A DNA stretch of 64,000 bases from Candidatus Aminicenantes bacterium (GTDB lineage: Bacteria; Acidobacteriota; Aminicenantia; Aminicenantales; Aminicenantaceae): positions 290-64,289 of the forward strand of contig QMPV01000001.1 of assembly GCA_003648765.1 (NCBI GenBank). Direction: 5' to 3'. This document shows, one piece after another, positions 1 to 64,000 of the stretch. Under the pieces are notes generated by a model, which was not told the DNA's origin, searched no databases, and saw only the letters and a program-made list of their open reading frames with translations. The translations under genes were made by a program, and so were the position numbers. Positions within the stretch are counted from its first letter, which is position 1. The number at the start of each line of letters is the position of its first letter.

Positions 1-755
1 CTAACTTTAAAGATATTATTCCCGTAAATGAGGAAGAATATCAGCAATATCTTCAGGAGGCAGCCCGGGTGTCTGTCGAAGAGTTGTTGCGCTATCTCAA
101 TGCTTTACTTAAAGAAGAACCAGCTTTGAAACGTTCTTTTCAACCGCGGATTTATTTAGAGACAGTCTTAATTAAATTGTGCCATTTTAATCAATTGGTA
201 TTTCTGGAAGAATTTTTGGCAGGGAAAAGGCAAGAAGGTGAAAAAGAAAAGATCAGATTAGTGGACCAGCTGGGGAAGAGGAAGCAGGAGACTCAGACAA
301 CTCCGCCTCAATTTGAGGAAAGCCTTAAGAGTGAGCAAGGGTTGAAGAAAACACCTCTCCAGAACAAAGCTATTTTTCCGCCCCAAGAGAAGATATTTCC
401 TCAAGGCGAAAGAGAGATAACCCCAAAAAATTTAAATGATGAGTCTAGCCAGAAAAGTAAAAGCGTGACTAACAATTTATCTCCGCCAGAAATACCTGAA
501 TTATCTTCCCCTGTTTCGACTTCGTCTCCGGTGAGGAAACAAAAAATTTCATCGGAGGCTCGGGGAGAAAAAGAATCTTCTTCTCCCAGTAGGTCACGGG
601 CGAAAGATAAACTTCTGGCTGAAGCTTTAGAAGAGCCCCAGGTCAGGGAATTTATGGAAATGTTTAAAGCTCAGGTCTTAGCCGTTCAACCTTTAGGGGG
701 AAGAAGCCAGGTGAAAGCCAACCCAGACAGAGAAAAAAATAATCAGGGAGAATAG
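1..755 (+). CDS. dnaX: DNA polymerase III subunit gamma/tau, C-terminal fragment (5' end lies outside the window; reading frame is open from nt 3)
   Basis: The frame is open from the window edge. The LLRYLNALL...KRSFQPRIYLETVLIKL stretch resembles the end of DnaX domain III and is followed by a low-complexity Ser/Pro/Lys/Glu tail typical of tau. It lies directly upstream of ybaB-recR, the conserved dnaX-ybaB-recR arrangement. Confidence 0.55.
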   Translation, partial: NFKDIIPVNEEEYQQYLQEAARVSVEELLRYLNALLKEEPALKRSFQPRIYLETVLIKLCHFNQLVFLEEFLAGKRQEGEKEKIRLVDQLGKRKQETQTTPPQFEESLKSEQGLKKTPLQNKAIFPPQEKIFPQGEREITPKNLNDESSQKSKSVTNNLSPPEIPELSSPVSTSSPVRKQKISSEARGEKESSSPSRSRAKDKLLAEALEEPQVREFMEMFKAQVLAVQPLGGRSQVKANPDREKNNQGE

Positions 756-757
756 CC

Positions 758-1069
758 ATGAAAGGTTTACCTAATATTCAAAAGATGCTTAAGGCTGCTC
801 AGGAGATGCAAGCTAAACTCCAACAAGAGCTGGCCGAATTGAGGGTCGAGGGTTCTAGCGGGGGTGGGATGGTCACTGTGGAGTTAGATGGGCATAAGAA
901 TATAATTTCACTGAAAATCGATCCGGAAGTGGTTAATCCTCAAGAAGTAGAGATGTTACAAGATTTAATCATTGCAGCTTATTCAGAGGCCGCGGCTCGG
1001 GTTAACGAGACTATTGCGGAAAAACTTCAAGCTCTGGGGCCAGGATTCAATTTGCCGGGGTTGTTCTAA
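758..1069 (+). CDS. ybaB: YbaB/EbfC family nucleoid-associated protein
   Basis: 103 aa. The N-terminus MKG..NIQKMLKQAQEMQ..LQ..L and a GGGMV.V...G motif match YbaB. It sits between dnaX and recR. Confidence 0.9.
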   Translation: MKGLPNIQKMLKAAQEMQAKLQQELAELRVEGSSGGGMVTVELDGHKNIISLKIDPEVVNPQEVEMLQDLIIAAYSEAAARVNETIAEKLQALGPGFNLPGLF

Positions 1070-1674
1070 TGGCTGAGCGGGAACATCCTATTGAACGTTT
1101 AATTGAAGAATTAAAAAGGATTCCTACAATTGGGGCGAAGACCGCCCAGAGAATAGCCTATTATTTATTTAATCGGCCTCAGGAAGAGCTGGATCGTTTG
1201 GCCGCGGCGATAAAAGAGGTTAAACAAGGCATCAAGGAGTGCTCTATTTGTCATAACTTAAGTCCCACTGATCCTTGTGCCTACTGTCAGGATGAGCAGC
1301 GGGATGATCGTCTTTTATGTGTGGTGGAGGAACCGTATAACATTGCTTCTATTGAGAAAAGTGGCGTTTATCAAGGTAGGTATCATGTATTAAGGGGAGC
1401 TCTTTCTCCTCTCAAGGGAATTGGTCCTGATGAGTTAAAAATTGATAGCTTAATTCGCAGGGTAGAAAAAGGTCAATTTGAAGAAGTCATCATTGCTACC
1501 AATACCACTTCTGAAGGTGAAGCTACGGCTGTTTATTTAGCCCGGAAGTTAAAACCTTTTCCAGTCAAAGTAACCCGCTTGGCTATGGGCTTGCCCGTGG
1601 GTACAGATATTGATTACGCCGATCAGGTTACTCTGAGAAAAGCTATTGAGGGACGCTTGGAAATAAAAGACTGA
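1069..1674 (+). CDS. recR: recombination protein RecR
   Basis: 201 aa with an HhH N-terminus, a C4 zinc finger (CSICHN...CAYC) and a Toprim region (LLCVVEEP...ATNTTSEGEATA). The start overlaps the ybaB stop (TAATG). Confidence 0.92.
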   Translation: MAEREHPIERLIEELKRIPTIGAKTAQRIAYYLFNRPQEELDRLAAAIKEVKQGIKECSICHNLSPTDPCAYCQDEQRDDRLLCVVEEPYNIASIEKSGVYQGRYHVLRGALSPLKGIGPDELKIDSLIRRVEKGQFEEVIIATNTTSEGEATAVYLARKLKPFPVKVTRLAMGLPVGTDIDYADQVTLRKAIEGRLEIKD

Positions 1675-2078
1675 AACAGCCTAAAAAATCCTTCAGCCGG
1701 GGGAAAAATTTTTCTATATGCATTCTGAGCTTTGGACGCTCTGACAATTTCACTTAGCTTGCCGGAAAGGATGACGGTAATTTTTGCAAAATTCCCTCAG
1801 GCTTAAATTCGGACGAGACAAGCTGATTTTTATGGTCTTTGTCCTAGAAGATGATTGTATCTTTTTGCCCAGCATTAATGGGGGCGCCTATGGCTCTCAT
1901 TGGGATTTATGGCTCAGGTTCTCTAAATTGACTCCATAAATAGCCTTCAGCTTTTGGTTATCTAGATTTATATTTTGGATGAGTTGGCCTGAAACTGGAG
2001 GAACTGGGGTCATTATCTCTTTTCCCTTCTCGCTAAAGAAAGTGAGCTACCTTTTCGTTTTCGAACGACGAAGAGGAT

Positions 2079-2106
2079 TTGCAAAAATATTTCAAACGTG
2101 TACAAT
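2079..2106 (+). promoter_or_regulatory. candidate sigma70 promoter for the PFOR gene (TTGCAA-16nt-TACAAT)
   Basis: TTGCAA at 2079-2084 and TACAAT at 2101-2106, about 65 nt upstream of the PFOR ATG at 2171. It lies inside the artefactual 5' extension of the long ORF. Confidence 0.3.
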
Positions 2107-2170
2107 AAAGAGTTTAATTTTTCCGACCGGTTTTTATAACCCTTCAACCCGGCCACAAAGGAGTCAAAAA

Positions 2171-5100
2171 ATGATTAAGAAGAATTACCAAACTATTGAT
2201 GGCAACACAGCTGCTACCCATGTTGCCTATGCTTTTAGTGAGGTAGCTGCTATCTATCCCATTACTCCTTCTTCCCCGATGGGGGAATTAGCTGATGAAT
2301 GGGCTTCTCAAGGACGGAAAAACATTTTTGGGCAGGTGGTTGAAGTTATGGAGATGCAATCAGAAGCAGGGGCTGCTGGAGCTGTCCATGGCAGTTTGTC
2401 AGCTGGAGCTCTGACGACCACTTTTACAGCTTCCCAAGGATTGATGTTGATGTTGCCCAATATGCATAAGATAGCCGGAGAAATGTTGCCGACAGTCTTT
2501 CATGTCTCGGCTCGCTCGTTAGCCTGCCAGTCTTTATCTATTTTTGGGGATCATTCCGATGTTATGTCAGCTCGGAACACCGGCTTTGCCTTAATGGCGG
2601 CCGGTTCAGTCCAGGAGACTTTGGATTTAGCCATTGTCTCGCATTTGGCCACTCTGAAAGCTAGCGTTCCCTTTTTAAACTTTTTTGATGGCTTTCGAAC
2701 ATCGCATGAAATTCAGAAGGTCGATGTGGTTCCTTATTCAGTTATGGCTGAGCTGGCAGAGTGGCAATATGTTAAAGAATTTAAAGAGAGGGCTCTCCGT
2801 CCAGATAAACCCAAAGCAAAAGTAGGGGCGGAGAATCCAGATGTTTATTTTCAAGGCAGGGAAACGGTTAATCCTTTTTATGCCCGGACTCCGGCTATAG
2901 TTCAGGAATATATGGATAAATTAGCGGAGAAGATAGGGCGTCAGTATCATTTGTTTGATTATGTTGGAGCTCCCGATGCTGATAAAGTCATAATCGCCAT
3001 GGGGAGTGCCGTGGAAACAATTGAGGAAGCAGTTAATTATTTAACTGCCCGAGGAGAAAAGGTAGGAGCAGTTAAAGTTCGTTTATTCCGGCCCTTTTCG
3101 GTCGAGGCTTTTCGGAAGGTTTTACCCGCCACGGTAAAGAAAATAGCTGTTCTTGACCGGACTAAGGAGCCTGGGGCCATTGGGGAGCCTCTTTATCTGG
3201 ATGTAGTCGCCGCCCTGGCGGAGACACCGATTAAAATTATCGGCGGTCGTTATGGCCTTTCTTCCAAGGAATTTACTCCCACTATGGTTAAAGCAGTCTT
3301 TGATCATTTGGATGGTTCTTGTACGCATGGCTTTACTGTAGGAATTGAGGATGATGTTAGCGGTACTTCTATTCCTTTGGGACCAGAAATTGATGCCGAG
3401 CCGAAAGGCGTTATCCGTTGTAAATTCTGGGGATATGGCTCTGATGGAACAGTGGGTGCCAGTAAAAATTCCATTAAGATAATTGGTGACCATACAGATT
3501 ATTATGTTCAGGGATACTTTCAGTACGATTCTAAAAAGTCTGGTGGGGTAACTATTTCCCATCTCCGTTTTGGCAAGGAAAAAATCCAGTCCCAATATCT
3601 CTTGAATCACGTTGATTTTGTGGCTCTTCACAAATCTTCTTATATTGGTCGCTATGATATCCTGGAGGGTATTACCGAAGGCGGGGTTTTCCTGTTGAAT
3701 TCTACTTGGAAAGCTGAGGAAGTTTTCGAGAATCTGACTGAAGATATGCAGAAGACGATTATTGAGAAGAAAATAAAAGTTTACAATATTGACGCTTTGA
3801 AAATTGCTCAGGAGGTTGGTCTAGGGACTAGAATTAATACGGTTATGCAGGCAGCCTTTTTTAAAGTTTCGGGCGTTCTCCCTGAGGATGAAGCCATTAA
3901 GTTAATTAAAGAAGCTATTAAAAAGACTTTTTTGGCCAAAGGAGAAGATATAGTTCAGAAAAACTGGGCCGCAGTTGATCGGGCAGTAGAAGCTTTGGAA
4001 GAGGTACCTATTCCGGACAAAATCACCAAATCTGCTTCACCTCCACAGTTGCTTCCTGAAGACGCAGATGATTTTGCCCGCCAGATTATTGAGCCGATTA
4101 TGCGCTTTAAGGGAGACACGATACCTGTTTCTCATATGCCTTACGATGGCCAGATTCCTACCGGAACTACTCGTTTAGAGAAACGAGGAGTAGCGCCTTT
4201 TGTGCCTGAATGGTTGCCAGAGAAATGTATTCAGTGTAATCAATGTGCTTTGGTTTGTTCGCACGCCGCTATTCGGCCTAAACAGATTGACCCCGCTGAT
4301 CTCAAAGATGCGCCGGCGAGTTTTACTACCGTTAAATCGCGCACCCGCAATGACCGCAACCTTCAATACCGCCTGCAGGTCTTTATTGAGGATTGTGTGG
4401 GTTGTGCTAGTTGTGTGGAGTCGTGTCCGCTCAAGGAAAAAGCCTTAAGAATGATTCCTTTGGAAGAAGCTAGAAAAGCTGGGGAGAGGGAAAACGAAAT
4501 TTTCTTTGAAACCTTGCCCTATGATGTTCTCGATGGAGTCAATCCAGCCACAGTTAAAGGAAGTCAGTTTCTCCGGCCCTATTTTGAGTTCAGTGGTGCC
4601 TGTGGCGGATGCGGTGAAACTCCCTATATTAAATTAGCCACTCAGCTTTTCGGCGACCGAATGATTATCGCCAATGCCACTGGCTGTTCCTCAATTTACG
4701 GTGGAACTTTTCCTACGATTCCTTATTGTAAAAATGAGCTGGGTCAGGGTCCCGCTTGGGCCAATTCTCTTTTTGAAGACAATGCCGAATATGGTTTCGG
4801 CATGCGCTTGGCTGTAGATGCCAATCGTCGCAAACTGAAAGCATTGCTGGAAGAAGCCTTGGAATTGGAACTGGCTGAAGCTTTAAAAGAGGCCTTTCAA
4901 CGCTGCCTCTCTCTCTGGAAGAGGACTGATGATGAAGCTAAACAAGCTGCTCGACAAGCCCGAGAAATCCTCGCGGCCAGGCTTTCTCAAGAGAAAGCTA
5001 CAGTCCAGCCTCTTCTTCGCCAAATTCAGTATTTACAGGATTACCTTGTGGATAAAAGCATCTGGTGTATCGGTGGAGACGGTTGGGCCTATGATATTGG

Positions 5101-5695
5101 CTATGGAGGCTTAGATCACGTTATTGCCACTAATCGTAATGTTAATCTCTTGGTTTTAGACACAGAAGTTTATTCCAATACGGGAGGTCAGGCTTCCAAA
5201 GCCACTCCTACTGGTTCAGTAGCTAAGTTCGCCGCGGCTGGCAAACGGACCAAAAAGAAGGACTTGGGCCTGATGGCCATGAGTTATGGTTATGTTTATG
5301 TGGCCAGTGTGGCTATGGGAGCTAATGCCAACCAGTGCTTGAAGGCTTTTATCGAAGCGGAAGCTTATGATGGACCTTCTTTGATCATCGCTTATTCTCC
5401 CTGCATCAATCATGGGATTGATATGGCCAAATCCCAGCAGGAGGAGAAATTAGCCGTTGAGTCAGGTTACTGGGTACTCTATCGCTATAATCCTCTCTTG
5501 GCCAAAGAAGGTAAAAATCCTCTTATTCTCGATTCCCGAGAGCCTAAATTTGATTATGAGGATTTCCTTAGAAATGAAATCAGATATCGCTCTCTCGCTC
5601 AGCAACATCCAGAAATTGCCCGAGAACTCTTTGCTCAGGCCGCCAAAGAGGCCCGTGAAAGATATGAATTTTATAAGAAACTCTCCCAGATGTAA
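2171..5695 (+). CDS. por: pyruvate:ferredoxin (flavodoxin) oxidoreductase, single-chain homodimeric type
   Basis: The N-terminus MIKKNYQTIDGNTAATHVAYAFSEVAAIYPITPSS is canonical. There are two 4Fe-4S ferredoxin motifs (CIQCNQCALVCSHAAI and CVGCASCVESCP) and a TPP-binding GDGWAYDIGYGGLDH motif, for about 1175 aa total. An AAAGGAG RBS sits at 2157-2163. The ORF-track start at 1979 is an in-frame upstream extension, not the real start. Confidence 0.93.
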   Translation: MIKKNYQTIDGNTAATHVAYAFSEVAAIYPITPSSPMGELADEWASQGRKNIFGQVVEVMEMQSEAGAAGAVHGSLSAGALTTTFTASQGLMLMLPNMHKIAGEMLPTVFHVSARSLACQSLSIFGDHSDVMSARNTGFALMAAGSVQETLDLAIVSHLATLKASVPFLNFFDGFRTSHEIQKVDVVPYSVMAELAEWQYVKEFKERALRPDKPKAKVGAENPDVYFQGRETVNPFYARTPAIVQEYMDKLAEKIGRQYHLFDYVGAPDADKVIIAMGSAVETIEEAVNYLTARGEKVGAVKVRLFRPFSVEAFRKVLPATVKKIAVLDRTKEPGAIGEPLYLDVVAALAETPIKIIGGRYGLSSKEFTPTMVKAVFDHLDGSCTHGFTVGIEDDVSGTSIPLGPEIDAEPKGVIRCKFWGYGSDGTVGASKNSIKIIGDHTDYYVQGYFQYDSKKSGGVTISHLRFGKEKIQSQYLLNHVDFVALHKSSYIGRYDILEGITEGGVFLLNSTWKAEEVFENLTEDMQKTIIEKKIKVYNIDALKIAQEVGLGTRINTVMQAAFFKVSGVLPEDEAIKLIKEAIKKTFLAKGEDIVQKNWAAVDRAVEALEEVPIPDKITKSASPPQLLPEDADDFARQIIEPIMRFKGDTIPVSHMPYDGQIPTGTTRLEKRGVAPFVPEWLPEKCIQCNQCALVCSHAAIRPKQIDPADLKDAPASFTTVKSRTRNDRNLQYRLQVFIEDCVGCASCVESCPLKEKALRMIPLEEARKAGERENEIFFETLPYDVLDGVNPATVKGSQFLRPYFEFSGACGGCGETPYIKLATQLFGDRMIIANATGCSSIYGGTFPTIPYCKNELGQGPAWANSLFEDNAEYGFGMRLAVDANRRKLKALLEEALELELAEALKEAFQRCLSLWKRTDDEAKQAARQAREILAARLSQEKATVQPLLRQIQYLQDYLVDKSIWCIGGDGWAYDIGYGGLDHVIATNRNVNLLVLDTEVYSNTGGQASKATPTGSVAKFAAAGKRTKKKDLGLMAMSYGYVYVASVAMGANANQCLKAFIEAEAYDGPSLIIAYSPCINHGIDMAKSQQEEKLAVESGYWVLYRYNPLLAKEGKNPLILDSREPKFDYEDFLRNEIRYRSLAQQHPEIARELFAQAAKEARERYEFYKKLSQM

Positions 5696-6295
5696 CCAGA
5701 AGTTTATTGTTGTTGTTGAATCTCAGTTTTGACGAGGTGGTTTCTTCTTAAAAAAGTGGCCAATATTCTGAGCGGATATGAGCTGATAATAAAATTTCCA
5801 GGTAAGTGTGGTGTCCAACAATTGAATACCCAAGGGAGTGAAATGAGTTTTTGAAGGAGAGCCATTTTTGGACTTCTGGGGAAGAGAGAGCCTCTTTGGC
5901 TTTAATTTTGTCAGTCAGGAAGTAGATTATCTCCGCAATAATTTATTTTTTCCATAGCTCTTTCAAGACCCTCCTCTCACTCTGGCTGGAGGCGAGTTGG
6001 CTTACTTACTATGAGTCCTAGAAGAAAGCCTTTAAATCGTCCCGAGCCAACTTCTAAAAAGTACTGAAGAGTCATCTTCTCCTGAGGAGAACAGAGACTT
6101 AAAGAAGTGAGTCTAGAACTCTAGAAAAAACCTTTATTTTCGTTGCAATAAAAAACAAATTGTCTTACTATTTTACCTTATGAGCTTGAGGGGAATTAAA
6201 TCAGAATTCTTGGTGAAACAAGAAAAATTCTCTCTTTAAATTTAAATTAAATTTAAAGAAGTCCAACTCCATTTTTCGTATTAAAAGGAGGTGCA

Positions 6296-6871
6296 ATGAA
6301 GGAAACGATTGAAATAAGATGGCATGGTCGAGCCGGCCAAGGGGTAGTGACCGCAGCGGCTACTTTAGCGGATGTGGTGGCCTCGGTTGAGGGGATGTTT
6401 GTTCAGGCTTTTCCTGAATTTGGCGCAGAAAAGCGAGGAGCTCCAATTATGGCCTTTAATCGGATCAGCCGTCGGCCTATCAGGATTCATAGTCAGGTCT
6501 ATGAACCAGATATTGTGGTTGTGACTGATCCCTCCTTGATTGGAATGGTCGATTTAACCAGTGGGGCCAAACCTGACGCTCTCTATTTATTCAACACAGT
6601 CTTTGATCTCCAGGCTATTAGAAAGAAACTCAAGATCGCCGATGGTCGTGTCTTTGGCCTGGATGCTTATACTATTGCTGAAGCTGAATTAGGCCGGCCG
6701 ATTCCTAATGTCCCCATGGTCGCTGCTCTGATCAAAATAACGAATCTCATGGATTTGGATCTTTTCAAGGAGAAAATTAGAGTTTCTTTAAGCAAAAAAT
6801 TGAGACCAGAAATAGTTGAAATGAATATGAAAACCATTGATCGAGCTTTTGAGGAGGTGAAGGAAGGATGA
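6296..6871 (+). CDS. 2-oxoacid:ferredoxin oxidoreductase gamma subunit (Por/Vor/Kor family)
   Basis: 191 aa with the GRAGQGVVTAA motif typical of POR gamma. It is the first gene of a four-gene gamma-delta-alpha-beta operon and has an AAAGGAGG RBS. Confidence 0.85.
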   Translation: MKETIEIRWHGRAGQGVVTAAATLADVVASVEGMFVQAFPEFGAEKRGAPIMAFNRISRRPIRIHSQVYEPDIVVVTDPSLIGMVDLTSGAKPDALYLFNTVFDLQAIRKKLKIADGRVFGLDAYTIAEAELGRPIPNVPMVAALIKITNLMDLDLFKEKIRVSLSKKLRPEIVEMNMKTIDRAFEEVKEG

Positions 6872-7182
6872 AAAAAGAAAGCTGGCGGGAATTACCCATA
6901 GGAGGTTTGAACGTTCATCCGGGAAATTCCGTGAGCAATTTAACCGGCACTTGGCGCTCCGGGAAGCGTCCGGAATTTATTCCGGAGAACTGTATTCAAT
7001 GTTTATTTTGTTGGTTATATTGCCCCCATTTAGCCATTCAGGTTAAGGATGGCGAGGTGGTAGGAATTAATTATGATTATTGTACCGGCTGCGGTTTATG
7101 TGCTGAAGAATGTCCAGCCAAGAAGAAGGCCATCGTAATGGTTAAAGAAGAAATAGCTCTCCAAGAGGGAGGTGGACAATGA
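6868..7182 (+). CDS. 2-oxoacid:ferredoxin oxidoreductase delta subunit (2x[4Fe-4S] ferredoxin)
   Basis: 104 aa with two CxxCxxCxxxCP-type motifs (CIQCLFCWLYCP and CTGCGLCAEECP). Its start overlaps the gamma stop by 4 nt. Confidence 0.85.
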   Translation: MKKESWRELPIGGLNVHPGNSVSNLTGTWRSGKRPEFIPENCIQCLFCWLYCPHLAIQVKDGEVVGINYDYCTGCGLCAEECPAKKKAIVMVKEEIALQEGGGQ

Positions 7183-8360
7183 GGACTAAGAAAATACTCA
7201 GCGGTAATGAAGCTATCGCTGAAGCAGTCCGTCAGGTTGATCCAGACGTAATGGCTGCTTATCCCATTACGCCTTCAACTAAAATTGTCGAGACAATCGC
7301 CCAGTTTGTAGCTGACGGTCTCTTAAGTGGAGAATTCGTTTGTCCTGAGAGTGAACATAGTGCTATGAGTGTTTGTATTGGGGCAGCCGCTGCTGGAGGT
7401 CGAGTTATGACGGCCACGGCTTCCCAGGGATTAGCCCTGATGTGGGAAATGCTTTATATTGCCGCCGCCCTGCGCTTACCTATTGTCGCTGCCATTGCTA
7501 ATCGAGCTTTAAGTGCGCCGATTAATATTCATGGTGACCATTCTGATATGATGGGGGCTCGTGATTCGGGCTGGATTCAGATTTATTCTGAAAATTGTCA
7601 GGAAGCTTATGATAACTTTATTCAGGCCTTCCGGATTGCGGAACATCCTGAAGTGGCTACTCCAGTGATGGTTGGGCTGGACGGCTTTATAATCAGTCAT
7701 TCTATGGAGCCGGTCTGGGTGGAGGATGACGCCGCAGTTAAAGAATTTCTGGGTGAATATCAGCCGCATTATTCTTTGTTGGATACCAGTCGTCAGATTA
7801 CTATCGGTTCACTGGATTTTACTGATTATTATTTTGAGCATAAACGTAGTCAATTGGCAGGAATAGAGAAAGCTCCCCAAGTTATATTAGAAGTTGGCCG
7901 GGAATTTGGTCAGAAGTTTGGTCGTACCTATGGTTTTTTTGAGGAATATCGGTTAGAAGACGCCGAGGTGGCTATAATTGTTCTGAGTTCGGCCGCTGGC
8001 ACAGGCAAAGAGGCTGTAGATCGTCTCCGAGAAGAAGGCCTGCCTGTGGGTCTACTTAAGCTCCGGGTTTTCCGTCCTTTTCCCTTTAAAGAACTGGCGG
8101 AGGTTCTTAAAGATAAAAAAGCAGTAGCGGTTTTGGATCGGTGTGTCACTCCAGGGGCTGAAACTGCACCCGTAGCCACCGAAGTTAAAGCAGCTTTATT
8201 TGCTTACGAGAAACGGCCTTTCGTGGTCAATTATGTCTATGGCTTGGGAGGTCGGGACATCAAGATAGAACATTTTCAGGAAGTAGCTCGGAAGCTAATG
8301 GAGATAGCTGAAACAAACCGGGTTGAACAGCCTTTTGGCTATTTGAACCTGCGCGAGTAA
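7179..8360 (+). CDS. 2-oxoacid:ferredoxin oxidoreductase alpha subunit
   Basis: 393 aa. The N-terminus (GNEAIAEAV...AAYPITPST...) is POR-alpha domain I. Its start overlaps the delta stop by 4 nt. Confidence 0.88.
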   Translation: MRTKKILSGNEAIAEAVRQVDPDVMAAYPITPSTKIVETIAQFVADGLLSGEFVCPESEHSAMSVCIGAAAAGGRVMTATASQGLALMWEMLYIAAALRLPIVAAIANRALSAPINIHGDHSDMMGARDSGWIQIYSENCQEAYDNFIQAFRIAEHPEVATPVMVGLDGFIISHSMEPVWVEDDAAVKEFLGEYQPHYSLLDTSRQITIGSLDFTDYYFEHKRSQLAGIEKAPQVILEVGREFGQKFGRTYGFFEEYRLEDAEVAIIVLSSAAGTGKEAVDRLREEGLPVGLLKLRVFRPFPFKELAEVLKDKKAVAVLDRCVTPGAETAPVATEVKAALFAYEKRPFVVNYVYGLGGRDIKIEHFQEVARKLMEIAETNRVEQPFGYLNLRE

Positions 8361-8381
8361 GCTGGCTAAAGGAGGTAAATT

Positions 8382-9311
8382 ATGGCTCGTTTGAAAGATT
8401 TGGCCCAACAAGAAGATAGATTAGCAGCCGGACATGGGATGTGTTTGGGCTGCGGAATTCCCATAATTTTAAGAATTGTTTTGCGAGCCACCACTGACCC
8501 CTTGGTGGTGGCCAATGCCACCGGTTGCTTGGAAGTCTGTACCACCATCTTTCCCCGCACAGCCTGGAAAGTTAATTGGATTCATAGTGCTTTTGAAAAT
8601 GCGGCGGCCACTATTGCTGGAGTAGAAGCGATGTATAAAGCCTTAAAGAGAAGAGGGAAGATTCCCGCTGACCGAAAAATAAAGTTTTTAGCTATTGGTG
8701 GTGATGGGGGTACTTACGATATCGGACTCCAGTCATTATCCGGAGCTATGGAAAGAGGTCATGATATTGTCTATCTCTGTTATGATAACAATGCCTACGC
8801 CAATACAGGTGGGCAGCGTTCCTCAGCCACACCTCTGGGAGCCTCGGCTACGACTTCGCCGGCGGGCCGAGCCATTCCCGGGAAACTCCAATGGCGTAAG
8901 GATCTCACCCGAATCATGGCGGCCCATGGCCTTCCTTATGTTGCCCAGGGAAGTATTCACCGCTGGCAGGATTTATTTAAGAAAGCCCAAAAGGCCTTTG
9001 CTATTGAAGGTCCAGCTTTCCTTAATGTACTCTGTCCTTGCCCCACGGAGTGGAAATATCCTGAGTCACAAGGAGTTAAATTGGCTCGTTTGGCGGTGGA
9101 GACCTGTGCCTGGCCGCTTTATGAAGTTGAGCAGGGGAAATATCGAATTACCTATAAACCTAAGGAAAAATTGCCGGTGACTGAATGGTTGAAGCCTCAA
9201 GGAAGATTTCGTCACCTGTTTAAAGAAGAAAACGCCTGGATGTTGGAGGAAATCCAGAAAAGGATTGATGCCGAGTGGGCAGAACTCTTGCGATTGAGCC
9301 AGATAGAGTAG
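8382..9311 (+). CDS. 2-oxoacid:ferredoxin oxidoreductase beta subunit (TPP-binding)
   Basis: 309 aa with CLGCG near the N-terminus and the TPP motif GGDGGTYDIGLQSL...NNAYANTGGQ. It is the last gene of the operon. Confidence 0.88.
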   Translation: MARLKDLAQQEDRLAAGHGMCLGCGIPIILRIVLRATTDPLVVANATGCLEVCTTIFPRTAWKVNWIHSAFENAAATIAGVEAMYKALKRRGKIPADRKIKFLAIGGDGGTYDIGLQSLSGAMERGHDIVYLCYDNNAYANTGGQRSSATPLGASATTSPAGRAIPGKLQWRKDLTRIMAAHGLPYVAQGSIHRWQDLFKKAQKAFAIEGPAFLNVLCPCPTEWKYPESQGVKLARLAVETCAWPLYEVEQGKYRITYKPKEKLPVTEWLKPQGRFRHLFKEENAWMLEEIQKRIDAEWAELLRLSQIE

Positions 9312-9839
9312 GGTAGAGGAGTCTTAATCTTGGTTGAATTTTAAAATTCAATATAAGATTTATTGGTCGAGAAAGAGCGATAATCTGGAGACCCAAGAAT
9401 TCTAATTTAGGCAAAGGCGGATAGCGAAAATTCAGTTAGAAGAATTTCTTCAAATTTAGCTTTTATTTACCTGGTTTATTCATAAATTAAAAATTTGATC
9501 TAAGAACAGCCAAAAATCTTAGCGGGTGATTGGTCCAATCTTTTCTGGTTGTTTTTTCTCCCTTCTTTTTCTAACGTATTATATATCATTACTTTACGAA
9601 GGAAAAGATCTTTTTTTATGAATTATTTAGGATTTAAAAAATTCCAAGAATTTTCTCCAGACGATTTTTTAATTATTTTTTTTTCAAAAAATGTAGAAAA
9701 AAATTTGCTTTGAAATGATATCTGATATAAAATATATTAGTAATTTATTTTTAGTTAAAATGTTATTAAAAAATTACAAAAAATCCTTGAACCACCCAAT
9801 GGTGTTTGATACATTAAACAACAGAAAGGGTGGTTTGCA

Positions 9840-10541
9840 ATGAGAGAAAAGTCTATTCTAAATCTTAAGTCACTTAAGGATCAGGTTTATGAGTATCTCC
9901 GGATTCAGATGGAGAAGGGAGAATTACGACCGGGCTCTTTCGTCAATATGGAAGAGACCAGCCGTAAATTGGGCATAAGTAAAACTCCTTTAAGGGATGC
10001 CCTTCTTCAACTGGAGATGGAAAATTTTGTGACCATCATTCCCCGTCGAGGCGTGGTGGTTAACCCTTTAACTTTAAAGGACATCAAGAATTACTATGAG
10101 ATTATCGGCTCTTTGGAAAGTCAAGCTCTTTTATCTGCTTTCCGGCGCTTGAAGAAAAAAGATGTTGAAAGGATGTTGCGTTTAAATCAAGAAATGGCTG
10201 AAGCGATAGAAGAAGGAAATTTCAATCTTTATTACCAGAAAAATCTAAAATTTCATGATGTTTTTCTGAGTAAATGTGGTAACGAGATGCTTGTCCGAAT
10301 TGTGACTAATTTAAAGAAAAGACTATATGATTTTCCTCGGCAAGAAGGTTTTGTGAAAGAATGGGAGGAAACCTCCATTAAAGAGCACGCCCAGTTACTG
10401 GAACTGATTGACCAGGGTAAAAAGACCGAAGCCGTTAATTTCATTCGTGATGTCCACTGGTCATTTGATGTCCAAGAGAAGTTCATTAAGAAATACTATA
10501 AGCAAGCTTCTATATATGCGGAAAGGAGCTTTGAACGGTAG
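9840..10541 (+). CDS. GntR family transcriptional regulator (FadR/FCD-type C-terminal domain)
   Basis: 233 aa with an N-terminal winged HTH (...EETSRKLGISKTPLRDAL..LE..NFV...RRG..V) and an all-helical C-terminal domain. It is the first gene of the GRE operon. Confidence 0.8.
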   Translation: MREKSILNLKSLKDQVYEYLRIQMEKGELRPGSFVNMEETSRKLGISKTPLRDALLQLEMENFVTIIPRRGVVVNPLTLKDIKNYYEIIGSLESQALLSAFRRLKKKDVERMLRLNQEMAEAIEEGNFNLYYQKNLKFHDVFLSKCGNEMLVRIVTNLKKRLYDFPRQEGFVKEWEETSIKEHAQLLELIDQGKKTEAVNFIRDVHWSFDVQEKFIKKYYKQASIYAERSFER

Positions 10542-10546
10542 TTTAG

Positions 10547-11449
10547 ATGAAGGGTATTATTTTTGATGTCAAACGCTATGCTCTTCATGATGGCCCAGGA
10601 ATAAGAACTACAGTTTTTTTAAAAGGCTGTCCTCTCCATTGTGCTTGGTGTCACAATCCTGAAGGTATTAATCCGGCTCCGGAAATTTTTTTCCGGGAAG
10701 AAAAATGTCTTCCTGAGTGTCAGAAATGTGTGGCTGTGTGTCCTCAAAAGGCCTTACAAAAAATTTCAGGCAGATTAAATATTGACCGGGCTGCTTGTGA
10801 TGGCTGTGGTCGTTGTGGGGAGGTTTGTGTTTATGAAGCTATTGAGGTGGTTGGCCGAGAGGTGAGCTTAGAGGAACTAATGGTTGATCTAAGCAAGGAC
10901 AGTCTTTTTTTTCAAGAATCAGGGGGAGGAGTTACTTTTTCTGGTGGCGAACCTTTTTTTCAACCTGTTTTTCTCCATGAGTTACTGGTAGGGGCTAAAA
11001 AGCAGGGATGGACGACGATTGTAGATACCTCAGGTTACGTGGATTTTGCTGTCATTGAGCCGGAGTTACCTTTTATTGATTGTTTCTACTATGACTTAAA
11101 GATTATGGATGAAGAGAAACATCTTCATTGGACAGGCGTTTCCAATAAGGTAATTCTGGATAATCTGGTCAGGTTAAGCCAAAAAGGCCAGCCAGTGGTT
11201 GTCCGAGTGCCGTTAATTAAAGGCGTCAATGATGATGAGTCAAATATCCTCAATATGGTTAATTTTTTACAGAACAGGACGAAGGTCAGCGAAGTCCATC
11301 TCTTAATTTATCATTCAAATTGGACAAGTAAAGTAATTCGGCTAGGGAAGGTTATTCAGGAAGAATTTGAGTCACCGGCCCCGCCCAGAATTCAGGAGAT
11401 CAGAACCCTCCTCGAAAGGGAAGGTTTTACTGTCAAAGTCGGAGGTTAA
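10547..11449 (+). CDS. glycyl-radical enzyme activating enzyme (radical SAM, with two extra ferredoxin-like clusters)
   Basis: A radical SAM CPLHCAWC (Cx3Cx2C) motif lies near the N-terminus, plus the inserted CQKCVAVCP and CDGCGRCGEVC cluster motifs typical of the ~300-aa activases of the dehydratase/lyase class of GREs. It lies 5 nt after gntR. Confidence 0.88.
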   Translation: MKGIIFDVKRYALHDGPGIRTTVFLKGCPLHCAWCHNPEGINPAPEIFFREEKCLPECQKCVAVCPQKALQKISGRLNIDRAACDGCGRCGEVCVYEAIEVVGREVSLEELMVDLSKDSLFFQESGGGVTFSGGEPFFQPVFLHELLVGAKKQGWTTIVDTSGYVDFAVIEPELPFIDCFYYDLKIMDEEKHLHWTGVSNKVILDNLVRLSQKGQPVVVRVPLIKGVNDDESNILNMVNFLQNRTKVSEVHLLIYHSNWTSKVIRLGKVIQEEFESPAPPRIQEIRTLLEREGFTVKVGG

Positions 11450-11451
11450 GC

Positions 11452-13815
11452 ATGAAAGACCGGATAAAAAAATTGCGAGCCAAGAGTCTTCAAATTCGCC
11501 CTTACATTACCCCCGAGAGAGCTAAACTTTTAACTGAATTTTATCGACAGCCCTCAGTTTATCAGTATTCTATTCCGGTTCAACGGGCCTTGGCTTTTAA
11601 ATGTATTTTGGAGAACAAAGAAATCTTTATTGATGAGGGGGAACTTATTGTTGGTGAACGGGGACCCGCCCCCAAGGCTACTCCCACTTATCCCGAAGTA
11701 ACTTGTCATTCTCTGGAGGACTTGGATGTGCTCAATAACCGAGAAAAATTGCCTTATCGAGTCGATGAATCTACCCGGCGGCTTTACCAGGAAGAAATAA
11801 TTCCTTTCTGGCGAGGTCGAGCCATTCGGGATATCATTTTTCGAGAAATGGACCCAGAGTGGGTGGCTGCTTATGAGGCTGGGGTGTTTACAGAATTTAT
11901 GGAACAGCGAGCTCCTGGGCACACGGTGCTGGGAGATAAAATCTATCGCCAAGGATTATTGGATTTTAAAAAAGAGATAGAAGCCACCATAGCTCGATTG
12001 GATTTTCTTCGGGATCCCGAAGCTTACGCCAAGAGAGAAGAATTAAAAGCGATGTCCATTTGTGCTGAGGCTCTAATGATTTATGCCCAGCGTCATGCCC
12101 AAAAGGCTCGGGAAATGGCGGCCCAAGAGAGTAATCCTGAACGACGGAAGGAGTTGCTCCAAATAGCCGCCATTTGTGAGCATGTTCCCGCCCGGGCTCC
12201 TCGTAATTTCTGGGAGGCGCTTCAGTATTACTGGTTTGTTCATTTAGGAGTAATTATTGAGTTTAATACTTGGGATTCCTTTAATCCAGGTCGATTAGAC
12301 CAGCACCTTTATCCTTTCTATCAGCAGGGACTGGCCAGTGGTGAGTTAACTAGGGAAAGAGCTAAGGAACTTCTTCAAGCTTTCTGGATAAAATTTAATA
12401 ATCAACCGGCTCCTCCCAAAGTGGGAGTAACTGCCCAAGAGAGCGGCACTTATACAGACTTTGCCTTGATTAATACAGGAGGAGTAAAAGTCGATGGTTC
12501 AGATGCGGTGAACGAACTCTCATTTCTGATACTGGATGTGGTTGAGGAGATGAGGCTAGTGCAGCCTAGTTCAATGGTCCAAATCAGTCAAAAAACACCA
12601 GATGCTTTTCTGAAAAGAGCCTTAAAAATTATCCGGACTGGTTTTGGTCAGCCCTCGGTGTTTAATACCGATGCTATTATTCAGGAATTGGTCCGTCAAG
12701 GTAAAAGCTTGGAAGACGCCCGTCTAGGTGGAGCCAGTGGTTGTGTGGAAGCCGGGGCCTTTGGAAAAGAAGCCTATATATTAACCGGCTATTTTAATCT
12801 GACCAAAGTGCTGGAGATAACTCTGAACAATGGGCTTGATCCTCGAACTGGTCGGAAGATTGGTTTATCCACAGGAGATCCTACTAGCTGGCGGACGTTT
12901 GATGATCTTTATCAAGCTTTTGAGCGGCAATTGAATTATTTTGTTGAGATTAAAATAAAGGGAAATAATATTATCGAGAGACTTTATGCCCATTATCTAC
13001 CAGCCCCCTTTCTCTCCCTCTTTATCGATGATTGCTTACAACGCGGTCGAGACTATCATAATGGAGGAGCTCGGTATAATACTTCTTATATTCAAGGAGT
13101 AGGCATTGGGACCATAACTGATTCACTGGCCTCCATCAAGTACAATGTTTTTGACCAAAAGCTGGTCACGATGAAGGAGTTACTCGCTGCTCTTGAACAT
13201 AATTATGAGGGGTATGAGGAATTACGGCAGCGTTTTCTTAATAAGACACCTAAATACGGTAATGATGATGATTATGCAGATTCGATAACTCGACAGGTTT
13301 TCGAGTCCTATTTTCGGGCGGTGGACGGTCGTCCCAATACTCGCGGAGGGGCCCATCGTATTAATCTTTTACCCACCACCGTGCATATTTACTTCGGACA
13401 GGTGTGTCAGGCGACACCCGATGGACGACGAGCTGGCGAGCCTCTTTCTGAGGGAATATCGCCGGTTCAGGGAGCTGACCGTCATGGCCCCACGGCTGTG
13501 ATCAAATCAGCGGCCAAGATTGATCATTTGAGAACCGGAGGCACCTTGCTTAATCAGAAATTTACTCCTTCTTTATTGGCTGAAGATGAAGGGCTGGACA
13601 AACTGGCTAAGCTCATCAGAACTTACTTTAGACTCGATGGACACCATGTGCAATTTAATGTAGTGACAGCCAAAATCTTGCGTGAAGCTCAACGGCATCC
13701 CGAAAAATATCGAGACCTCATTGTTCGGGTGGCTGGTTACAGCGATTATTTTGTTGACTTGCCCAAAAAACTTCAGGATGAAATAATTAAGCGAACCGAA
13801 CATCAGTCTTTTTAG
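11452..13815 (+). CDS. glycyl radical enzyme, Cys/Glu eliminase class (glycerol dehydratase / hydroxyproline dehydratase / CutC-like); substrate not determinable by eye
   Basis: 787 aa. The C-terminal glycyl radical motif IVRVAGYSDYF is present. The active-site loop GGASGCVEAG is of Cys-x-Glu type, not the Cys-Cys of pyruvate formate-lyase. The start is 2 nt after the activase stop. Confidence 0.88.
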   Translation: MKDRIKKLRAKSLQIRPYITPERAKLLTEFYRQPSVYQYSIPVQRALAFKCILENKEIFIDEGELIVGERGPAPKATPTYPEVTCHSLEDLDVLNNREKLPYRVDESTRRLYQEEIIPFWRGRAIRDIIFREMDPEWVAAYEAGVFTEFMEQRAPGHTVLGDKIYRQGLLDFKKEIEATIARLDFLRDPEAYAKREELKAMSICAEALMIYAQRHAQKAREMAAQESNPERRKELLQIAAICEHVPARAPRNFWEALQYYWFVHLGVIIEFNTWDSFNPGRLDQHLYPFYQQGLASGELTRERAKELLQAFWIKFNNQPAPPKVGVTAQESGTYTDFALINTGGVKVDGSDAVNELSFLILDVVEEMRLVQPSSMVQISQKTPDAFLKRALKIIRTGFGQPSVFNTDAIIQELVRQGKSLEDARLGGASGCVEAGAFGKEAYILTGYFNLTKVLEITLNNGLDPRTGRKIGLSTGDPTSWRTFDDLYQAFERQLNYFVEIKIKGNNIIERLYAHYLPAPFLSLFIDDCLQRGRDYHNGGARYNTSYIQGVGIGTITDSLASIKYNVFDQKLVTMKELLAALEHNYEGYEELRQRFLNKTPKYGNDDDYADSITRQVFESYFRAVDGRPNTRGGAHRINLLPTTVHIYFGQVCQATPDGRRAGEPLSEGISPVQGADRHGPTAVIKSAAKIDHLRTGGTLLNQKFTPSLLAEDEGLDKLAKLIRTYFRLDGHHVQFNVVTAKILREAQRHPEKYRDLIVRVAGYSDYFVDLPKKLQDEIIKRTEHQSF

Positions 13816-13866
13816 CTGAATTTATTGAAAAAATTTATTATGATTTAATTTTAAAAGAAAGGAGTC

Positions 13867-15261
13867 ATGATGTTTAGTGATAAGATTTATCAACAGAGAA
13901 GGCAAAGATTGAAAGAGTTATTACCCGGAGGAATAGCTCTCTTTCTGGGTAATGAAGAGAGTGCGATGAATTATCCGGCCAATCCGTATCCTTTCCGCCA
14001 GGACAGCTCGTTTCTTTATTTTTTCGGTCTAGATAGTCCTTCATTAGTGGGGGTGGTGGATGTTGATGAAGGTCAGGATGTCCTTTTTGGTCATGAAGTC
14101 ACGATGGAAGATATTATCTGGATGGGAGATCTTCCCTCTTTGAGCGACCGCGGCCGGCAGGTGGGTATCGACACTACTTATTCTTTAACTGAACTGCCTT
14201 CTTTTCTCGACAAGGCTATCAAGGCTGGGCGGCGAATTCATTTTCTGCCTCCTTATCGGGCAGAGACCACTCAGAAATTAAGTGAATTATTGGGTCTTCA
14301 CCCCTCTTTTGTCCAGAAGTATGTTTCGACAGATTTAATAAAAGCTGTGGTGGCTTTAAGATCGATTAAAGGACCCGAAGAAATAGCCGAAATGGAGAAA
14401 GCTCATGAGATTACCTATCGCATGTATGAGGAGGCGATGGCTTTGGCTCGGCCAGGAAGATATGAGAGAGATTTGGCCGGTCGCATGGAAGGAATTTGTG
14501 CTGAAGCAGGCTGTCTCCTGGCTTTTCCCATTATTTTAACAATTAATGGACAGATACTTCATAATCATTACCACGGTAATGAGCTTGTGGAGAATCGACT
14601 TCTGGTGATTGATGCGGGAGCAGAATCACCAGCTCATTATGCGGCTGACATCACCCGAACTGTGCCTGTTGGAGGTCGATTTACCCCGCGCCAAAGGGAA
14701 ATTTATTCGATCGTCCTCCGAGCTCAGGAAGAGGCGATAGCTATGATGAAGCCGGGAATATACTTTCGGGATGTTCACCTCCAGGCAGCTCAGGTGATTG
14801 CCGAGGGATTGAAAGAGTTGGGGCTAATGAAGGGCTCGCCCACGGCAGCGGTTGAGGCAGGAGCCCATGCGCTTTTCTTTCCTCATGGTTTAGGACACAT
14901 GATTGGCCTGGATGTCCACGATATGGAGGGATTAGGCGAAGATTTCGTCGGGTATGATGAAAGAGTTAAACGCAGTGATCAATTCGGTCTGGCCTATCTG
15001 CGTATGGCTAAAAAACTAGAGCCCAATTATGTTTTAACTGTTGAGCCTGGTATTTACTTTATTCCGGCTTTGATTGAACAGTGGGCCGAAGAAAAGAAAC
15101 ATCTGGATTTTATTGATTATGATCGGGTCAGAGAATATATGGATTTTGGCGGAGTCCGGATTGAGGATGATGTTCAGATTACGGAAAATGGCCACCGAGT
15201 TCTGGGAAAATCGATCCCCAAAAAAATTGAAGAAGTCGAAGCAGTGACAGCCACCAAATAA
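13867..15261 (+). CDS. Xaa-Pro aminopeptidase / prolidase-type M24B metallopeptidase
   Basis: 464 aa. It has an N-terminal creatinase/prolidase domain and a C-terminal pita-bread fold with metal ligands (DITRT, HGLGHMIGLDVHD, VEPGIYF). It lies 51 nt after the GRE gene, with an RBS and no intervening terminator. Confidence 0.85.
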   Translation: MMFSDKIYQQRRQRLKELLPGGIALFLGNEESAMNYPANPYPFRQDSSFLYFFGLDSPSLVGVVDVDEGQDVLFGHEVTMEDIIWMGDLPSLSDRGRQVGIDTTYSLTELPSFLDKAIKAGRRIHFLPPYRAETTQKLSELLGLHPSFVQKYVSTDLIKAVVALRSIKGPEEIAEMEKAHEITYRMYEEAMALARPGRYERDLAGRMEGICAEAGCLLAFPIILTINGQILHNHYHGNELVENRLLVIDAGAESPAHYAADITRTVPVGGRFTPRQREIYSIVLRAQEEAIAMMKPGIYFRDVHLQAAQVIAEGLKELGLMKGSPTAAVEAGAHALFFPHGLGHMIGLDVHDMEGLGEDFVGYDERVKRSDQFGLAYLRMAKKLEPNYVLTVEPGIYFIPALIEQWAEEKKHLDFIDYDRVREYMDFGGVRIEDDVQITENGHRVLGKSIPKKIEEVEAVTATK

Positions 15262-15355
15262 TTAGCGAGGTGAGTTAGCAGCGTTTTCTTTTCTTCTGGG
15301 CTTTTATCCTGCGCGAGGAAAATTGCCTTTAGTTGGGAAAAAAATCACCCATATG

Positions 15356-15384
15356 GAAAGTGAAGCCAGGTCTTCACTTTTCAC
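15356..15384 (+). terminator. candidate intrinsic terminator downstream of the GRE-pepP operon
   Basis: An AAGTGAAG-ccaggt-CTTCACTT hairpin is followed by TTTTCAC, about 95 nt after the pepP stop. Confidence 0.3.
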
Positions 15385-15742
15385 AAATCAACTAACCTCT
15401 ATCGTCATCGAGGGGGAGCAAGTCTTCATATTCACTTTTGAGAAAAAACTTTTTGTGCCTTCCCCCATGGGCTGCTCTCGAAACACATTCCCTCCATTAG
15501 GGGCTTCGCTTTATCCCCTAAAATAGTCAACAAGAAAGGGGAAGAAGAACAAATTTCAAGCAAACCAAAAATTACTTCGGTCAGCTTTCCCTAAATTCAG
15601 GTCAAAGGTAAAAGGTGAAGTTTCTGACCCCAAATATGAACAAATTTCAAATTTCTGGTTATTCTTGATTATTTATTAATCCAAATAATCTCAAATAAAG
15701 AGACTTTCTCTCTTGGAAAAAGGGAGGCTTTCCCAATGGGAA

Positions 15743-17065
15743 TCAATCAGAAGAAGGGAGGGGGCCAATTTCTAGGCGGAACCGGTTGCCGGGGGAAAGA
15801 ACTTTCTGGATGAATGCGTTAAAATCGCCAAGGTTAAGCTCATCAAAATAGATCAATAATTCTTCAAGAAATTCAGCTCCCAGACCGGTCGCTTCAAAAG
15901 TCGCGAGATAAGTGGCCCGAGAGTTTTTCTCTTGGCATTGGCGAAGAAGGGAAGCTTTAGTGTAAGCTTTTGTCATGGCCAACTCGGCTTCGCTCAAAGG
16001 TTGCTTCAGCAGATGGTCGATTTCCCTTTCCAGAGACTGCCAGGCGATGTCTCTTTTCTTCGGAGATGTTTCTAGGTAGATCTCCAGTATTCCTCCTGCC
16101 TGGTAAAGATGTACTTCTGACTGAATATCATAGGCTAATTTTTCATATTCTCTTAATTTCCAAAGACGTGAAGCCACTCCCTTACCCAGAAGGTTATCCA
16201 GGAGAAGACTGAAGGCGGTAATTTTTGGCGTGAGAGGAGGTAAGCGATAAGCTAGGTAGAGAAGCAGTTCTTGGCTTTTGCGGGTCAGCTTTTTTTCTTG
16301 TTCTTCCAAGGGAGGGAAGGTTAAAGGCGTCAACTCCAGGGGTTTTCCCGGAGGAAATTTACCCAATTGTTCTTCTAAAAGGGGTAGTAATGACCCCAGG
16401 TCTTTGTCGGAGATGACCACAGCTACCATATTCGCGGCCGTGAAAAAAGATTTATAATATTTCTCAATATCTTTTTTGCTGATATTTTTCAGAGTTTTCT
16501 CTGAGCCGAAACTGGAAGTGCCGTAACCAGTGGAACCGAAGAGAAAGGCGTGGGCTTCTTCTCGAGCCAGATTGGAGGCTTGGTCGGACAGTCTTTTCTT
16601 GGAGCGAAGCATACTTTTTTTTATTCGGTTAATGCGGAGTCCGGAGAAAAGAGGTTTTCTCATGAGATTAATTATGAGTTTGAGAGTCTCAGCGAAATGA
16701 GGTGAAAGACTAGCGAGTCGGATAAGATTGTAGTCGGGAAGGGTGGAGAAAGTTAATTGAGAAGCTTGAGTCATTAGCTGTCTAAGCTTATTTTGATCAG
16801 TGATTTCTAAACTAAGACGAGTAGTCAAATAGCCCAGGCCAGCTTTACCCTGAGGTTCTCCTCGCCGACCACCTTTAATCGTTAGAATAAGAATAGTTAA
16901 GGGAGAAGAAGAATCCTGTTGATAAATGAGCGGCAGACCATTTTTTAAAACTCGTCTTTGGAGAGGGGGAAAAAAAGATTGAGCGGCAAGCCAGTTCCCA
17001 GTGCCTATTAGCCAACTGAGATTTAATCCGAGCCATAGGGCCAAATGTTTTTTTAAAGAGCGCAT
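15743..17065 (-). CDS. M16 (pitrilysin) family peptidase, probable non-catalytic partner subunit, secreted
   Basis: 440 aa with an N-terminal signal peptide and the M16 fold, but no HxxEH motif. It lies immediately downstream of the HxxEH-containing M16 gene, as in the two-subunit PqqL/YmxG arrangement. Confidence 0.7.
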   Translation of the reverse strand: MRSLKKHLALWLGLNLSWLIGTGNWLAAQSFFPPLQRRVLKNGLPLIYQQDSSSPLTILILTIKGGRRGEPQGKAGLGYLTTRLSLEITDQNKLRQLMTQASQLTFSTLPDYNLIRLASLSPHFAETLKLIINLMRKPLFSGLRINRIKKSMLRSKKRLSDQASNLAREEAHAFLFGSTGYGTSSFGSEKTLKNISKKDIEKYYKSFFTAANMVAVVISDKDLGSLLPLLEEQLGKFPPGKPLELTPLTFPPLEEQEKKLTRKSQELLLYLAYRLPPLTPKITAFSLLLDNLLGKGVASRLWKLREYEKLAYDIQSEVHLYQAGGILEIYLETSPKKRDIAWQSLEREIDHLLKQPLSEAELAMTKAYTKASLLRQCQEKNSRATYLATFEATGLGAEFLEELLIYFDELNLGDFNAFIQKVLSPGNRFRLEIGPLPSSD

Positions 17066-17066
17066 T

Positions 17067-18449
17067 TTATTTTTCTTTGTTTAAAGGAGTAATTCTGACC
17101 ACAACATATTTGCCCTTGCTTAGATATTTCCCGGCTGCTCCCCGTAAATCAGAGGAGCTGATCTTTTTTATTAACTCTAAATAATTCCCTCTTTCTTTTT
17201 GCTGATTGAGGAGGTAATAGCGGACTAAAGCTCTGGCCAGAGTTAAGCCGTTTTCCTGAGCTTGATAAGTGCGAAAGCAAATTTGATTCTTTGCCTGCTG
17301 AAGGAAATCAAAAACAAAGAGTTGAGCTTCACCGTAATAGTCATCTGGGGAGAAATTCTGGCGGCGAAGTGTTTTTAGAAACCGGATTGTCTCTCGTTCA
17401 GCTCTTTTAGTATTTTTAGGGTCGAGAGTGAGGGTGATAATCATAGCCCCGCCGTAATAAAGTGAGGTATAGGTCATCGTAACTGTATAGGCTAATTCTC
17501 GACGTCCCCGGAGAACCTGATTGAGGAGCGGATTAAGACCGCGCCCGAGAATTTCAGTCAGAACGTCAATGGCATATTGGTCAGGATGGTTGAAATCGGG
17601 AGCTGAAAATCCCAAAAAAAGATAAGCCTGATTGACATCCAAGCTATGGCTGACCTCGATTTTTTCCTTCAAGGGAGGGGCAGGGGCAAGAGAAGGCGGC
17701 GAAAAGTGAGCATTACTGAGGGATGAAAATATTTGAGTTATTTTTTCTTGACTCCAGTTGAGATCGATTGGGCCAACTACAGCTAAAGCTGCATTTTGCG
17801 GGCAAAAAAAACGCTGGTAAAAGGCAGTTATTTTTTCTACAGTTATTTGAGCCAGGCTTTCTGGCGTTCCATAAATAGGCTGGCTGTAAGGATGGGAAGG
17901 AAAGAGATGTTGGAAAGTAAGGGAAGTTCCGTAGCGGAGAGGGTCGTCTTGGATAAAACTGATTTCTTCTAGGATAACCTGTTTTTCTTTTTCCAAGGAG
18001 GCCGGGTCAAAGGTTAACTCGAAAGCCAAGGCTTTAAGACACTTTAGAGCGAACAAGTAATTACCCGCCGGGAGGGTGATTTCAATAAGCATTAAATCCC
18101 GGCCGGTGTGAGCGTTATAATAGCCGCCTTTTTCTCGAATAGCTAAACTCAGATTTTTCCCGTTGAGTCGATGGGGATTGCGGAAAAGGAGGTAATGCTC
18201 TAAGAGATGCGTTAATCCAGAAGTTTCCCTGGTTTCATTTTTAGAACCTACATTGAAGCCCAGCACGAGATGAATTAAAGGTAGGTGGTTTTGCTGGAGG
18301 AGAGCTACCTGCAACCCATTTTCCAAAGTGAATTTCTCGGATTGGGTCGGGGCTGAAGTAGGCTTAATTGAAGAGAGAGAAAGAAGGGTTAAAACGCCAC
18401 TCACAACTAACAAGAAAAACAATTGATTATGATTTGAGGATTTAATCAT
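17067..18449 (-). CDS. M16 family zinc peptidase (catalytic, inverted zincin HxxEH)
   Basis: An HLLEH zinc-binding motif (GLTHLLEHYLLF). The likely start is the ATG at 18449 (MIKSS... with a hydrophobic signal/anchor), which overlaps the upstream K+ channel stop by 8 nt. The ORF-track start at 18596 is an upstream extension into the channel gene. Confidence 0.8.
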   Translation of the reverse strand: MIKSSNHNQLFFLLVVSGVLTLLSLSSIKPTSAPTQSEKFTLENGLQVALLQQNHLPLIHLVLGFNVGSKNETRETSGLTHLLEHYLLFRNPHRLNGKNLSLAIREKGGYYNAHTGRDLMLIEITLPAGNYLFALKCLKALAFELTFDPASLEKEKQVILEEISFIQDDPLRYGTSLTFQHLFPSHPYSQPIYGTPESLAQITVEKITAFYQRFFCPQNAALAVVGPIDLNWSQEKITQIFSSLSNAHFSPPSLAPAPPLKEKIEVSHSLDVNQAYLFLGFSAPDFNHPDQYAIDVLTEILGRGLNPLLNQVLRGRRELAYTVTMTYTSLYYGGAMIITLTLDPKNTKRAERETIRFLKTLRRQNFSPDDYYGEAQLFVFDFLQQAKNQICFRTYQAQENGLTLARALVRYYLLNQQKERGNYLELIKKISSSDLRGAAGKYLSKGKYVVVRITPLNKEK

Positions 18450-19443
18450 TATGTTCCGGATTAAGATAATTTTTTTGGAAAAGGTCGATTGATTGGGTAT
18501 CCCCCATGACCAACAGGGTGTCGCCGGGGTGGATCTTTGTTCCAGGATCGGGATTAAAGACAATATCTTGGCCGGGTTTTTTGATGGCCACGACAATTAC
18601 ATTCGCTTTCTTCCTTAAATCGCATTCGACAATTGTTTTATTGTTAATCCGGGCTTTTTTGCTAACCACAAATTCATCCATATAAAGAGATAATTCTTTT
18701 CGGCGAATAATCAGGTCCATAAAGTCAACTAAAGTTGGTCGGATTAATCCTTGGGCGATCTTTAAACCACTAAGTTTATAAGGATTAACTACACGGTTGG
18801 CTCCTATTTGGAGAATTTTTTTCTCACCTTCTTCATCTAAGGCTTTAGAGAGAACAAAAATAGATGGATTAAGGAGTTTGGCGGTGAAACTCAGGTAGAG
18901 ATTATTCGCATCACTGGGTAGAAGAGCGGCCAAAGCCTTAGCTTTTTTTACTTTGGCTTTAAGGAGGACTTCTTCTTGAGTGGCGTCACCCAGAATATAA
19001 AGACAGTTGTTTTGGTTAGCCAAGTCTTTTAGGGATTCTTCATTTTTTTCAATAACTACATAGGGCAGATTTTCTTCCTCTAGTCTTTCGCGGACAATTT
19101 TCCCCATGCGGCCATGGCCGCAAATTATATAATGATCCTTTAAATTCTGGATGTCTTTTTGCATTTTTTTTCTCCGAAAATATTGATGGAAGCCTCCTTC
19201 ATAAACGGCTTCGCCGATCTTTGTTAAGGCGAAGATAGCTGTGCCCACTCCACCGAGGATGATGAAGATAGTAAAGATTTGTCCTCCAGGGGTTAGAGGT
19301 TCTTTAACTTCCCGGAAACCCACCGTGGTAATGGTGATGATGGTCATATAAAGAGAATCGAGGAAAGCCAAGTTTTCAATGAGGTGATAGCCGATAGTAC
19401 CAATTAGAATCACCAGGAGGATTAAGACAATTGGCTTCCACAT
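18442..19443 (-). CDS. potassium channel with two-TM pore and RCK/TrkA-N plus TrkA-C domains
   Basis: 333 aa with an N-terminal TM-pore-TM containing a TTVGF selectivity-filter-like motif, then a Rossmann GHGRMG (GxGxxG) RCK domain and a TrkA-C-like C-terminus. Confidence 0.8.
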   Translation of the reverse strand: MWKPIVLILLVILIGTIGYHLIENLAFLDSLYMTIITITTVGFREVKEPLTPGGQIFTIFIILGGVGTAIFALTKIGEAVYEGGFHQYFRRKKMQKDIQNLKDHYIICGHGRMGKIVRERLEEENLPYVVIEKNEESLKDLANQNNCLYILGDATQEEVLLKAKVKKAKALAALLPSDANNLYLSFTAKLLNPSIFVLSKALDEEGEKKILQIGANRVVNPYKLSGLKIAQGLIRPTLVDFMDLIIRRKELSLYMDEFVVSKKARINNKTIVECDLRKKANVIVVAIKKPGQDIVFNPDPGTKIHPGDTLLVMGDTQSIDLFQKNYLNPEHND

Positions 19444-20003
19444 AGAAAATTGCTTAATGCTTCATTTTTATGTGGCCGATGATGGAAACCCCGAACGGTT
19501 TAATAATCAGGAAATCTGATCGACATCATAATCAGCCACCTCTGATTTCTTTTTAATATTACCGAAAAAAAAACCAACCGACAAGCGGTTATTACTTAAC
19601 CCAAAATTTCCCTAATAAATTAAATTAATTACAAGAAAGTCATTCTTTCTTAGAAAGGTAAGGGACTTTAAGGTAAAGCTGTAATTTTTATCGGCTTCAG
19701 TCTCCGGAGCAGTGGGGGAGGATAATTTTTTAGTGGCTTAATTTGGAGGAGAAAAGTTGGCTTAATTTGAGATTGTTTTGGGCAAGGCCAAAATTTTCCT
19801 GGAAGATTTTTATTTGATCCGAAAGTTGTTATCCAGCCCCTTTTAGTTAAGGCCGCTGTTTTGATGTTTTGGCTTTTCCAGGATCACCAGTCTTGATTTC
19901 TTAACCTTGAATCTCCAGCTTATTGAATTACCTTTTTCCCCTCAGTGAAATTATGTTAAAATCAAAAAGCAGTCTTTATAATCTTTATAATCAGAAGGGA
20001 GAT

Positions 20004-21461
20004 ATGAAAAAATTACCTCAAGCAAAGATTTTGATTGTTGATGATGAAGAGAACATCAGAAAAACACTTCGTATGGTTTTGGAATACGAGAATTTTGAGG
20101 TTTACGAGGCTTCTTCTGGAGAAGAAGCCTTGGAGAAAAGTGATGAGATTGTAGGTTTGGATTTGATTCTTTTGGATATTCGACTGCCCGGCAAAGATGG
20201 CTTGGAAGTGCTGGCCGAATTACAAGAAAGGCCCTACCGGCCGGAAGTGATTATGATTTCAGGCCATGGCACGATTCAATCAGCGGTTGAGGCCACCAAA
20301 CTGGGCGCCTACGATTTCTTAGAAAAGCCTCTCCACCGGGAAAGAATTCTACTGGCTATTCGCAATGCTCTGGACCATAAACGTTTAAAAAGAGAATATA
20401 TTGATTTAAGTCAAAAAGCAGCCAAACGCTATGAGCTAGTTGGGCGACATCCCTTAATGAAGAAATTGTGGGACCAAATCAAGAGAATTGCTCCAACTAA
20501 TTCAACTGTGCTTATTCAGGGAGAGAGCGGTACAGGGAAAGAATTGATTGCCCGGGCGATTCATCAACACAGCCATCGGGCTCAGAGGCCTTTTGTTCAA
20601 GTTAATTGTGCCGCTATTCCTGAGGAGTTAATTGAAAGTGAACTTTTTGGCCATGTTAAGGGAGCTTTCACTGGGGCCACGGAAAAAAAACTGGGCAAAT
20701 TTGAACTGGCTGACGGCGGAACTATTTTTCTTGATGAGGTGGGAGATATGAGTCTGAAGACCCAAGCTAAAGTTCTACGGGTCTTGGAAGAAGGTGAAGT
20801 GCAGAAAGTCGGCTCAACCAAGATTCAGAAAGTAGATGTTCGAGTCATCGCGGCCACCAACAAAGATTTATCTCAAGAAATAAAAGCAGGGCGTTTCCGG
20901 GAGGACCTTTATTTTCGTTTGAATGTAGTGCCTTTACAAGCGCCGCCTCTTCGGGAACACAAAGAAGATATTCCTTTATTGATTGATTATTTTATTCGTC
21001 TCTACGCCGAGGAGAATAATTTTAAACCCAAGAAATTTTCTCCCGAAGCGCTTGAAGTCATGATGAGATATCCGTGGAAAGGCAATGTCCGGGAGTTAAA
21101 GAATGTGGTGGAACGATTGCTTATCATGACTGAAGGGGATATAATAGAAAAAAGAGATTTGCCCGAACACATTCGGCAAGATGAGGAAGTTTTTCTGCCG
21201 GAAATAAGTCAGGTTAAGTCACTTAAAGAATTTCGGGAAGTTGCTGAGAAGATGTTCATTTTGGCTAAGCTGGAAGAGAATGAGTGGAATATTAGTCGAA
21301 CAGCTCGAGCTATTGGAACTCCACGGAGTAATCTTTACAAAAAGCTGGAACAATATCATATTAAGATAAAGGCTGGAGTAGGCGAGGCGGTTGCTCCACC
21401 GGAGCCCAAGGCTGACGGTGGGGAGGAAAGTCCGAACTCCACAGAGCAGGATGGTCGCTAA
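20004..21461 (+). CDS. sigma-54-dependent response regulator (NtrC family: receiver + AAA+ + Fis-type HTH)
   Basis: The receiver domain (KILIVDDEENIRKTL...LDIRLPGKDG), Walker A GESGTGKE, the sigma-54 contact motif GAFTGA and a C-terminal HTH are all present. The preferred start is the ATG at 20004, with a GAAGGGAG RBS. The last ~30 codons read through into rnpB. Confidence 0.9.
   Translation: MKKLPQAKILIVDDEENIRKTLRMVLEYENFEVYEASSGEEALEKSDEIVGLDLILLDIRLPGKDGLEVLAELQERPYRPEVIMISGHGTIQSAVEATKLGAYDFLEKPLHRERILLAIRNALDHKRLKREYIDLSQKAAKRYELVGRHPLMKKLWDQIKRIAPTNSTVLIQGESGTGKELIARAIHQHSHRAQRPFVQVNCAAIPEELIESELFGHVKGAFTGATEKKLGKFELADGGTIFLDEVGDMSLKTQAKVLRVLEEGEVQKVGSTKIQKVDVRVIAATNKDLSQEIKAGRFREDLYFRLNVVPLQAPPLREHKEDIPLLIDYFIRLYAEENNFKPKKFSPEALEVMMRYPWKGNVRELKNVVERLLIMTEGDIIEKRDLPEHIRQDEEVFLPEISQVKSLKEFREVAEKMFILAKLEENEWNISRTARAIGTPRSNLYKKLEQYHIKIKAGVGEAVAPPEPKADGGEESPNSTEQDGR
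21334..21362 (+). promoter_or_regulatory. candidate rnpB promoter embedded in the regulator 3' coding region (TTTACA-17nt-CATATT)
   Basis: TTTACA at 21334-21339 and CATATT at 21357-21362 place +1 at about 21369-21371. This coincides with the predicted 5' end of the RNase P RNA P1 stem. Confidence 0.3.
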
Positions 21462-21757
21462 CAGCGACTCCGAGCAATCGGAGGAAAGTGCCACAGAGAG
21501 TAGACCGCCCTGTGGGTGTGGTCAAGACCCACTCACGGAGCAAGGGTGAAAGGGTGAGGTAAGAGCTCACCGCTCTGGTGGTGACACCAGAGGCAGGGCA
21601 AACCCCATCCGGAGCAAGGCCAAATCGGCCCCCGAAGAGATAGCTCGTCTCAGGGGGCGGGTAGGCCGCTTGACCCCTTGAGTAATCAAGGGGCGAGATA
21701 AATAACCGCCCCTGCCCTCGGGCAGGAACAGAATTCGGCTTACGTCCTGCTCCAGCC
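21371..21757 (+). ncRNA. rnpB: RNase P RNA (bacterial type A)
   Basis: Universally conserved blocks are all present: GGAGGAAAGTCCGAACTCCACAGAGCA (P4 5' strand), AAGGGTGAAAGGGTGAGGTAAGAGCTCACC (P10-P11/J11-12), CCGGAGCAAGGCCAAATCGG, GGGTAGGCCGCTTGA and ACAGAATTCGGCTTA (P4 3' strand). The P1 stem pairs 5' GGCTGGAGTAGGCG with 3' CGTCCTGCTCCAGCC. Confidence 0.85.
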
Positions 21758-21771
21758 TTTTCTTTTTCTTT

Positions 21772-21801
21772 CTTCTTCTTCTTCTTCTTCTTCTTCTTCT
21801 T
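21772..21801. repeat. (CTT)10 trinucleotide microsatellite, with imperfect CTT units extending back to 21761
   Basis: Ten perfect tandem CTT units are read directly, immediately 3' of rnpB and convergent with the nuoN 3' end. Confidence 0.9.
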
Positions 21802-21949
21802 CTTCCTTCAATTAGGCCTAGGGGTTGGCCAGACTGTTTTTGGGAAGAGGTGGAGCTTTCCCTAATTCAGCTGGAAGGAGAAGCTTAGAGGATAATCAAT
21901 TGAGAAAATATTTTAATTCGGGGGAGGAAAAGAAGATGATGTGGCTCAA

Positions 21950-23401
21950 TTAAGGTAAAAGGCTAAGGAGAGTGGGAAGAGAAGCCACTGCTTGGCGGAT
22001 CCAGATAAGGATATTTCCTGGGAAAAGCCCCAGTTGAAGGACTCCATAGAGACAAAGAAAAAGAACTAAATAAAGAGCTGGATTGTCGCTTCGAATGATC
22101 ACGGCTGAAGTAGGTTCGCGCATATACATATACACCACAACTCGGAGATAGTAATAAACTGAGATAAGGCTGGCTAAGACAGCGATAATGACTAAGGAAG
22201 TTAATCCTCGTTGGACAGCTGAGGCAAAAACATAGAATTTAGCTAAGAAGCCCCCTGTGGGAGGAAAACCAGCCAGAGAGATTAAGAAGATGGTCATCAT
22301 AGCCCCAATCCAGGGGTATTGGAAACCTATACCTTTAAAGTCTTCCAACTGGAGATATTCTTGTCTCTCCCGGCTGAGGGCAATCACTGCGGCAAAAGCA
22401 CCAATGTTCATAAAAAGATACACAGCTAAATAAAAAAGCAGGCTACCATAATCCTGGGCGAGGATGGCCACTAGTAGATAACCGGCGTGGGCGATGCTGG
22501 AATAAGCGAGAAGACGCTTAATGTTGGTTTGCCGAAGGGCCACCAGATTAGCCACGACCATAGTAGCGACGGCTAGGACCCAGAGAGCCCAGAAAATGGT
22601 GGTCCGGTTAAAGGCGGTTGGCCAAAAGAGGTAAAAGACCCGAATAAGCACGGCAAAGCCCACAGCTTTAGGGCCGATGGAGAAAAAGGCGGTGATAGGA
22701 GTTGGTGAGCCTTCATAAACATCAGGCGTCCACATATGAAAAGGCACAATGGCAATCTTAAAACCGAAACCCACCAGGAGTAATCCCAGACCCACCCAAC
22801 CTAGGACCAGTGAAGGAGAATCGGCTTTAAATCCTTGAATAATTCCGTGGATTTGGGTGGTGTGGGCAAAGCCGAAAAGAAAAGCCAGACCCAGCACTAG
22901 CAGGGCGGAAGCAAAACTCCCCAGGAGGAAATATTTAGCCGCTGCTTCTGAAGATTTCTGATCACGAATTTTCAATCCGGCCAGAGCATAGCTGGAGGTG
23001 GACAGCACTTCTAGGCCGAGAAAGATGACGATTAAATCATAAGAAGAAACCATAATCAACAGGCCAGAGAGAGCAAAAAGAAGCAGCCCGTAATATTCCC
23101 CAAAGTTCATTTCCTGGAATTCGATGTACTTGAGGGAGATTAAAATAACTAAGGCTGTGGCCACCAGAAAGATATAGTGAAAAGCTACGGCTAAATTGTC
23201 AAAAATTAGGAAATTATGAAAAGAAGTTAAATTTTGATTCCAGAGCCGGGAGTTAAAAAAACCGCAAGCAATGAGGGCTATTAAACTCAAATATCCCAAA
23301 TAATTTCGGTTAGAACGTCGGAAAAATACCTCCAGCAGGATAACTACCAGGGCGGCTCCGACGATAGTCAACAAGGGTAGTAGAGGTCGGAGAATGGTCA
23401 T
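21950..23401 (-). CDS. nuoN: NADH-quinone oxidoreductase subunit N
   Basis: 483 aa and polytopic. It is the last gene of the nuoJKLMN block, and the antiporter-like NuoN/ND2 pattern is present. Confidence 0.88.
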   Translation of the reverse strand: MTILRPLLPLLTIVGAALVVILLEVFFRRSNRNYLGYLSLIALIACGFFNSRLWNQNLTSFHNFLIFDNLAVAFHYIFLVATALVILISLKYIEFQEMNFGEYYGLLLFALSGLLIMVSSYDLIVIFLGLEVLSTSSYALAGLKIRDQKSSEAAAKYFLLGSFASALLVLGLAFLFGFAHTTQIHGIIQGFKADSPSLVLGWVGLGLLLVGFGFKIAIVPFHMWTPDVYEGSPTPITAFFSIGPKAVGFAVLIRVFYLFWPTAFNRTTIFWALWVLAVATMVVANLVALRQTNIKRLLAYSSIAHAGYLLVAILAQDYGSLLFYLAVYLFMNIGAFAAVIALSRERQEYLQLEDFKGIGFQYPWIGAMMTIFLISLAGFPPTGGFLAKFYVFASAVQRGLTSLVIIAVLASLISVYYYLRVVVYMYMREPTSAVIIRSDNPALYLVLFLCLYGVLQLGLFPGNILIWIRQAVASLPTLLSLLP

Positions 23402-24990
23402 GGCTGCTTTGCCTCCTGGGTTTCTTCAGAAGCCTTCTCGGCCGGCAACATTTTGACCACAAATTGTTTTGAAGTGGCAGAGATAAGGTCTGGTCGTTGA
23501 AAATAGCCTTCATGTTTTTCAATCTGAGTCAGGAGTAATTCGACTGAAGGTTTCATTTTAGCTAGAAAGGTTCGTGGATAGACCCCCATCCAGACCATCA
23601 TAATGACAATTGGTGTTAGGTAGAGGATTTCTCGCAGATTTAGGTCAGGGAAAGTTTTTATTTTTTTCTGGGTTATCGGTCCCTGCATGACTCGCTGGAA
23701 CATCCAGAGGAGGTAACCAGCGGCTAAAATAACGGTGCTTACCGCCAAGATGGCGTACAGAGAATTGGATTGAAAAACACCATAAAGACAGAGAATTTCG
23801 CCAATAAAGCCATTTAGTCCTGGTAACCCTACTGAAGATAAAACACAGACAAGGAAAAAGGCGGCGAAGATAGGCATTTGTCGGCTGACTCCCCCGTAGT
23901 CTTTAATGAGTCGGGTATGGGCTCGCTCATAAAGAATGCCCACACACAAGAAGAGAGCGCCGGTGCTTAAGCCGTGGTTAAGCATTTGATAAATGGCTCC
24001 CTCAATCGAAGTCTGATTGAGAGCAAAAACGGCCAGCATGATCAGGCCCATATGGCTGACACTGGAATAGGCCACCAGAGATTTAACATCTTTTTGAATG
24101 AGAGCCATCAGGCCTCCATAAATGATGCCGATGATAGCCAGCACAGAAAGCAAGGGAATAAATTTGACTACTGCCTGGGGAAAAAGCGGCAGGGCAAAGC
24201 GGAGAAAACCATAAGTCCCCATTTTTAAAAGGACGGCCGCCAGGATGACTGACCCAGCTGTGGGTGCTTCGACATGAGCATCAGGGAGCCAGGTATGGAA
24301 GGGAAACATGGGGACTTTAATGGCAAAAGCCAGAGCAAAGGCCAAGAACAGCCATATTTGAAGCTGGGGATTTAAGACGATTTTATACATATCGAAGATT
24401 TCAAATGAAGCTGTGCCTGTAGCCTTGAGATGAAGAGAGTAAAGCATAAAAATAGCCACCAGCATTAACAGGCTGCCAAACATAGTAAAAAGGACGAATT
24501 TGACGGTGGCGTAAATCCGGCGAGGGCCTCCCCAGACACCGATCAGGAAATACATCGGGATAAGCATAGCTTCCCAGAAGACATAAAAAAGAAAAAGATT
24601 TAAGGAGACAAAAACACCGATGATGCCCGTTTCCAACAGCAGGAGAAAAAAGAGATATTCTTTATGGCGCTTTTGAATATAGTTCCAGGAGGAAAGCACG
24701 GCGATGGGCATCAGGAAAGTGGTTAAAATCACCAGAAACAGACTTATGCCATCAACTCCCAGATGGTAATTAATGCCTCTCCCCAGCCAAGCTGATTTTT
24801 CCACAAATTGCGGTAAGCCCGTGCTCTCATCGAAGCGGAAATAGAGAATTAAGGAAAGGAAAAAATTAAGCAGCGTAAAAATCAAGGCGGTTAGGAATAA
24901 TAATTGTTTTCTTTCCCGAGGGAGAAAGATAATTAACAAGGCACCAACTAAGGGCAGGAAGGTTAAGATGCTTAAAATTTGTCCACTCAT
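23398..24990 (-). CDS. nuoM: NADH-quinone oxidoreductase subunit M
   Basis: 530 aa with antiporter-like NuoM/ND4 conservation (WLPDAHVEAPTAGSVILA). It overlaps nuoN by 4 nt. Confidence 0.9.
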   Translation of the reverse strand: MSGQILSILTFLPLVGALLIIFLPRERKQLLFLTALIFTLLNFFLSLILYFRFDESTGLPQFVEKSAWLGRGINYHLGVDGISLFLVILTTFLMPIAVLSSWNYIQKRHKEYLFFLLLLETGIIGVFVSLNLFLFYVFWEAMLIPMYFLIGVWGGPRRIYATVKFVLFTMFGSLLMLVAIFMLYSLHLKATGTASFEIFDMYKIVLNPQLQIWLFLAFALAFAIKVPMFPFHTWLPDAHVEAPTAGSVILAAVLLKMGTYGFLRFALPLFPQAVVKFIPLLSVLAIIGIIYGGLMALIQKDVKSLVAYSSVSHMGLIMLAVFALNQTSIEGAIYQMLNHGLSTGALFLCVGILYERAHTRLIKDYGGVSRQMPIFAAFFLVCVLSSVGLPGLNGFIGEILCLYGVFQSNSLYAILAVSTVILAAGYLLWMFQRVMQGPITQKKIKTFPDLNLREILYLTPIVIMMVWMGVYPRTFLAKMKPSVELLLTQIEKHEGYFQRPDLISATSKQFVVKMLPAEKASEETQEAKQP

Positions 24991-24991
24991 T

Positions 24992-26893
24992 TTAAAACAA
25001 TAAATATCCCAGTAAAATTACAGCGCCTAGAATAATGGCCAAAGCATAATCTTTAATCAAACCGGTCTGGAGAAGACTAAGAATTTTGCCCAAGAAACCC
25101 GCGGTAGAGGCTGTGCCGTTTACCGCTCCGTCGATAACTTTCAGGTCGAAATGCTGATAGACCAATTCCGAACCCTTAATTGTCGATTGGACAAAAAGAG
25201 TATTGTAAGCCTCATCCACATAGTACTTATTGACTAAGATGCGATAAGGACCGGGAAAACGGGCAACCAGGTTATGAGGTAAAGATGGTTTTTTAATATA
25301 AAAGATGTAAGCGATGAAAATGCCGGTTAAGGCCACGACTGTCGAGGTTAGAATAAGCAACCACTCGGTGCTCAAACTCAGATGCGCTTCTTCATGATGA
25401 GCTATGATCGGGGAAAGGAAACGGAAGAACCAGTTGACATCTTTCCCTAGGACAACTGGGAGTCCGATATAACCGCCAACAATGGAGAGAAAAGCCAGAA
25501 TCATTAAAGGAATGGTCATGACTGGGGGGGATTCATGGATATGTTTTTTAACTTCTTCGGACATCCGCTCTTGACCGTGGAAGGTTAAAAAGATTAACCG
25601 GAACATGTAAAAAGCCGTTAACACTGCGCCGAAAATACCCAGGGTCCAGACTAAATAGTTACCCTGGGCGAAGGCGCTGGTCAGAATAGCATCTTTGGAG
25701 AAAAATCCTGAAAAGAAGGGGATGCCGGAAATGGCGATGGCGCCAATTAAAAAAGTCGGATAGGTAATAGGTAGATATTTTTTAAGCCCGCCCATTTTTT
25801 GCATATTCAATTCACCCGAAAGAGCATGCATGACACTGCCGGCGGCCAAAAAGAGAAGGCTTTTAAAGAAGGCGTGAGTCACTAGGTGGAACATCCCGGC
25901 AGCGTAAGCACCTACGCCACAACCCATAAACATATAACCTATCTGAGAGATAGTCGAGTAAGCCAGGACTCTTTTAATATCATTTTGGGTGAGAGCAATC
26001 GTGGCGGCGAAAACGGCCGTGACCGCTCCGATAAGGGCCACAATTTGAGCCGCGGTTGGAGTAAAGGAATAGAGGGGATTCAGGCGGGAGACCATGTAGA
26101 CGCCAGCAGTGACCATGGTGGCGGCGTGAATTAAAGCTGAGACAGGGGTGGGGCCTTCCATAGCATCCGGCAGCCAAACATAGAGAGGAATTTGGGCGGA
26201 TTTGCCGGTGGCCCCCACGAAAAAGAGGATAGCCATTAGAGTAGCTAGAGGCAGAGCCACCTCATGATGGCTAAAGGCTTGATTGATGATTCTGAATTCG
26301 CCGGTACCTAAATGAAAGAAAACCAGGAAGATTCCCAGGAGAAAAGCCGCATCCCCAATCCGGTTGACAATAAAAGCCTTTTTGCCGGCAGTGGCGGCTG
26401 AATGTTTTTCAAACCAGAACCCGATTAATAGATAAGAACAGAGACCGACTCCCTCCCAACCCACGAACATAAGGACAATGTTTGAGGCCATCACCAGGAG
26501 AAGCATAGCGAAGGTGAACAGATTGAGGTAAGTGAAATAACGGGTGTAGCTTCTGTCTTCGGCCATGTAGCCAACAGAGTAGACATGAATAAGGAAGCCT
26601 ACCCCGGTGACTACCAAGGCCATGATCGAGGAGAGGGGGTCGAGTTGAAAGGCCAGGTCAACCTGGAAGTTACCCGAGGAAATCCAGGTGAAGAGTTTTT
26701 TAATCAAGGGGAAGCTGGAACTGGGGAGTTGAAGGAGATGAATAAAAGCAAGAAGAGATAAAACGAAAGAGAGAAAAACTGAGAAGCAGGCTTGCCAAGA
26801 GACATATTTTTTGGGCATGAGCCGGCCGAACAGAAGGAATAAAATTACACTTAGAGCCGGAAAAAAAGGAATGAGCCAGAAGTATTCGACCAT
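24992..26893 (-). CDS. nuoL: NADH-quinone oxidoreductase subunit L
   Basis: 633 aa with NuoL/ND5 motifs (WLPDAMEGPTPVSALIHAATMVTAGVY) and the long C-terminal extension typical of NuoL. Confidence 0.9.
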   Translation of the reverse strand: MVEYFWLIPFFPALSVILFLLFGRLMPKKYVSWQACFSVFLSFVLSLLAFIHLLQLPSSSFPLIKKLFTWISSGNFQVDLAFQLDPLSSIMALVVTGVGFLIHVYSVGYMAEDRSYTRYFTYLNLFTFAMLLLVMASNIVLMFVGWEGVGLCSYLLIGFWFEKHSAATAGKKAFIVNRIGDAAFLLGIFLVFFHLGTGEFRIINQAFSHHEVALPLATLMAILFFVGATGKSAQIPLYVWLPDAMEGPTPVSALIHAATMVTAGVYMVSRLNPLYSFTPTAAQIVALIGAVTAVFAATIALTQNDIKRVLAYSTISQIGYMFMGCGVGAYAAGMFHLVTHAFFKSLLFLAAGSVMHALSGELNMQKMGGLKKYLPITYPTFLIGAIAISGIPFFSGFFSKDAILTSAFAQGNYLVWTLGIFGAVLTAFYMFRLIFLTFHGQERMSEEVKKHIHESPPVMTIPLMILAFLSIVGGYIGLPVVLGKDVNWFFRFLSPIIAHHEEAHLSLSTEWLLILTSTVVALTGIFIAYIFYIKKPSLPHNLVARFPGPYRILVNKYYVDEAYNTLFVQSTIKGSELVYQHFDLKVIDGAVNGTASTAGFLGKILSLLQTGLIKDYALAIILGAVILLGYLLF

Positions 26894-26894
26894 C

Positions 26895-27197
26895 TTACCC
26901 TTTCATCAAATTTAAATCTTCGGTTTTGATAGTTTTTTTCTGGCGGAAGATAAGCATAACAATGGCCAAGCCAATGGCTGCTTCGGCCGCAGCCACAGTG
27001 ATGACAAAGAAAACAATTATTTGGCCTTCCAGGGAGGCGAAAGCTTGGGCGAAACCAATAAAAGTTAGGTTGGCGGCATTGAGCATCAGTTCAACCGCCA
27101 TAAACATAGTGATCAAATCCCGCTTTACAAAAAAGGCAATCAATCCGATAGCAAAGAGAATTAAACTTAAAATAAACACTAAATTTAAAGGAATCAT
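26895..27197 (-). CDS. nuoK: NADH-quinone oxidoreductase subunit K
   Basis: 100 aa with three TM helices and the ND4L pattern. Confidence 0.88.
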   Translation of the reverse strand: MIPLNLVFILSLILFAIGLIAFFVKRDLITMFMAVELMLNAANLTFIGFAQAFASLEGQIIVFFVITVAAAEAAIGLAIVMLIFRQKKTIKTEDLNLMKG

Positions 27198-27688
27198 TCC
27201 TGGTCCCTTTTTTTCCCCAAAACCACGGCTCCCACCAGGGCCGCTACGATGAGTACAGAGGTGATTTCGAAGGGATAAATAAAAGTGGAAAAAAGAAGTT
27301 CGCCTAAATTCTCAGGCGTGCCCGGCTGGGCGGGTAAAGGCGAGACTACTCCTTTGAACTTGAGAATAGCCCAAAGCAGCTCTAGAAAGAGGATAAACCC
27401 GATAACCACAGCCAGACGAACCGGCCATTTTCTCTTTTCCGGCGGCCAGCCCTGTTTGAGATTAATGGTCATAATCACAAAAATGAAAAGGACCATGATG
27501 GCGCCGGCATAAATAATTATCTGCACGACAGCAATGAAGGGTGCCTCGAGAAGGGCAAAAATACCGCCCAAAGAGGAGAGGGTGACAATAAGGCAAAGAG
27601 CGTTGTAAACTTGATTTCTGAAGAAGATTAAACCGAGAGAAAAAATAATAGCAATTAAAGCGAGCAGGATAAAAAGGAATAAACCCAT
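27194..27688 (-). CDS. nuoJ: NADH-quinone oxidoreductase subunit J
   Basis: 164 aa with the ND6-like TM pattern. It is the first gene of the block. No nuoA-I genes lie upstream. Confidence 0.8.
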   Translation of the reverse strand: MGLFLFILLALIAIIFSLGLIFFRNQVYNALCLIVTLSSLGGIFALLEAPFIAVVQIIIYAGAIMVLFIFVIMTINLKQGWPPEKRKWPVRLAVVIGFILFLELLWAILKFKGVVSPLPAQPGTPENLGELLFSTFIYPFEITSVLIVAALVGAVVLGKKRDQE

Positions 27689-28250
27689 TTTTTGAGTTTC
27701 CCATTATATTTTTTGCTCCAAAGGTATGTCAAGATTTTTTTTGAGTTAAATTAATATTTTGGGTTAAATTGGTGAGTTCATCCTCTAAGACCGAAGAGAA
27801 ATCTATGTTAGTTGCGGAGGTAATCAAACCCACTGCCTTTGAACAGCCTTACAAAAAGCCAGAATTTCTGGTCGGTCAATCCATTGGGGGACAATCTTTA
27901 TTTTCCCCTAGGAGTCCAAGGGCAACAAAAGGAAGTAAAAAATAAATAATTTTTGTGAATTGATTTAATTAATTTAATTAATAAGTTCTAATCAAAGGAG
28001 AAAGCTAAAGATCTGCCCTCATTTTAGCTAACTTGATTAAGATCATCTTATCTAAACAAAAGAGAAGGGCAAAGATCCGACCCTAAATTTAAATTTATCT
28101 CCCTTTATTCGCAGAGAGGGCAGGACTAGACTTTCCGGGGTTAGCTAAAGCAGCAAATTAAAAGAGAAAATTTTTTCCAAGATGAGAACTAGAGACATTT
28201 ATTCTCTTTAGAGAAAATTTTAACTAGCCTGAATGACTGGCCTGAGTCAA

Positions 28251-28278
28251 TTGACATCTGTTATTAATTTGTTATAAT
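28251..28278 (+). promoter_or_regulatory. near-consensus sigma70 promoter (TTGACA-16nt-TATAAT) driving the tRNA-fMet gene
   Basis: TTGACA at 28251-28256 and TATAAT at 28273-28278. The tRNA 5' end is at 28292. Confidence 0.5.
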
Positions 28279-28291
28279 TATTAAACGGTAG

Positions 28292-28368
<77 letters not shown>

Positions 28369-28524
28369 ATTTTATTGAGGGGGGAAATAAAGTCTTAAGG
28401 GCCGAAAAAGGGGAATTTTTTATCAGGAATAGCTTTTGGTGAAAAGAAAACAGTAAAAAATTCAATTTTTCCCTTTTTTCTCCGACAAAATTAGTGAAAT
28501 CAAAAAAGGATAGGTCTACTTAAG

Positions 28525-28935
28525 ATGAGTTTTGCTAAAATCAAGCGCCGTTCCTTTAGTTCACCCCGGGTACTTATTGTCGAAGACGAGACCATTGTGG
28601 CTCTGGATTTACAATGTACCTTGGAGCAATTGGGGTGTTCAGTGATTCAAATTGTCTCTTCCGGGGAAGAATCCATTGAGGCCGCCCGGAAATATTCTCC
28701 GGATGTTATCTTGATGGATATAAAATTAAAGGGCAAGATAGATGGGATAAAAGCGGCAGAAATTATTTATCAACGTTGGAAAATTCCCATTATTTACATT
28801 TCTGCCTACAGTGATTTGCAGTCTTTACAAAGAATGAACAAAATCAAAAATTATGGCTATTTGAATAAGCCTTTTGCTGAATACGAATTAAAGAGTTTTT
28901 TAGATAAAGCCCTCGGTCAGAAGGGTCCTCTGTAA
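28525..28935 (+). CDS. single-domain response regulator (CheY-like receiver only)
   Basis: 136 aa with the phospho-acceptor Asp context VILMDIKL, the acidic pocket IVEDE and a conserved Lys region. There is no output domain and no adjacent histidine kinase. Confidence 0.8.
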   Translation: MSFAKIKRRSFSSPRVLIVEDETIVALDLQCTLEQLGCSVIQIVSSGEESIEAARKYSPDVILMDIKLKGKIDGIKAAEIIYQRWKIPIIYISAYSDLQSLQRMNKIKNYGYLNKPFAEYELKSFLDKALGQKGPL

Positions 28936-29430
28936 GTTCTGCCTCCTGGTTTTTTTCTCTTGTCTAATTTTTTTCTAAATGCTCTACGGGTTGTTGGATC
29001 ACTTCCCATCAGAAAAAGTGGGGTCAATAAGAATACTTTTTGAGACCAAAAATTAGAAAAGTAGAAAAATTGGAAGCGTAAAGTCGGGGTTTAGCTTTCA
29101 CCTTTCACTTTTGACTAACCAAATTTTTTATTTCTTAATATCTTTATTGGCTACTGACTCCATTTGCTGAAGATGAAAAACCAGATTTTTGATATACTGG
29201 GCAAAATTTATCTCTCCTTGGTAGAGCGATTGATACAACATTAATCTTATCTCCATTTCTTGGTTAATTTTATCTAAAAATTCTTTCTTTTAGTCCTGTA
29301 GCCGGTGCGCCTCAGGAGTGAAGGAGAGGGCTCAAAGAGGTAGCCAAGAGGAAGGTCAATTAATTTATTTACATTTCCAAGAGAAAGCGTTATATTGTCC
29401 TCTCTTAAAAGACAGGTCAAGGGGGAAAGA

Positions 29431-30258
29431 GTGAAAATAGCCCTTATCCAACAACATGCGGTTAGAGATAAAGCTGATAATCTCCGCCGTGGGGTAGAGG
29501 CTTTTCGACAGGCTGCTGAGGCTGGTGCCCGAGTAATTGCCTTTGCTGAGCTGGGTCTTTCTTATTTCTGGCCTCAATTCCAAGATAGTTCTCCTTATCT
29601 CCAAGAAGCCGAATCTATTCCTGGACCAACCACCGATGTTTTTACCCAGTTAGCTAAAGAATATGGAGTAGTCACGGTAATTAATCTATTTGAAAGAGAA
29701 GGGTCTCAGACCTATGATACTTCACCGGTAATTGATGCCGATGGTCGGATTTTAGGGGTGGTGAGAATGATCCATATCATGGAGGGACTTGGTTTCTGGG
29801 AAAAGGGCTATTATCATCCTGGGAATAGAGACCAACTGGTTTTTTCGACAGCTGTAGGGCGATTGGGCGTAGCTATTTGTTATGATCGCCATTTCCCTGA
29901 GTATATGCGAGCTCTGGCTCTTCAGCAAGCGGAATTAGTAGTCATCCCCCAAGCGGGGGCAGTCGGCGAATGGGCTCCAGGAATATTTGAAGCTGAAATT
30001 CAAGTAGCCGCTTTTCAAAATGGTTATTTTGCGGCCCTGGTGAATCGAGTGGGTCAGGAAGAACTTCTAAATTTTGCTGGGGGTTCTTTCGTGGTTGATC
30101 CAGCTGGTCAAGTGGTCGCTCGAGCCCCAGAAGGAGAGGACTTTATTCTTCTAGTAGAATGTGATTTATCTCAGGTGAAAGAAGCCACCGCTCGGCGTTT
30201 TTTTCTTCCCGATCGGCGACCGGATTTTTATCGTCACTTGAAGCTTATCCAAGACTAA
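29431..30258 (+). CDS. carbon-nitrogen hydrolase (nitrilase superfamily, amidase/N-carbamoyl-amidase-like)
   Basis: It has the characteristic CN-hydrolase layout with a catalytic Cys in GVAICYD, and the Glu/Lys positions are plausible. The preferred start is the GTG at 29431 behind a GGGGGAAAG RBS. The ORF-track TTG at 29395 is an alternative. Confidence 0.8.
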   Translation: MKIALIQQHAVRDKADNLRRGVEAFRQAAEAGARVIAFAELGLSYFWPQFQDSSPYLQEAESIPGPTTDVFTQLAKEYGVVTVINLFEREGSQTYDTSPVIDADGRILGVVRMIHIMEGLGFWEKGYYHPGNRDQLVFSTAVGRLGVAICYDRHFPEYMRALALQQAELVVIPQAGAVGEWAPGIFEAEIQVAAFQNGYFAALVNRVGQEELLNFAGGSFVVDPAGQVVARAPEGEDFILLVECDLSQVKEATARRFFLPDRRPDFYRHLKLIQD

Positions 30259-30281
30259 GTTTTCTCATTAATGGGGGGAGG

Positions 30282-30764
30282 ATGAAGAGCTGGTTTGTTG
30301 TTAATACTAAACCGAAAAAGGAATTTCAAGTGGAGAAAATTTTTATCGAGGCTTCTATTCCAGTTTACAATCCAAAATATTGTCATGAAGGTCAGATCAA
30401 GCCGTTTTTTCCCGGTTATGAGTTTGTTTATTTTGATTATCCTCATCAATATCGGTTGATTCGTTATACCCGGGGGGTCAAGAGAGTTGTCGGTAATTCG
30501 GAGGGGCCAATTCCCATTGAAGAGAAAGTGATTCATGAAATCAAAGCCAGGGAAATCAACGGTCTTATTGAGTTGAATAAGTATGGTCAGGAACCTCAAT
30601 TGGAAGATGAGATTGAAGTAATGGAGGGGCCTTTCAAAGGATTGAGAGGCATATTTAAAAAGGAGTTAAGTGATCAAGAACGTGTGCTGATTTTACTTAA
30701 TTATATTACTTATCAAGGGAAACTCATCATCGAAAAGAAAAAATTGAAAAAGGTGTTAAAATAA
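30282..30764 (+). CDS. NusG-family paralog (UpxY/LoaP-like specialised transcription antiterminator)
   Basis: 160 aa with an N-terminal NGN-like WFVVNTKPKKE...VYNP and a C-terminal KOW-like MEGPFKGLRGIFKKE. It is not in a secE-nusG-rplK ribosomal context. Instead it precedes a sugar aminotransferase. Confidence 0.6.
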   Translation: MKSWFVVNTKPKKEFQVEKIFIEASIPVYNPKYCHEGQIKPFFPGYEFVYFDYPHQYRLIRYTRGVKRVVGNSEGPIPIEEKVIHEIKAREINGLIELNKYGQEPQLEDEIEVMEGPFKGLRGIFKKELSDQERVLILLNYITYQGKLIIEKKKLKKVLK

Positions 30765-30823
30765 GTAAGATAAATTTGCTTCGGCGGTAATAGCTTCATT
30801 ATTACCCAAGAAAGGAAAAATTA

Positions 30824-31984
30824 ATGGAAGTGCCTTTTCTTGATTTGAAACCTCAGTATCGGTTAATTAGAGAAGAAATTGAAGAAAAATTAAAAAAGAT
30901 TTTTGAGTCCCAGCAGTTTATTCTAGGAGAAGAAGGCCGGCAATTAGAGGAAGAAATAGCTGAATACTGTCAGGTCCAATTTGCTATCGGTGTTTCTTCA
31001 GGAACTGATGCGCTCTTAGTTTCTCTGATGGCTTTGGATTTAGAGGCCGGGGCAGCCGTCGTGACCACCCCTTTTACTTTTATCGCCACGGCTGGAGCCC
31101 CAGCCCGCTTGGGTCTGAAAATTATTTTTGTGGATATTGAACCTTTAAGTTTTAACCTGGATGTGACTCAGCTTGCTGAGAAGCTCTCCCGAGAAATCAA
31201 TAAAGCCAAAATAAAGGCTATTATCCCCGTCCATCTCTTTGGGCAAATGGTGGAAATGAAACCATTGCTGGAGCTGGCCCAGGAGTATGATTTAAAAGTG
31301 ATTGAAGATGCCGCTCAGGCTATTGGGGCAGAATATCCGCACTCGAAGCAATTTTTGCGCGCTGGTTCTGGCGGAGAACTAGGAATTCTCTCCTTTTTTC
31401 CTTCTAAAAATTTAGGTGGAGCAGGAGATGGGGGGATGGTCCTCACCAGTGATTTAGGTCTTCGGGAAAAAATAATTTCTCTCCGGAATCATGGGGCTCA
31501 TCAGAAATATCTTCATCTTCGAGTAGGAGGAAATTTCCGCTTGGATGAGCTTCAGGCAGCTGTGCTCAGAGTGAAACTTAAATATCTACCGGAATGGATT
31601 AGTCAGAGGCAGGCGCGGGCGGAAAATTATGAACGCCTTTTTCAAGAAATGGGTTTGATAGAGGAATTTGTGAAGACACCTCCCGCGGTTTATAAGACCA
31701 AAGGAGTGAAAAATTATCATACTTATCATCAGTATGTCATTCGGGTTAAACAACGAGATGAGCTCCGTGAATTTTTGCTGGAAAAAGGGATTCAGACAGC
31801 AGTTTATTATCCAATTCCTCTCCATCTCCAGCCTTGTTTTCGTTATCTTGGTTATCAAAAAGGAGACTTTCCTCAGGCTGAACAAGCCAGTGCCGAAGTC
31901 TTGGCTTTACCGATTTATCCCGAGTTGCCTGAGTCACATCAGGAATATGTGGTGGCGGCTCTTCGGGAGTTTTTTTTGGGCTAA
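30824..31984 (+). CDS. DegT/DnrJ/EryC1/StrS family PLP-dependent sugar aminotransferase
   Basis: 386 aa. The N-terminus shows the family pattern and the conserved SFFPSKNLG and HQYVIR regions are present. Confidence 0.88.
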   Translation: MEVPFLDLKPQYRLIREEIEEKLKKIFESQQFILGEEGRQLEEEIAEYCQVQFAIGVSSGTDALLVSLMALDLEAGAAVVTTPFTFIATAGAPARLGLKIIFVDIEPLSFNLDVTQLAEKLSREINKAKIKAIIPVHLFGQMVEMKPLLELAQEYDLKVIEDAAQAIGAEYPHSKQFLRAGSGGELGILSFFPSKNLGGAGDGGMVLTSDLGLREKIISLRNHGAHQKYLHLRVGGNFRLDELQAAVLRVKLKYLPEWISQRQARAENYERLFQEMGLIEEFVKTPPAVYKTKGVKNYHTYHQYVIRVKQRDELREFLLEKGIQTAVYYPIPLHLQPCFRYLGYQKGDFPQAEQASAEVLALPIYPELPESHQEYVVAALREFFLG

Positions 31985-31990
31985 ATTTTC

Positions 31991-33178
31991 TTAATCAGCG
32001 AAGTACCCCGCCCGATGAATGACCCGAAGATGGGGTTTTTTCACTTTGACTTTCAAGCGATGAAAGGAGCCGTCGGGCTTATAATTGTTGGGGGTGTAGT
32101 AAAGGAGATAGTAATTTTCAGCGGCTTTAATCACCTGCTGAAAGGCAGCCGAAGCATTAGCTGAGCTAGTTACTAGACCCCCAGTGGCTTGAGCTATTTC
32201 CCGGAAAGCACTAAAGATATCTTCCGATTGTTCATTCATCACCAAACCAGAAGGCCGCATCGTGGTTACTTCTAGATCGGGTGAGGGGACTTTGGTTAGA
32301 AAAAGGAAATGAATAGAGATGGAAGAGTCGGCGTAATGTTGTTTAACTCGATTGATATTAAAGGCAATCTCCCGGCGGTAGAATTCGAACAATTCCATTA
32401 TTTGGAAAATAATATTGGGTTTATCCTGATTGACAGAAGTGAGTTGATTTAATTGTTGAGGGGTTATTTGAGGAATTCTTTCCTTTTGATAAAAAAGGAA
32501 AACATATTTCTGTCCTTCCTTTTTTTTCAGGAATTCAGCAAAACGGAGCAGGCTGTCTTCGTCAACCTGCCGGAGATCTTCTAGTTTTTGGAGATGTTGT
32601 TTAAAGAGAGGCAAAGTAGTCTCATCAATACCACCTCTTAGAGATTCTTCCAAGTCCCGGAGAATAGTTCGGTATTCAGATGAACCTATTTTGATATCTT
32701 TCTTTAAATGATTAATGAGTTGACTGGCCAATTTTTCTGGGGAAAGGCGATGGGAAGCAGTTGGTTTTATCCGGTACGTTTTAAGAGGAGTGATGACTAT
32801 TAATGAGTCACCGGGTTGAAAAACCTTTTCAAAGAAGAACTTGACGGCTTCAGCCAGTTTAGGCAAGTACTCGTGAACCTCGAAGAAAAGCACAAAGTGG
32901 CGGGCTACTCGGGGATGGAAAGCAGTTGACCCTTCTTGCTTGTCGATGGTAGTTTTCCGGATAAGATAGAGGGCTTCGATTTTTTGCTTAATCCCATTAT
33001 CATAAAGTTCAAAATCGTCTTTGGTCAGATTATCAATAAATTTATCGCCGCGAAAAACACGCAGGGGAACTTCTATGTTAAAAACCGACACTCGATGAGA
33101 AGGCCGCTGGCTAGAGAGAGGAGAGGCTATTAAAATCAGAAGGAGAGAGGAAATAATGATTTTAAGTGATTGTTTCAT
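31991..33178 (-). CDS. secreted protein, possibly a VWFA-related (TIGR03436-like) domain protein
   Basis: It has a signal peptide. The N-terminal pattern (V.V.V...D..G..I..L...DF.LYDNG..Q.I) recalled from the Acidobacteria-type VWFA-related family. This is a weak, memory-based assignment. Confidence 0.4.
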   Translation of the reverse strand: MKQSLKIIISSLLLILIASPLSSQRPSHRVSVFNIEVPLRVFRGDKFIDNLTKDDFELYDNGIKQKIEALYLIRKTTIDKQEGSTAFHPRVARHFVLFFEVHEYLPKLAEAVKFFFEKVFQPGDSLIVITPLKTYRIKPTASHRLSPEKLASQLINHLKKDIKIGSSEYRTILRDLEESLRGGIDETTLPLFKQHLQKLEDLRQVDEDSLLRFAEFLKKKEGQKYVFLFYQKERIPQITPQQLNQLTSVNQDKPNIIFQIMELFEFYRREIAFNINRVKQHYADSSISIHFLFLTKVPSPDLEVTTMRPSGLVMNEQSEDIFSAFREIAQATGGLVTSSANASAAFQQVIKAAENYYLLYYTPNNYKPDGSFHRLKVKVKKPHLRVIHRAGYFAD

Positions 33179-33209
33179 TTTTACGCCTCATCTTTTGTAA
33201 ATGATTGAT

Positions 33210-34340
33210 TCAATCTTGACTACGTGTGTTTTTCCTGTGGCGGATAAATTCACCGATTCTTTGCAGACCTTCTTGAAGTACACTTGTTTCCACACCCAAA
33301 CCAAGACGAAAGAACTTGTCTAATCCCAAACTCTCCCCAGGCACAACCAGCACACTCTTTTCATCTCTTAATTGCTCAACCAGTTGAGTAGAGTTAAGAG
33401 GGAGATGGTAATGAAGGAAAGCTACGCCGCCGGCTTGGGGAGGGATAAAATCCAAAACATCCGCGTGCTCTTCGACCCATGAAGTTAGGATTTGCAGGTT
33501 CCTCTGCAGGATTTGCCGCGACCGACTCAGGATTTTTGGCCTTATTTCGGGTTGAAGGGCCAAGAGAGCCAGATGGTTACTGAGAGTACCAGCAGTTATA
33601 CAGGTGTAATCATGCGCTTCCCAGGCCCTGGAGATGATAATTTCCGGGGCCACTAGCCACCCAAGACGCAGTCCAGCCAGACCATAAGCTTTGGAGAGGC
33701 CGGCTGTCACGATTACTCGCTCATATTTTCCCCAAAAGGAGGGAGTTTCCTTCTCGGTTAGTTCAGCTCCCCGATAAACTTCATCGGAGTGAAGCCAAAT
33801 TTGGTTGGCCTGGGCCAGAGAGATAATTTTCTCCATTTCCTCAGGCTGGAACACCATCCCGGTGGGGTTATTAGGATGACAGACAGAAATTAATTTTGTC
33901 CGCTCAGTAATCGAATCGGCTAACTTTTCCAGATCTGGCCGCCATTTATTTTCGGGTTGGAGATAAAATTCTTTAACTGTGACTTGAAGAGTCCGGGCAA
34001 TTCCCCAGATTTGAAGATAGTTCGGCATCATTATTATTATTTCATCACCGGGTTCAAGCAAACTCCAGGCCAGAACGAAATTAGCTTCTGAAGAACCATT
34101 GGTCACTAAAATATTTTCTGGGGAGGTTCCAGGGTAAAGGGATGATATAGTCTGGCGAAGTTCATCCAAACCGTTAGCTTGAGCATAACCTAAAGGCAGA
34201 TGAAACATTTTCTCCCAGGTAGAAGGAGCGAGAAACTCAGAAGGTGAGAGAGGCTGAAGACCACTTTCTGAGAGATTAATCTCGACCCGATTTTCCCAAA
34301 CGGAAAGAAGCCTTTCCAGAGCAAAAGGTTGGATATTCAT
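33210..34340 (-). CDS. class I/II PLP-dependent aminotransferase
   Basis: 376 aa with the PLP-lysine motif context SKAYGLAGLRLGW and fold-type I conservation. Confidence 0.8.
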   Translation of the reverse strand: MNIQPFALERLLSVWENRVEINLSESGLQPLSPSEFLAPSTWEKMFHLPLGYAQANGLDELRQTISSLYPGTSPENILVTNGSSEANFVLAWSLLEPGDEIIIMMPNYLQIWGIARTLQVTVKEFYLQPENKWRPDLEKLADSITERTKLISVCHPNNPTGMVFQPEEMEKIISLAQANQIWLHSDEVYRGAELTEKETPSFWGKYERVIVTAGLSKAYGLAGLRLGWLVAPEIIISRAWEAHDYTCITAGTLSNHLALLALQPEIRPKILSRSRQILQRNLQILTSWVEEHADVLDFIPPQAGGVAFLHYHLPLNSTQLVEQLRDEKSVLVVPGESLGLDKFFRLGLGVETSVLQEGLQRIGEFIRHRKNTRSQD

Positions 34341-34818
34341 ATAATTCCACTCCCTGAGGTTGATTTAATTGACTTATAAAGATAGCAGAATACTCTTTAA
34401 AAGTGTATGGGGTATTTAGGCTTAATTTTTAAGCGCTCGGGGAAGAGAATTACCTGGCTGGGTAGAGAAAGGTTAATTTAGGCCCACTTTAACTTTTCGA
34501 AAGAAATTTACAGCCTAATTTTTTGTCCAACTTTTTGGTTAAAATAATTTATCTCTGGACTAAATGAGCTGCCTTATCTAGGGAAGCCAAAGGGAGTCCC
34601 CTAGCTCAGAAATAAAAGGAGAAAAGAAAAAATCAATGGGTTTAGCCTTGGGCCGGGCTTGGTTTTATCCAAGAAAAATTCTAATGGCGGTTTCTTTCAG
34701 AGATGGAATTGAGATAAAAATCACTTTTGATTCACGTGGATTTTTTGGAGAGAGTTTGGTCTAACTTATTGACTGTGGTAGAATGCCTAAGAAGACCAGA
34801 GAAAAAATGGAGGCCGAG

Positions 34819-35511
34819 ATGAAAACCATTGGTATTTTGGGTGGCATGAGTTGGGAATCCACTTTGGAGTATTATCGCTTAATTAATGAAGAAGTAAAAT
34901 CCCGCTTGGGAGGTTTTCATTCTGCTAAAATTCTGCTTTATTCTTTTGATTTTGCTGAAATTGAATCTCTCCAACATCAGGGCCGCTGGGAAGAGATGGG
35001 GGTTCTTCTCAGTGAAGCTGCCCAGAGGCTGGAAAAGGCCGGAGCTGATTTTATTTTAATTGCAACCAATACGATGCACAAAGTTGCCCCGGCAGTAGAA
35101 GAAGCTATTTCTATTCCCTTGCTGCATATTGTGGATGCCACAGCAGCGGCCATAAAAGAAGCCAATTGCCATCGTGTGGGACTCCTAGGGACAAAATTCA
35201 CTATGGAGGAAGAATTTTATCGCCGGAGATTAAAAGAGAAACACCAAATTGAGGTTGTTGTGCCGCCAGTTGAACAGCGGGATTTAGTCCATCAGGTGAT
35301 TTTTAATGAATTGGTAATGGGGGAGATAAAGGAGAAATCTCGTCTTAATTTCATCCGAATTATTAATGATTTAAAGTCAGCCGGAGCTCAAGGAATAATT
35401 CTAGGTTGTACCGAGATTCCTCTTCTCATCAAGCCCGAACACAGCTCTTTGCCCTTATTTGATACTACCGCCATTCATGCCCGGAGCGCGGTTGATTGGG
35501 CTCTGGATTGA
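34819..35511 (+). CDS. aspartate/glutamate racemase family protein (aspartate racemase-like)
   Basis: MKTIGILGGMSWESTLEYY..., plus the two catalytic Cys/Thr regions (IATNTMH; GIILGCTEIPLLI). The preferred start is the ATG at 34819 behind a GGAGG RBS. Confidence 0.85.
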   Translation: MKTIGILGGMSWESTLEYYRLINEEVKSRLGGFHSAKILLYSFDFAEIESLQHQGRWEEMGVLLSEAAQRLEKAGADFILIATNTMHKVAPAVEEAISIPLLHIVDATAAAIKEANCHRVGLLGTKFTMEEEFYRRRLKEKHQIEVVVPPVEQRDLVHQVIFNELVMGEIKEKSRLNFIRIINDLKSAGAQGIILGCTEIPLLIKPEHSSLPLFDTTAIHARSAVDWALD

Positions 35512-35533
35512 GATAAGTTCTGCTTAGGAATCA

Positions 35534-36754
35534 TCATTTTTTAATAAAAAGCCGGATAATATTCCACAAACCCAGAATTGTCACCAGCAAGGCAATTAAA
35601 CCTCCCACTATATTCTGGAAGAGGTTGTTTTTTAAGCTTTTCATATAACGAGCTTGATTAAGCACCACCAAGAGAGTAATAGTGGCTACCGGGAGGATGA
35701 GGCCGTTGGCCATTTGAGCGAAGACGATAACGCCGATGGGTTCTAAGTTGAAAAGAGAAACTATCAAACCCGTGCCTAGAACTATCATCCAGACGGCTTT
35801 AAAGGAGCCTGGTTTTTTAACTGGATCTAATCCTAATACTCCAGTCGAGGCGAAGGCAGCCGCGTAGGGAGCGGTAATGGCAGAAGTCATTCCGGCTGCG
35901 AAAAAGCCCAAACCGAACATAATTTGAGCGAAAGAGCCAAAAAGAGGCTTAAGTTGCCAGGCCATTTGAGCCCCGCTTTCCAGGGGCAGTCCGCGGTCGA
36001 AAAAAGCGGCGGCGGAAGTGATAACAATAGCTGAGGAGATAAGTCCACCCAAACCTATGGACACTATGAGGTCTCGCTTAACCCGGCTTAAGTCAGCGGG
36101 GGAAGACCATTTTTTGCGGACAGCAGCCGAGTGGAGGAAGAGATTATAGGGAACAATAGTGGTCCCGATGAGAGCTAGGATGATAGGTAAAGAACCTTCC
36201 GGAATCGAGGGCCAATAGCCACGCCAGATATGGTTGAAATTCGGTTTAATGAGGACCAGAGTTAAGATAAAAGAGATACTCATGATAAATACCAGGGAAA
36301 TCAAAATAGTCTCAATCAGTTGATATTTTTTCCGGCTGAGAATCCAAAAGGCGGCTAAAGAAATGATAATTACCCAAATTTTTTGCGGGAGAGGGGTGAT
36401 CATTTTCAAGCCGAGTGCTCCCCCGACGATATTGCCGGCCTCGTAAGCTGCACACCCCAAAGTAATAGAAGAAATGGTAAGGATGATGAAAAACCAGCGA
36501 GTGAAATTATGTTGGGGAAATTCACGAAGAGCTTGAGCTAGATCATGGCCTGAACCCAGACTGAGCCGGCCGGTCATTTCTTTGAGAAGAATAGTGGCCA
36601 GGATGGCGAAAAGGAGAGTATAGAGAAGAGTATAGCCGAATTGAGCCCCAGCCAGCGAACAAGTGGTTACAGTTCCAGGCCCAATAAAAGCTGCTGTAAC
36701 CAAAAACCCAGGACCGAAGAGACCTTTTCTATTTTTTTTCTTTCGGCTGGCCAT
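35534..36754 (-). CDS. NRAMP family divalent metal (Mn2+/Fe2+) transporter
   Basis: 406 aa and polytopic. The conserved N-terminal GPGFLV.AAFIGPG motif (the DPGN-equivalent region) is present. It overlaps the hyuB stop by 26 nt. Confidence 0.75.
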   Translation of the reverse strand: MASRKKKNRKGLFGPGFLVTAAFIGPGTVTTCSLAGAQFGYTLLYTLLFAILATILLKEMTGRLSLGSGHDLAQALREFPQHNFTRWFFIILTISSITLGCAAYEAGNIVGGALGLKMITPLPQKIWVIIISLAAFWILSRKKYQLIETILISLVFIMSISFILTLVLIKPNFNHIWRGYWPSIPEGSLPIILALIGTTIVPYNLFLHSAAVRKKWSSPADLSRVKRDLIVSIGLGGLISSAIVITSAAAFFDRGLPLESGAQMAWQLKPLFGSFAQIMFGLGFFAAGMTSAITAPYAAAFASTGVLGLDPVKKPGSFKAVWMIVLGTGLIVSLFNLEPIGVIVFAQMANGLILPVATITLLVVLNQARYMKSLKNNLFQNIVGGLIALLVTILGLWNIIRLFIKK

Positions 36755-38300
36755 AGCCTCCCCCTCCCGGTGTTTCCAGGCGAAGTTTGTCCCCGGGATA
36801 AATTTTTAAATTAACTTTAGAGCCCAAGGTCAACCTTCTTTTCCCCCGAATAAGGATATTCCTACCTCGCCGGCCTGGCCGCCCACCCTGAAGACCATAA
36901 GGAGCAAATTTGCGTCTCTCAGAGATAATGGTCAACTGGACCGGAGTAGTGAATTCATATTCTCGAATCAGCCCATTGCCTCCCCGCCAACGACCTTGGC
37001 CTCCGGAGCGAGGCCGTAATCGATATTCGGTTATTTTGAGAGGGAGGTAATTTTCCAGAGCTTCGATGGGAGTGTTGAGCGAGTTAGTCATGTGGGTATG
37101 GACGCCACTTAACCCGGCTCGACCCTGAGCGGCTCCCATGCCTCCGCCAATGGTTTCATAATAGGCGTACCTTCGGCCTAGAGAAGGGTCAAAGCCGCCG
37201 AAAGCAATATTATTCATGGTGCCAGAACTAGCGGCTGGTATCTTTTCAGGAATAGCTTGGGCCAGAGCTCCCAGGAGGACATCCACAATCCGTTGAGAAG
37301 TTTCGACATTACCGCCAGCGGTAGCCGAAGGAAAGGTGGCGTTGAGTACCGAGCCTTGGGGAGCAATAATTTCTAAAGGACGCATTAAGCCCGTATTAAA
37401 AGGAATGTCCTCTTCCACTAAAGAACGGAAGACATAAAGTACAGCGGAAGTAGTCACCGCTAGGTTGGCATTGATGTTACCTGTTACTTGGGGAGAAGAG
37501 TGGCTAAAGTCAACAATGGCCCGGTCTTGCTTAATAGTTATAGTAACAGCGATCTTGACGGGTTGAGGCTCTAGGCCGTCATCATCCATAAAATCAGTAA
37601 AACTATAAGTCCCGTTCGGAATACGGGCAATTGTCTGGCGGAGGAATTTTTCGGTATAGTCTTGCAAGGCATCTGCATAAAAATTGACTTTGTCTGGGCC
37701 GTATTCAGCAATAATTTCTTGAAGACGCTGGAGACCCTTTTCATTGGCTGCCATCTGGGCCAACAGGTCACCCTTTCTTTCTTCTGGAGTGCGGACATTG
37801 GCCAAGATAAGAGAAAGCAGGGCCTTATCCAATTTTCCCTGGCGGATAAGTTTCACTGGGGGGAGGATTATTCCTTCTTGGTAAATTTCAGTAGCGAGGG
37901 GCATAGAACCAGGCGTTATTCCGCCAATATCAGCGTGGTGAGCCCGGTTAGCCACGAAAAAAATTAATTTCCCTTGATGAAAGAGAGGAGAAATACAGGT
38001 GATATCAGGCAAATGAGTTCCTCCCCGGTAGGGATCATTGAGAATGACCAAATCACCCTCATTGAAGTCCATCGATTGGAGAGCGGCTTGAACCGAGAGG
38101 GGCATAGCTCCCAGGTGAACAGGAATGTGGGAACCTTGAGCAAATGTTTCGCCGGTGCGGGTAAAAAGGGCACAGGAATAATCTTTCCTCTCCTTGATAT
38201 TCGGCGAGAGAGCTGTTCTGCCCAAAACAGCCCCCATTTCTTCTGAAATAGAAATAAATTTATTTTTAAATAATTCTAATTCGATAGGGTCAATCTTCAT
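36729..38300 (-). CDS. hydantoinase B / oxoprolinase family protein (HyuB)
   Basis: 523 aa. The N-terminus MKIDPIELELFKNKFISISEEMG is typical of HyuB/OplaH beta. Confidence 0.85.
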   Translation of the reverse strand: MKIDPIELELFKNKFISISEEMGAVLGRTALSPNIKERKDYSCALFTRTGETFAQGSHIPVHLGAMPLSVQAALQSMDFNEGDLVILNDPYRGGTHLPDITCISPLFHQGKLIFFVANRAHHADIGGITPGSMPLATEIYQEGIILPPVKLIRQGKLDKALLSLILANVRTPEERKGDLLAQMAANEKGLQRLQEIIAEYGPDKVNFYADALQDYTEKFLRQTIARIPNGTYSFTDFMDDDGLEPQPVKIAVTITIKQDRAIVDFSHSSPQVTGNINANLAVTTSAVLYVFRSLVEEDIPFNTGLMRPLEIIAPQGSVLNATFPSATAGGNVETSQRIVDVLLGALAQAIPEKIPAASSGTMNNIAFGGFDPSLGRRYAYYETIGGGMGAAQGRAGLSGVHTHMTNSLNTPIEALENYLPLKITEYRLRPRSGGQGRWRGGNGLIREYEFTTPVQLTIISERRKFAPYGLQGGRPGRRGRNILIRGKRRLTLGSKVNLKIYPGDKLRLETPGGGGYGQPKEKK

Positions 38301-38302
38301 TT

Positions 38303-40291
38303 TTAGTCTCTCCGCTCAAGGACAAGATTGAGATATTGATCCACCGAAGCCTGATAGACGGGTGGCACGAAAGTGGTGGATTCTACAGCGGATATTAAGG
38401 CTGGTCCCTGAATAATCATGCCTGGGCTAAGGTAAGACTGACGGTAGATTGGTACTTTTTGGTATTGTCCTCGATAATAGAGAAGCTGTTGACCCACCCG
38501 GGCTTCTTCGGGGGATTTACTAGATGGAGGGTAGGGCTTGAGCTTTAACCGGGGAAATGTGCCGACAGCTTTTACTTTGAGATTAACAATTTCGATCGGT
38601 TGCTCTGGATGATGGTAAGCATAAAGACGGTGATGTTGTTGGTGGAAAATCCGGGCCAATTCCGACCTAGATGAATAGGGTATCTCAATTTCATAAGATT
38701 GACCGTAATAGCGCATATCTAAGGAAGGAAAAAGTTTGATTTTGCTGGTAGTGAATCCTTCCCGTTGCATCTCCTGGAGGGCTTTTTCCTTTAATTTTTT
38801 GAACTGAGCGCTTAATTCAGCGGGAGAAACATCCTCGAGTCGAGTAAGATAGGAGAGAGAGAAATCTTTGACTGCCTCGGCGAGAAGGAGGCCCAGAGCC
38901 GAAAAGACTCCGGCAAGGTTAGGGATAACCACTCGGGCGATGTTTAAATGAACGGCCATTTCGGCTGCGTGGAGGCCGCCAGCTCCTCCAAAGGAGAAAA
39001 GGGTAAATTTTCTGAGGTCGTAACCTCTTTCGATGGAAATGACCCGGATGGCTTTTTCCATGTTAGCATTAGCTACCCGAATAATTCCTTCGGCAGTTTC
39101 TTCAATGGATTTATTCATCTGCCGGGCTAGTGGAGCGAGACTAGCCCGGCTTTTTTCGGGATAAATCTTGAGGCGCCCACCCAGAAAGTAATCGGGAACC
39201 AAGCGACCACAGATTAGGTTAGCATCGGTAACTGTGGGCTGGAGTGAATGTCCGTAGCAGGCTGGTCCAGGGTAAGCTCCGGCACTTTGAGGGCCGACTC
39301 GCAGAGCCTGCCCCTGATCGAGATAAGCCAGGGAGCCTCCGCCGGCGCCAATAGTATGAATATCAATCATAGGAATCCGGAGAGGAAAGTCCCCGATAAC
39401 TGTTTCTGTAGTGCGAGTTATGTGACCGTCAATAAGAGAAACGTCGGTGGAGGTGCCGCCCATATCGAAGGTAATAATTTGGTCAAGCCCCAAAATTTGA
39501 CCCAATTGGTCGGCCGCCACCACTCCAGCAGCTGGCCCTGAGAGGGCTGTCCGGATGGGTTCTCGTCTGACGGTTTGAGGAGAAATGAAACCTTCATTAG
39601 ACTGCATTATCCAGATTTTGGCTCCGCTCAAATTTTCTTCGAGATAAGTTAAATAGCGGTCCATAACCGGCATAAGATAGGCATTTAGCCCTGTCAGAGC
39701 CGTACGCTCGTATTCTCGGTATTCGGGGAGAATTTCATGGGAGACAGAGACCAAGAACCCGGCTTTCCGGAGATGGTGGGCCACCAGCTGTTCGTGGACA
39801 GGATTGATATAGGCATGGAGAAAACAAATGGCTACCGCTTCGATTTTGCTCTTTTTCAACCGGTTGACAAGAGGATAGATGTCTTTTTCTTCTAGAGCTT
39901 TTTCTATGTGGCCTCCGGCCAGAATTCTCTCTGCCAGACCGAAGCAAAGCCGCGGAGGAAGCAAAGGGTCTCTTTCCTCGGGTATCAAGCTATAAAGTTT
40001 TTTTCTGGTCTGGCGACCAATAAAAATTATATCTTCAAAACCTTGAGTGGTGACCAGAGCTATCCGGCCTCCTTTTCTTTCCAAAAGGGCATTGGTAGCC
40101 ACAGTAGTTCCGTGGATAAGGATAATTTGTTGGGGGTCGAGATTGAGGGTTTTAATTCCTTCTAAAATAGCTGCGGCTGGGTTGTGAGGAGTGCTGGGAA
40201 GTTTTAGGGTGCTTAGCTTCCCTCGGTGGAAAAGGACGAAGTCGGTAAAAGTGCCGCCCGTGTCTATGCCTAAACGAAATTCTTTCTGCAT
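38303..40291 (-). CDS. hydantoinase A / oxoprolinase family protein (HyuA)
   Basis: 662 aa. The N-terminus GIDTGGTFTDFVLF is the hallmark of HyuA/acetone carboxylase beta-type ATPases. Confidence 0.88.
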   Translation of the reverse strand: MQKEFRLGIDTGGTFTDFVLFHRGKLSTLKLPSTPHNPAAAILEGIKTLNLDPQQIILIHGTTVATNALLERKGGRIALVTTQGFEDIIFIGRQTRKKLYSLIPEERDPLLPPRLCFGLAERILAGGHIEKALEEKDIYPLVNRLKKSKIEAVAICFLHAYINPVHEQLVAHHLRKAGFLVSVSHEILPEYREYERTALTGLNAYLMPVMDRYLTYLEENLSGAKIWIMQSNEGFISPQTVRREPIRTALSGPAAGVVAADQLGQILGLDQIITFDMGGTSTDVSLIDGHITRTTETVIGDFPLRIPMIDIHTIGAGGGSLAYLDQGQALRVGPQSAGAYPGPACYGHSLQPTVTDANLICGRLVPDYFLGGRLKIYPEKSRASLAPLARQMNKSIEETAEGIIRVANANMEKAIRVISIERGYDLRKFTLFSFGGAGGLHAAEMAVHLNIARVVIPNLAGVFSALGLLLAEAVKDFSLSYLTRLEDVSPAELSAQFKKLKEKALQEMQREGFTTSKIKLFPSLDMRYYGQSYEIEIPYSSRSELARIFHQQHHRLYAYHHPEQPIEIVNLKVKAVGTFPRLKLKPYPPSSKSPEEARVGQQLLYYRGQYQKVPIYRQSYLSPGMIIQGPALISAVESTTFVPPVYQASVDQYLNLVLERRD

Positions 40292-40473
40292 GGATTAATT
40301 ATTAAACGATTAATACCTGGAAGAAGTCAAGGGAGAGAGGTGTGGTCCGTTGGGAATGAAGCTGGTTTAAGGGGAAAGGCTGAGTGGATTTAAGCCCATG
40401 ATTAGATTATTTAGTTTTTAATTAAGCTGACCAATAAGCTGAAATTGGCGGAAGAACTCTCCCTAGAAAAAAC

Positions 40474-40695
40474 TCATGATTTACAAGTACTACATGATTT
40501 ACTAGTGCAGCTCTGACAGGCGCTGGAGCTAGTTTGTAAGCGGTTGCTGTTACCCCCAATGCCAAAAGATGACCAGAGTTTTTTTAGTTTCTTGCCTTGG
40601 CAGTGAGGACAGGTCAGATCGTTTTCCTGCCCCGGCTGGACCAGGAGTTCAAACTTCTGACGGCAAGACTCACAGAGATATTCATAAAGAGGCAT
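40474..40695 (-). CDS. FmdB-family zinc-ribbon protein
   Basis: 73 aa. MPLYEYLCESCRQKFE....LTCPHCQG gives two CxxC pairs, and the tail is Cys/Ser rich. It is the first gene of the hyu operon. Confidence 0.7.
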   Translation of the reverse strand: MPLYEYLCESCRQKFELLVQPGQENDLTCPHCQGKKLKKLWSSFGIGGNSNRLQTSSSACQSCTSKSCSTCKS

Positions 40696-40790
40696 GGGCT
40701 TTTATTTTAGAAAAAAATTTCTCTGGGGGCAACTGGGGACTAAGGAGGAAACCAAGTTCTTTACTCGTGAAATTTATTTTGTTAAATTAG

Positions 40791-41276
40791 TTGTCAAGGA
40801 AGTTCAAGATGACGAGACGTTTTTTTCTGACGTTTCTCTCTCTGGCGACCTTTTTCGGAAATATTTTCGGCTTGAACAAAAAAAAGGAGTTGATTGAAAT
40901 GAAACAAGAAGTCAAAACCAAAAAGGCCCCGGAGGCGATTGGCCCTTATTCTCAAGCGATTGTTACTCAAGGGCTAGTTTTTGCTTCAGGCCAGATTGCC
41001 ATCGACCCTCAAACCGGAGAATTAGTGGCAGGTGATATAGAAAAGCAAACCCGTCAGGTTTTGACCAATTTGAAAGCTGTTTTAGAAGCAGCTGGCAGTT
41101 CATTGGATAAGGTGGTTAAATGTACCGTTTTCCTTCAAGATATGAATGATTTTGCCCGGATGAATGCCGTTTATGCTGAATTTTTCCGGCCCCCTTATCC
41201 GGCTCGAGCCGCGGTTCAGGTGGCCCGCCTTCCCAAGGATGTTAAAGTTGAAATAGAGGCAATTGCCGAGGTTTAG
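40791..41276 (+). CDS. ridA: RidA/YjgF family reactive-intermediate deaminase. It may have an N-terminal Tat-like signal if the 40791 start is used; the alternative start is 40899.
   Basis: The core [13 protein letters not shown]...[14 protein letters not shown]...[10 protein letters not shown] is canonical RidA. Both candidate starts have RBS-like sequences. The N-terminal extension contains [16 protein letters not shown]. Confidence 0.8.
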
Positions 41277-41518
41277 TGAAGTTAAATCAGAATGATTCCG
41301 CCAATCAGCTCACTTTTCAGGGGTAAGGTTGTTATTTGCTGATTGGCCAGAAAAAAAAATAAAAGAATAACTATAAGGAGCCAGAGTGGCTGGTTATCAA
41401 AGGGAGAGTTTCCCTTAAGATTAGAGTGAGGTAAATTATTTTATTTTTTTATTTAATTAAGTTTTATTAGAAGGAGGGGTAATATTTTGGTGTTTTTTAT
41501 TTTTTTTAAAGGAGTAGC

Positions 41519-41896
41519 GTGAAATTTAAAATTTTAATAGTCGAAGACGAAAGTATTGTGGCTTTAGATATAGCCAGTTTAGTTAAAGAAATGGGTTATG
41601 AAGTCTGTGGCCTGGTCTATTCGGGAGAAGAGGCCTTAAAGGTAGCTGAAAGGACTTCCCCTGATATTATTTTGCTGGATATTGGTCTTCCAGGAGAGGT
41701 TGATGGTTTAACTGTAGCTGAGCAGCTGAAGGAGAAACATCAAGTGGCTATTGTCTTTTTGACTGGATATACAGATGAAACCATTGAAACTCGCCTCCGA
41801 TCTCTTCAGCCGCTGGGGATATTAACCAAACCTGTAGATGATATAGCGATGAAGGAGATTTTAACCAAATATAATCAGGCAAAAATAAAAATATAA
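41519..41896 (+). CDS. single-domain response regulator (CheY-like receiver), paralog of 28525..28935
   Basis: 125 aa with a GTG start behind AAAGGAG. The ILIVEDESIVALD and ILLDIGLPG motifs closely match the other receiver-only gene. Confidence 0.8.
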   Translation: MKFKILIVEDESIVALDIASLVKEMGYEVCGLVYSGEEALKVAERTSPDIILLDIGLPGEVDGLTVAEQLKEKHQVAIVFLTGYTDETIETRLRSLQPLGILTKPVDDIAMKEILTKYNQAKIKI

Positions 41897-41947
41897 AAAT
41901 ATAAGACCTGGTCTGACTATCCAGGTAATAAAAAAGGAGGTTAACTC

Positions 41948-44900
41948 ATGAAACAGCGTGGGCGATGGATATTTAGTTGTTTCGGTTTAATTGTGTTATT
42001 GGTGCTGCCCCTGGCTGGGATTAACGTTCATGATACCAAGATGATGGCTCAACCAACTATTACTCAAGGAAAAATTGCTTTTGTTTACGCCAATGACCTT
42101 TGGATATGTGATTGGCAAGGCCACAATGTTCGCCGTTTGACTTCCCATCCCGGAATTGAATCAGTGCCGGTGTTTTCACCGGATGGACGCTGGGTAGCTT
42201 TCAGCGGTGAATATGATGGGAACGTTGATGTGTATCTGGTTCCGGCTGAAGGTGGCCTTCCCCGCCGTTTAACCTGGCATCCCGGAGCAGATATAGTCCG
42301 TGGTTTTACTCCAGACGGTCAGAAAGTTATCTTTATTTCTACCAGGAATTCATTTACCAGAGCTCATAATAAATTATTTGCTGTCCCTCTCTCGGGAGGA
42401 ATGCCCGAAGAGCTGCCTCTGCCTTATGTTTTCAAAGCTACTTTTTCACCGGACGGACAGAAAATAGCTTACGTGCCTTTACGGGAAGCGTTTCATCAGT
42501 GGAAACATTATCGAGGAGGTACAGTTTCCACCATTTGGATAATTCGCTTAAGCGATCTCTCAGTGGAAAAAATTCCTCAGCCCGAAGGTCGCTGCAACGA
42601 TACCGATCCTATGTGGGTTGGCGATAAGATTTACTTCCGTTCCGATCGAGCTGGCGAATTCAATCTTTTTGTCTATGAAACCACCACCGGGAAGATTACC
42701 CAATTGACTCATTATGATGATTTTCCGGTACTTAGTGCTTCGGCTGGAGCCGGACGGATTGTTTTTGAAAGAGCCGGTCACCTATTTCTTTTTAATCCAG
42801 ACACGAGAAAAGCGGAACGATTGACCATTGGTGTAGCGGCGGATTTATTAGAACTTCGTCCCCGCTATGTCCAGGGCGAGAAATATATCCGCAGTGGTGA
42901 CCTGTCTCCTTCCGGAGCCAGAGCGGTCTTTGGTTTTCGGGGTGAAATTATTACTGTTCCAGCTAAAAAAGGTGATTTTCGCAATTTAACCAATTCCCCA
43001 GGAGCGCATGATCGCTTTCCAGTCTGGTCACCAGATGGTTCTAAAATCGCTTATTTCTCTGATGCTTCCGGGGAATATAAGCTTTATGTGATTGACCAGA
43101 AGGGCCAGGGTTCACCCCAATCATTTGCTTTACCCGGGGCCGGTTTTTATGATTCCCCTGTCTGGTCTCCTGATAGTCAGAAGATTACTTTTACCGACAA
43201 TTCCTGGAGTTTGTTCTGGATTGATCTGGCCACCGGCCGGGTCAAAAAGATTGCCTCGGAATATTTATATGGCCCAGCCGGTCTGAAAACTATAAGAGGA
43301 GTCTGGTCACCAGATTCCCGCTGGATTGCTTATACTCTTAACACCAAAGCCTATATTCAGAAAGTCTATGTTTACTCTTTGGAAGAAGACAAGTCTTATC
43401 CTATCACCGACGGCCTGAGTGAGGTAAGTGAACCGGTTTTTGACCCAAGTGGTAAGTATCTCTACTTTTTTGCTTCCACTGATGCCGGCCCAGTGAAACA
43501 TTGGTTTGCTATGTCCAACGCAGACATGCGAATGACTAAGGCGATTTATCTGGCAGTTTTAGCCAAAGATGTGCCTTCTCCTCTAGCCAAGGAAAGTGAT
43601 GAAGAACCTTTGGCTCAAAAAGAGAAGAAAGATAAAAAAGAAAAACCTAGTTCGGCCAAAACCACTTCCAGTAAAAATAAAGGAGCGGTCAGAATTGACT
43701 TTGCCGGTTTGAATCACCGTATTCTTGCCTTGCCTTTACCTGTAGGGAATTATTTTAATTTGAGAGTCGGGGGTGAGGGTCAGATTTATTATTTAGAAGC
43801 TCCGGCCACGGCCCGAGGTCCTTATCAGCCCGGAACCAAATTACATTATTTTAATCTGAAAAAGCGGCAGGACCAAGTGTTGGCTGAAAATATAAGAGGG
43901 TTCATTATTTCGGCTAACGGGAAAAAAATTCTTTATATGGCCCGGAATCAATGGGGTATTGTGGAGGCTGGTAAGAAGTTTAGAGTAGGTGAAGGGAAGT
44001 TGAATACGGCTTCGATAAAGGTCCGCATTGAGCCTCAGGCTGAATGGCGGCAGATTTTTTATGAAGCCTGGCGGATCAACCGGGATTATTTTTATGACCC
44101 CTTTATGCACGGCATTGATTGGCCCCAGATGAAGAAAAAATATGAAGTTTTTCTCGAGCATCTGGCTTGTCGAGCTGATTTGAATCGGGTGATCCAGTGG
44201 ATGTGCAGCGAATTGGGAGTGGGGCACCATCGAGTAGCCGGAGGGGATACGTTGGCTCGAGCCGAAAGGATTCCGGGAGGTTTACTGGGAGCTGATTATG
44301 AAATAGCCCACGGCCGTTACCGCTTCAAAAAAGTCTATGGGGGTCTAAATTGGAACCCCGAATTGCGTTCTCCTTTGACTGAGCCTGGAGTTGATGTTCA
44401 AGCCGGGGAATATCTCCTGGCGGTTAATGGCCGGGAAGTTGTGCCTCCGGATAACCTCTACAAATATTTCGAGAATACAGCTGGTAAGATTGTTGAAATA
44501 ACTGTAGGGCCCAATCCTGATGGTACTCAGTCCCGGACGGTCAAGGTAGTCCCGATAGCTAGTGAATATGCTTTAAGAAACAGAGATTGGGTGGAGGCTA
44601 ATATCAGAAAAGTGGATAAAGCCACCAACGGTCGGGTCGCCTATGTCTACGTGCCCAACACTACTACCCTGGGCCACACTTATTTTAAGCGTTATTTCTT
44701 TCCCCAATCTCATAAGGAGGCCATTATTGTTGATGAACGCTTTAATGGCGGAGGGCAGGTAGCTGATTACTATATTGACATTCTCCGCCGTCCCTTTCTC
44801 TGTATGTGGGCCATGCGTTACGGAGCTGACTTAAAAACTCCTAGTGCCTCCATTCAGGGACCCAAAGTAATGCTGATCAATGAGTCAGCGGGCAGTGGTG

Positions 44901-45232
44901 GCGACCTTTTACCTTGGATGTTTCGCCAATTGAAGCTAGGTAAATTAATCGGCAAGAGAACTTGGGGAGGTCTGGTAGGTATTCTAGGATTTCCTGTGTT
45001 AATGGATGGAGGTTATGTCACGGCTCCCAATTTGGCTATTTGGACAGAAGAAGGTTGGGTGGTGGAAAACGAAGGAGTCCCTCCAGATATAGAAGTGGAG
45101 CAGTGGCCAGCCGAGGTAGCCCAAGGTCATGACCCTCAGCTGGAGAAGGCAATTGAAGTCATTTTGGAAGAATTAAGACGGAATCCGCCGAAAAAGTTGA
45201 CCAGACCCCCTTATAAGAAAATAAAACGTTAA
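41948..45232 (+). CDS. tricorn protease homolog (beta-propellers + PDZ + S41-like C-terminal peptidase)
   Basis: 1094 aa. It has an N-terminal signal/TM and TolB-like repeats (FSPDGRWVAFSGEYDGNVDVY). The C-terminal S41/tricorn catalytic region carries the Ser in MLINESAGSGGD. A Lys/Glu/Ser-rich low-complexity insert lies at about 43590-43690. Confidence 0.8.
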   Translation: MKQRGRWIFSCFGLIVLLVLPLAGINVHDTKMMAQPTITQGKIAFVYANDLWICDWQGHNVRRLTSHPGIESVPVFSPDGRWVAFSGEYDGNVDVYLVPAEGGLPRRLTWHPGADIVRGFTPDGQKVIFISTRNSFTRAHNKLFAVPLSGGMPEELPLPYVFKATFSPDGQKIAYVPLREAFHQWKHYRGGTVSTIWIIRLSDLSVEKIPQPEGRCNDTDPMWVGDKIYFRSDRAGEFNLFVYETTTGKITQLTHYDDFPVLSASAGAGRIVFERAGHLFLFNPDTRKAERLTIGVAADLLELRPRYVQGEKYIRSGDLSPSGARAVFGFRGEIITVPAKKGDFRNLTNSPGAHDRFPVWSPDGSKIAYFSDASGEYKLYVIDQKGQGSPQSFALPGAGFYDSPVWSPDSQKITFTDNSWSLFWIDLATGRVKKIASEYLYGPAGLKTIRGVWSPDSRWIAYTLNTKAYIQKVYVYSLEEDKSYPITDGLSEVSEPVFDPSGKYLYFFASTDAGPVKHWFAMSNADMRMTKAIYLAVLAKDVPSPLAKESDEEPLAQKEKKDKKEKPSSAKTTSSKNKGAVRIDFAGLNHRILALPLPVGNYFNLRVGGEGQIYYLEAPATARGPYQPGTKLHYFNLKKRQDQVLAENIRGFIISANGKKILYMARNQWGIVEAGKKFRVGEGKLNTASIKVRIEPQAEWRQIFYEAWRINRDYFYDPFMHGIDWPQMKKKYEVFLEHLACRADLNRVIQWMCSELGVGHHRVAGGDTLARAERIPGGLLGADYEIAHGRYRFKKVYGGLNWNPELRSPLTEPGVDVQAGEYLLAVNGREVVPPDNLYKYFENTAGKIVEITVGPNPDGTQSRTVKVVPIASEYALRNRDWVEANIRKVDKATNGRVAYVYVPNTTTLGHTYFKRYFFPQSHKEAIIVDERFNGGGQVADYYIDILRRPFLCMWAMRYGADLKTPSASIQGPKVMLINESAGSGGDLLPWMFRQLKLGKLIGKRTWGGLVGILGFPVLMDGGYVTAPNLAIWTEEGWVVENEGVPPDIEVEQWPAEVAQGHDPQLEKAIEVILEELRRNPPKKLTRPPYKKIKR

Positions 45233-45299
45233 TTAGAGAAAAAAGCTCACCCAGTGACTGGGTTAGCCAAAAAGCTCTTGAAGGAAGCCAGAAGGATTA

Positions 45300-46625
45300 T
45301 TAGCTAGGTGGCTGGCTAACTTGGCGGGCAGGATGAAGCGCCTGTTTAATGGTGATTTCTTCTGTGGCAGCCAAATCAATAAGTCCTGCTTTCTCGGGTG
45401 GATTGATGACTTGGACAGAAGGCTTCTCTGGGGCAGAGGGATTGATCTTTTTTACTTGAGCTATCCACCCTGTGGATAATTTTACCTGACACCCCAAGGG
45501 CCAATAGCCCATAATTTGGATGAATCTCTCTAGCAGTTGAGGTTCGTATTTTTTCTCTTTGTCTTGGCGAAGAGATTTAATGATTTTATCAGGAGAGAAT
45601 TTTTTTTGAGTGAGTTGGAGATGGAAAAGCTCGTCATAAGCATCGCATAAAGCCACCACTTGAGAAATTTGATGAGGCCGGCGCAGATGATATTTCTTGT
45701 TAATGAGGGGTTCGAAGTTATAAGGAAGATGGCTTTCGAAGGCGATAACCAAAGGAATTTCACCTAATTCTTGAACGTAATTTAAGAGAGGGCGGGCCCC
45801 GTAGTAAGCGGACCGAAGTTCAGCCGGTAGAGAGGCAAGGAGGCTGGGTTTCTTTTCTGCCCGCTGTTTTTCTAAAAGAGTTCCCAAATCGTGGAAGAGA
45901 GCTCCCACGCCCAAATCGATTAAGACTTTTTTAGGCCAGCCAATTTGGGAGCCAACATACATGCTTAAGACAGCCACATTGAGCACATGCAAAGTCCGGG
46001 CAGGAGTTTTCTCTTGGTGTTTCGCTAGAGAGATTAAGTCAAGGTAACTCCCGGAAAAACTTTCTAAAAGAGTTAAAGCTGCGAACTGAAGGTCAACAAC
46101 TTCCAGTTCCTCTTTAATCATTATTTTTTCAATAATGGAGTTGACCAGCTGGAGGGCAGAAAAATATTGAGGAATAAATTTGGCTTTTTTTTCGATGAGA
46201 GAGAGGGCTGTTTCAGAGGCCGCTTGAAGTTTGCCGACACCAATGTGTTCTAAGCCGAGAAGCTTTAATTGGCGGGCGATATCCAAGCCGGTTTTTGTCT
46301 GGGGATCAAGCAGGAACTCAATGAATTTTTGGAGTTCTTCAAGTTGTAAGCCGAGAGAAAAGATGATTTTTTCAATCCCCCGCTCTTTTAAAAAATGGAC
46401 AAATGATTGAGCTTTTTCACTGAGCTCAAAGAAGATCTGGTCTTCTAGACAAAGTTCTTGTCCCACCACCCCCAAGATAATTTCGTTCTTTTCCTGAAGA
46501 TAACGAGTTAATGTTTCCCAAAGAGAATTAATAGATTCGGCGAATTGAGGGTGGCTGGGCGAGTAAATTTTGGCGGTTTGAATGGTGTTGATCAAAGCCA
46601 ATAAAAGTTGTTCTTTAGATTCCAT
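45300..46625 (-). CDS. HD-domain protein with a degenerate HD-GYP-like C-terminal domain and a novel N-terminal domain
   Basis: 441 aa. HVLNVAVLS...GALFHDLG...DAYDEL resembles the HD-GYP scaffold, but the HHExxDGxGYP stretch is replaced (ESHLPYNF). The N-terminal ~110 aa are paralogous to the N-terminus of the upstream 640-aa protein. Confidence 0.55.
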   Translation of the reverse strand: MESKEQLLLALINTIQTAKIYSPSHPQFAESINSLWETLTRYLQEKNEIILGVVGQELCLEDQIFFELSEKAQSFVHFLKERGIEKIIFSLGLQLEELQKFIEFLLDPQTKTGLDIARQLKLLGLEHIGVGKLQAASETALSLIEKKAKFIPQYFSALQLVNSIIEKIMIKEELEVVDLQFAALTLLESFSGSYLDLISLAKHQEKTPARTLHVLNVAVLSMYVGSQIGWPKKVLIDLGVGALFHDLGTLLEKQRAEKKPSLLASLPAELRSAYYGARPLLNYVQELGEIPLVIAFESHLPYNFEPLINKKYHLRRPHQISQVVALCDAYDELFHLQLTQKKFSPDKIIKSLRQDKEKKYEPQLLERFIQIMGYWPLGCQVKLSTGWIAQVKKINPSAPEKPSVQVINPPEKAGLIDLAATEEITIKQALHPARQVSQPPS

Positions 46626-48537
46626 GGGTCAACCTTTCCAGAGCCTGATGGGCTTCTTCTCGGAGTTTTTTATTCCAGAAAAATTTTCTTTGGCTGAGTT
46701 CCTGAAGATAGGGTTGGGCTTCAGGGACACCAATTTCAGTTATGATTTGAATATTAGCCCGGAGGAATCTATTTCTCAATCCGAAAGGAGAAGGAACGAG
46801 GAGTAATTCCTGGAGAATTTTTTCCCGAGATTGAGGATTTTGCACCAGGACTCGAATGGCTTCTTTGCGGAGAGCCAGATTTTTGTGTTTAATTAGAGGT
46901 TGAAGAAAAGAGTGCTCAATCAGGCTGAGTTTTTGGAAGGCTTGAATGATTTTTACCTGAAGTGAGGGGCTTACTAAGGGGAAAATGTGTTTGAGAATGG
47001 TCGCTATTTGGGGAGAATCAATGGTTTGTAAATTGGTAATAATATTTTCCACTAGAACTTCATCATGAGTGACCCTTTCCAGGTTTAGCAGAAAGTAAAA
47101 AAGATGATCGCTGAAGAAATGAAGAAAAGCCTGGAGGAGATAAGGTGTGACAATCTTTTTATCAAAGATGATTTCCAAATAAACGTTTTCGTTGTAGTAA
47201 GAAGCATCAAAAAGATTAATTAATTCTTGGAAATAAAGGTTCTTTTCCCCTTCAAGAATCAATTGTTCGACTTGTTTAGTAATTATTTTTTTGATTTGAC
47301 TGATGGCCTCGCCTACCAGATGGGGAGGGAGGTTTTGGAGGGAAGAGTAGAGATACTTGATGAATTCGAAATCTTTTTCTTCCAGAGCCACGCTGACTTC
47401 TTCTCCTAACAATTGAGTAATTTTCTGACGCTCAGCCGTTTTTTCTTCCCAGTGGAAAAGATTGAGAAGTATGAAACGGAAATTTCTCTTGAGTTCTTTG
47501 GAGTCAAAAGGTAATGTTTCCACTTCGGGGCGAGTACTGAGCTCTTCCAGAACTGATTTGTAAGTTTCAGCAAGGGGATAATCAACTGACGATAGAATTT
47601 TTTTGATTTTATTTTGGAGTTTACCCTGAGCCAGGAGACTGGCTTGTTGGCTTAAAATATCTTTCATTAAAGCTGATATTTTTTCGTTTTTTTCTTCAGG
47701 AATTATTCTGGTAATGAGTTGCCAGCGGAGAGAATCAAAATCATCCCGATGGATCAATTCCTCGCTTAGAAAGAGAGCAAGATCTTCTTCACTTAGCTGA
47801 GTCAGAATCTTTTTGTATTTTTCCAAAGGGAAATCAGCGCCAAGATTAGGCCGATGGAGAAGTGAGCGGAGAAATTCCTTGACCCGGAGCGGATAAGCGG
47901 GCGCATTGACTTCCTGAAGCCGGGCAAAGAATTTTTCTAGGGAAAGATTTATTTCTTCATCATTAATCAATTTTTCCAAGTCAAGTGAGGAAATAAATTT
48001 AACAAAGCTTTCTTCAACCTCACGAAAGAGTTGGTTGTCTTCTTTCTTTATTGATTCATCCAGCAAATAACCCCAGACATCCTTAATTTCTTCCCCTTCT
48101 CCTTTGAGAAGTTGAGAATAATCGAGTTCTTCTATTTGAATATGGGGGAAGGCACCTGATGCCAAGAGAGGCATTAATCCTTCCTGGCGATAGTAATCTC
48201 GAAGAGGTAAACTGAGGGTGGTGATTAATTGAGAGAGTTCCTTGGGCTCTATTCCTGGAATAAAGGTGAGGCTTTTTATTTTTCTTAAATGGAGAAAACA
48301 AGCTAACTCTTGATAGAGGGTATCTCCCTCCAGGCTGAAGTCATTGACACGAAGAGAAGTAGGGCTGATTTTAATAATTAGAGGAGAAAAAAATCGACTT
48401 ACCTCTTGAAGACGTTGAGTAAGATTTTGAATTGAATGTTGAAAGCCAGGGTGATGGTGAGGATACATGAGAGCGTTCTTAAGAGAAATTTTAAAGGCTT
48501 GGAAAAAAAGTTTGAGAGTTTCAATTTGAGTTTTCAA
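46615..48537 (-). CDS. hypothetical protein: N-terminal domain shared with the downstream HD protein, C-terminal HEAT/PBS-lyase-like repeats
   Basis: 640 aa. Its N-terminal MYPHHHPGFQHSIQNLTQRLQE...FLHLRKIKSLTF aligns with IYSPSHPQFAESINSLWETLTRYLQE...FLKERGIEKIIF of the next gene. The C-terminus has repeated LRKEAIRVL-like helical repeats. It overlaps the downstream gene by 11 nt. Confidence 0.5.
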   Translation of the reverse strand: MKTQIETLKLFFQAFKISLKNALMYPHHHPGFQHSIQNLTQRLQEVSRFFSPLIIKISPTSLRVNDFSLEGDTLYQELACFLHLRKIKSLTFIPGIEPKELSQLITTLSLPLRDYYRQEGLMPLLASGAFPHIQIEELDYSQLLKGEGEEIKDVWGYLLDESIKKEDNQLFREVEESFVKFISSLDLEKLINDEEINLSLEKFFARLQEVNAPAYPLRVKEFLRSLLHRPNLGADFPLEKYKKILTQLSEEDLALFLSEELIHRDDFDSLRWQLITRIIPEEKNEKISALMKDILSQQASLLAQGKLQNKIKKILSSVDYPLAETYKSVLEELSTRPEVETLPFDSKELKRNFRFILLNLFHWEEKTAERQKITQLLGEEVSVALEEKDFEFIKYLYSSLQNLPPHLVGEAISQIKKIITKQVEQLILEGEKNLYFQELINLFDASYYNENVYLEIIFDKKIVTPYLLQAFLHFFSDHLFYFLLNLERVTHDEVLVENIITNLQTIDSPQIATILKHIFPLVSPSLQVKIIQAFQKLSLIEHSFLQPLIKHKNLALRKEAIRVLVQNPQSREKILQELLLVPSPFGLRNRFLRANIQIITEIGVPEAQPYLQELSQRKFFWNKKLREEAHQALERLTHGI

Positions 48538-48821
48538 AGTCCACCTACTAGAGGTAATTGAATCAAAGTGAGCAAATTATGCCTCTCCTCTTTCCCTAGC
48601 AAAGAATATTAATCCTGACTTTCTCTGTCAAGTAGAATGGGCCCAATTGTCTAATTAAAACAGTGCTTTTGGTCAAGACAAAAGGGTTGGCCAGGGATTA
48701 AGAAAGAGAAGGGGCCGGAAGCCATGGATTGAGATAAAAAGAATTAGTCTGTTGGCTGTGGACTATTAAAAAGAGGATGTGATTAATTAAAGCTCTTTTT
48801 CCTTGCTGGCAGCGGCCCGCC

Positions 48822-48852
48822 AAAAAAAAGAGACTGGACTGGGAATGAGTCC
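48822..48852 (-). terminator. candidate intrinsic terminator for the PAS-GGDEF gene
   Basis: On the minus strand a GGACT-cattccc-AGTCC hairpin is followed by agtctcTTTTTTTT, about 30 nt after the stop. Confidence 0.4.
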
Positions 48853-48883
48853 TTCTGAATTGGAATTTAGAAAAAAGTTGGAC

Positions 48884-49870
48884 TTATTTCTCTTCTTCTT
48901 TTCGGGGTAATTCCAGAGTAAAGGCGACCCGATTACGGCCGAGCCATTTAGCGTGGTTCATTAATTTCTGGGCCCGATTTATTAAACTCTCCACAGTGTC
49001 CTTTTTTTGAGCCAGAGTAGCTCCAATGGAGACGGTTGTGCTGACAATTTCATTTTCAATCATAATGCTAGCTTGAGTAATTAATAATCTGAGTTTATTG
49101 GCAATCATGTCCAGTTTTGGTTCAGTGATATTAAGAATAACTACAATAAATTCATCTTCCTTCCAGCGACCCACAATATCAAAAAAGCGAATATTATTTT
49201 GAAGAGTTTGGCCCACGCTCCGCAGAACTTTATCCCCTCCCTCTGGGCCAAAAGCTTCGTTGATATTAACCATTTTGTCAATGTCTAAATAAAGAATGCC
49301 TGAGGTGAGTTTGAATTTTCTCAGTTCCTCCAGACGAGAGAGGAGTTGAATTTCTAGATAACGCTGATTGCCTACCTCGGTTAAGGGATCCAGAAGGGCC
49401 ATGCGACGAAGTTCTTCCGTTTTCTGGGGCATAAGCACTTTGGGCGACATATCGGAAAAAATTTCAGCTGCCCCGATAATATGGCCTTTTTCATCGCTAA
49501 GGGGCAGTAGATGAATTTCCACCGGTAAGAGATAGCCTTCTTTATGATGGATGTAAACTTCAAGATGACGAGGCTGGCCGTCTTCCATAACTTTAATGGC
49601 GGGACAAAGGTCATCACAGAGTTTAGTGCCGTAGGCATTCACATGAACCAAGACCTGGTCCCAACATTTTTTACCGATAACCTCTTCTGGGGAATGGCCG
49701 GCGATTCTTTCTGCGCCTTTATTCCAAAAGAAAATTTCTCTTTCTCGATTGACAGCGCAAATACCATCCTGAGTGTTGTCTAGAATGATTTTGAGGATAG
49801 ATGGTGACAGATACTCGATAAAATTGTTATTTGTCAACTTAACCAATCTTACCCCCCACTTATTTTTCAA
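48884..49870 (-). CDS. PAS domain + degenerate GGDEF domain protein (GG(D/E)EF replaced by KEDEF)
   Basis: 328 aa with an N-terminal PAS domain (NTQDGICAVNREREIFFWNKGAERIAGHS) and a C-terminal GGDEF fold (DPLTEV.NQRYL... I-site region ...). The signature reads DIVGRWKEDEFIVV. Confidence 0.8.
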   Translation of the reverse strand: MKNKWGVRLVKLTNNNFIEYLSPSILKIILDNTQDGICAVNREREIFFWNKGAERIAGHSPEEVIGKKCWDQVLVHVNAYGTKLCDDLCPAIKVMEDGQPRHLEVYIHHKEGYLLPVEIHLLPLSDEKGHIIGAAEIFSDMSPKVLMPQKTEELRRMALLDPLTEVGNQRYLEIQLLSRLEELRKFKLTSGILYLDIDKMVNINEAFGPEGGDKVLRSVGQTLQNNIRFFDIVGRWKEDEFIVVILNITEPKLDMIANKLRLLITQASIMIENEIVSTTVSIGATLAQKKDTVESLINRAQKLMNHAKWLGRNRVAFTLELPRKEEEK

Positions 49871-50055
49871 ACTTCTCAGTCATAATTGGTCTTATTAGTT
49901 GTATAACCTATTTTGCTTTAGTTTGTCAAAATATTTTGTAACAAGATTAGGAGAACCACTCTCAAGAGCCAGCCGGGGTTTTTTTAAAATAGTGGGGTCG
50001 AGAGAAATAGTTTGTTTTTGACAAGGGAAGGTAAATCGTCAAAAATATTCTTGAA

Positions 50056-51138
50056 GTGAGCATGATTAAGATTTTGCATACGGCTGATTTACATCTGCAG
50101 AAGAAGGGAGATGAGCGTTGGGCCACTTTAGTAAAAATTTTGCAATTAGCTCGGGCCGAGAAAGTAGCTTTTTTAATTATTGCCGGAGATCTTTTTGATG
50201 CCAATAGTCAGGCTGAAAATTTGAAGAGGGAATTAAGACCTCTTTTTTCTCAAAATGAATTTGAAATTTTGATTCTGCCCGGTAATCATGATGCCCGGTG
50301 GTGGCAAACATCTCCATTTCTTGGGAATAATGTCAAGATTTTTACTGAATTGACTCAGCCTTTTCTTTACTCTGAAGGAAAAATTGCTTTTTATGGACTG
50401 CCTTTTGAATTTATGAGTCGGGATGAATTACTCCAAAAGTGGCAACTACTCAAACCAGCTTTGGAGACTAAAAGAACTAACTTCCTGGTTTTCCATGGAG
50501 AATTACTTGATGCTTTTTATCTCCCTACTGATTTTGGGGACGAAGGTCGAGAGCGTTATTTACCCGTGAAACTCGTGGATTTTAGTGAGTTGGCTTTTGA
50601 TTATATTTTAGCTGGACATTTCCACACTCGTTTTGAAGTTTTCTCGATGAAAAATGGTGGATATTTTATTTATCCCGGCTCGCCTATTTCTATTACCCGC
50701 AAAGAATTAGGACCTCGGCGGGTAAATTTATTTAAAATCGGACAGCCCCCAAGTGAAGTAATTTTGGCCACCCCTTTCTATCAGGAAATTGAAGTTTTTC
50801 TTGATCCTACCCAAAAATCTTCTCCTCTGGAGGTAGTTGAGGCCGCTTTAAGTAACTTACCCCAAGAAGCTCGGGTTATTCTCCGGGTCAAAGGATTTTT
50901 TGACGGCCGACGCCATAACCTCACCGAACAATCCTTCCAGGAAAAGCTCGAGCAACTCACTGCCAAATACAACGTAGAGGATATTCAACCCGAATATTAT
51001 GATTTCCAGCGGGTAGCTCAAGAGAGGCTTTTTCAGGAAGTTATGGATAGGTTAAATCAGCGGAGTGACCTCGAAGAAGCAGAACGAACCAAAATGAGAG
51101 AAATAGTCATTCGGGCTATGGTCGAGGCTTTAGCATGA
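50056..51138 (+). CDS. SbcD/Mre11-family metallophosphoesterase (YhaO-like nuclease subunit)
   Basis: 360 aa with calcineurin-like motifs (ILHTADLHL, GDLFD, LPGNHD, GHFH). The start is GTG or the ATG two codons in. Confidence 0.85.
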   Translation: MSMIKILHTADLHLQKKGDERWATLVKILQLARAEKVAFLIIAGDLFDANSQAENLKRELRPLFSQNEFEILILPGNHDARWWQTSPFLGNNVKIFTELTQPFLYSEGKIAFYGLPFEFMSRDELLQKWQLLKPALETKRTNFLVFHGELLDAFYLPTDFGDEGRERYLPVKLVDFSELAFDYILAGHFHTRFEVFSMKNGGYFIYPGSPISITRKELGPRRVNLFKIGQPPSEVILATPFYQEIEVFLDPTQKSSPLEVVEAALSNLPQEARVILRVKGFFDGRRHNLTEQSFQEKLEQLTAKYNVEDIQPEYYDFQRVAQERLFQEVMDRLNQRSDLEEAERTKMREIVIRAMVEALA

Positions 51139-53459
51139 AAATCAAAGAGATAAACTTGCCAAGATACGGCCCTTTGAGAGAACGCTATTTTAAGAATTTG
51201 GGGAGTTTTAATCTTTTTTGGGGAGAGAACGAGGAGGGCAAAACGCTCCTCATCGAAGCTCTGCTGAAAATGCTTTTTGGCAAAAAAGCCCGGGGATTGC
51301 CGGGCATTGATCGCGTTGAGGAATTTCCTGAAGGTTTTGTGATTCTGGAACTAGCTGGCGGTGAAGAAATTAAATTACCCCAAGATGGAGATTTAAATAG
51401 CCTCTTTGATTTACCTGTGTCTGAAGGAGAAAATATTTTTATTATTCGTAACAGCGAACTGGCTCTTTCGCGGCAGAAAGAAGGAGAGTTTCGCTTTTAT
51501 ACTGAATTTACAGATCGTCTTTTAGGTTTGCAGACCCAAAAAATCAAAAAATTAAAGAGCGTCCTCCAAAAAATGGGTCGGTTGACCCGCCCTGAATCAG
51601 ACGCCCCTCTCTCGGGAAGTAAAGAAGTGGAGTTTATGGCTCGAAGGGTGAAGGTGGCTGAAGAATTAATTAAGGAGATGGAAGAGTTGCAAGAGCAAAT
51701 TGAAGAAAAAGGTTGGGCTGATTTAGAAAGAGCCTTAGCCTTTGACCAAGAAAAATATCGGCTAATTAATAATCAACTGGATCTTCTGGAAAAAGCCCGG
51801 CTTCGCGATTTATACCAACAGGGGAAGCAAGCCTTAAGAGAGCTCCGAGAAAGCTGGCAAGTTTGGCCTGAATTAGCCAAGTTTCAACCTGATTTAAAAG
51901 TGAGCTGGCTCAGAGCCCAAGATGGTCTTCAGATTCACCAGAAAGAATTAGACCGAGAATTACAAGCTCTTGAAAAAAAGAAACAAGCTCTTCAACAAAA
52001 GGAAGAAGAATGGCGGAAAAAACAAGAGGAGAAAGCTGCTCTGGAGGAAAAGAGACTTCAAGCCAGAGGACAACTGCAGGATTTAGTCCGCGAATACCAG
52101 GAGAGATTGGCCCACCAGAGCCAAGAGTCTTCCGGTCTTTCTTTTTGGCAAAAGTTTTTCTGGGGTAGTCTGGTTCTGGTTATTTTGCCGGCTTTAGCTT
52201 GGCTAATCCAGCCCCATTTTATTTTGGCGGTCGTGGCCGCTGGTGGCTTCTTGGGTTTTATTTTTTCTAGTGTGAAAATTATTTCCCTCCGTCGCCAGCA
52301 AGGTCAGCTTGAATCTCTTTGGGTTAGATTGGCTAACCGAGCAGCAGCTTTAGGGTTGAGAGCCACTTCTTTTCAGGAACTTTTAGCCCAATTGGCTCGC
52401 CTAGAAGAAGCAGGCAGTCGGCTGGAAAAAGAAATAGGTGGGTTAGAGGAGGCCAGGAGGCAATTGAGAGTGGATCTGGCTGAAATCGAAGCCAAGGTGG
52501 AGGAACGCCGCCAGACGATGGCCAGTGATACGGAAACTCTCAACCAGCTTCGTCAATCCACTGGAGTCACCTCTCTTAAAGAATTAGAAGAGAAAATTGC
52601 TCAGGCGGCTCATCATAAAAGTGTCTTAGATCGGACTCAGGCTTTTCTTGAACAAAATTTTCAGAGGATAAGTGAGGACTTAGCGGCTAACCTGGAGTAT
52701 TGGCAACAAAAATTGTCTGCTCTGGTCTCTTTTCAAGAAGTACCAGCTGAAGTAGTTTACTCGGAAGAAGAGAAAATCAGGTCGGAGAGTGAGCTTCAAA
52801 TTTTAAAAGAGAAAATAGAGGAGACTAGCCAGAGTTTAGCTGCCCTGCGCCAACGCCTAGCTCATCTAGAAGATAAGATAAATCGAGAAGTCCAATTGCC
52901 CGAGTATTATCGGTGTGGAACCATCGAAGAGATGGTGGTGGTCAAAGAAAAGCTGGAAGAATTTATTAACCAGATTTTAGAAGAAAAATACTTGGTTAGC
53001 CGAGTGCTGGAAATCTTGGAAGAAATAGAAGCTGAAGAAAGAGATAAAATTACTTTTCTTTTTGGCGATGAAAGTCAGGTTTCGGAATATTTTAGAAAAA
53101 TCACGGGCAACCGCTATCATTCTGTAGCTTACGACGGGGAAGAGATGAGTTTGGTGGTCCAGTCAGAGGAAGGTAAGCCATTAAAAGCTACTCAACTTTC
53201 GGCTGGTACTTACGACCAGCTTTATTTTGCGGTTCGCTTGGCTTTGGGAGAGAAAAGATTTCCCCAAGAGAAAGCGTTTTTCATTTTAGATGACCCCTTG
53301 GTCAAAGCTGACCCTCGGCGGCTGCTTGCTCAATTAGAACTCCTCCAGGAGATTGTGGAGATGGGCTGGCAAATCTTTTATTTTTCGGCTAAAGGCGAGA
53401 TCAAGGAGGCCCTGCAAAATGACATTCAGGCTGGTCGGGTGACTTATATATCTTTTTAA
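51135..53459 (+). CDS. SbcC/Rad50-like AAA ATPase with long coiled coil and two internal transmembrane helices (YhaN-like)
   Basis: 774 aa with an N-terminal P-loop GENEEGKT, long heptad-rich Glu/Lys/Leu/Gln segments, a hydrophobic pair (FWQKFFWGSLVLVILPALAWLIQPHFILAVVAAGGFLGFIFSSV) and a C-terminal signature/Walker B (QLSAGTYDQLYFAVRLAL...FFILDDP). It overlaps the SbcD-like stop by 4 nt. Confidence 0.75.
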   Translation: MKIKEINLPRYGPLRERYFKNLGSFNLFWGENEEGKTLLIEALLKMLFGKKARGLPGIDRVEEFPEGFVILELAGGEEIKLPQDGDLNSLFDLPVSEGENIFIIRNSELALSRQKEGEFRFYTEFTDRLLGLQTQKIKKLKSVLQKMGRLTRPESDAPLSGSKEVEFMARRVKVAEELIKEMEELQEQIEEKGWADLERALAFDQEKYRLINNQLDLLEKARLRDLYQQGKQALRELRESWQVWPELAKFQPDLKVSWLRAQDGLQIHQKELDRELQALEKKKQALQQKEEEWRKKQEEKAALEEKRLQARGQLQDLVREYQERLAHQSQESSGLSFWQKFFWGSLVLVILPALAWLIQPHFILAVVAAGGFLGFIFSSVKIISLRRQQGQLESLWVRLANRAAALGLRATSFQELLAQLARLEEAGSRLEKEIGGLEEARRQLRVDLAEIEAKVEERRQTMASDTETLNQLRQSTGVTSLKELEEKIAQAAHHKSVLDRTQAFLEQNFQRISEDLAANLEYWQQKLSALVSFQEVPAEVVYSEEEKIRSESELQILKEKIEETSQSLAALRQRLAHLEDKINREVQLPEYYRCGTIEEMVVVKEKLEEFINQILEEKYLVSRVLEILEEIEAEERDKITFLFGDESQVSEYFRKITGNRYHSVAYDGEEMSLVVQSEEGKPLKATQLSAGTYDQLYFAVRLALGEKRFPQEKAFFILDDPLVKADPRRLLAQLELLQEIVEMGWQIFYFSAKGEIKEALQNDIQAGRVTYISF

Positions 53460-53542
53460 TTTGGCCCTACTTCAGGGTAGAGCTGAGCTGAGATTATTGA
53501 GTTTTGACAGCTTAAAACTTCTTTGCTATAAGCATTCATGAA

Positions 53543-55015
53543 ATGAAAAGGAGAAAACTGGGTTTTATTAAAGTAGTGCTTTTGGTCAGCCTTGTGCTGA
53601 ATTTTATTCAGTGTGAAACTCAAGAAAGTCTAACGAAAAAAAGAATCAAGAGTGTTGAGCAGGGTTTGCTAAGAGGAGTTTATTTGAAAGGTACCCGGCC
53701 AGAGAAACTATCTCTCTTTGATCGACTGCAGTTTTACCGTGTTCCGGGCGTGAGTCTGGCTGTCATGGATGGGTTTCAGATAGAGTGGGCCCGGGGGTAT
53801 GGCACTAAGAACATTGCCCAAGCCGAACCGGTTGATGAAAACACCCTTTTTCAAGCTGGAGCTCTGAGCCAGGTTTTGGCCACCTTGGCGACCCTTTCCC
53901 TAGTGGACGAAGGCTTGATTGAATTAGATCAGCCTGTAAATACTTATCTTTGTCGCTGGAAGATGCCGATCTATTCGGTTAATCGTCAACGTCGGCTCAC
54001 TATCAGAGATATCCTGACTCATAGTGCAGGCTTTTACGAAATTGAGTTTCAAGGATATACCCCAGGGGATTCCCTGCCTACTTTGGTCGACATTCTTGAG
54101 GGCAAAAGTCCGGCCCGTAATCCTAAACTTTATCCTGTTTATCCACCTGGGACGCAGCGGGTTTATTCAGAAGCGGGTTTTGTGCTTCTCCAGCTTCTCC
54201 TAGAGGATGTCACAGGTCAGGATTTTGCTCAATTAGTTAAAGAAAGGGTAATTCAGCCTCTTCATTTGGCCAACACAACTTTCGAGTGTCCTTTGCCACC
54301 GGCTCTGCAGGCGCGGGCAGCTCAAGGTTATGACCGGCAAGGGCAACCTTTACCTGGAGGAGCTCGCATCTTTCCTCAGCAGGCAGCGGCTGGCTTATGG
54401 ACAACGCCCACGGATCTACTCCACCTCTCTTTGGCTTTGATCAAAATGGCGCGGGGAGAAGAAAGGGACGTTATTTCTCCTCTGTTAATCAGAGAGATGT
54501 TGACCCCTCGTTTAGGCTTGCAGGCGATGGCTTTTTTAGTAGAGGGTAGTGGAGATGACCTTCGGTTCTATCTGGAAGGTTATAACCCTGGTTTTAGTGC
54601 CTTTCTGGTGGTTTATCCTTCTCGAGGTCAAGGTGTGGCTATTATGGCCAATAGTGATAACGGCCTTTATTTGAGTGAGGAGATATTGCGGGCGGTGGCG
54701 GCTAATTATAATTGGCCTCATTTTCAGCCCGAGGAAAAAACTCCTTATCGGCTGCCAGTAGAAATTTATCAGGAGTATGTAGGTCGCTACGAAGTCAATC
54801 CGCAATATCATCTAGACGTTCGCTATGAGGATTATTATTTGATCATTCATCCTACTGGACAGGTGCCCACCCGTTTCTATGCCGAAAGTAAATCAACCTT
54901 TTTTGCCGTTGATCCCTACATTCAAATTCAATTTCTCAGAGATCGGCAAGGTCGGGTGACTGGCTTGGTCCTTCGTCAGAAAAGGACTCGGGTTGAAGCC
55001 AAGAAGGTCAGTTAA
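53543..55015 (+). CDS. secreted serine hydrolase of the beta-lactamase/transpeptidase-like superfamily (class C-like; nucleophile motif atypical)
   Basis: 490 aa with a signal peptide. The overall pattern (ENTLFQAGALSQ..., THSAGF, YSEAGFVLL) fits the AmpC/PBP4-like family, but the usual SxxK lysine is not obvious. Confidence 0.65.
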   Translation: MKRRKLGFIKVVLLVSLVLNFIQCETQESLTKKRIKSVEQGLLRGVYLKGTRPEKLSLFDRLQFYRVPGVSLAVMDGFQIEWARGYGTKNIAQAEPVDENTLFQAGALSQVLATLATLSLVDEGLIELDQPVNTYLCRWKMPIYSVNRQRRLTIRDILTHSAGFYEIEFQGYTPGDSLPTLVDILEGKSPARNPKLYPVYPPGTQRVYSEAGFVLLQLLLEDVTGQDFAQLVKERVIQPLHLANTTFECPLPPALQARAAQGYDRQGQPLPGGARIFPQQAAAGLWTTPTDLLHLSLALIKMARGEERDVISPLLIREMLTPRLGLQAMAFLVEGSGDDLRFYLEGYNPGFSAFLVVYPSRGQGVAIMANSDNGLYLSEEILRAVAANYNWPHFQPEEKTPYRLPVEIYQEYVGRYEVNPQYHLDVRYEDYYLIIHPTGQVPTRFYAESKSTFFAVDPYIQIQFLRDRQGRVTGLVLRQKRTRVEAKKVS

Positions 55016-57129
55016 ACTTGTTCAGCAATCTTTTTAAAATTAATCACATCTAGAGTTCGACCATAAATTATCAAATGATCATCGCGGTGCAAGACATAAT
55101 CCTTATCCGGCATAACCTGCTTTTTCCTCTCTTCACGTCCAGAAAAAACACTCTGGGCGCCTTCTTCGACCATTAGGACATCAATTCGATATTTATTTCT
55201 TAGTTGGAGTTCACCGATTGACTTGCCAGCGAATTCTTCTGGCACATCGACCTCCGCCAAGGAGAATCCAGGAATTACTTCTTGGAGAGCGTCTTCTTGA
55301 AGGGTTTTGAATTCAGAAGCCAGGCCTTCCGCCAGATTGAGTCGGTTCAGCAGTTGATTGTAGGCATTGAGGACGTCCTGGTAGTGAAGGGTGCCAATGA
55401 TTTGGCGGGGATTGGCGCTATCAAGGACAGGGATTTCTTCTACCCGGTGGTGAGCAAAAATTTTCATAGCTTCTTCCAGGGTATCATCAGAGCGTAAAAA
55501 GACTACATCTGGATCAGCTATATCGGAAGCTAAAAGAAGATGGTGGAGTTGTTCATATTCAGCCAGAACGTAACGGAGAGTGTTGGACTTAATAACCCCA
55601 GTGATTTGATTGTTTGGGTTAACCACATAAATAGTGTCGTGCTGACTATCCAAGAATTTTTTGATGACTTCGGAAGAAGGAGCTGATTCAGGCAGGAGAA
55701 GGATATCGGGTCGGGTAACTTCTTTGACTCGGATAGAGCGGAGAATATGTAGATCGCGGCCGAAGGCGTAGGTATAGCCCTCTCGTCTTAATTCCCGCAG
55801 GTAAATCGAGCCCCGCAAGGCGATGTGGGTGACTACATGGCTGCCCACTGTGCCTAACATCAGCGGCAGGATGAAGTGATAATTGTTGGTCATCTCGAAT
55901 AAGATGAGAATGGCGGTGATGGGGACGGAATTTATCCCGGCGAGCATGGCGCCCATCCCCACCAGGGTATAAGTTGTGGGGTCGAGATGAAGATGAAAAA
56001 GAATATTCAATCCTTGGGAAAAAATGAAGCCATAGCAGGCCCCGAGGAACATAGAAGGAGCGAATATCCCTCCGAAACCGCCGGAACGGAGAATAAAGAT
56101 AACCAAGAAGAATTTCAATAAGAAAAGGATGAGGATGGTCTGGCCGGTGAAACTATGAGCTAGCATTTTATTAATGCTGGTATAGCCAATGCCCAAAATT
56201 TGAGGTTTCCACCAGCCGGCAGCCCCCATGAGCAACCCGATACTGATCATTACTAGCAAGGGAGAAACTTGCCGCTGGTAGAGACGGGCAAAAGTTTTCT
56301 GAAAAAATTCACTAGTTTGGATAAAAGCTATGGAGAGTAATCCGGCTCCCAAACCTAAAAGAAGATAAAAAACAAAGGTGGAATAGGAGCCTAAGACTAG
56401 TTCACCGAAAATAAATTTGGGTTGATTTCCCAAAAAGGCCCGGGAAACAGCACTGGCGGAGACGGAGGAGAGAATAAAAGCGGTCAGAGCCGAAGCATGG
56501 AGGTCGTTAAGAAGAATGACTTCGATGCCGAAAAACACACCAGCTAAAGGCGTGTTGAAAACTCCGGCTATAGCTGCTCCAGCTCCTGCCGCAGTGAAGA
56601 TTCGGAGTTTATCTCCTTTCAAGCGAAAAAGCTGGCCCAGAGCCGAAACTACGCCGGCTCCACTTTGGGCAGCGGGAGCTTCCGGCCCCACTGTTCCCCC
56701 GGTGCCCATACAGATAGCCGGAGCTAGGAAATGAAAGAGAGTTGATTTAAGAGGAATGAAGCCGTTGCGGAAAGAGACTGATTTAATTACATCAACCACT
56801 CCTTTCTGCTTGGCCTGTTGCGGGAAGCGGTGAGCCATCAACCACTGGATAAGCATTCCCACCGCTGGGATAAGGATTATCCAGTAGGGCAGACGGCCAG
56901 GAAAGGCGGCTTCGAAATCAGCCGGCAGAAAGAAAGTGTTCATCCAATGAATAAATTCGTGGAGACCGACAGCGGTTAAACCGGCGGCCATTCCTAAAAT
57001 TACGGAGAAAAAAATCAAACTGGTATAGTCAGAAAGTTGATGAGGGGGACTTTTGGAGACCTTTCGTCCTGGCCACCAATTTTTTACCGAACGGAGCTGA
57101 AATTTTTTCATCGCAGACTTGATCGACAA
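55012..57129 (-). CDS. ClC family voltage-gated chloride channel/transporter with C-terminal CBS domain pair
   Basis: 705 aa with ClC motifs (GTGGTVGPEAP, GGFGGIFAPSMFLGA) and C-terminal CBS-like repeats. It overlaps the upstream gene's stop by 4 nt. Confidence 0.85.
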   Translation of the reverse strand: MSIKSAMKKFQLRSVKNWWPGRKVSKSPPHQLSDYTSLIFFSVILGMAAGLTAVGLHEFIHWMNTFFLPADFEAAFPGRLPYWIILIPAVGMLIQWLMAHRFPQQAKQKGVVDVIKSVSFRNGFIPLKSTLFHFLAPAICMGTGGTVGPEAPAAQSGAGVVSALGQLFRLKGDKLRIFTAAGAGAAIAGVFNTPLAGVFFGIEVILLNDLHASALTAFILSSVSASAVSRAFLGNQPKFIFGELVLGSYSTFVFYLLLGLGAGLLSIAFIQTSEFFQKTFARLYQRQVSPLLVMISIGLLMGAAGWWKPQILGIGYTSINKMLAHSFTGQTILILFLLKFFLVIFILRSGGFGGIFAPSMFLGACYGFIFSQGLNILFHLHLDPTTYTLVGMGAMLAGINSVPITAILILFEMTNNYHFILPLMLGTVGSHVVTHIALRGSIYLRELRREGYTYAFGRDLHILRSIRVKEVTRPDILLLPESAPSSEVIKKFLDSQHDTIYVVNPNNQITGVIKSNTLRYVLAEYEQLHHLLLASDIADPDVVFLRSDDTLEEAMKIFAHHRVEEIPVLDSANPRQIIGTLHYQDVLNAYNQLLNRLNLAEGLASEFKTLQEDALQEVIPGFSLAEVDVPEEFAGKSIGELQLRNKYRIDVLMVEEGAQSVFSGREERKKQVMPDKDYVLHRDDHLIIYGRTLDVINFKKIAEQV

Positions 57130-57407
57130 TGGACTAAGTTTTATTCTGATGAAAGAATAATAAAAGATAATTCCCGGAGATTCAACTGGTAAAGTTCTTT
57201 ATTAGTTCCGTGAACCTGATGGAAATATGTTTCAAAATGTAATTATGTTAATTTAGAGGGGGGTGACTAACCCAGCAGATTAAACTCAGGCGGGCTTTCT
57301 CTTGCAGACTTTCTGGCTACTTCTTGCCCGGTTGGCCAGGGGAAGGTATAATTGACATCGGGTGAAAGCTTTAGTAAGTTGAGATTGACCAAAAGAAGGC
57401 CAAAGGA

Positions 57408-57827
57408 ATGAAGATCCCAGCTCGAATTAGATATGCTGTCAGAATACTGATTGAATTAGGCAAGAAAAAGCGAGAGCCCCTGCCTCTTCACGAAATAGAA
57501 AAGACACAACGAGTTTCTTCCAAATTTGCCAAGCAAATTCTTCAGCCATTGGAGCGCTTCGGGCTGGTAGAAGGACGGCGGGGTCGAGGGGGAGGATATT
57601 GCTTGCGTCTCGAGCCGGACAAAATCACTCTTATGGATATTTTCCAGGCAATGGGAGAGAGTATGCACCCAGCACCTTGTTTGGAAGCTGTTGGCCTCTG
57701 CCCTCGGGAGAATTATTGTGGAGCGCGGGATGTCTGGGAGTCATTGGAGAGGATATTAACTGATTATTTTGGTCGGACCACAATTAGAGATTTAATCAAC
57801 AAAGAGCAAGCCACCGGTCCAGATTAA
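57408..57827 (+). CDS. Rrf2 family transcriptional regulator (IscR/NsrR-like, Cys-containing)
   Basis: 139 aa with an N-terminal wHTH (RYAVRILIELG...PL.L.EI) and three Cys (C..E..C....YC) consistent with an Fe-S-binding Rrf2. Confidence 0.8.
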   Translation: MKIPARIRYAVRILIELGKKKREPLPLHEIEKTQRVSSKFAKQILQPLERFGLVEGRRGRGGGYCLRLEPDKITLMDIFQAMGESMHPAPCLEAVGLCPRENYCGARDVWESLERILTDYFGRTTIRDLINKEQATGPD

Positions 57828-57866
57828 TTTCTTATTAATCGCCTATTAATCTGTTATTAATCTCTT
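57823..57866. repeat. four phased copies of ATTAAT(C) at exact 11-bp spacing
   Basis: ATTAAT occurs at 57823, 57834, 57845 and 57856. The units are attaatttctt / attaatcgcct / attaatctgtt / attaatctctt. The first copy contains the Rrf2 stop codon. Confidence 0.8.
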
Positions 57867-57933
57867 TAAGCTGCTATGACTAAGGATGTCTTTTTTTAAG
57901 CGGAGGGCGATAATTCTCTTAAGATAACCCTGA

Positions 57934-58761
57934 TTAGACCTCAGTTTGAGGAAGCTCTCTTTCTTCAAGTATTTTTTCTAGGGAGATTCCCTTTTTGGCC
58001 AAATATTCGGAGATCAACTTGGGTCCGAGGCTCTCCAACTTCGGTTGCAGGGAGGCCACGACCTTCTCGGGAGTGACATCTTCTTGGATATTGAAGAAAT
58101 TTCTTTTCCAATGGATAAAATAACCGGAGAGACAGATAGGTTGCACCCGGCGATAAAAATCCCGCCGAAAGATATCTAAGATGGACTTTTTCTGTCGGTC
58201 GAGGCTGTTAAAGTCAATCTTGGCGCCCAGCTTGAGCAGCACATCTCTTCTTTCCTGCCGAGTGTTGAGATCATAGAGAATAGGTAGGTATTGGACTTTA
58301 TACCGGCGGGCGAAATTTTTGATTATTTCCAAAAATTCTGGAAAATTATCGGCGGTTACCAAGAGTTTAGCCCCATTAGGAGCCTGTTCCCAGTTGGCCC
58401 CGTCAGTGAAAAAAGGGATATTGTGTTCCAAGGCATAAACAATGCTTCCTAAAGCCATACTGGCCCGACAGGGGATACACCAGGCGGTTTCGTTCCCGTA
58501 TTTTTTCTTAGTTTCTCGATAAGTTTTGACTCCTAATTCTTTAAAAAAATTTTTGATGTCCATAATTTTGTGGACAAACTTTTCTGGGCCATGGATTTTT
58601 TGGAGAAGTTCCACATTGATCCGATTAGCTTTCAGAGCCAGATGTAGATAACCCTTATTGAAAGTCAGCAGGTGAATTTTATCATATCGGGAGGCCAAAT
58701 AATGAGCGGCGTAGAGAGAGTCGATTCCACCGGAGAATTGAAGAATAACTTCCTTTTTCAT
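57934..58761 (-). CDS. PP-loop (adenine nucleotide alpha-hydrolase) family ATP pyrophosphatase, QueC/ExsB-like
   Basis: 275 aa with the N-terminal PP-loop LQFSGGIDSL (SGGxDS) and Cys-rich CIPCR. The exact subfamily is uncertain. Confidence 0.6.
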   Translation of the reverse strand: MKKEVILQFSGGIDSLYAAHYLASRYDKIHLLTFNKGYLHLALKANRINVELLQKIHGPEKFVHKIMDIKNFFKELGVKTYRETKKKYGNETAWCIPCRASMALGSIVYALEHNIPFFTDGANWEQAPNGAKLLVTADNFPEFLEIIKNFARRYKVQYLPILYDLNTRQERRDVLLKLGAKIDFNSLDRQKKSILDIFRRDFYRRVQPICLSGYFIHWKRNFFNIQEDVTPEKVVASLQPKLESLGPKLISEYLAKKGISLEKILEERELPQTEV

Positions 58762-59227
58762 ACGGGTCTCCTTAATTAAAGATTTGTTTCTTAATTGATT
58801 TAATCAAAAAAAGCAAGGGCTAATTCTCCCTTCTTTTGAGGAGCCCCCGCTCAGGGATTTTTACTCGAGTTTCTTCCCAAGTCAAGAGGCCACTCCTTTA
58901 TTATCAGCTGAAATGAAGCTCATTATATCATATTTATCAAAAATGTAATCTAATTAGTTACCATTTATCTTTAAATTTTTTTTCGTTGGTTTGGGAGAAG
59001 GCAGGCAGCTGCCAAAGGGCAAAACTCTTAACTTGCTTGGAGACTTGATTTCATTCAGCTAGGAATAGATTTTCTTTTTGGGCCGGCCATTAATTGAAAA
59101 TTCTTTGGCCGGAGAGTTTCCCTGAAATTTTCGGAGGCCTTGTTTGGCGGATGATTTATTTTCCCTTAGTTGTTTTATAGAATAAAACCTTTCCTCAACT
59201 AGAAGATAATTGACGAGGAGGCTGGAG

Positions 59228-59782
59228 ATGAATGATTTTAGCTTGATGAAACCAGAGATACATCCCCGAAGTTTTGTCGCTGAGCAAGCAGTGGTGTTAG
59301 GAAAGGTGGTGCTTCAAGAGGGAGCGAGTATCTGGTTCAATGCTGTGGTGAGAGCTGACCTGGCCGAGATAATTATCGGTCGTAATTCCAATGTTCAAGA
59401 TAATTGTATTATTCATGTAGAAAGTGGGGCTGGTACGTATATCGGAGAAGGGGTCACCATTGGTCATGGAGCCATCCTGCATGCCTGTCGGGTAGGGGAT
59501 AATTGTTTAATCGGGATGGGGGCCATTATTCTCGATGGGGCCTCTATTGGTCCTAATTCTATAGTGGCGGCCGGTTCAGTTGTCCCCCCGGGCAAGACTT
59601 ATCCCGAAGGTTCTCTTATTCTGGGGGCGCCGGCTACAGTGCGGCGGGCCTTAACTCCAGAAGAGATCCAACAGAATAAGGCCAGTGCCCATCGTTATCG
59701 ACGCTACTGGGAAATCTATCAGAAGCAAGGCATCTATCTCTTTCGTCCAGGAGAAGGAATAATTCGAAAAAAGTCCGATTAA
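59228..59782 (+). CDS. gamma-class carbonic anhydrase-like / hexapeptide-repeat (LbH) protein (YrdA/PaaY/CaiE family)
   Basis: Left-handed beta-helix hexapeptide repeats with the His ligand pattern (IHVESGAGTYIGEGVTIGHGAILHAC). The preferred start is the ATG at 59228 behind a GAGGAGG RBS. Confidence 0.85.
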   Translation: MNDFSLMKPEIHPRSFVAEQAVVLGKVVLQEGASIWFNAVVRADLAEIIIGRNSNVQDNCIIHVESGAGTYIGEGVTIGHGAILHACRVGDNCLIGMGAIILDGASIGPNSIVAAGSVVPPGKTYPEGSLILGAPATVRRALTPEEIQQNKASAHRYRRYWEIYQKQGIYLFRPGEGIIRKKSD

Positions 59783-59905
59783 ATTAGATTAATTAATGAG
59801 TGGGGCCAGAAGTTTTTTCCACCATCTTCTTGAATCCTGGGGCTCTTTGTGTCAATATTCAAAGTAAGCCATAATTAAGATTAATTCGTTAATGGGAGGA
59901 ATTAA

Positions 59906-61357
59906 ATGAACGATGCTTTTAAAGATTTGAAACCGGCCTTACTTTGGCAACATTTTGCTAAAATTTTGGAGATTCCTCATTGTTCGGGTCATGAAGAGGC
60001 TTTAGGTGATTATATAATTTCAGTGGCCAAAGCCAACGGCTTGGAATGGCAGCGGGATGCTGTGGGTAACGTGGTGGTCAGGAAAAAAGCTTCGCCCGGT
60101 CATGAGCAGGCCACCGGAGTGATTCTTCAAGGTCATCTGGATATGGTGTGTGAGAAAAATTCCGATGTCGAGCATGATTTTAGTCGGGATGCTATTCAAC
60201 CGGTAAGACAAGGAGAATGGATTCAGGCAAAGGGGACAACCCTGGGGGCGGATAATGGCATCGGGGTGGCCGCTGCTTTAGCTGTTATGGAGGATGATTC
60301 TCTAGTTCATGGCCCCTTAGAATTCTTATTCACAGTGGATGAAGAAACGGGTTTGACCGGAGCCACTCGTCTTGAACCCGGTTTTCTTCAGGGGAAGATG
60401 TTACTTAATCTAGATAGTGAAGAAGAAGGTTCTTTTACCATCGGGTGCGCCGGAGGAGCTGATACAGAAATAATTTATCCTTTAGCTCGGCAAGAGAAAC
60501 AGAATCATTCCTTCTGGCAGGTCAAAGTCTCCGGTTTAAGAGGCGGCCATTCTGGTCTGGATATTAATCAGGGTCGAGGCAACGCTATAAAAATTCTGGC
60601 TCGTCTTCTGTGGGAAGTTTATCAAGAGTTGGACTTTTCTCTGGTCAGTTTTACGGGTGGAAATAAACGTAATGCTATTCCTCGGGAAGCTTGGGCCGAA
60701 ATAGCTCTACCGCCCGAAAAAGAGAATGAATTTAAGACAAAGATTGAGCAGTTATTTCAAGACGTCCAGTTTGAATTGAGAGTCGTAGATGGAGGTGTTC
60801 GGCTGAGTTTGGAGCAGACTTCTAGCGATTTTATCCCCTTAACAGCAAGTTGCCAGCGGACATTATTCAATTTTCTCTTAGCTTTACCTCATGGAGTTAT
60901 TTCTATGCATCCAGAAATAGAGGGGTTGGTGGAAACCAGCACTAATTTGGCTATCATCAAGACTCATGAGAAAGAGGCGGAAATAGTTTGCAGTTCCCGT
61001 TCTTCAGTGGCCTCAGCCCTACGGAGTGTTCGGGAAGTTATCCGCGCTTGTGCCCAGTTGGCCGGGGCGGAAGTGACTCAGCCCGAAGGTTATCCCGCTT
61101 GGACTCCCAATTTGGATTCGCCTTTGCTGAAGACAATGAAAGAAGTATATAAGAAAACTTTTGGACAAGAACCTGAAGTGGGGGCTGTTCACGCTGGACT
61201 GGAGTGTGGCATTATCGGGGAAAAGTACCCAGGAATGGATATGATTTCTTTCGGTCCCACCATTGAACATCCTCATTCTCCAGAAGAACGAGTTCATATT
61301 GGTTCAGTGGAAAAATTCTGGAAATTTTTAACCGCCGTTTTAGCCACTTTGGCCTGA
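59906..61357 (+). CDS. pepD: aminoacyl-histidine dipeptidase (M20C, PepD-like Xaa-His dipeptidase)
   Basis: 483 aa. The N-terminus (LWQHFAKILEIPHCSGHEEAL) and the overall M20 metal-ligand pattern match PepD. Confidence 0.8.
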   Translation: MNDAFKDLKPALLWQHFAKILEIPHCSGHEEALGDYIISVAKANGLEWQRDAVGNVVVRKKASPGHEQATGVILQGHLDMVCEKNSDVEHDFSRDAIQPVRQGEWIQAKGTTLGADNGIGVAAALAVMEDDSLVHGPLEFLFTVDEETGLTGATRLEPGFLQGKMLLNLDSEEEGSFTIGCAGGADTEIIYPLARQEKQNHSFWQVKVSGLRGGHSGLDINQGRGNAIKILARLLWEVYQELDFSLVSFTGGNKRNAIPREAWAEIALPPEKENEFKTKIEQLFQDVQFELRVVDGGVRLSLEQTSSDFIPLTASCQRTLFNFLLALPHGVISMHPEIEGLVETSTNLAIIKTHEKEAEIVCSSRSSVASALRSVREVIRACAQLAGAEVTQPEGYPAWTPNLDSPLLKTMKEVYKKTFGQEPEVGAVHAGLECGIIGEKYPGMDMISFGPTIEHPHSPEERVHIGSVEKFWKFLTAVLATLA

Positions 61358-61358
61358 G

Positions 61359-62309
61359 ATGAAAGGGATATTTCTGATTGAACGTTGGAGACGAGTTGGG
61401 TTTTTTGTCTTTTTTCTCTTATTGCTGAGTTTATCTCTCCAACCTAGCGACAACTCTGCTGCCTCAGCCCCAACCAAACTCCGGGTGGTGACGACTATCC
61501 TGCCTTTGCAGGAGTTTGCCCGGGCGGTTTGTGGAGAAAGAGGTGAGGTAGACTTGCTGATTCCTCCTGGAGTAGATATCCATTCTTGGAGTCCGCGACC
61601 TTCCGATATTCACCGATTAGCTAGAGCTGATTGTCTGGTTTATATTGGCCGTCATCTGGAGCCCTGGGTCAAGGATATCACGGGAAGCTTGTCCACCAGC
61701 CGACTTCGCCTCATAGAAGCGGCCCAAGTGATTGATGATTCTTCCGGACGTTTTTCGTCCTCTGGAAAAGCTGAGGCTCAGGCTGATCCTCACCTGTGGC
61801 TTGATTTGGAATTAGACCAGCGAATAGTTGATCTCCTGGTGCGGGTTTTTTCAGAATTACTGCCTCAAGAAGCCGATTATTTTCGCCAAAATGGAACGAT
61901 TTATCAGCATCGGTTGGCTGAGTTGGATCAACTTTATTTCCAAAGTCTCAAAGATTGTCAGAGCCGAACCTTTATTGTGGGTGGACATGCCGCCTATGGC
62001 TTTTTGGCCCGACGTTACGGTTTGACTCAACTGGCTTTGACTGGGGTTAATCCTGAGGCTCAGCCCTCGTCTCTTTCTTTTTTGAAAATAGTGAAGCGGT
62101 TGAAGAAGGAAAAGGTCAGGGTTATTTTTGTCGAACCTTTTTCTTCACCTCGGATGGCTCAAACATTGGCGCGGGAAACTGGGGCGGAGATTATTCCTCT
62201 TAATCCCGGGGTTTTTCTTCCACCTGAGGAAAAAACTGGGCCCTGGCCTTTTTTGTCCATTATGAAAGATAATCTGGAGAAATTGAAATATGCCCTCGGC
62301 TGCCGTTGA
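61359..62309 (+). CDS. metal (Zn/Mn) ABC transporter substrate-binding protein, TroA/ZnuA cluster 9 family
   Basis: Signal peptide, the His-rich metal site pattern (DIHSW, DPHLWLD) and the SBP fold. The start is 2 nt after the pepD stop. Confidence 0.85.
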   Translation: MKGIFLIERWRRVGFFVFFLLLLSLSLQPSDNSAASAPTKLRVVTTILPLQEFARAVCGERGEVDLLIPPGVDIHSWSPRPSDIHRLARADCLVYIGRHLEPWVKDITGSLSTSRLRLIEAAQVIDDSSGRFSSSGKAEAQADPHLWLDLELDQRIVDLLVRVFSELLPQEADYFRQNGTIYQHRLAELDQLYFQSLKDCQSRTFIVGGHAAYGFLARRYGLTQLALTGVNPEAQPSSLSFLKIVKRLKKEKVRVIFVEPFSSPRMAQTLARETGAEIIPLNPGVFLPPEEKTGPWPFLSIMKDNLEKLKYALGCR

Positions 62310-63069
62310 TAAAGGACGCTTAGATGTTCCTTTGATTGAAGTTAAGGGAGTCTATTATAGTTACAATCATCTGGAAGTGTTGACTGATGTTCATCTCAAC
62401 GTCTACAGTGGTGATTTTTTGGCCCTAATCGGACCAAACGGTGCCGGAAAAACGACCTTAATAAAGATCATTCTTAAGCTCCTTAAGCCTAAAAGGGGGG
62501 AAATCAGACTTTTCCAACAAAAACTCAAAGATTTTAAAGATTGGTCTCTTATTGGTTACATTCCGCAGAAAGCCACTCATTTTGACCCCCTGTTTCCTGT
62601 TTCGGTGAGAGAAGTGGTGGCCATGAATTTACCACAAGCGCGATGGTATGATTTCTGGACCAAAAAAATGAAGGAAGAAGATGTCATCCAGGCTCTTAAA
62701 GTGGTGGGTATGGAAAATTACATCGATGAGAGGATCGGTTATTTATCTGGAGGTCAACAGCAACGGGTCTTTATAGCTCGGGCCTTAGTTAGTCAACCCA
62801 AGGTCCTCATTTTGGATGAGCCGACTACCGGTGTGGATGCCCTTACTCAGGAGAAATTTTACGATTTACTGGCCAAGCTGAATAAAGAAAAAGGCTTAGC
62901 CATCATTCTGGTGACTCATGAAATTGGGATTATTAATCGCCACATAAATAGAGTTGCTTGTATAAACCGCCGTCTGGTTTATCATGGCAGTCATGCAGAG
63001 TTCTGCCAGTCTGATTTTTTCAGACAAATGCTCGCCGAAGGTCATCATATGATTTGGCATAAACACTAA
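62290..63069 (+). CDS. metal ABC transporter ATP-binding protein (ZnuC-like)
   Basis: Walker A GPNGAGKTT, signature LSGGQQQRV and Walker B ILDEP. It overlaps the SBP gene by 20 nt. Confidence 0.9.
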   Translation: MPSAAVDKGRLDVPLIEVKGVYYSYNHLEVLTDVHLNVYSGDFLALIGPNGAGKTTLIKIILKLLKPKRGEIRLFQQKLKDFKDWSLIGYIPQKATHFDPLFPVSVREVVAMNLPQARWYDFWTKKMKEEDVIQALKVVGMENYIDERIGYLSGGQQQRVFIARALVSQPKVLILDEPTTGVDALTQEKFYDLLAKLNKEKGLAIILVTHEIGIINRHINRVACINRRLVYHGSHAEFCQSDFFRQMLAEGHHMIWHKH

Positions 63070-63081
63070 GGCGAGTCAAGA

Positions 63082-63903
63082 ATGCAGGTTCTTTGGTCAA
63101 GCTTCCAATATGGCTTCTTCCAACGGGCCTTGCTGGCCGGTCTGGGGGTGGGTCTGGCCTGTGCTTTGCTGGGAGTTTTTTTAGTTTTACGCAAAGATGC
63201 CATGATTGGACATGGCCTGGCTCATATCTCCTTCGCGGGAGTAGCGGTGGGTCTTTTCTTTGGATGGTTGCCTCTCTTTTCAGCTTTAGGGTTGACGGTG
63301 GTGACCGCGGGTATTTTAGTAAAAATTCGTCAGCGAGCTGGGGTCTACGGAGATACAGCTATAGCTCTGGTGAGTAGCTTTGGCTTTGCTTTAGGAATTC
63401 TCCTGGTCAGCATGAGTGAAGGGCTGAATGTCAATCTGTTTGCTTATCTTTTCGGAGATATTTTGACCATTTCCACTTTGGAAGTTGAAATTTCCTTGAT
63501 TTTGGCGGCGGTAGTGGTTCTGGTAATTATTTTCTCTTTTCGTGATTTTCTTTTTGCTACTTTTGATCCAGAGGCGGCTCAAGTGGCCGGGATCCCAGAG
63601 AAAAGAGTTGAATTTTTGTTGACCATCCTGGCTGGGGTGACGGTAGTTCTTGGGATGAAAGTAGTGGGGCTCTTACTCGTCGTCGCCTTAATGGTTATTC
63701 CAGCCGCTTCGGCTTTGCGGGTGGCCCGGAACTTTCGCCAGGCGCTTCTACTAGCCGTTGTTTTTTCTTTAAGTGAGATCATGGTGGGACTTTGTCTTTC
63801 TTTTCTACTGGATATTCCAGCTTCAGCAGGAATTGTGCTCTTAGGGTTTACTGTGTATTTAGTGGTTCTCTTTTCCGGGATCCGCTGGCCCCGGAGAATT
63901 TAG
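63082..63903 (+). CDS. metal ABC transporter permease (ZnuB-like)
   Basis: 273 aa and polytopic with the ABC-3 family pattern. It is the last gene before the window end. Confidence 0.88.
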   Translation: MQVLWSSFQYGFFQRALLAGLGVGLACALLGVFLVLRKDAMIGHGLAHISFAGVAVGLFFGWLPLFSALGLTVVTAGILVKIRQRAGVYGDTAIALVSSFGFALGILLVSMSEGLNVNLFAYLFGDILTISTLEVEISLILAAVVVLVIIFSFRDFLFATFDPEAAQVAGIPEKRVEFLLTILAGVTVVLGMKVVGLLLVVALMVIPAASALRVARNFRQALLLAVVFSLSEIMVGLCLSFLLDIPASAGIVLLGFTVYLVVLFSGIRWPRRI

Positions 63904-64000
63904 TCAGAAGAAGAGGCAGTTTCCTCTTGAACTAATTTAGCTAGCGTTTGTTGAAAGACAGAGTAAGCTTCCTGACCGTAGAGACAGAAGATTATTTCCT

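What the first reader, a model, noticed from the sequence alone, without database searches (positions are those of the whole stretch)
9780..15390. GntR-regulated glycyl-radical-enzyme operon ending in a prolidase-type peptidase: candidate peptide-linked (hydroxy)proline GRE pathway
Four genes are tightly packed on one strand with gaps of 5, 2 and 51 nt, and no terminator appears before 15356. They are a GntR/FCD regulator, a GRE activase with extra Fe-S clusters, a 787-aa GRE carrying a Cys-x-Glu (GCVE) active-site loop (the eliminase/dehydratase class, not pyruvate formate-lyase), and an M24B Xaa-Pro aminopeptidase. Established knowledge: Cys/Glu-class GREs include glycerol dehydratase, choline TMA-lyase and trans-4-hydroxy-L-proline dehydratase (HypD, about 789 aa), and M24B enzymes release Pro/Hyp from peptides. 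Inference: coupling a prolidase to a GRE suggests the GRE substrate is Hyp/Pro or a related cyclic amino acid derived from peptides. That would be an operonic link I cannot recall being described, and the substrate cannot be fixed by eye.
Basis: partly seen in the sequence, partly recalled or inferred. Interest (0 to 1): 0.7.

Follow-up and report, generated by a model that had tools for sequence, protein, structure and literature searches.

The report
Hydroxyproline dehydratase operon with prolidase-like peptidase
This is an ordinary member of a known enzyme family, the oxygen-free hydroxyproline dehydratase HypD, in an uncultured sediment-type bacterium, but it sits in an operon with a human-prolidase-like peptidase and a regulator, which offers a testable candidate for how anaerobes free hydroxyproline from collagen-type peptides.

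Summary
Four same-strand genes lie at 9840-15261 with gaps of 5, 2 and 51 nt. They encode a GntR/FCD regulator, a three-cluster GRE activase, a 787-aa GRE with a GCVE loop, and an M24B peptidase.

The GRE is trans-4-hydroxy-L-proline dehydratase (HypD). It scores 1320 bits against the NCBIfam equivalog (cut-off 1100) and is 57.6% identical to crystallised C. difficile HypD. All 15 published active-site residues are conserved. The host is an Aminicenantes bacterium.

The peptidase resembles human prolidase more than E. coli PepP. It keeps the five metal ligands and the dipeptide-selecting arginine.

The HypD-peptidase link recurs but is facultative:
- 9 of 65 evaluable HypD loci, from several phyla, have the orthologous peptidase directly downstream.
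- M24B is the commonest HypD neighbour after the activase.
- Only 4 of 59 assessable loci of this peptidase family are HypD-linked.
- No residues are specific to the linked peptidases.

Relatives add cis-3- and trans-3-hydroxyproline dehydratase-type genes, a second M24B and DPP-IV at the same locus. A conserved 24-bp palindrome marks the promoter.

No P5C-consuming enzyme is in the window. I found no paper describing this link.

Verdict: a known enzyme in a modestly new operon context.

The parts
9710..9738 (+). Best sigma-70-like promoter match (TTGAAA-17-TATATT), about 100 nt upstream of gntR
   Evidence: 10 of 12 matches. This is a consensus match only. Promoter-like sites are only mildly enriched in the region (19 found, 12.2 expected).
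9716..9739 (.). Candidate operator: a degenerate copy (TGATATCTGATATAAAATATATTA) of a 24-bp palindrome (consensus TGATATCTAATATATTAGATATCA) conserved in related loci. It overlaps the promoter-like site.
   Evidence: The motif occurs exactly once per locus. It lies just upstream of gntR in L001, L002, L005, L016 and L054, and just upstream of the activase in L007 and L010. There are no other hits at 5 or fewer mismatches in 1.42 Mb. The window copy has 5 mismatches, and only its left half-site is well kept.
9840..10541 (+). GntR-family regulator of the FadR subfamily with an FCD effector domain (HypR-like by analogy)
   Evidence: Pfam GntR 46 bits and FCD 71 bits. No NCBIfam equivalog passes its cut-off. 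The protein has exactly three His residues (H139, H183, H206), spaced like the FCD metal site of S. coelicolor HypR (H142/H186/H208). Orthologues of 58-70% identity lie upstream of HypD loci L001, L002, L005, L016 and L054.
10547..11449 (+). HypD-activating enzyme: a radical SAM GRE activase with two auxiliary [4Fe-4S] motifs
   Evidence: The best NCBIfam hit is the trans-4-hydroxy-L-proline dehydratase activase model, at 346 bits against a cut-off of 425. It passes the generic GRE activase model TIGR02494 (330 bits against 174). Cysteine motifs are shown.
11452..13815 (+). HypD, trans-4-hydroxy-L-proline dehydratase (glycyl radical enzyme)
   Evidence: NF043068 scores 1320 bits against a cut-off of 1100. 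PDB 6vxc scores 1099 bits at 57.6% identity. The window residues F149, R153, H157, W274, D275, K323, S331, D336, F337, C431, V432, E433, Y447, T642 and G762 equal C. difficile F152, R156, H160, W277, D278, K326, S334, D339, F340, C434, V435, E436, Y450, T645 and G765.
13870..15261 (+). M24B Xaa-Pro peptidase, prolidase-like (the ORF opens at 13867; the likely start is 13870; the RBS AGGAG is at 13860-13864)
   Evidence: Pfam AMP_N + Peptidase_M24. The best solved relative is human prolidase at 213 bits, against 186 bits for E. coli PepP. D249, D261, H344, E393 and E433 are the metal ligands. H232, H351 and R379 (equivalent to human R398 and PepQ R370) are invariant in 94 family members. Neither the PepP nor the PepQ equivalog cut-off is reached.
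15354..15383 (+). 12-bp hairpin after the operon: a possible weak terminator without a U-tract
   Evidence: fold of 15262-15400, z = -2.2. The terminator scan did not call it.
15743..18596 (-). Context only: a convergent pair of M16 (insulinase-type) peptidase genes. They are syntenic with the M24B gene in Aminicenantes whether or not HypD is present.
   Evidence: Synteny is seen in L001-L004, L006, L086, L088 and L091.

Best explanation
This is a four-gene catabolic operon of an Aminicenantes bacterium that channels peptide-bound trans-4-hydroxy-L-proline into central proline/glutamate metabolism without oxygen.

Proposed steps:
1. The cytosolic, prolidase-like M24B metallopeptidase hydrolyses Xaa-Hyp (and Xaa-Pro) dipeptides left over from collagen- or hydroxyproline-rich-glycoprotein-derived peptides. 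This releases free Hyp. (Inferred.)
2. The radical-SAM activase installs a glycyl radical on Gly762 of HypD. (Family-level knowledge.)
3. HypD dehydrates Hyp to delta-1-pyrroline-5-carboxylate, using Cys431 and the Asp275/His157/Glu433/Asp336 network. (Enzyme identity is shown by sequence; activity is inferred.)
4. P5C is reduced to proline or oxidised to glutamate by enzymes encoded outside this window. (Unknown.)
5. The GntR/FCD protein represses its own operon. It binds a palindromic operator that overlaps the promoter and is released by Hyp or a related metabolite. This is analogous to the HypR repressors of aerobic Hyp catabolism. (Inferred.)
For: HypD identity:
- It passes the equivalog HMM cut-off.
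- It is 57.6% identical to crystallised HypD, and all 15 mutagenesis- or structure-defined residues are conserved.
- NCBI already names near-identical Acidobacteriota proteins HypD.

Operon structure:
- Gaps of 5, 2 and 51-54 nt, an RBS before the peptidase, and no hairpin in the spacer.

Peptidase type:
- The closest solved relative is human prolidase.
- All metal ligands are present, plus the Arg that blocks peptides longer than two residues.

Linkage:
- An orthologous M24B (50-68% identity) lies 12-737 nt downstream, on the same strand, in 9 of 65 evaluable HypD loci. These come from Aminicenantes, Calditrichaceae, Ignavibacteriales and Bacteroidota MAGs, and also from L001 and L002.
- The GREs in those loci also pass the HypD cut-off.
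- M24 + AMP_N is the top family among 103 same-strand neighbours, with 10 members against 4 or fewer for any other family.
- Linked peptidases fall in at least 5 branches interleaved with unlinked ones.

The locus theme is hydroxyproline:
- Relatives insert a cis-3-hydroxy-L-proline dehydratase (524 bits against a cut-off of 500) and a second M24B upstream of gntR.
- Others place trans-3-Hyp-dehydratase-like, OCD-family and DPP-IV genes beside the module.
- In L003, the gntR-M24B pair sits with those genes instead of HypD.

Regulation:
- The 24-bp palindrome is found only in front of gntR or the activase.
- GntR/FCD HypR repressors are a precedent, and the S. coelicolor regulon even includes a collagenase.
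Against: - The link is facultative. 56 of 65 evaluable HypD loci lack the peptidase.
- Only 4 of 59 assessable loci of this peptidase family are HypD-linked.
- No residues are specific to the linked peptidases, so nothing indicates a Hyp-specialised enzyme.
- In Aminicenantes, the M24B-M16-M16 block exists without HypD or GntR (L086, L088, L091). The HypD module may simply have inserted next to it.
- Spacers of 150-740 nt in L001, L002, L012 and L049 allow a separate promoter for the peptidase.
- The window's operator copy is degenerate, with 5 of 24 mismatches.
- There is no transporter and no P5C reductase or dehydrogenase in the 64-kb window.
- The activase falls below the HypD-AE equivalog cut-off.
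- Nothing was tested biochemically.
Confidence: 0.65

Rival explanations
1. The GRE is HypD, but the peptidase is a general housekeeping prolidase or aminopeptidase P. Its adjacency is a by-product of synteny: a gntR-activase-hypD cassette landed upstream of a conserved M24B-M16-M16 block, and the peptidase is expressed and used independently of Hyp catabolism.
For: - M24B-M16-M16 occurs without HypD in L003, L086, L088 and L091.
- Most family members are unlinked: 55 unlinked against 4 linked in the metagenome set.
- No residues are specific to the linked peptidases.
- Spacers are long in some relatives.
Against: - HypD-M24B adjacency also occurs in Calditrichaceae, Ignavibacteriales, Bacteroidota and unclassified MAGs that lack the M16 block and gntR.
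- M24B is the top neighbour family.
- In L003, gntR-M24B travels with other hydroxyproline genes.
- In the window, the spacer is 51-54 nt, with an RBS and no terminator.
- From general knowledge, a genome has about 1-3 M24B genes among several thousand genes. Chance adjacency would therefore give well under 1 locus in 65 (inference).
Confidence: 0.25
2. The GRE acts on a different substrate from free trans-4-hydroxy-L-proline, for example another hydroxyproline isomer, trans-4-hydroxy-D-proline (HplG-type C-N lyase), or Hyp still in a dipeptide. In that case the peptidase would act after the GRE rather than before it.
For: - Activity was not measured.
- The activase scores below the HypD-AE equivalog cut-off.
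- Neighbouring loci in relatives encode enzymes for several Hyp isomers.
Against: - All residues that bind the Hyp carboxylate (S331, Y447, T642), the amine (D275, D336) and the ring (F337) are conserved. A peptide-bound Hyp would lack the free amine.
- The HplG structure scores 447 bits against 1099 for HypD.
- The equivalog cut-off is exceeded by 220 bits.
Confidence: 0.05
3. The M24 protein is not a peptidase here. It would be a non-peptide amidohydrolase of the same fold, such as a creatinase or an ectoine-hydrolase-like enzyme, acting on a cyclic imino-acid derivative.
For: The M24 fold hosts such enzymes. No PepP or PepQ equivalog cut-off is reached.
Against: - The full-length best matches are human prolidase and E. 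coli PepP.
- All five metal ligands, both substrate His residues and the carboxylate-binding Arg are conserved.
- The window peptidase's NCBIfam list holds only peptidase models, with no ectoine-hydrolase or creatinase model.
Confidence: 0.03

Closest known systems
Clostridioides difficile HypD / HypD-AE / ProC cluster (trans-4-hydroxy-L-proline dehydratase; Levin et al. 2017; Huang et al. 2018, PMC6219649; Backman et al. 2020, PMC7077986)
   Same: - Same enzyme family, at 57.6% identity.
- Identical Cys loop (GCVE), identical glycyl radical site, and all Hyp-binding and catalytic residues.
- The activase is encoded adjacently and has auxiliary Fe-S clusters.
   Different: - Gene order is activase then hypD.
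- No proC (P5C reductase) next to it or anywhere in the 64-kb window.
- P5CR families are not among those matched by two or more of the 103 close neighbours in the survey.
- The operon instead carries a substrate-supplying peptidase and a GntR/FCD regulator.
- The host is an environmental Aminicenantes bacterium rather than a gut Firmicute.
Human prolidase PEPD and E. coli PepQ (M24B Xaa-Pro dipeptidases)
   Same: - AMP_N + pita-bread catalytic domain.
- Five dinuclear-metal ligands.
- His255 and His377 equivalents.
- The Arg398/R370 equivalent, which binds the dipeptide C-terminus and excludes longer peptides.
   Different: - The alignment with human prolidase is long (residues 16-461) but scores only 213 bits; I did not compute a percent identity.
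- It scores below the NCBIfam PepQ cut-off (182 against 339) and the PepP cut-off (205 against 465).
- Specificity for dipeptide against oligopeptide, and for Hyp against Pro, is untested.
HypR, the GntR/FadR-subfamily repressors of aerobic hydroxyproline catabolism (S. meliloti; Proteobacteria, PMC5343134; S. coelicolor, PMC6608401)
   Same: - wHTH GntR domain plus an FCD domain with three His residues at matching spacing.
- Encoded at the head of a Hyp catabolic cluster.
- A likely autoregulatory operator at its own promoter.
- In S. coelicolor the regulon also includes a collagen-degrading peptidase.
   Different: - Orthology was not tested.
- The operator differs: a 24-bp AT-rich palindrome here, against CTNTGC(A/C)ATGTCAC or TKGT/ACMA-type sites.
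- It controls the anaerobic radical pathway rather than the epimerase/oxidase/deaminase pathway.
HplG (trans-4-hydroxy-D-proline C-N lyase GRE, PDB 7vua) and other GRE eliminases (glycerol dehydratase, CutC, propanediol dehydratase)
   Same: GRE fold, the CxE loop, and activation by a radical SAM enzyme.
   Different: Scores are much lower: 447-564 bits against 1099 for HypD. The HypD-specific Asp, Ser, Tyr and Thr residues are present instead of the Phe-rich pockets of the other eliminases.

Membership tests
HypD (trans-4-hydroxy-L-proline dehydratase, NCBIfam NF043068) | Whole-protein score above the curated equivalog cut-off | tested here: met
   1320 bits against a cut-off of 1100. The next specific models reach at most 589 bits against cut-offs of 1000 or more.
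HypD (trans-4-hydroxy-L-proline dehydratase, NCBIfam NF043068) | Glycyl radical site and the Cys-x-Glu loop of GRE eliminases | tested here: met
   G762 lies in RVAGYS. C431-V432-E433 align to C. difficile C434-V435-E436 and G765. Pfam Gly_radical scores 129 bits.
HypD (trans-4-hydroxy-L-proline dehydratase, NCBIfam NF043068) | HypD-specific substrate and catalytic residues (His160, Asp278, Asp339, Ser334, Phe340, Tyr450, Thr645, plus Phe152, Trp277, Arg156, Lys326) | tested here: met
   All are identical in the pairwise alignment to 6vxc. The residue roles are taken from PMC7077986.
HypD (trans-4-hydroxy-L-proline dehydratase, NCBIfam NF043068) | Cognate activase (HypD-AE equivalog NF043069) | tested here: inconclusive
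   An adjacent activase is present with the right motifs. NF043069 is its best hit, at 346 bits against a cut-off of 425. It passes only the generic GRE activase model.
HypD (trans-4-hydroxy-L-proline dehydratase, NCBIfam NF043068) | Catalysis of Hyp to P5C | not testable with these tools
   This needs anaerobic reconstitution.
Clostridial hypD-proC gene cluster | P5C reductase gene adjacent to hypD | tested here: not met
   No P5CR or P5C dehydrogenase domain appears in any annotated ORF of the window. P5CR families are not among those matched by two or more of 103 neighbours in related loci.
Prolidase (Xaa-Pro dipeptidase; PEPD/PepQ type of M24B) | Pita-bread M24 domain with five metal ligands (Asp, Asp, His, Glu, Glu) | tested here: met
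   D249, D261, H344, E393 and E433 align to human D276, D287, H370, E412 and E452. They are invariant in 94 homologues.
Prolidase (Xaa-Pro dipeptidase; PEPD/PepQ type of M24B) | Active-site Arg on the prolidase-specific loop that binds the dipeptide carboxylate (human R398, PepQ R370) | tested here: met
   R379 aligns with human R398 in the HMMER alignment and is invariant. This rests on sequence alignment only; I modelled no structure.
Prolidase (Xaa-Pro dipeptidase; PEPD/PepQ type of M24B) | Score above a curated PepQ equivalog cut-off, or above the PepP cut-off for the alternative assignment | tested here: not met
   PepQ NF010133 scores 182 bits against 339. PepP NF008131 scores 205 bits against 465. 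The protein is filed only as an M24B, prolidase-like peptidase.
Prolidase (Xaa-Pro dipeptidase; PEPD/PepQ type of M24B) | Hydrolysis of Xaa-Pro or Xaa-Hyp dipeptides but not longer peptides | not testable with these tools
   This needs an enzyme assay.
GntR family, FadR subfamily (FCD), HypR-like | N-terminal GntR wHTH plus a C-terminal FCD domain | tested here: met
   PF00392 scores 46 bits and PF07729 scores 71 bits, both above cut-off.
GntR family, FadR subfamily (FCD), HypR-like | Three-His metal site in the FCD domain | tested here: inconclusive
   The protein has only three His residues (139, 183, 206). Their spacing matches S. coelicolor HypR (142, 186, 208). I made no alignment to HypR or TM0439.
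GntR family, FadR subfamily (FCD), HypR-like | Orthology to characterised HypR and response to Hyp | not tested
   No HypR model exists in the libraries used. The best NCBIfam hit is PhnR, at 86 bits against a cut-off of 271.

The most novel reading that the evidence does not exclude
The HypD-linked M24B enzyme is the missing 'hydroxyprolidase' of anaerobes. It would release free Hyp from Xaa-Hyp dipeptides such as Pro-Hyp and Gly-Hyp, which host peptidases handle poorly. With the GntR/FCD sensor it would form a self-contained peptide-to-P5C module. In Aminicenantes this module would be the core of a larger island covering cis-3-, trans-3- and trans-4-hydroxyproline. That would mark this uncultured phylum as a specialist degrader of collagen- or hydroxyproline-rich-glycoprotein-derived peptides in anoxic sediments.
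Probability: 0.3. Interest if true: 0.5.

Novelty: new variant of a known kind. Interest (0 to 1): 0.35.

Why it matters
HypD is one of the most abundant glycyl radical enzymes in anoxic microbiomes. Its discoverers stated that the enzymes releasing free Hyp from collagen or plant glycoproteins remain to be identified (PMC6219649).

This operon and its relatives nominate a concrete, easily expressed candidate: a 463-aa prolidase-like M24B. They also nominate a candidate Hyp-responsive regulator with a defined operator.

The survey shows a further point. In environmental lineages close to this one, HypD's usual partner is a proline-specific peptidase rather than the P5C reductase that led to its discovery in Clostridia.

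The enzyme chemistry itself is not new, and public annotation pipelines already name these proteins correctly.

Tried and rejected
1. I looked for residues distinguishing HypD-linked from unlinked M24B proteins. Only two weakly biased, non-active-site columns appeared. There is no evidence of a Hyp-specialised subfamily.

2. I looked in the window for a P5C reductase, P5C dehydrogenase, proline reductase or a dedicated transporter. None is among the 45 ORFs annotated with Pfam.

3. I looked for remnants of the cis-3-Hyp dehydratase, second M24B, Pro_racemase, OCD or DPP-IV genes of relatives, both in the 528-nt spacer at 9312-9839 and elsewhere. There are none.

4. An Rfam scan of 9200-15800 for a riboswitch or leader found only a meaningless sub-threshold snoRNA hit.

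5. In the consensus scans, terminator-like sites are no commoner than in shuffled sequence, and promoter-like sites are only mildly enriched. They were used only as weak support.

6. MAFFT first aligned the relatives' operator to window 9803-9826. A mismatch-tolerant search placed the better match at 9716-9739.

7. I did not run structure prediction or docking. A 57.6%-identical crystal structure with all contact residues conserved makes them uninformative.

8. I considered glycerol dehydratase, CutC, propanediol dehydratase and HplG assignments and rejected them on scores and residues.

Full report
**Observation**

The gaps are 5, 2 and 51 nt.

Pfam gives these domains:
- GntR + FCD for the regulator.
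- Fer4_12, a Fer4 dicluster and Radical_SAM for the activase.
- PFL-like + Gly_radical for the GRE.
- AMP_N + Peptidase_M24 for the peptidase.

The activase carries CX3CX2C at C28/C32/C35 and two Cys4 ferredoxin motifs. The GRE has the GCVE loop (C431, E433) and the radical glycine G762.

The HypD-peptidase spacer holds an AGGAG box and no hairpin. The second ATG (13870) is the better start. That gives 463 aa, as in the identical database protein and its orthologues.

A 12-bp hairpin lies at 15354-15383 and lacks a U-tail. Consensus terminator sites are no commoner than in shuffles.

**What the GRE is**

The protein scores 1320 bits on the NCBIfam equivalog for trans-4-hydroxy-L-proline dehydratase, against a cut-off of 1100. 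Every other specific GRE model falls far below its own cut-off.

Against solved structures, C. difficile HypD (6vxc) scores 1099 bits. Glycerol dehydratase scores 564, CutC about 519 and HplG 447.

Over 781 aligned positions it is 57.6% identical to 6vxc. All residues that Backman et al. (PMC7077986) define as binding or catalytic are identical: F152, R156, H160, W277, D278, K326, S334, D339, F340, C434, V435, E436, Y450, T645 and G765.

Related proteins of 73-100% identity come from Aminicenantes/Acidobacteriota MAGs. NCBI already names some of them trans-4-hydroxy-L-proline dehydratase. The enzyme identity is therefore settled by sequence, and it is not new.

**The peptidase**

Its best solved relative is human prolidase at 213 bits, ahead of E. 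coli aminopeptidase P at 186 bits.

The five metal ligands are D249, D261, H344, E393 and E433. The two substrate histidines are also present. R379 aligns with human R398 and PepQ R370. That arginine binds the dipeptide carboxylate and sterically excludes longer peptides (PMC4213023). All of these residues are invariant in 94 family members.

It reaches neither the PepQ nor the PepP equivalog cut-off. I therefore file it only as a prolidase-like M24B. The N-terminus shows no obvious signal peptide by eye; I ran no prediction tool.

**Is the HypD-peptidase link real?**

*Close relatives.* Two Aminicenantes genomes keep gntR-activase-hypD-M24B followed by the convergent M16 pair (L001, L002). 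A third keeps gntR-M24B-M16-M16 without HypD. There it is flanked by a Pro_racemase-family gene, an OCD-family gene and a DPP-IV gene (L003).

*Survey from the HypD side.* I scanned one genome per species and kept the best 80 of at least 587 relatives. These are 64-75% identical and span many bacterial and archaeal phyla. Of the 80, 65 have at least 1.5 kb downstream of hypD. Of those 65, 9 carry an orthologous M24B (50-68% identity) 12-737 nt downstream on the same strand. By record title these loci are Aminicenantes, Calditrichaceae, Ignavibacteriales, Bacteroidetes and unclassified MAGs. Their GREs also pass the HypD cut-off.

*Neighbour tally.* Among 103 same-strand genes within two positions of hypD, M24 + AMP_N is the commonest family with 10 members. 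EamA and ABC transporters follow with 4 each, then MFS and GntR/FCD with 3 each. No P5C reductase family was matched by two or more neighbours.

*Chance expectation.* A genome usually has only a few M24B genes among thousands of genes (general knowledge). Chance adjacency would therefore give far fewer than one locus in 65. The loci are not phylogenetically independent, however.

*Survey from the peptidase side.* Of 80 metagenomic loci of this peptidase family (50-67% identity), only 4 are HypD-linked, 55 are clearly not, and the rest are too short upstream to judge. Three Aminicenantes-type loci keep M24B-M16-M16 with neither HypD nor GntR.

*Tree and signature residues.* In a rough NJ tree, the linked peptidases fall in at least five branches interleaved with unlinked ones. 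No residues are specific to the linked group.

*Conclusion on the link.* The association is recurrent and far above chance, but it is facultative. The peptidase looks like a general prolidase-type enzyme that has repeatedly been placed, or kept, next to HypD. It does not look like a dedicated new subfamily.

**Locus theme**

In L001 and L002, the gene directly upstream of gntR passes the equivalog cut-off for cis-3-hydroxy-L-proline dehydratase (524 bits against 500). L001 adds a second, PepP-like M24B.

The Pro_racemase-family neighbours in L054, L003 and L047 score best as trans-3-hydroxy-L-proline dehydratase, although below cut-off. They are accompanied by OCD-family genes, which are candidates for pyrroline-2-carboxylate reductase. 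DPP-IV genes occur in L003, L049, L029 and L080.

So the variable neighbourhood is dominated by hydroxyproline-isomer enzymes and proline-specific peptidases. This supports a functional rather than accidental role for the gntR and M24B genes. The window carries only the four-gene core, with no remnants of the accessory genes.

**Regulation**

A 24-bp AT-rich palindrome (consensus TGATATCTAATATATTAGATATCA) occurs once per locus:
- Immediately upstream of gntR in L001, L002, L005, L016 and L054.
- Immediately upstream of the activase in L007 and L010, which have no adjacent gntR.
- Nowhere else at 5 or fewer mismatches in 1.42 Mb.

The window's copy at 9716-9739 has 5 mismatches. It overlaps the best promoter-like site at 9710-9738.

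GntR/FadR-FCD repressors named HypR control aerobic Hyp catabolism in S. meliloti, many Proteobacteria and S. coelicolor. In S. coelicolor the regulon includes a collagenase. The window regulator has exactly three histidines, spaced like the HypR metal site. Repression at the promoter relieved by a Hyp-related ligand is the likeliest mechanism, but this is inferred.

**Gaps**

- No P5C reductase, P5C dehydrogenase, proline reductase or obvious Hyp or peptide transporter lies in the 64-kb window. The fate of P5C and the uptake route are unknown.
- The survey covers only the HypD lineages closest to this one.
- Taxon labels are those of the MAG records.
- My gene calls in the loci are simple longest-ORF calls.

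**Literature**

In the searchable library, the only described genomic partner of hypD is proC, in Clostridia. Huang et al. [quoted passage not shown] Searches combining HypD or hydroxyproline dehydratase with prolidase, peptidase, Xaa-Pro, aminopeptidase P or Aminicenantes returned nothing describing this operon. Subscription-only papers are not covered.

**Verdict**

This is a bona fide HypD operon: a known enzyme in a new host lineage. Its gene context differs from the canonical one. It has a HypR-like GntR/FCD regulator with a conserved operator and a prolidase-like peptidase where Clostridia have proC.

The novelty is modest: a new variant of a known kind. Its main value is that it nominates testable candidates for the peptide-to-Hyp step and for Hyp sensing in anaerobes.

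Noticed in passing
L001:3195-5742; L002:3398-4501: In two related Aminicenantes genomes, a cis-3-hydroxy-L-proline dehydratase (NCBIfam 524 bits against a cut-off of 500) sits between the Por operon and gntR. L001 also has a second PepP-like M24B there. This makes the locus a multi-isomer hydroxyproline island. The window lacks both genes.
   Followed up: partly
L003:1519-11392 (= L004); L054:8516-10037: In L003, gntR-M24B occurs without HypD. It sits next to a trans-3-Hyp-dehydratase-like Pro_racemase gene, an OCD-family gene, a DPP-IV gene, a radical SAM/SPASM gene and a fused serine-dehydratase-like gene. L054 has gntR-activase-hypD-M24B followed by Pro_racemase and OCD genes.
   Followed up: partly
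L007:9060-9083; L010:9048-9071: The 24-bp palindrome is retained directly upstream of the activase-hypD pair in loci that have no adjacent gntR. This implies a regulator encoded elsewhere in those genomes.
   Followed up: no
L047:5290-15309 (Desulfosporosinus sp. FKB): Two GRE/activase pairs lie in tandem. One is HypD (66% identity). The other is a GRE only 36% identical that passes no specific equivalog model. Beside them are a trans-3-Hyp-dehydratase-like gene and an OCD-family gene. The second GRE may be another hydroxyproline-related GRE, possibly of HplG type.
   Followed up: partly
L043, L056, L074, L082 (Promethearchaeota/Hermodarchaeota MAGs): Asgard-archaeal HypD loci (66-67% identity) show no tblastn-detectable activase next to hypD. 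They share a different conserved neighbourhood that includes a Beta_elim_lyase gene.
   Followed up: no
window 1979-9311: Two 2-oxoacid:ferredoxin oxidoreductases lie in tandem: a fused 1238-aa PFOR and a four-subunit PorC/D/A/B set. They sit immediately upstream of the HypD operon. The same arrangement is syntenic in L001, L002, L006 and L009.
   Followed up: no
window 17067-18596 (-) and 18442-19443 (-): The 509-aa M16 ORF starts at a TTG and overlaps the upstream K+ channel/TrkA gene by 155 nt. The gene calls for its orthologues are 419-471 aa, so the true start is probably further downstream.
   Followed up: no
window 33210-41276: This cluster encodes hydantoinase/oxoprolinase A and B subunits, an Nramp transporter, an Asp/Glu/hydantoin racemase, a class I/II aminotransferase and a RidA-family protein. 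It may be a cyclic-amide or 5-oxoproline pathway.
   Followed up: no
window 41948-45232; 59906-61357; 53543-55015: Further peptidase-type genes are present: a 1094-aa tricorn-like protease (PD40 repeats, Tricorn C1/PDZ, S41), an M20 peptidase and a beta-lactamase-family protein. These fit a peptide-degrading lifestyle.
   Followed up: no
window 31991-33178; 45300-48537; 51135-53459; 57934-58761: Five sizeable ORFs (395, 441, 640, 774 and 275 aa) have no Pfam match at E <= 1e-5.
   Followed up: no
window 22001-28000: AT skew rises to about +0.22 over the minus-strand Proton_antipo/Oxidored_q3 (Mrp/Nuo-like) operon, against about 0 elsewhere.
   Followed up: no

Follow-up and report, generated by a model that had tools for sequence, protein, structure and literature searches.

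RNase P RNA usually accumulates as a stable species at high levels, and the mRNAs of transcription factors are scarce. How can both be obtained from the same DNA with no terminator between them? The question is raised by a locus in the window, the 64,000-nt stretch of DNA analyzed here (Candidatus Aminicenantes bacterium, GCA_003648765.1, contig QMPV01000001.1, positions 290 to 64,289), in which the reading frame of a sigma-54-dependent response regulator runs into rnpB. The account that we consider probable is that of a derived overlap in which the ribozyme dictates a passenger protein tail, the regulator mRNA extends into rnpB, and rnpB has its own start near 21371.

The regulator frame and rnpB

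The regulator ORF (20004 to 21461, + strand) was assigned to the NtrX/NtrC type from the ORF list and its Pfam domains. Within its 485 residues, Response_reg was found at 9 to 119, Sigma54_activat at 145 to 311, AAA_lid_14 at 317 to 394, and HTH_8 at 411 to 451 (PF00072, PF00158, PF25601, and PF02954, all exceeding the Pfam cutoffs). The Walker A sequence GESGTGKE occupies residues 173 to 180 and GAFTGA residues 220 to 225 (nt 20661 to 20678), while the start context is AGAAGGGAGATATG. The NtrX label carried by orthologs is a JGI source label, and no kinase gene was found adjoining the regulator in the loci examined. The frame meets no stop until the TAA at 21459 to 21461, and the resulting tail, AGVGEAVAPPEPKADGGEESPNSTEQDGR, comprises 30 codons past the helix-turn-helix (HTH), as quoted in the initial annotation. 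It is rich in Gly, Glu, Pro, and Ala, with the tryptic peptides AGVGEAVAPPEPK and ADGGEESPNSTEQDGR and the clade consensus AGVGEVVAPSS....

With cmscan, RF00010 (RNaseP_bact_a) was matched at 21375 to 21757 (+) with 301.2 bits (E = 1.4e-97; gathering score, 100). The match was full length (model positions 1 to 367 of 367, not truncated), and type A was the top-scoring family of clan CL00002, one weaker overlapping clan match being discarded. P1 could be lengthened by four pairs (21371 to 21374 with 21754 to 21757) that are complementary and covary in relatives, and the 5′ end of rnpB was therefore placed at 21371, giving a bacterial type-A gene at 21371 to 21757 (+) based on the model match and the covariation of P1, P2, and P3. 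The P4 strands of the catalytic core (GAGGAAAGUCC... and ACAGAA..CGGCUUA, at 21423 to 21434 and 21728 to 21742) were invariant among 13 to 15 clade sequences, and GC content was 61.5% in rnpB versus 42.4% in the body of the CDS. Judged by its sequence, rnpB codes for RNase P RNA, cleavage of pre-tRNA 5′ leaders being its predicted activity. Directly 3′ of the P1 3′ strand, a T-rich tract passes into a (TTC)15 microsatellite (21758 to 21805, +; the repeat itself, with period 3 and 15 copies according to TRF, at 21760 to 21805). A T-run follows P1 in approximately 8 of 13 relatives, and locus L171, with 99.6% identity, has 6 fewer repeat units; the tract is possibly the region of the transcript 3′ end. 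Terminator-like matches on the minus strand at 21706 to 21733 were rejected, as they represent an internal rnpB hairpin.

The segment shared by both genes (21371 to 21461, +) measures 91 nt, or 87 nt when counted from the start of the covariance model match, and extends from the third base of codon 456 to codon 485 and the stop. P1 and P2 contribute their 5′ strands to it, and P3 its entire hairpin (21394 to 21423, +, from the cmscan structure line and covariation); the J3/4-P4 core and the beginning of the helices that follow complete the segment. The universally conserved 5′ side of P4, GAGGAAAGUCCG (21423 to 21434, +), is read as G-E-E-S-P, with no variation at any codon position among 15 sequences. 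The regulator TAA lies in a GCUAAC hairpin loop (21457 to 21462, +; Rfam consensus GgUAACgc), which we take to be L8 from the type-A architecture, and was invariant in 15/15 clade sequences. Hence, the initial claims that an rnpB gene begins at about 21371 and that the last ∼30 regulator codons lie within it were both borne out.

Origin of the overlap and constraint on the tail

The clade DNA sample consisted of ∼16 Candidatus Aminicenantes loci, the clade name being taken from the NCBI labels of the orthologs. A metagenome scan with the tail-less regulator yielded at least three clade loci among the matches listed, and further DNA was obtained through protein look-ups. In all 16 of the 16 loci with enough downstream DNA, rnpB was present at the same offset, the full-length genes scoring 285 to 311 bits, and the arrangement was also found in more than 100 database orthologs. 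Since the overlap was seen again in independent assemblies, it is not an assembly artifact. Two apparent exceptions were discarded: a CDS seemingly truncated at rnpB (L167, P0127; labeled "partial" by NCBI, 465 amino acids [aa]) ended at a 100-N assembly gap, and an outgroup genome with an apparently independent overlap (L019) had one extra base, the usual ending "...ISQERDG" and stop being restored once it was mended. The extra base reflects a sequencing error or else a frameshift of very recent date, and the locus was left out of the counts.

Orthologs of the Vicinamibacteria type end in "...LYKKLEQYGISQExDG" followed by the stop, and rnpB begins 13 to 187 nt further on; these outgroup proteins finish 6 to 7 residues past the HTH. 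From this arrangement, the overlap is judged to be derived, an ancestral stop and spacer having been lost. The loss would date to the ancestor shared by the sampled Candidatus Aminicenantes, where the regulator stop was presumably followed by a short spacer before rnpB. No rnpB was found by nhmmer beside the regulator in relatives from Gemmatimonadota, Terriglobia, Bryobacterales, and Thermoanaerobaculia, and the synteny is thus not phylum-wide.

To describe constraint along the frame, entropy at codon positions 1/2/3 was calculated from 15 sequences. The body of the regulator gave 0.52/0.27/1.40, a normal coding signature, and codons 440 to 452 gave 0.41/0.18/1.19; that signature extends through the Fis-type HTH (residues 411 to 451, 21234 to 21356, +; Pfam HTH_8) and no further. 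In the tail, the values were 0.12/0.40/0.41 for P1-P2, 1.16/0.91/1.57 for P3, and 0.09/0.30/0.21 from P4 onward, third positions varying no more freely than the other two. Conservation here follows the RNA: the P3 loop is the sole freely evolving part of the tail, P4 is frozen at every codon position, and the helices covary. Across P1, P2, and P3, 95.9% of cells were paired, and 15 of 28 pairs had changed on both sides (5 of 9 in P3), a result reached by 0/500 shuffles, while slid registers gave 41 to 63% pairing.

In an unbiased census of 118 clade orthologs, the stop lay in the UAAC loop in 91, in the P3 loop in 17, and right after GEESPNS in 10; in-frame P3 stops were present at the DNA level in four loci (L003, L084, L168, and L170). 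The frame now crosses the AT-rich region and then P1, P2, P3, and P4 of rnpB until it reaches the first stop compatible with the RNA. Usually this is the UAA of the invariant UAAC loop, with the P3 loop or a variable triplet past P4 as alternatives. Because the tail has no coding signature, P1 to P3 covary, and stops occur at three places, the shared 91 nt are, as far as sequence can tell, dictated by the ribozyme, and the 30-residue tail is a tolerated passenger.

A functional, selected tail, for instance an acidic disordered extension modulating DNA binding, would make the 91 nt dual coding. The tail is present in every sampled clade member, with the frame across P3 always kept, and its Gly/Glu/Pro/Ala-rich composition is what disordered tails, whether tolerated or regulatory, typically show. 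Against this, its third positions are no freer than the others, V/A and G/D replacements track compensatory changes in the RNA, and 23% of orthologs are cut short at one of two upstream sites. The stop frequencies, 14% for P3 loops and 10% for the variable triplet, are, by our own estimate, about what unconstrained codons would give, and outgroup orthologs lack the tail altogether. A selected function of the tail consequently appears very unlikely. The initial annotation had proposed that the protein needs only the part up to the HTH, which agrees with the tail-less outgroup and with the 17/118 and 10/118 orthologs that stop early. It had also named conservation of the tail in orthologous regulators as an argument to the contrary. 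The tail is indeed kept in Aminicenantes, but its pattern tracks the RNA, so that the criterion was ill-posed.

Reading frame through P3 and transcription of the pair

Among 133 proteins, P3 took six length states and by parsimony had changed length at least 5 to 10 times, by whole codons every time; all clade lengths were 2 mod 3, whereas outgroup lengths ranged from 17 to 112 nt and fell in all three classes. No out-of-frame length was found among the 118 unbiased orthologs. The other two frames would mostly run 17 to 51 codons past P4, compared with 12 in the frame used. A bait search that returned short proteins, and so is no fair census of full-length regulators, turned up three database fragments in which rnpB is translated in another frame (P0152, P0153, and P0154); P0152 was rejected as out-of-frame evidence, its contig being indel-ridden and its regulator split over three frames. 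The whole-codon changes suggest that ribosomes really do read into rnpB, an argument that assumes indel lengths to be uniform mod 3 and draws on nonindependent protein clusters.

The frame might also have been kept without selection through shared ancestry, a preferred P3 size, or triplet-biased slippage in stems resembling CUUCUUC/GAAGAAG, making the ORF extension inconsequential and translation of the tail irrelevant or rare. A single P3 length accounts for 112/133 proteins, P3 stems are composed of TTC/GAA-like repeats, with a TTC microsatellite adjoining rnpB, and loci with an early P3 stop are still in frame downstream. These observations give that explanation a real though minor chance of being correct. 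It sits poorly with six length states reached in at least 5 to 10 changes, all multiples of 3 and with 0/118 out of frame, and with outgroup lengths in every residue class. By reasoning alone, base-pair-wise changes of a hairpin would favor steps of 2 nt rather than 3.

The regulator mRNA would have to extend into rnpB, because the regulator stop lies there, and probably passes through it and is translated there. For rnpB itself, a start at or near 21371 is proposed, from a −10-like, AT-rich element within codons 451 to 456. The initial annotation had placed a promoter inside the CDS, with TTTACA at 21334 to 21339 and, after a 17-nt spacer, CATATT at 21357 to 21362 (21334 to 21362, +). The pair is present, with 9/12 consensus matches, but a promoter was not established by it: the consensus scan of the region returned 3 sites versus 3.4 expected from shuffles, i.e., chance level, and the −35 hexamer is not conserved, relatives varying freely at the synonymous sites of the Leu/Tyr codons that it covers. 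CATATT is peculiar to this window, with TATGGTATAAAG in its place in most relatives, and −10-like scores 5′ of P1 lay at the 60th to 100th percentile within each gene (median, ∼84th).

Constraint was instead observed at synonymous sites of the AT-rich block directly 5′ of P1 (21354 to 21370, +), which reads TAT CAT ATT AAG ATA AA here and TAT GGT ATA AAG ATA AA in most relatives (AUAAAGAUAAAG, ATAAAGATAA). The Ile codons 453 and 455 were ATA in 11/15 and 14/15 sequences, respectively, and never ATC, compared with 20% ATA in the gene body. Tyr451 was TAT in 14/14 sequences with Tyr, the remaining one (L081) having TTT for Phe. TGnTATAAA ends 6 nt before the start of P1 in 7/15 relatives, with TAAGAT, TAAAAT, or AAAAAT in others, and outgroup spacers carry TAGAAT, GAATAT, or GATAAT 6 to 12 nt before rnpB. 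As these spacers can be as short as 13 to 32 nt, a −35 element would already fall inside the CDS there. The block is accordingly labeled here a candidate −10 or extended −10 element or a processing site.

Under the processing alternative, rnpB would have no promoter and would be made only from a regulator-rnpB cotranscript, the AU-rich block AUAAAGAUAAAG serving as an RNase E/Y-type cleavage site. The unconserved −35, the mediocre −10 scores, and the chance-level consensus match are in keeping with it, as is the point that the regulator mRNA must reach into rnpB in any case, its stop being there; in addition, the pair is adjacent and co-oriented in two classes of Acidobacteriota, with spacers down to 13 to 23 nt. 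Outgroup spacers with good, correctly placed −10 hexamers, and TGnTATAAA exactly 6 nt before P1 in 7/15 clade members, argue for a start of its own, and so do the usual abundance of RNase P RNA relative to transcription-factor mRNAs and the precedent of Escherichia coli M1 RNA, in which the primary transcription start is the mature 5′ end. Production by processing only is thus regarded as rather unlikely. A bolder variant treats the overlap as a coupling device: the regulator would be made only from the cotranscript, and 5′ maturation of the RNase P RNA would cut that transcript ahead of the regulator stop, leaving a non-stop mRNA subject to trans-translation. One transcript could then yield either the regulator or the mature ribozyme but not both, and selection for this would explain both the long-kept gene adjacency in Acidobacteriota and the strict P3 frame; we rate it as most improbable. 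An rnpB start of its own near 21371, within a regulator message that continues past it, is preferred.

Comparison with known systems

No published description of a regulator-rnpB overlap was found in the searchable literature, which is absence of evidence only. The overlap is unusual in that the end of a transcription-factor ORF is formed by one-fourth of the gene for an essential ribozyme, a P4 strand of the catalytic core included, throughout the sampled Candidatus Aminicenantes, which comprise more than 100 independent assemblies. It offers a natural example in which constraint on the RNA can be told cleanly from constraint on the protein; the RNA wins completely, yet the frame seems policed. 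It is also an annotation trap, since public protein sets hold the 485-aa ORF with its rnpB-encoded tail, along with dozens of spurious entries, translated from rnpB and called "hypothetical proteins."

The regulator shares the receiver domain, the AAA+ domain with GAFTGA, and the Fis-type HTH with NtrC/NtrX regulators and differs from its nearest non-Aminicenantes orthologs by the rnpB-encoded C-terminal extension of ∼30 residues. The ribozyme resembles E. coli M1 RNA and RF00010 in its whole-model match, its core elements GAGGAAAGUCCG and ACAGAAUUCGGCUUA, and its covarying P1 to P3. Unlike in the usual RF00010 genes, the first 91 nt, including the 5′ strand of P4, lie within a protein ORF on the same strand, and any rnpB promoter must sit within that ORF. 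Thus, rnpB itself is an ordinary gene, and the unusual part is the clade-wide overlap.

Some small RNAs have their promoter within the 3′ end of the preceding CDS, examples being MicL within cutC and DapZ within dapB. These likewise are same-strand noncoding RNAs with the promoter and/or 5′ part embedded in the end of a CDS, but they are regulatory small RNAs on 3′ ends or 3′ untranslated regions (UTRs), whereas the RNA here is an essential housekeeping ribozyme whose catalytic-core sequence is read as codons and whose transcription start is predicted from sequence. SgrS/SgrT, RNAIII/delta-haemolysin, and tmRNA are dual-function RNAs that also encode a peptide, and they share with this locus a single stretch of RNA that is both structured and read as codons. 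Their peptides are functional and have their own start codon; the codons within rnpB, in contrast, are the run-on of an upstream gene without protein-level selection.

Extent of the overlap between rnpB and the regulator gene

Scanning the entire window with covariance models revealed a single RNase P RNA, a bacterial type A rnpB (RF00010) on the forward strand at 21375-21757, which covered model positions 1-367 of 367 with 301.2 bits, far above the gathering score of 100 (E = 1.4e-97), and showed every testable feature of that family. The bases GGCT at 21371-21374 are complementary to AGCC at 21754-21757, and all four pairs covary in relatives. The start of rnpB was therefore placed at 21371, in agreement with the estimate of the initial annotation. 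On the same strand, the ORF of the NtrC-type sigma-54 regulator runs from ATG 20004, a start in good Shine-Dalgarno context that is also used by orthologues, to TAA 21459-21461. Its 485-residue product has all the testable properties of a sigma-54 enhancer-binding response regulator and carries GAFTGA and Walker A motifs, together with the Pfam domains Response_reg (9-119), Sigma54_activat (145-311), AAA_lid_14 (317-394), and HTH_8 (411-451). As initially annotated, the last codons are rnpB sequence. The shared 91 nt extend from the last base of codon 456 to codon 485 and the stop, spanning the 5' strands of P1 and P2, the whole of P3, and the J3/4-P4 core, up to the hairpin loop GCUAAC, which supplies the stop codon. 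At the gene boundary, the GC content steps from 42.4% in the CDS body to 61.5% in rnpB. The overlap of the two genes was thus confirmed.

A protein search recovered orthologues at 72 to 99% identity; among the matches listed, 81 of 120 were exactly 485 aa long, their tails fitting the pattern ...IKIKAGVGEVVAPSS[variable]EGEESPNSxGQDGR. In the clade, named Candidatus Aminicenantes/Aminicenantales after NCBI source labels, RF00010 was found at the same offset in every regulator locus with enough downstream DNA (L001-L004, L081-L083, L162-L166, and L168-L170, with L084 confirmed by nhmmer), and full-length matches scored 285 to 311 bits. No rnpB was detectable at L167 (CP070825.1, a "complete chromosome" MAG), where a 100-N gap (3897-3996) starting inside P3 accounts for the "partial" 465-aa regulator in NCBI. 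What is new is that an essential ribozyme gene and a CDS overlap on the same strand throughout the clade; no description of a regulator/rnpB overlap was found in the searchable literature.

RNA and protein constraint on the tail

Codon-position entropy was computed over 15 clade sequences. The CDS body gave the classic coding pattern (0.52/0.27/1.40 for positions 1/2/3), while the P1-P2 codons had no third-position excess (0.12/0.40/0.41), third positions were frozen from P4 onward (0.09/0.30/0.21), and all positions were free in P3 (1.16/0.91/1.57), stop codons included. In the three helices with 5' strands in the ORF (P1-P3), 95.9% of cells were paired and 15 of 28 pairs had changes in both partners; the observed value was not reached in any of 500 shuffles, and slid registers were 41 to 63% paired. 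The V/A and G/D replacements in the tail are the protein-level shadow of such compensatory RNA changes. Ranking orthologues by a query that lacked the tail gave 118 classifiable tails. The stop lay in the UAAC loop in 91, directly after GEESPNS in 10, where the following triplet varied (ACA, AAA, AGA, AUA, UGA, or UAA), and in the P3 loop in 17, with several clearly independent origins. Early stops were also present in DNA loci (L003, L084, L168, and L170; L165 and L169). By our own estimate, these frequencies are about those expected for unconstrained codons. The stop position is plastic, and the distal tail would therefore seem neither needed nor harmful.

At the sequence level, the three tests show that the tail is conserved for RNA reasons, the ribozyme dictating the sequence of the DNA segment that serves both genes. 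The proposal that the regulator is complete at its HTH and the tail a passenger was borne out by the early stops in 27/118 orthologues, the missing coding signature, and the P1-P3 covariation. Conservation of the tail among orthologues had been named as grounds for rejecting it; the tail is indeed conserved, but in an RNA-driven pattern that does not count against the proposal.

The reading frame is nevertheless maintained through P3. Among 133 proteins reading through it, P3 took six lengths, requiring at least 10 changes by parsimony, every one in whole codons; in all 15 clade DNA loci, the segment was 2 mod 3 (29, 23, or 20 nt). The untranslated P3 of the outgroup, Vicinamibacteria-type Acidobacteriota, measured 17 to 112 nt, with all three mod-3 classes present. 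In the unbiased ranking, none of 118 orthologues read P4 in another frame. A bait search for out-of-frame readers, which matched short proteins only and is no census of regulators, found three, all short gene fragments; the contig of one that was inspected has the regulator split over three frames. The ORF would mostly run on for 17 to 51 codons past P4 in either of the other frames, versus 12 in the actual frame. Together, these data provide moderate sequence evidence that ribosomes on the regulator mRNA continue into rnpB and that selection disfavors long run-ons. The whole-codon changes could alternatively reflect shared ancestry together with slippage biased toward triplets in the TTC/GAA-rich stems of P3.

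Origin of the overlap and the putative rnpB promoter

In the outgroup, the same regulator (51 to 63% identity) also has rnpB downstream on its strand, but it ends "...LYKKLEQYGISQExDG*", and 13 to 187 nt separate its stop from rnpB. The overlap is thus derived: in the Aminicenantes lineage, an old regulator-rnpB pair lost the regulator stop and spacer. No rnpB was found by nhmmer near the regulator in Gemmatimonadota, Terriglobia, Bryobacterales, and Thermoanaerobaculia relatives. In the outgroup locus L019 (4350-4462), one extra base after "...YKIS" abolishes the usual "...SQERDG*" ending and extends the ORF 50 nt into rnpB, which could reflect an error in long-read sequencing or be a recent instance of the way such an overlap can arise. 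Three database regulator fragments (P0253, P0260, and P0265) end "...LYKKLEQYGIKQEVDG*", an outgroup-type short ending, yet with Lys as in the Aminicenantes "YGIK..." form, and might come from a lineage near the point of stop loss. Tandem repeats fill the spacers of several Vicinamibacteria-type genomes (GAATGAT-like in L006, 4369-4474; CAATGTT-like in L007, 4375-4470; GATTGCC/GATTGCA heptamers in L010, 4369-4515) and may represent binding sites or have arisen by slippage.

The initially proposed internal promoter, TTTACA-17-CATATT, is present at 21334-21362 and would put +1 within 1 to 2 nt of 21371. That specific promoter is not established: such sites were no more frequent in the scan than in shuffled sequence, the -35 position consists in relatives of freely varying synonymous Leu (CTT, CTC, TTG, CTG) and Tyr (TAC, TAT) codons, and CATATT is replaced there by TATGGTATAAAG. 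The clade instead keeps an AT-rich block, TAT-GGN-ATA-AAR-ATA-A, directly 5' of P1. ATA encodes its two Ile residues in 11/15 and 14/15 sequences, respectively, and ATC is never used; in the remainder of these genes, ATA makes up 20% of Ile codons, and in the other invariant Ile columns it occurs in at most 7/15 sequences. The block takes the form TGnTATAAA in 7/15 sequences, where its end lies 6 nt before P1, and others have TAAGAT, TAAAAT, or AAAAAT 3 nt before P1; simple -10 scores rank it only in the 60th to 100th percentile within each gene. In the outgroup, TAGAAT, GAATAT, or GATAAT occurs in the spacers at a suitable distance from rnpB; some spacers are as short as 13 to 32 nt, so that a -35 element would already need to be within the CDS. 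A putative rnpB promoter within the terminal regulator codons is thus plausible and was probably present ancestrally, although the block may instead be an AU-rich site for processing of a regulator-rnpB co-transcript.

Genomic surroundings and proposed working

In the clade neighborhood (window 18442-24990; L081 and L162-L170), the reverse strand carries two genes for M16 peptidases and one for a TrkA-type K+ channel, followed by the regulator and rnpB on the forward strand and then by nuoN-nuoM-nuoL-nuoK, which are again on the reverse strand and converge on rnpB. Most clade loci have no histidine kinase gene adjoining the regulator. A tRNA follows rnpB after 90 to 150 nt in L002, L082, and L083; in the window, the one further Rfam/ARAGORN match looked at was a tRNA-Met (anticodon CAT) at 28292-28368. 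A (TTC)15 microsatellite (21760-21805) starts 3 nt after rnpB in the convergent gap before nuoN (end 21950). L171, whose regulator and rnpB differ from the window at just 7/1754 positions, none in rnpB, lacks 6 of the units (18 nt), and the repeat is thus hypervariable between near-identical strains; in L162, the closest other relative, its place is taken by no more than a short T/TTC tract. Spurious ORFs lie inside rnpB at 21391-21549 (+, 52 aa) and 21361-21570 (-, 69 aa), and in public collections RNase P RNA translated in other frames is listed dozens of times as a short "hypothetical protein" (e.g., P0160 and P0198); such translations account for 68 of the 114 bait-search matches (e.g., ...RGRKVRTPQGRMVANSDSERSEESATEN...).

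The regulator mRNA would be unable to end before its stop at 21461, with no predicted terminator until after P1, and so probably spans all of rnpB, ending in the T-rich tract from 21758. Ribosomes would translate a disordered Gly/Glu/Pro/Ala-rich tail and stop in the RNA-invariant loop. Most RNase P RNA would probably come from its own start at ~21371; more speculatively, its maturation from the co-transcript might destroy the regulator message. The arrangement is similar to that of sRNAs whose promoters lie within an upstream CDS, except that here the RNA is a housekeeping ribozyme, and to that of dual-function RNAs, except that here the peptide bears no sign of selection.

What the first reader, a model, noticed from the sequence alone, without database searches (positions are those of the whole stretch)
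45300..49870. Cluster of degenerate c-di-GMP-domain proteins: an operon of two paralogous-N-terminus unknowns (one degenerate HD-GYP) next to a PAS-KEDEF degenerate GGDEF
The 640-aa and 441-aa proteins are co-directional with an 11-nt overlap. They share a clearly alignable ~110-aa N-terminal domain (Y-P-x-HP-F..SI..L...LQE ... FL..R.I...F..G....EL). The second protein ends in an HD-GYP-like scaffold that keeps the HD (ALFHDLG) but has lost HHE...GYP. The first ends in HEAT-like repeats. Immediately upstream on the same strand, a PAS-GGDEF protein has KEDEF in place of GG(D/E)EF. Degenerate GGDEF and HD-GYP domains typically act as c-di-GMP receptors or scaffolds rather than enzymes. Three such proteins in a row, sharing a novel N-domain, suggests an uncharacterised signalling or effector module.
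Basis: partly seen in the sequence, partly recalled or inferred. Interest (0 to 1): 0.65.

Follow-up and report, generated by a model that had tools for sequence, protein, structure and literature searches.

The report
Paired HEAT-scaffold and dead HD-GYP genes
Two overlapping genes in an uncultured Aminicenantes bacterium encode a helical-repeat scaffold and a cyclic-di-GMP phosphodiesterase relative; they share an unannotated N-terminal domain and form a gene pair conserved across several phyla, but this lineage's enzyme has lost its catalytic and substrate-binding residues.

Summary
The three ORFs, the 11-nt overlap, the KEDEF motif, the loss of HHE..GYP and the helical-repeat tail are all present. 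The shared N-terminal domain is real: pairwise BLASTP gives E~1, but profile-profile comparison gives E 2.4e-15.

Comparative data change the emphasis. The conserved unit is the two-gene pair. B (640 aa) is the N-domain plus a HEAT/ARM-like solenoid. A (441 aa) is the N-domain plus a linker, an HD-GYP domain and a C-terminal domain.

The pair occurs, nearly always with overlapping genes, in about 70 species of Aminicenantes and Omnitrophota. It also occurs in three very distant lineages.

In 69 of 71 orthologues the HD-GYP is fully canonical, including the RxYK c-di-GMP specificity motif. Only the window and its nearest relative are degenerate there, and two further close relatives are partly so. 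A is nevertheless under purifying selection (dN/dS ~0.08).

The PAS–degenerate-GGDEF neighbour is an accessory of one Aminicenantes sub-clade and is probably transcribed separately here.

The N-domain has no Pfam, NCBIfam or PDB match, yet it hits 7,508 protein clusters.

Best reading: this is an undescribed heteromeric c-di-GMP signalling module whose enzyme subunit has become a pseudoenzyme in this lineage. The association of A with B is inferred, not shown.

The parts
46615..48537 (-). Gene B, 640 aa: N-domain plus alpha-solenoid (HEAT/ARM-like) protein. NCBI annotates it as 'hypothetical protein' RLE04727.1.
   Evidence: ORF. More than 100 homologues of about 640 aa, none with a Pfam domain. 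AF2 pLDDT 86.9. Solenoid hits in Foldseek. Name.
48103..48537 (-). N-domain of B (aa 1-145). Conserved Y25, H29-P30, and the basic patch H83-x-R85-x-x-K88.
   Evidence: hhalign E 2.4e-15 against the A N-domain. Invariant columns, renumbered.
48088..48132 (-). EELDYSQLLKGEGEE motif of B (aa 136-150). It is the most conserved stretch of the Aminicenantes/Omnitrophota B family and is absent from A.
   Evidence: Nearly invariant columns. The search for related loci chose it as its search pattern. Position.
46630..48093 (-). All-helical repeat (alpha-solenoid) region of B, aa 149-636.
   Evidence: DSSP on the model. Foldseek PDB hits to beta-catenin/SYS-1, PP2A-A, CAND1 and importin-beta at E 1e-5 to 1e-3.
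45300..46625 (-). Gene A, 441 aa: N-domain, linker, degenerate HD-GYP and C-terminal domain. NCBI annotates it as 'hypothetical protein' RLE04726.1.
46212..46625 (-). N-domain of A (aa 1-138). Predicted fold is alpha-alpha-beta3-alpha-beta-alpha-alpha-alpha-beta. Conserved Y21, H25-P26, E98-L99.
45510..46010 (-). Degenerate HD-GYP domain of A (aa 206-372). HD is kept. The HDxGK Lys, two metal-ligand His, the Asp, GYP and RxYK are lost.
45303..45509 (-). C-terminal domain of A (aa 373-441). It aligns in most of the HD-GYP homologues compared, including DUF3391-type proteins.
   Evidence: Alignments A1 and A6, with the invariant proline listed as P401.
45249..45263 (-). Terminator-like hairpin with a T-run, just downstream of A.
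   Evidence: This is a consensus match only.
48538..48883 (-). 346-nt spacer between C and B. It holds a terminator-like hairpin (48836-48852) and a promoter-like TTGACA-17-TATTCT site (48603-48631).
   Evidence: These are consensus matches only. In L001 and L008 the same two genes are 9 nt apart.
48884..49870 (-). Gene C, 328 aa: PAS (aa 26-142) plus degenerate GGDEF (aa 158-314). KEDEF is at 237-241 and RFFD (RxxD) at 228-231. C69, C85 and C89 are invariant cysteines.

Best explanation
B and A are the two subunits of a conserved, previously unannotated c-di-GMP signalling module. B is an N-domain plus a HEAT/ARM-like solenoid. A is the paralogous N-domain plus a helical linker, an HD-GYP domain and a C-terminal domain.

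Shown: the two genes are adjacent and nearly always overlapping in about 70 species of Aminicenantes and Omnitrophota. The same holds in three very distant lineages and in two paralogous copies. The N-domains are homologous, and the duplication that produced them is old. In almost all lineages A carries every HD-GYP catalytic residue and the c-di-GMP-specific RxYK motif. In the window's lineage A has lost 2 of the 7 metal ligands that the family has, and all the side chains that contact c-di-GMP. It still evolves under purifying selection.

Inferred: the overlapping genes give coupled, roughly equimolar synthesis. The two paralogous N-domains pair with each other. B then acts as a scaffold or regulatory subunit that positions or controls the phosphodiesterase, in the way a PP2A A subunit holds its catalytic subunit or a local c-di-GMP module tethers its enzyme. 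In the window organism A is a pseudoenzyme. It keeps the structural or regulatory role within the complex but no longer hydrolyses c-di-GMP, and probably no longer binds it in the canonical site.

The neighbouring PAS–degenerate-GGDEF protein C cannot make c-di-GMP because it has no GG. It keeps the RxxD I-site and three invariant PAS cysteines. It is most likely a sensor or c-di-GMP-binding accessory recruited to the module in one Aminicenantes sub-clade.
For: Pair conservation: every locus whose contig continues past B has an A orthologue immediately downstream. Overlaps are typically 4-17 nt. The one exception is L080, where both genes are disrupted.

Distant pairs: P0006, P0021 and P0014 (20-26% identity to A) are each preceded, with a 4-8 nt overlap, by a 685-748 aa protein. 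That protein carries the N-domain (E 1e-14 to 1e-18) and HEAT_2 repeats (E 1e-19 to 3e-5).

Second pairs: L020 and L005 each hold a second copy of the pair.

N-domain homology: E 2.4e-15 with negative controls. A-like N-domains score higher on the A profile and B-like ones on the B profile in most distant pairs.

Canonical state of A: among the 69 other orthologues H, HD, K, H, HH, Y, D and RxYK are 69/69, G and P of GYP 68/69, and the Asp after HH 62/69.

Selection: window versus L004 gives dN/dS of 0.08 for A, 0.06 for B and 0.04 for C. Full-length degenerate relatives P0002-P0005 exist at 60-85% identity.

Translational coupling: the junction sequence is.

Solenoid fold of B.

Precedents: catalytically dead HD-GYPs that act through protein-protein contacts (HnoD, Xanthomonas RpfG, ECA3548) are described in bioRxiv 10.1101/2021.11.05.467447.
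Against: No direct evidence that A and B bind each other. No multimer prediction or co-evolution test could be run.

The B-specific, nearly invariant EELDYSQLLKGEGEE motif and the H83/R85/K88 patch are unexplained. They could mean B has a ligand-binding or other activity of its own.

dS between the window and L004 is saturated (about 2), so the dN/dS values are rough.

The window may hold only part of the story. A canonical HD-GYP elsewhere in the genome could be B's real enzymatic partner.

Of the 7,508 N-domain hits only the top 150, all B-type, could be inspected. Other architectures may exist.
Confidence: 0.55

Rival explanations
1. The N-domain is a small-molecule or metal sensor rather than a pairing module. 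A and B each sense the same cue independently. They are co-transcribed because they act in one pathway, without forming a complex. B's solenoid then binds some other target.
For: HD-GYP proteins usually carry N-terminal sensor domains (bioRxiv 10.1101/2021.11.05.467447). The N-domain has an alpha/beta fold with an invariant His and near-invariant Tyr and Glu (Y21, H25, E98 in A). The weak, non-significant top Foldseek hits are GAF-type sensor domains. B has an extra conserved basic patch, H83/R85/K88.
Against: The gene overlap and the strict 1:1 pairing over very long evolutionary distances are more typical of physical partners. No ligand-binding family matches. This reading is not exclusive of the best explanation.
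Confidence: 0.22
2. One reading: the three proteins are degenerate c-di-GMP domains acting as c-di-GMP receptors or effectors. The HD-GYP remnant of A and the I-site of C would bind c-di-GMP.
For: C keeps RxxD (RFFD 228-231) exactly five residues before the degenerate motif. Degenerate GGDEF and HD-GYP domains are known to retain binding in some proteins.
Against: A has lost the HDxGK Lys, the Tyr of GYP and the whole RxYK motif. These residues contact c-di-GMP in PmGH. In three of the five distinct C orthologues the I-site is RxxE. C is absent from most loci that have the pair.
Confidence: 0.13
3. Gene A in this lineage is a decaying relic. It is on its way to becoming a pseudogene and has no function, and only B still matters.
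For: Ten otherwise near-invariant catalytic or binding positions are substituted at once. The HD and C-terminal parts of A show the lowest identity to L004 (70% and 67%).
Against: The full-length open frame is kept in the window, in L004 and in P0002, P0003 and P0005 at 60-85% identity. The rough dN/dS is about 0.08. The 11-nt overlap and the SD-like site are retained. The N-domain and the HD-scaffold helices remain well conserved.
Confidence: 0.07

Closest known systems
Bd1817 family (DUF3391–HD-GYP; Bdellovibrio Bd1817, PDB 3TM8; PA4108; VC2497)
   Same: A cytoplasmic, non-REC N-terminal domain of about 120-140 aa is joined by a long helix to an HD-GYP domain. DUF3391-type proteins are the nearest annotated sequence relatives of A outside its own family, through the HD-GYP and C-terminal parts.
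   Different: DUF3391 is four beta strands followed by two long helices. The N-domain here starts with two long helices followed by the sheet. PF11871 hits none of 42 N-domain sequences even at E<=10. No HEAT-repeat partner gene has been described for the Bd1817 family.
PmGH (GAF–HD-GYP, Persephonella marina, PDB 4MCW/4MDZ)
   Same: It is the best solved-structure sequence match of A (E 0.0036, A 148-370). It supplies the reference set of metal ligands and c-di-GMP contacts.
   Different: PmGH is an active trinuclear enzyme with a GAF sensor. The A family lacks the E185-type acidic residue, so it is of the binuclear type. The window protein also lacks two His ligands, the Lys, the Asp, GYP and RxYK.
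Catalytically inactive HD-GYP regulators (Shewanella HnoD SO_2541, Xanthomonas RpfG complexes, Pectobacterium ECA3548)
   Same: These are HD-GYP domains with substituted active-site motifs, or with little phosphodiesterase activity, that work through protein-protein interactions. That is the proposed role of window A.
   Different: HnoD and RpfG are REC–HD-GYP proteins and ECA3548 is a PilZ-containing protein. None has this N-domain or a paralogous HEAT-repeat partner. Their degenerate motifs differ from those here.
Degenerate GGDEF receptors with an intact I-site (for example PelD and PopA; cited from my own knowledge)
   Same: C has a GGDEF fold without GG but with RxxD at the canonical spacing.
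   Different: C has a PAS domain with three invariant cysteines. c-di-GMP binding is untested. Three of the five distinct orthologues have RxxE.
HEAT/ARM scaffold subunits (for example the PP2A A subunit and beta-catenin)
   Same: The predicted alpha-solenoid of B matches them structurally, although TM-scores are low (<=0.27 on the query). The proposed logic is the same: a repeat scaffold holds a phosphoesterase subunit.
   Different: There is no sequence relationship, the hits are eukaryotic, and the match is generic to solenoids. B has an extra N-domain shared with its partner.

Membership tests
HD-GYP c-di-GMP phosphodiesterase (PS51832/IPR037522; Pfam HD_5 PF13487 + HD PF01966) | Homology of the domain to HD-GYP proteins | tested here: met
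   PDB phmmer hits PmGH at E 0.0036 and also PA4781. NCBIfam NosR-family HD-GYP scores E 5e-7. Orthologues in L001 and L003 carry precomputed HD_5 and HD hits.
HD-GYP c-di-GMP phosphodiesterase (PS51832/IPR037522; Pfam HD_5 PF13487 + HD PF01966) | Full set of metal ligands (H, HD, H, HH, D) | tested here: not met
   H213, H245, D246, H299 and D331 are kept. S272 and S298 replace His that is 69/69 conserved in the other orthologues.
HD-GYP c-di-GMP phosphodiesterase (PS51832/IPR037522; Pfam HD_5 PF13487 + HD PF01966) | GYP motif and the Asp of HHExxDGxGYP | tested here: not met
   The sequence is P306-L307-I308 and N303. In the other orthologues G is 68/69, Y 69/69, P 68/69 and D 62/69.
HD-GYP c-di-GMP phosphodiesterase (PS51832/IPR037522; Pfam HD_5 PF13487 + HD PF01966) | c-di-GMP contact residues: the Lys of HDxGK and the RxY[K/R] motif | tested here: not met
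   These positions are T249, Q337, T339 and Q340. In the other orthologues they are K, R, Y and K, each 69/69.
HD-GYP c-di-GMP phosphodiesterase (PS51832/IPR037522; Pfam HD_5 PF13487 + HD PF01966) | Pfam score above the gathering threshold | tested here: not met
   HD scores 17.8 bits against a cut-off of 22, and HD_5 is not reported.
HD-GYP c-di-GMP phosphodiesterase (PS51832/IPR037522; Pfam HD_5 PF13487 + HD PF01966) | c-di-GMP hydrolysis | not testable with these tools
   This needs an enzyme assay.
GGDEF diguanylate cyclase (PF00990) | GGDEF-domain fold or profile | tested here: met
   PF00990 E 2.8e-31 and TIGR00254 E 2.5e-32.
GGDEF diguanylate cyclase (PF00990) | GG(D/E)EF active-site motif | tested here: not met
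   The motif is KEDEF in the window and L004, EGQEF in L011, SSKKL in L008 and SIKKL in L001.
GGDEF diguanylate cyclase (PF00990) | RxxD inhibitory site five residues upstream | tested here: met
   RFFD is at 228-231 in the window and L004. The site is RxxE in L011, L008 and L001.
DUF3391 (PF11871), the N-domain of Bd1817-type HD-GYPs | Profile match | tested here: not met
   PF11871 hits none of 42 N-domain sequences at E<=10.
DUF3391 (PF11871), the N-domain of Bd1817-type HD-GYPs | Topology: four beta strands, then two long helices | tested here: not met
   The model has H2-20 and H26-46 first, then strands 48-65, and so on.
HEAT-repeat proteins (PF13646 HEAT_2 / PF02985) | Profile match above threshold | tested here: inconclusive
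   Window B scores E 0.05 on HEAT_2, below the cut-off. Distant B-like partners score E 1.4e-19 (L084) and 5.7e-16 (L020 second pair).
HEAT-repeat proteins (PF13646 HEAT_2 / PF02985) | Alpha-solenoid of paired helices | tested here: met
   The AF2 model is all-helical from 149 to 636. The top Foldseek hits are ARM/HEAT solenoids.
PAS sensor domain | Profile match | tested here: met
   PAS_4 E 4.4e-14 and PAS_9 E 4.5e-14, aa 30-142 of C.
Known anti-phage defence systems (PADLOC) | Any component model match | tested here: not met
   A and B have no hits. C has only a weak Cas10 palm-domain hit at E 0.0025, as expected for a GGDEF fold.

The most novel reading that the evidence does not exclude
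The shared N-domain defines a large, undescribed domain family (7,508 clusters at 50% identity). Its members come as obligate gene pairs: a HEAT-repeat protein plus an HD-GYP phosphodiesterase. The pairs would form a heterodimeric 'scaffolded PDE', a new class of local c-di-GMP signalling module present in several phyla. In one Omnitrophota group the pair sits directly after ftsQ-ftsA, where ftsZ normally lies, so the module could link c-di-GMP turnover to cell division or envelope growth. The window's lineage would then be a natural experiment in which the enzyme subunit became a pseudoenzyme while the complex persisted.
Probability: 0.3. Interest if true: 0.7.

Novelty: new variant of a known kind. 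Interest (0 to 1): 0.55.

Why it matters
HD-GYP proteins are the less understood of the two classes of c-di-GMP phosphodiesterase. [quoted passage not shown]

This locus gives a concrete, testable case. It has an unannotated domain with thousands of members. That domain is always found in a HEAT-scaffold/HD-GYP gene pair in the cases examined. There is also a natural lineage in which the enzyme is dead but maintained.

If the two proteins form a complex, this would add a new architecture for localising or gating c-di-GMP hydrolysis. It would also give a function to two 'hypothetical protein' families that are common in Aminicenantes and Omnitrophota, both uncultured phyla.

If the proteins do not associate, the finding reduces to a new sensor domain of HD-GYP proteins. 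That would be useful for annotation but ordinary.

Tried and rejected
(1) Pairwise BLASTP of A against B gave E~1. The homology claim therefore rests on profiles.

(2) The third word-indexed homologue search, with the N-domain alignment, returned only five fragments and nothing new.

(3) The exhaustive representative search found 7,508 hits, but the 150 listed were all B-type. The other architectures could not be inspected.

(5) The afdb50 fold library was not available.

(6) DUF3391 identity was considered and rejected on both profile and topology.

(7) Defence-system membership was rejected.

(8) tblastn of a distant B-like protein against plasmids found no match.

(9) Literature searches for HD-GYP with HEAT repeats, and for HD-GYP with Aminicenantes, found nothing relevant.

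(10) The idea that C, B and A form one three-gene operon in the window was set aside. The 346-nt spacer carries promoter-like and terminator-like sites, although the orthologues in L001 and L008 are only 9 nt apart.

(11) Both structure-prediction jobs went on B and on the N-domain. No full-length model of A and no complex model was made.

Full report
**1. What is in the window**

Three co-directional ORFs lie on the minus strand.
- C: 48884-49870, 328 aa.
- B: 46615-48537, 640 aa, TTG start.
- A: 45300-46625, 441 aa.

B's TAA stop lies 11 nt inside A. A GGAAAGG site sits 7 nt before A's ATG, as expected for translational coupling. A terminator-like hairpin follows A at 45249-45263.

C and B are separated by 346 nt. 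The spacer holds a terminator-like hairpin (48836-48852) and a promoter-like TTGACA-17-TATTCT site (48603-48631). These are consensus matches only.

Identical or near-identical proteins are deposited as 'hypothetical protein' DRJ11_00200 and DRJ11_00205 from a Candidatus Aminicenantes MAG.

The flanking genes are unrelated. They encode a tricorn-type protease, a lone receiver domain, RidA, an SbcD-like phosphoesterase, a beta-lactamase-fold protein and a ClC channel.

**2.

Every observation is confirmed.

*Protein C.* C has a PAS domain (E 4e-14) and a GGDEF domain (E 3e-31). The motif is KEDEF at 237-241. RFFD, an RxxD I-site, lies exactly five residues upstream.

*Protein A.* A gives only a sub-threshold Pfam HD hit. 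Its best solved-structure relatives are the HD-GYP enzymes PmGH (4MCW, E 0.0036) and PA4781.

*Protein B.* B has no family hit. Its AF2 model (pLDDT 86.9) is an alpha-solenoid from residue 149 to 636. The solenoid matches beta-catenin, the PP2A A subunit, CAND1 and importins.

*The shared N-domain.* Pairwise BLASTP does not detect it (E~1). Profiles built from about 70 orthologues of each family align A 2-133 with B 6-138 at 98.5% probability, E 2.4e-15. The three control comparisons of the remaining protein parts give E 0.04-0.5. Only A and B carry the domain in the 64-kb window.

**3. Comparative genomics: the conserved unit is the B-A pair**

B has more than 100 homologues of very constant length, about 640 aa. 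A scan of one genome per GTDB species found it in 80 loci. All are titled Aminicenantes, Acidobacteriota or Omnitrophota, or carry only a generic 'uncultured' MAG label.

In every locus whose contig continues past B, an A orthologue of about 445 aa follows. The two genes usually overlap by 4-17 nt. The single exception is L080, where both genes are broken.

Three A-like proteins at only 20-26% identity (P0006, P0021, P0014) come from quite different, partly high-GC organisms. Each is preceded, with a 4-8 nt overlap, by a 685-748 aa protein. That protein carries the N-domain (E 1e-14 to 1e-18) and bona fide HEAT_2 repeats.

L020 and L005 each hold a second, divergent copy of the pair.

In most of these distant pairs the A-like N-domain scores better on the A profile and the B-like one on the B profile. 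The duplication therefore predates the divergence of these lineages, and the pairing has been stable since.

**4. The HD-GYP is normally intact; the window's lineage is the exception**

Among the 69 other A orthologues:
- the metal ligands (H, HD, H, HH, D) are conserved in 69/69;
- the Lys of HDxGK, the Tyr of GYP and the RxYK motif are conserved in 69/69;
- the Gly and Pro of GYP are conserved in 68/69;
- the Asp after HH is conserved in 62/69.

According to the HD-GYP census, RxY[K/R] and the Tyr of GYP specify c-di-GMP binding. The lack of the E185-type acidic residue marks the binuclear class.

The window protein keeps H213, H245, D246, H299 and D331. It has the following substitutions:

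| Canonical feature | Window residue(s) |
|---|---|
| Lys of HDxGK | T249 |
| Metal-ligand His | S272 |
| Metal-ligand His | S298 |
| Asp after HH | N303 |
| GYP | P306-L307-I308 |
| RxYK | Q337 / T339 / Q340 |

Its closest GTDB relative, L004 (JdFR-80), is equally degenerate. P0003 and P0005 are intermediate: they keep SYP or AYP.

A is still a full-length frame in all of these. A rough Nei-Gojobori comparison with L004 gives dN/dS of 0.08 for A, 0.06 for B and 0.04 for C. dS is saturated, so only 'well below 1' should be read from these numbers.

B in the window keeps every family-invariant residue.

**5. The PAS–degenerate-GGDEF protein is an accessory**

A C orthologue lies upstream of B only in the window, L004, L011, L008 and L001/L002/L012. 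In all five distinct sequences the GG is absent (KEDEF, EGQEF, SSKKL, SIKKL). The I-site is RxxD in two and RxxE in three. The whole C family is therefore non-catalytic.

Three PAS cysteines (C69, C85, C89) are invariant (numbering).

**6. The N-domain is unannotated**

- No Pfam family matches any of 42 members, even at E<=10. That includes DUF3391, the known N-domain of Bd1817-type HD-GYPs.
- DUF3391 also has the opposite order of elements: four strands and then two helices. The model here has two helices and then the sheet (pLDDT 87.9, pTM 0.83).
- An exhaustive profile search of 1.84 billion cluster representatives finds 7,508 proteins at E<=1e-3 and 2,432 at E<=1e-10. The domain is therefore common. 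Only the top 150 hits, all B-type, could be seen.
- The held literature does not mention an HD-GYP/HEAT pairing.

**7. Mechanism**

Shown: the pairing, the gene overlap, the paralogous N-domains, the solenoid fold of B, the canonical HD-GYP in most lineages, and the loss of catalytic and binding residues under continued constraint in this lineage.

Inferred: coupled translation yields a stoichiometric A-B complex. The paralogous N-domains are the obvious candidate for the interface. B acts as scaffold or regulator of the phosphodiesterase. In the window organism A persists as a pseudoenzyme subunit. HnoD, RpfG and ECA3548 are precedents for inactive HD-GYPs that act through protein contacts.

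Unexplained: the nearly invariant B-specific EELDYSQLLKGEGEE motif (aa 136-150) and the H83/R85/K88 patch. B may bind a ligand or the HD-GYP domain through them.

I put 0.55 on the complex/pseudoenzyme model.

**8. Functional hints from neighbourhoods elsewhere**

- In 13 Omnitrophota loci the order is murC-murB-ddl-ftsQ-[divergent FtsA]-B-A, with 0-22 nt between ftsA and B in most of them. The FtsA identification rests on a profile hit to PDB FtsA at E 9e-8. No FtsZ signature occurs in any fetched locus.
- In some of these loci A is followed by a lone receiver domain and a GAF–HD-GYP.
- In 22 other Omnitrophota loci glutamate dehydrogenase precedes B, and CTP synthase often follows A.
- These associations may reflect clade synteny and are not proof of function.

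**9. Verdict**

The novelty is a new variant of a known kind: an HD-GYP signalling protein with an undescribed N-domain and an obligate paralogous HEAT-repeat partner, seen here in a naturally inactivated form. Interest is moderate (0.55). It is a solid, testable lead for c-di-GMP biology and for annotation of two uncultured phyla. It is not a categorically new system.

Noticed in passing
L003 786-9259; also L033, L035, L045, L049, L064, L066-L070, L074, L075: In 13 Omnitrophota loci the B-A pair directly follows a divergent FtsA (~385 aa; weak Pfam SHS2_FTSA; profile hit to PDB FtsA at E 9e-8). Where more upstream sequence was checked, the order is murC-murB-ddl-ftsQ-ftsA-B-A, with 0-22 nt between ftsA and B in most loci. 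This is the position ftsZ usually occupies. No FtsZ signature (GGGTG[ST]G) occurs in any fetched locus.
   Followed up: partly
L037 4552-5889 and 21 other Omnitrophota loci; L024 4359-5963; L016 4477-5883; L039 4223-5815: Nitrogen-metabolism genes recur next to the pair. Glutamate dehydrogenase lies ~100 nt upstream of B in 22 loci. CTP synthase lies next to the pair in 9 loci, mostly downstream of A. Glutamine synthetase is upstream in 2 Aminicenantes loci. A glutamate-synthase-like gene is upstream in 4 loci. This may be only clade synteny.
   Followed up: partly
L045 9388-10982; L049 9334-10948; L075 9354-10912: In some Omnitrophota loci A is followed by a stand-alone receiver domain (119-122 aa) and a second HD-GYP protein (391-411 aa; a GAF domain was detected only in L049; L075 was not scanned against Pfam). 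This suggests a larger c-di-GMP gene cluster.
   Followed up: partly
window 49601-49666 (protein C residues 69-90): The PAS domain of the degenerate GGDEF protein has three cysteines (C69, C85, C89, in a CxxxCP motif) that are invariant in all five orthologues. They could form a metal, Fe-S or redox-sensing site.
   Followed up: no
L020 10230-13566; L005 10881-13852 (minus strand): Two Aminicenantes genomes carry a second, divergent copy of the HEAT-protein/HD-GYP pair a few kb from the first. The module has therefore duplicated as a unit.
   Followed up: partly
L080 5998-9293: In one MAG the pair looks disrupted. B is truncated at 452 aa, and A is split into two ORFs (8026-8721 and 8718-9293). 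This could be pseudogenisation or an assembly error.
   Followed up: no
window 51135-53459 (+) and 57934-58761 (-): A 774-aa coiled-coil-rich ORF overlaps the end of an SbcD-like phosphoesterase gene by 4 nt, which is the position of SbcC. It has no Pfam hit at E<=1e-5. A 275-aa ORF at 57934-58761 also has no Pfam hit.
   Followed up: no
window 22001-28000: AT skew rises to +0.22 over about 6 kb, against roughly +/-0.1 over most of the rest of the window. The stretch coincides with three large minus-strand ORFs (21950-26893). GC skew is positive across the whole window.
   Followed up: no
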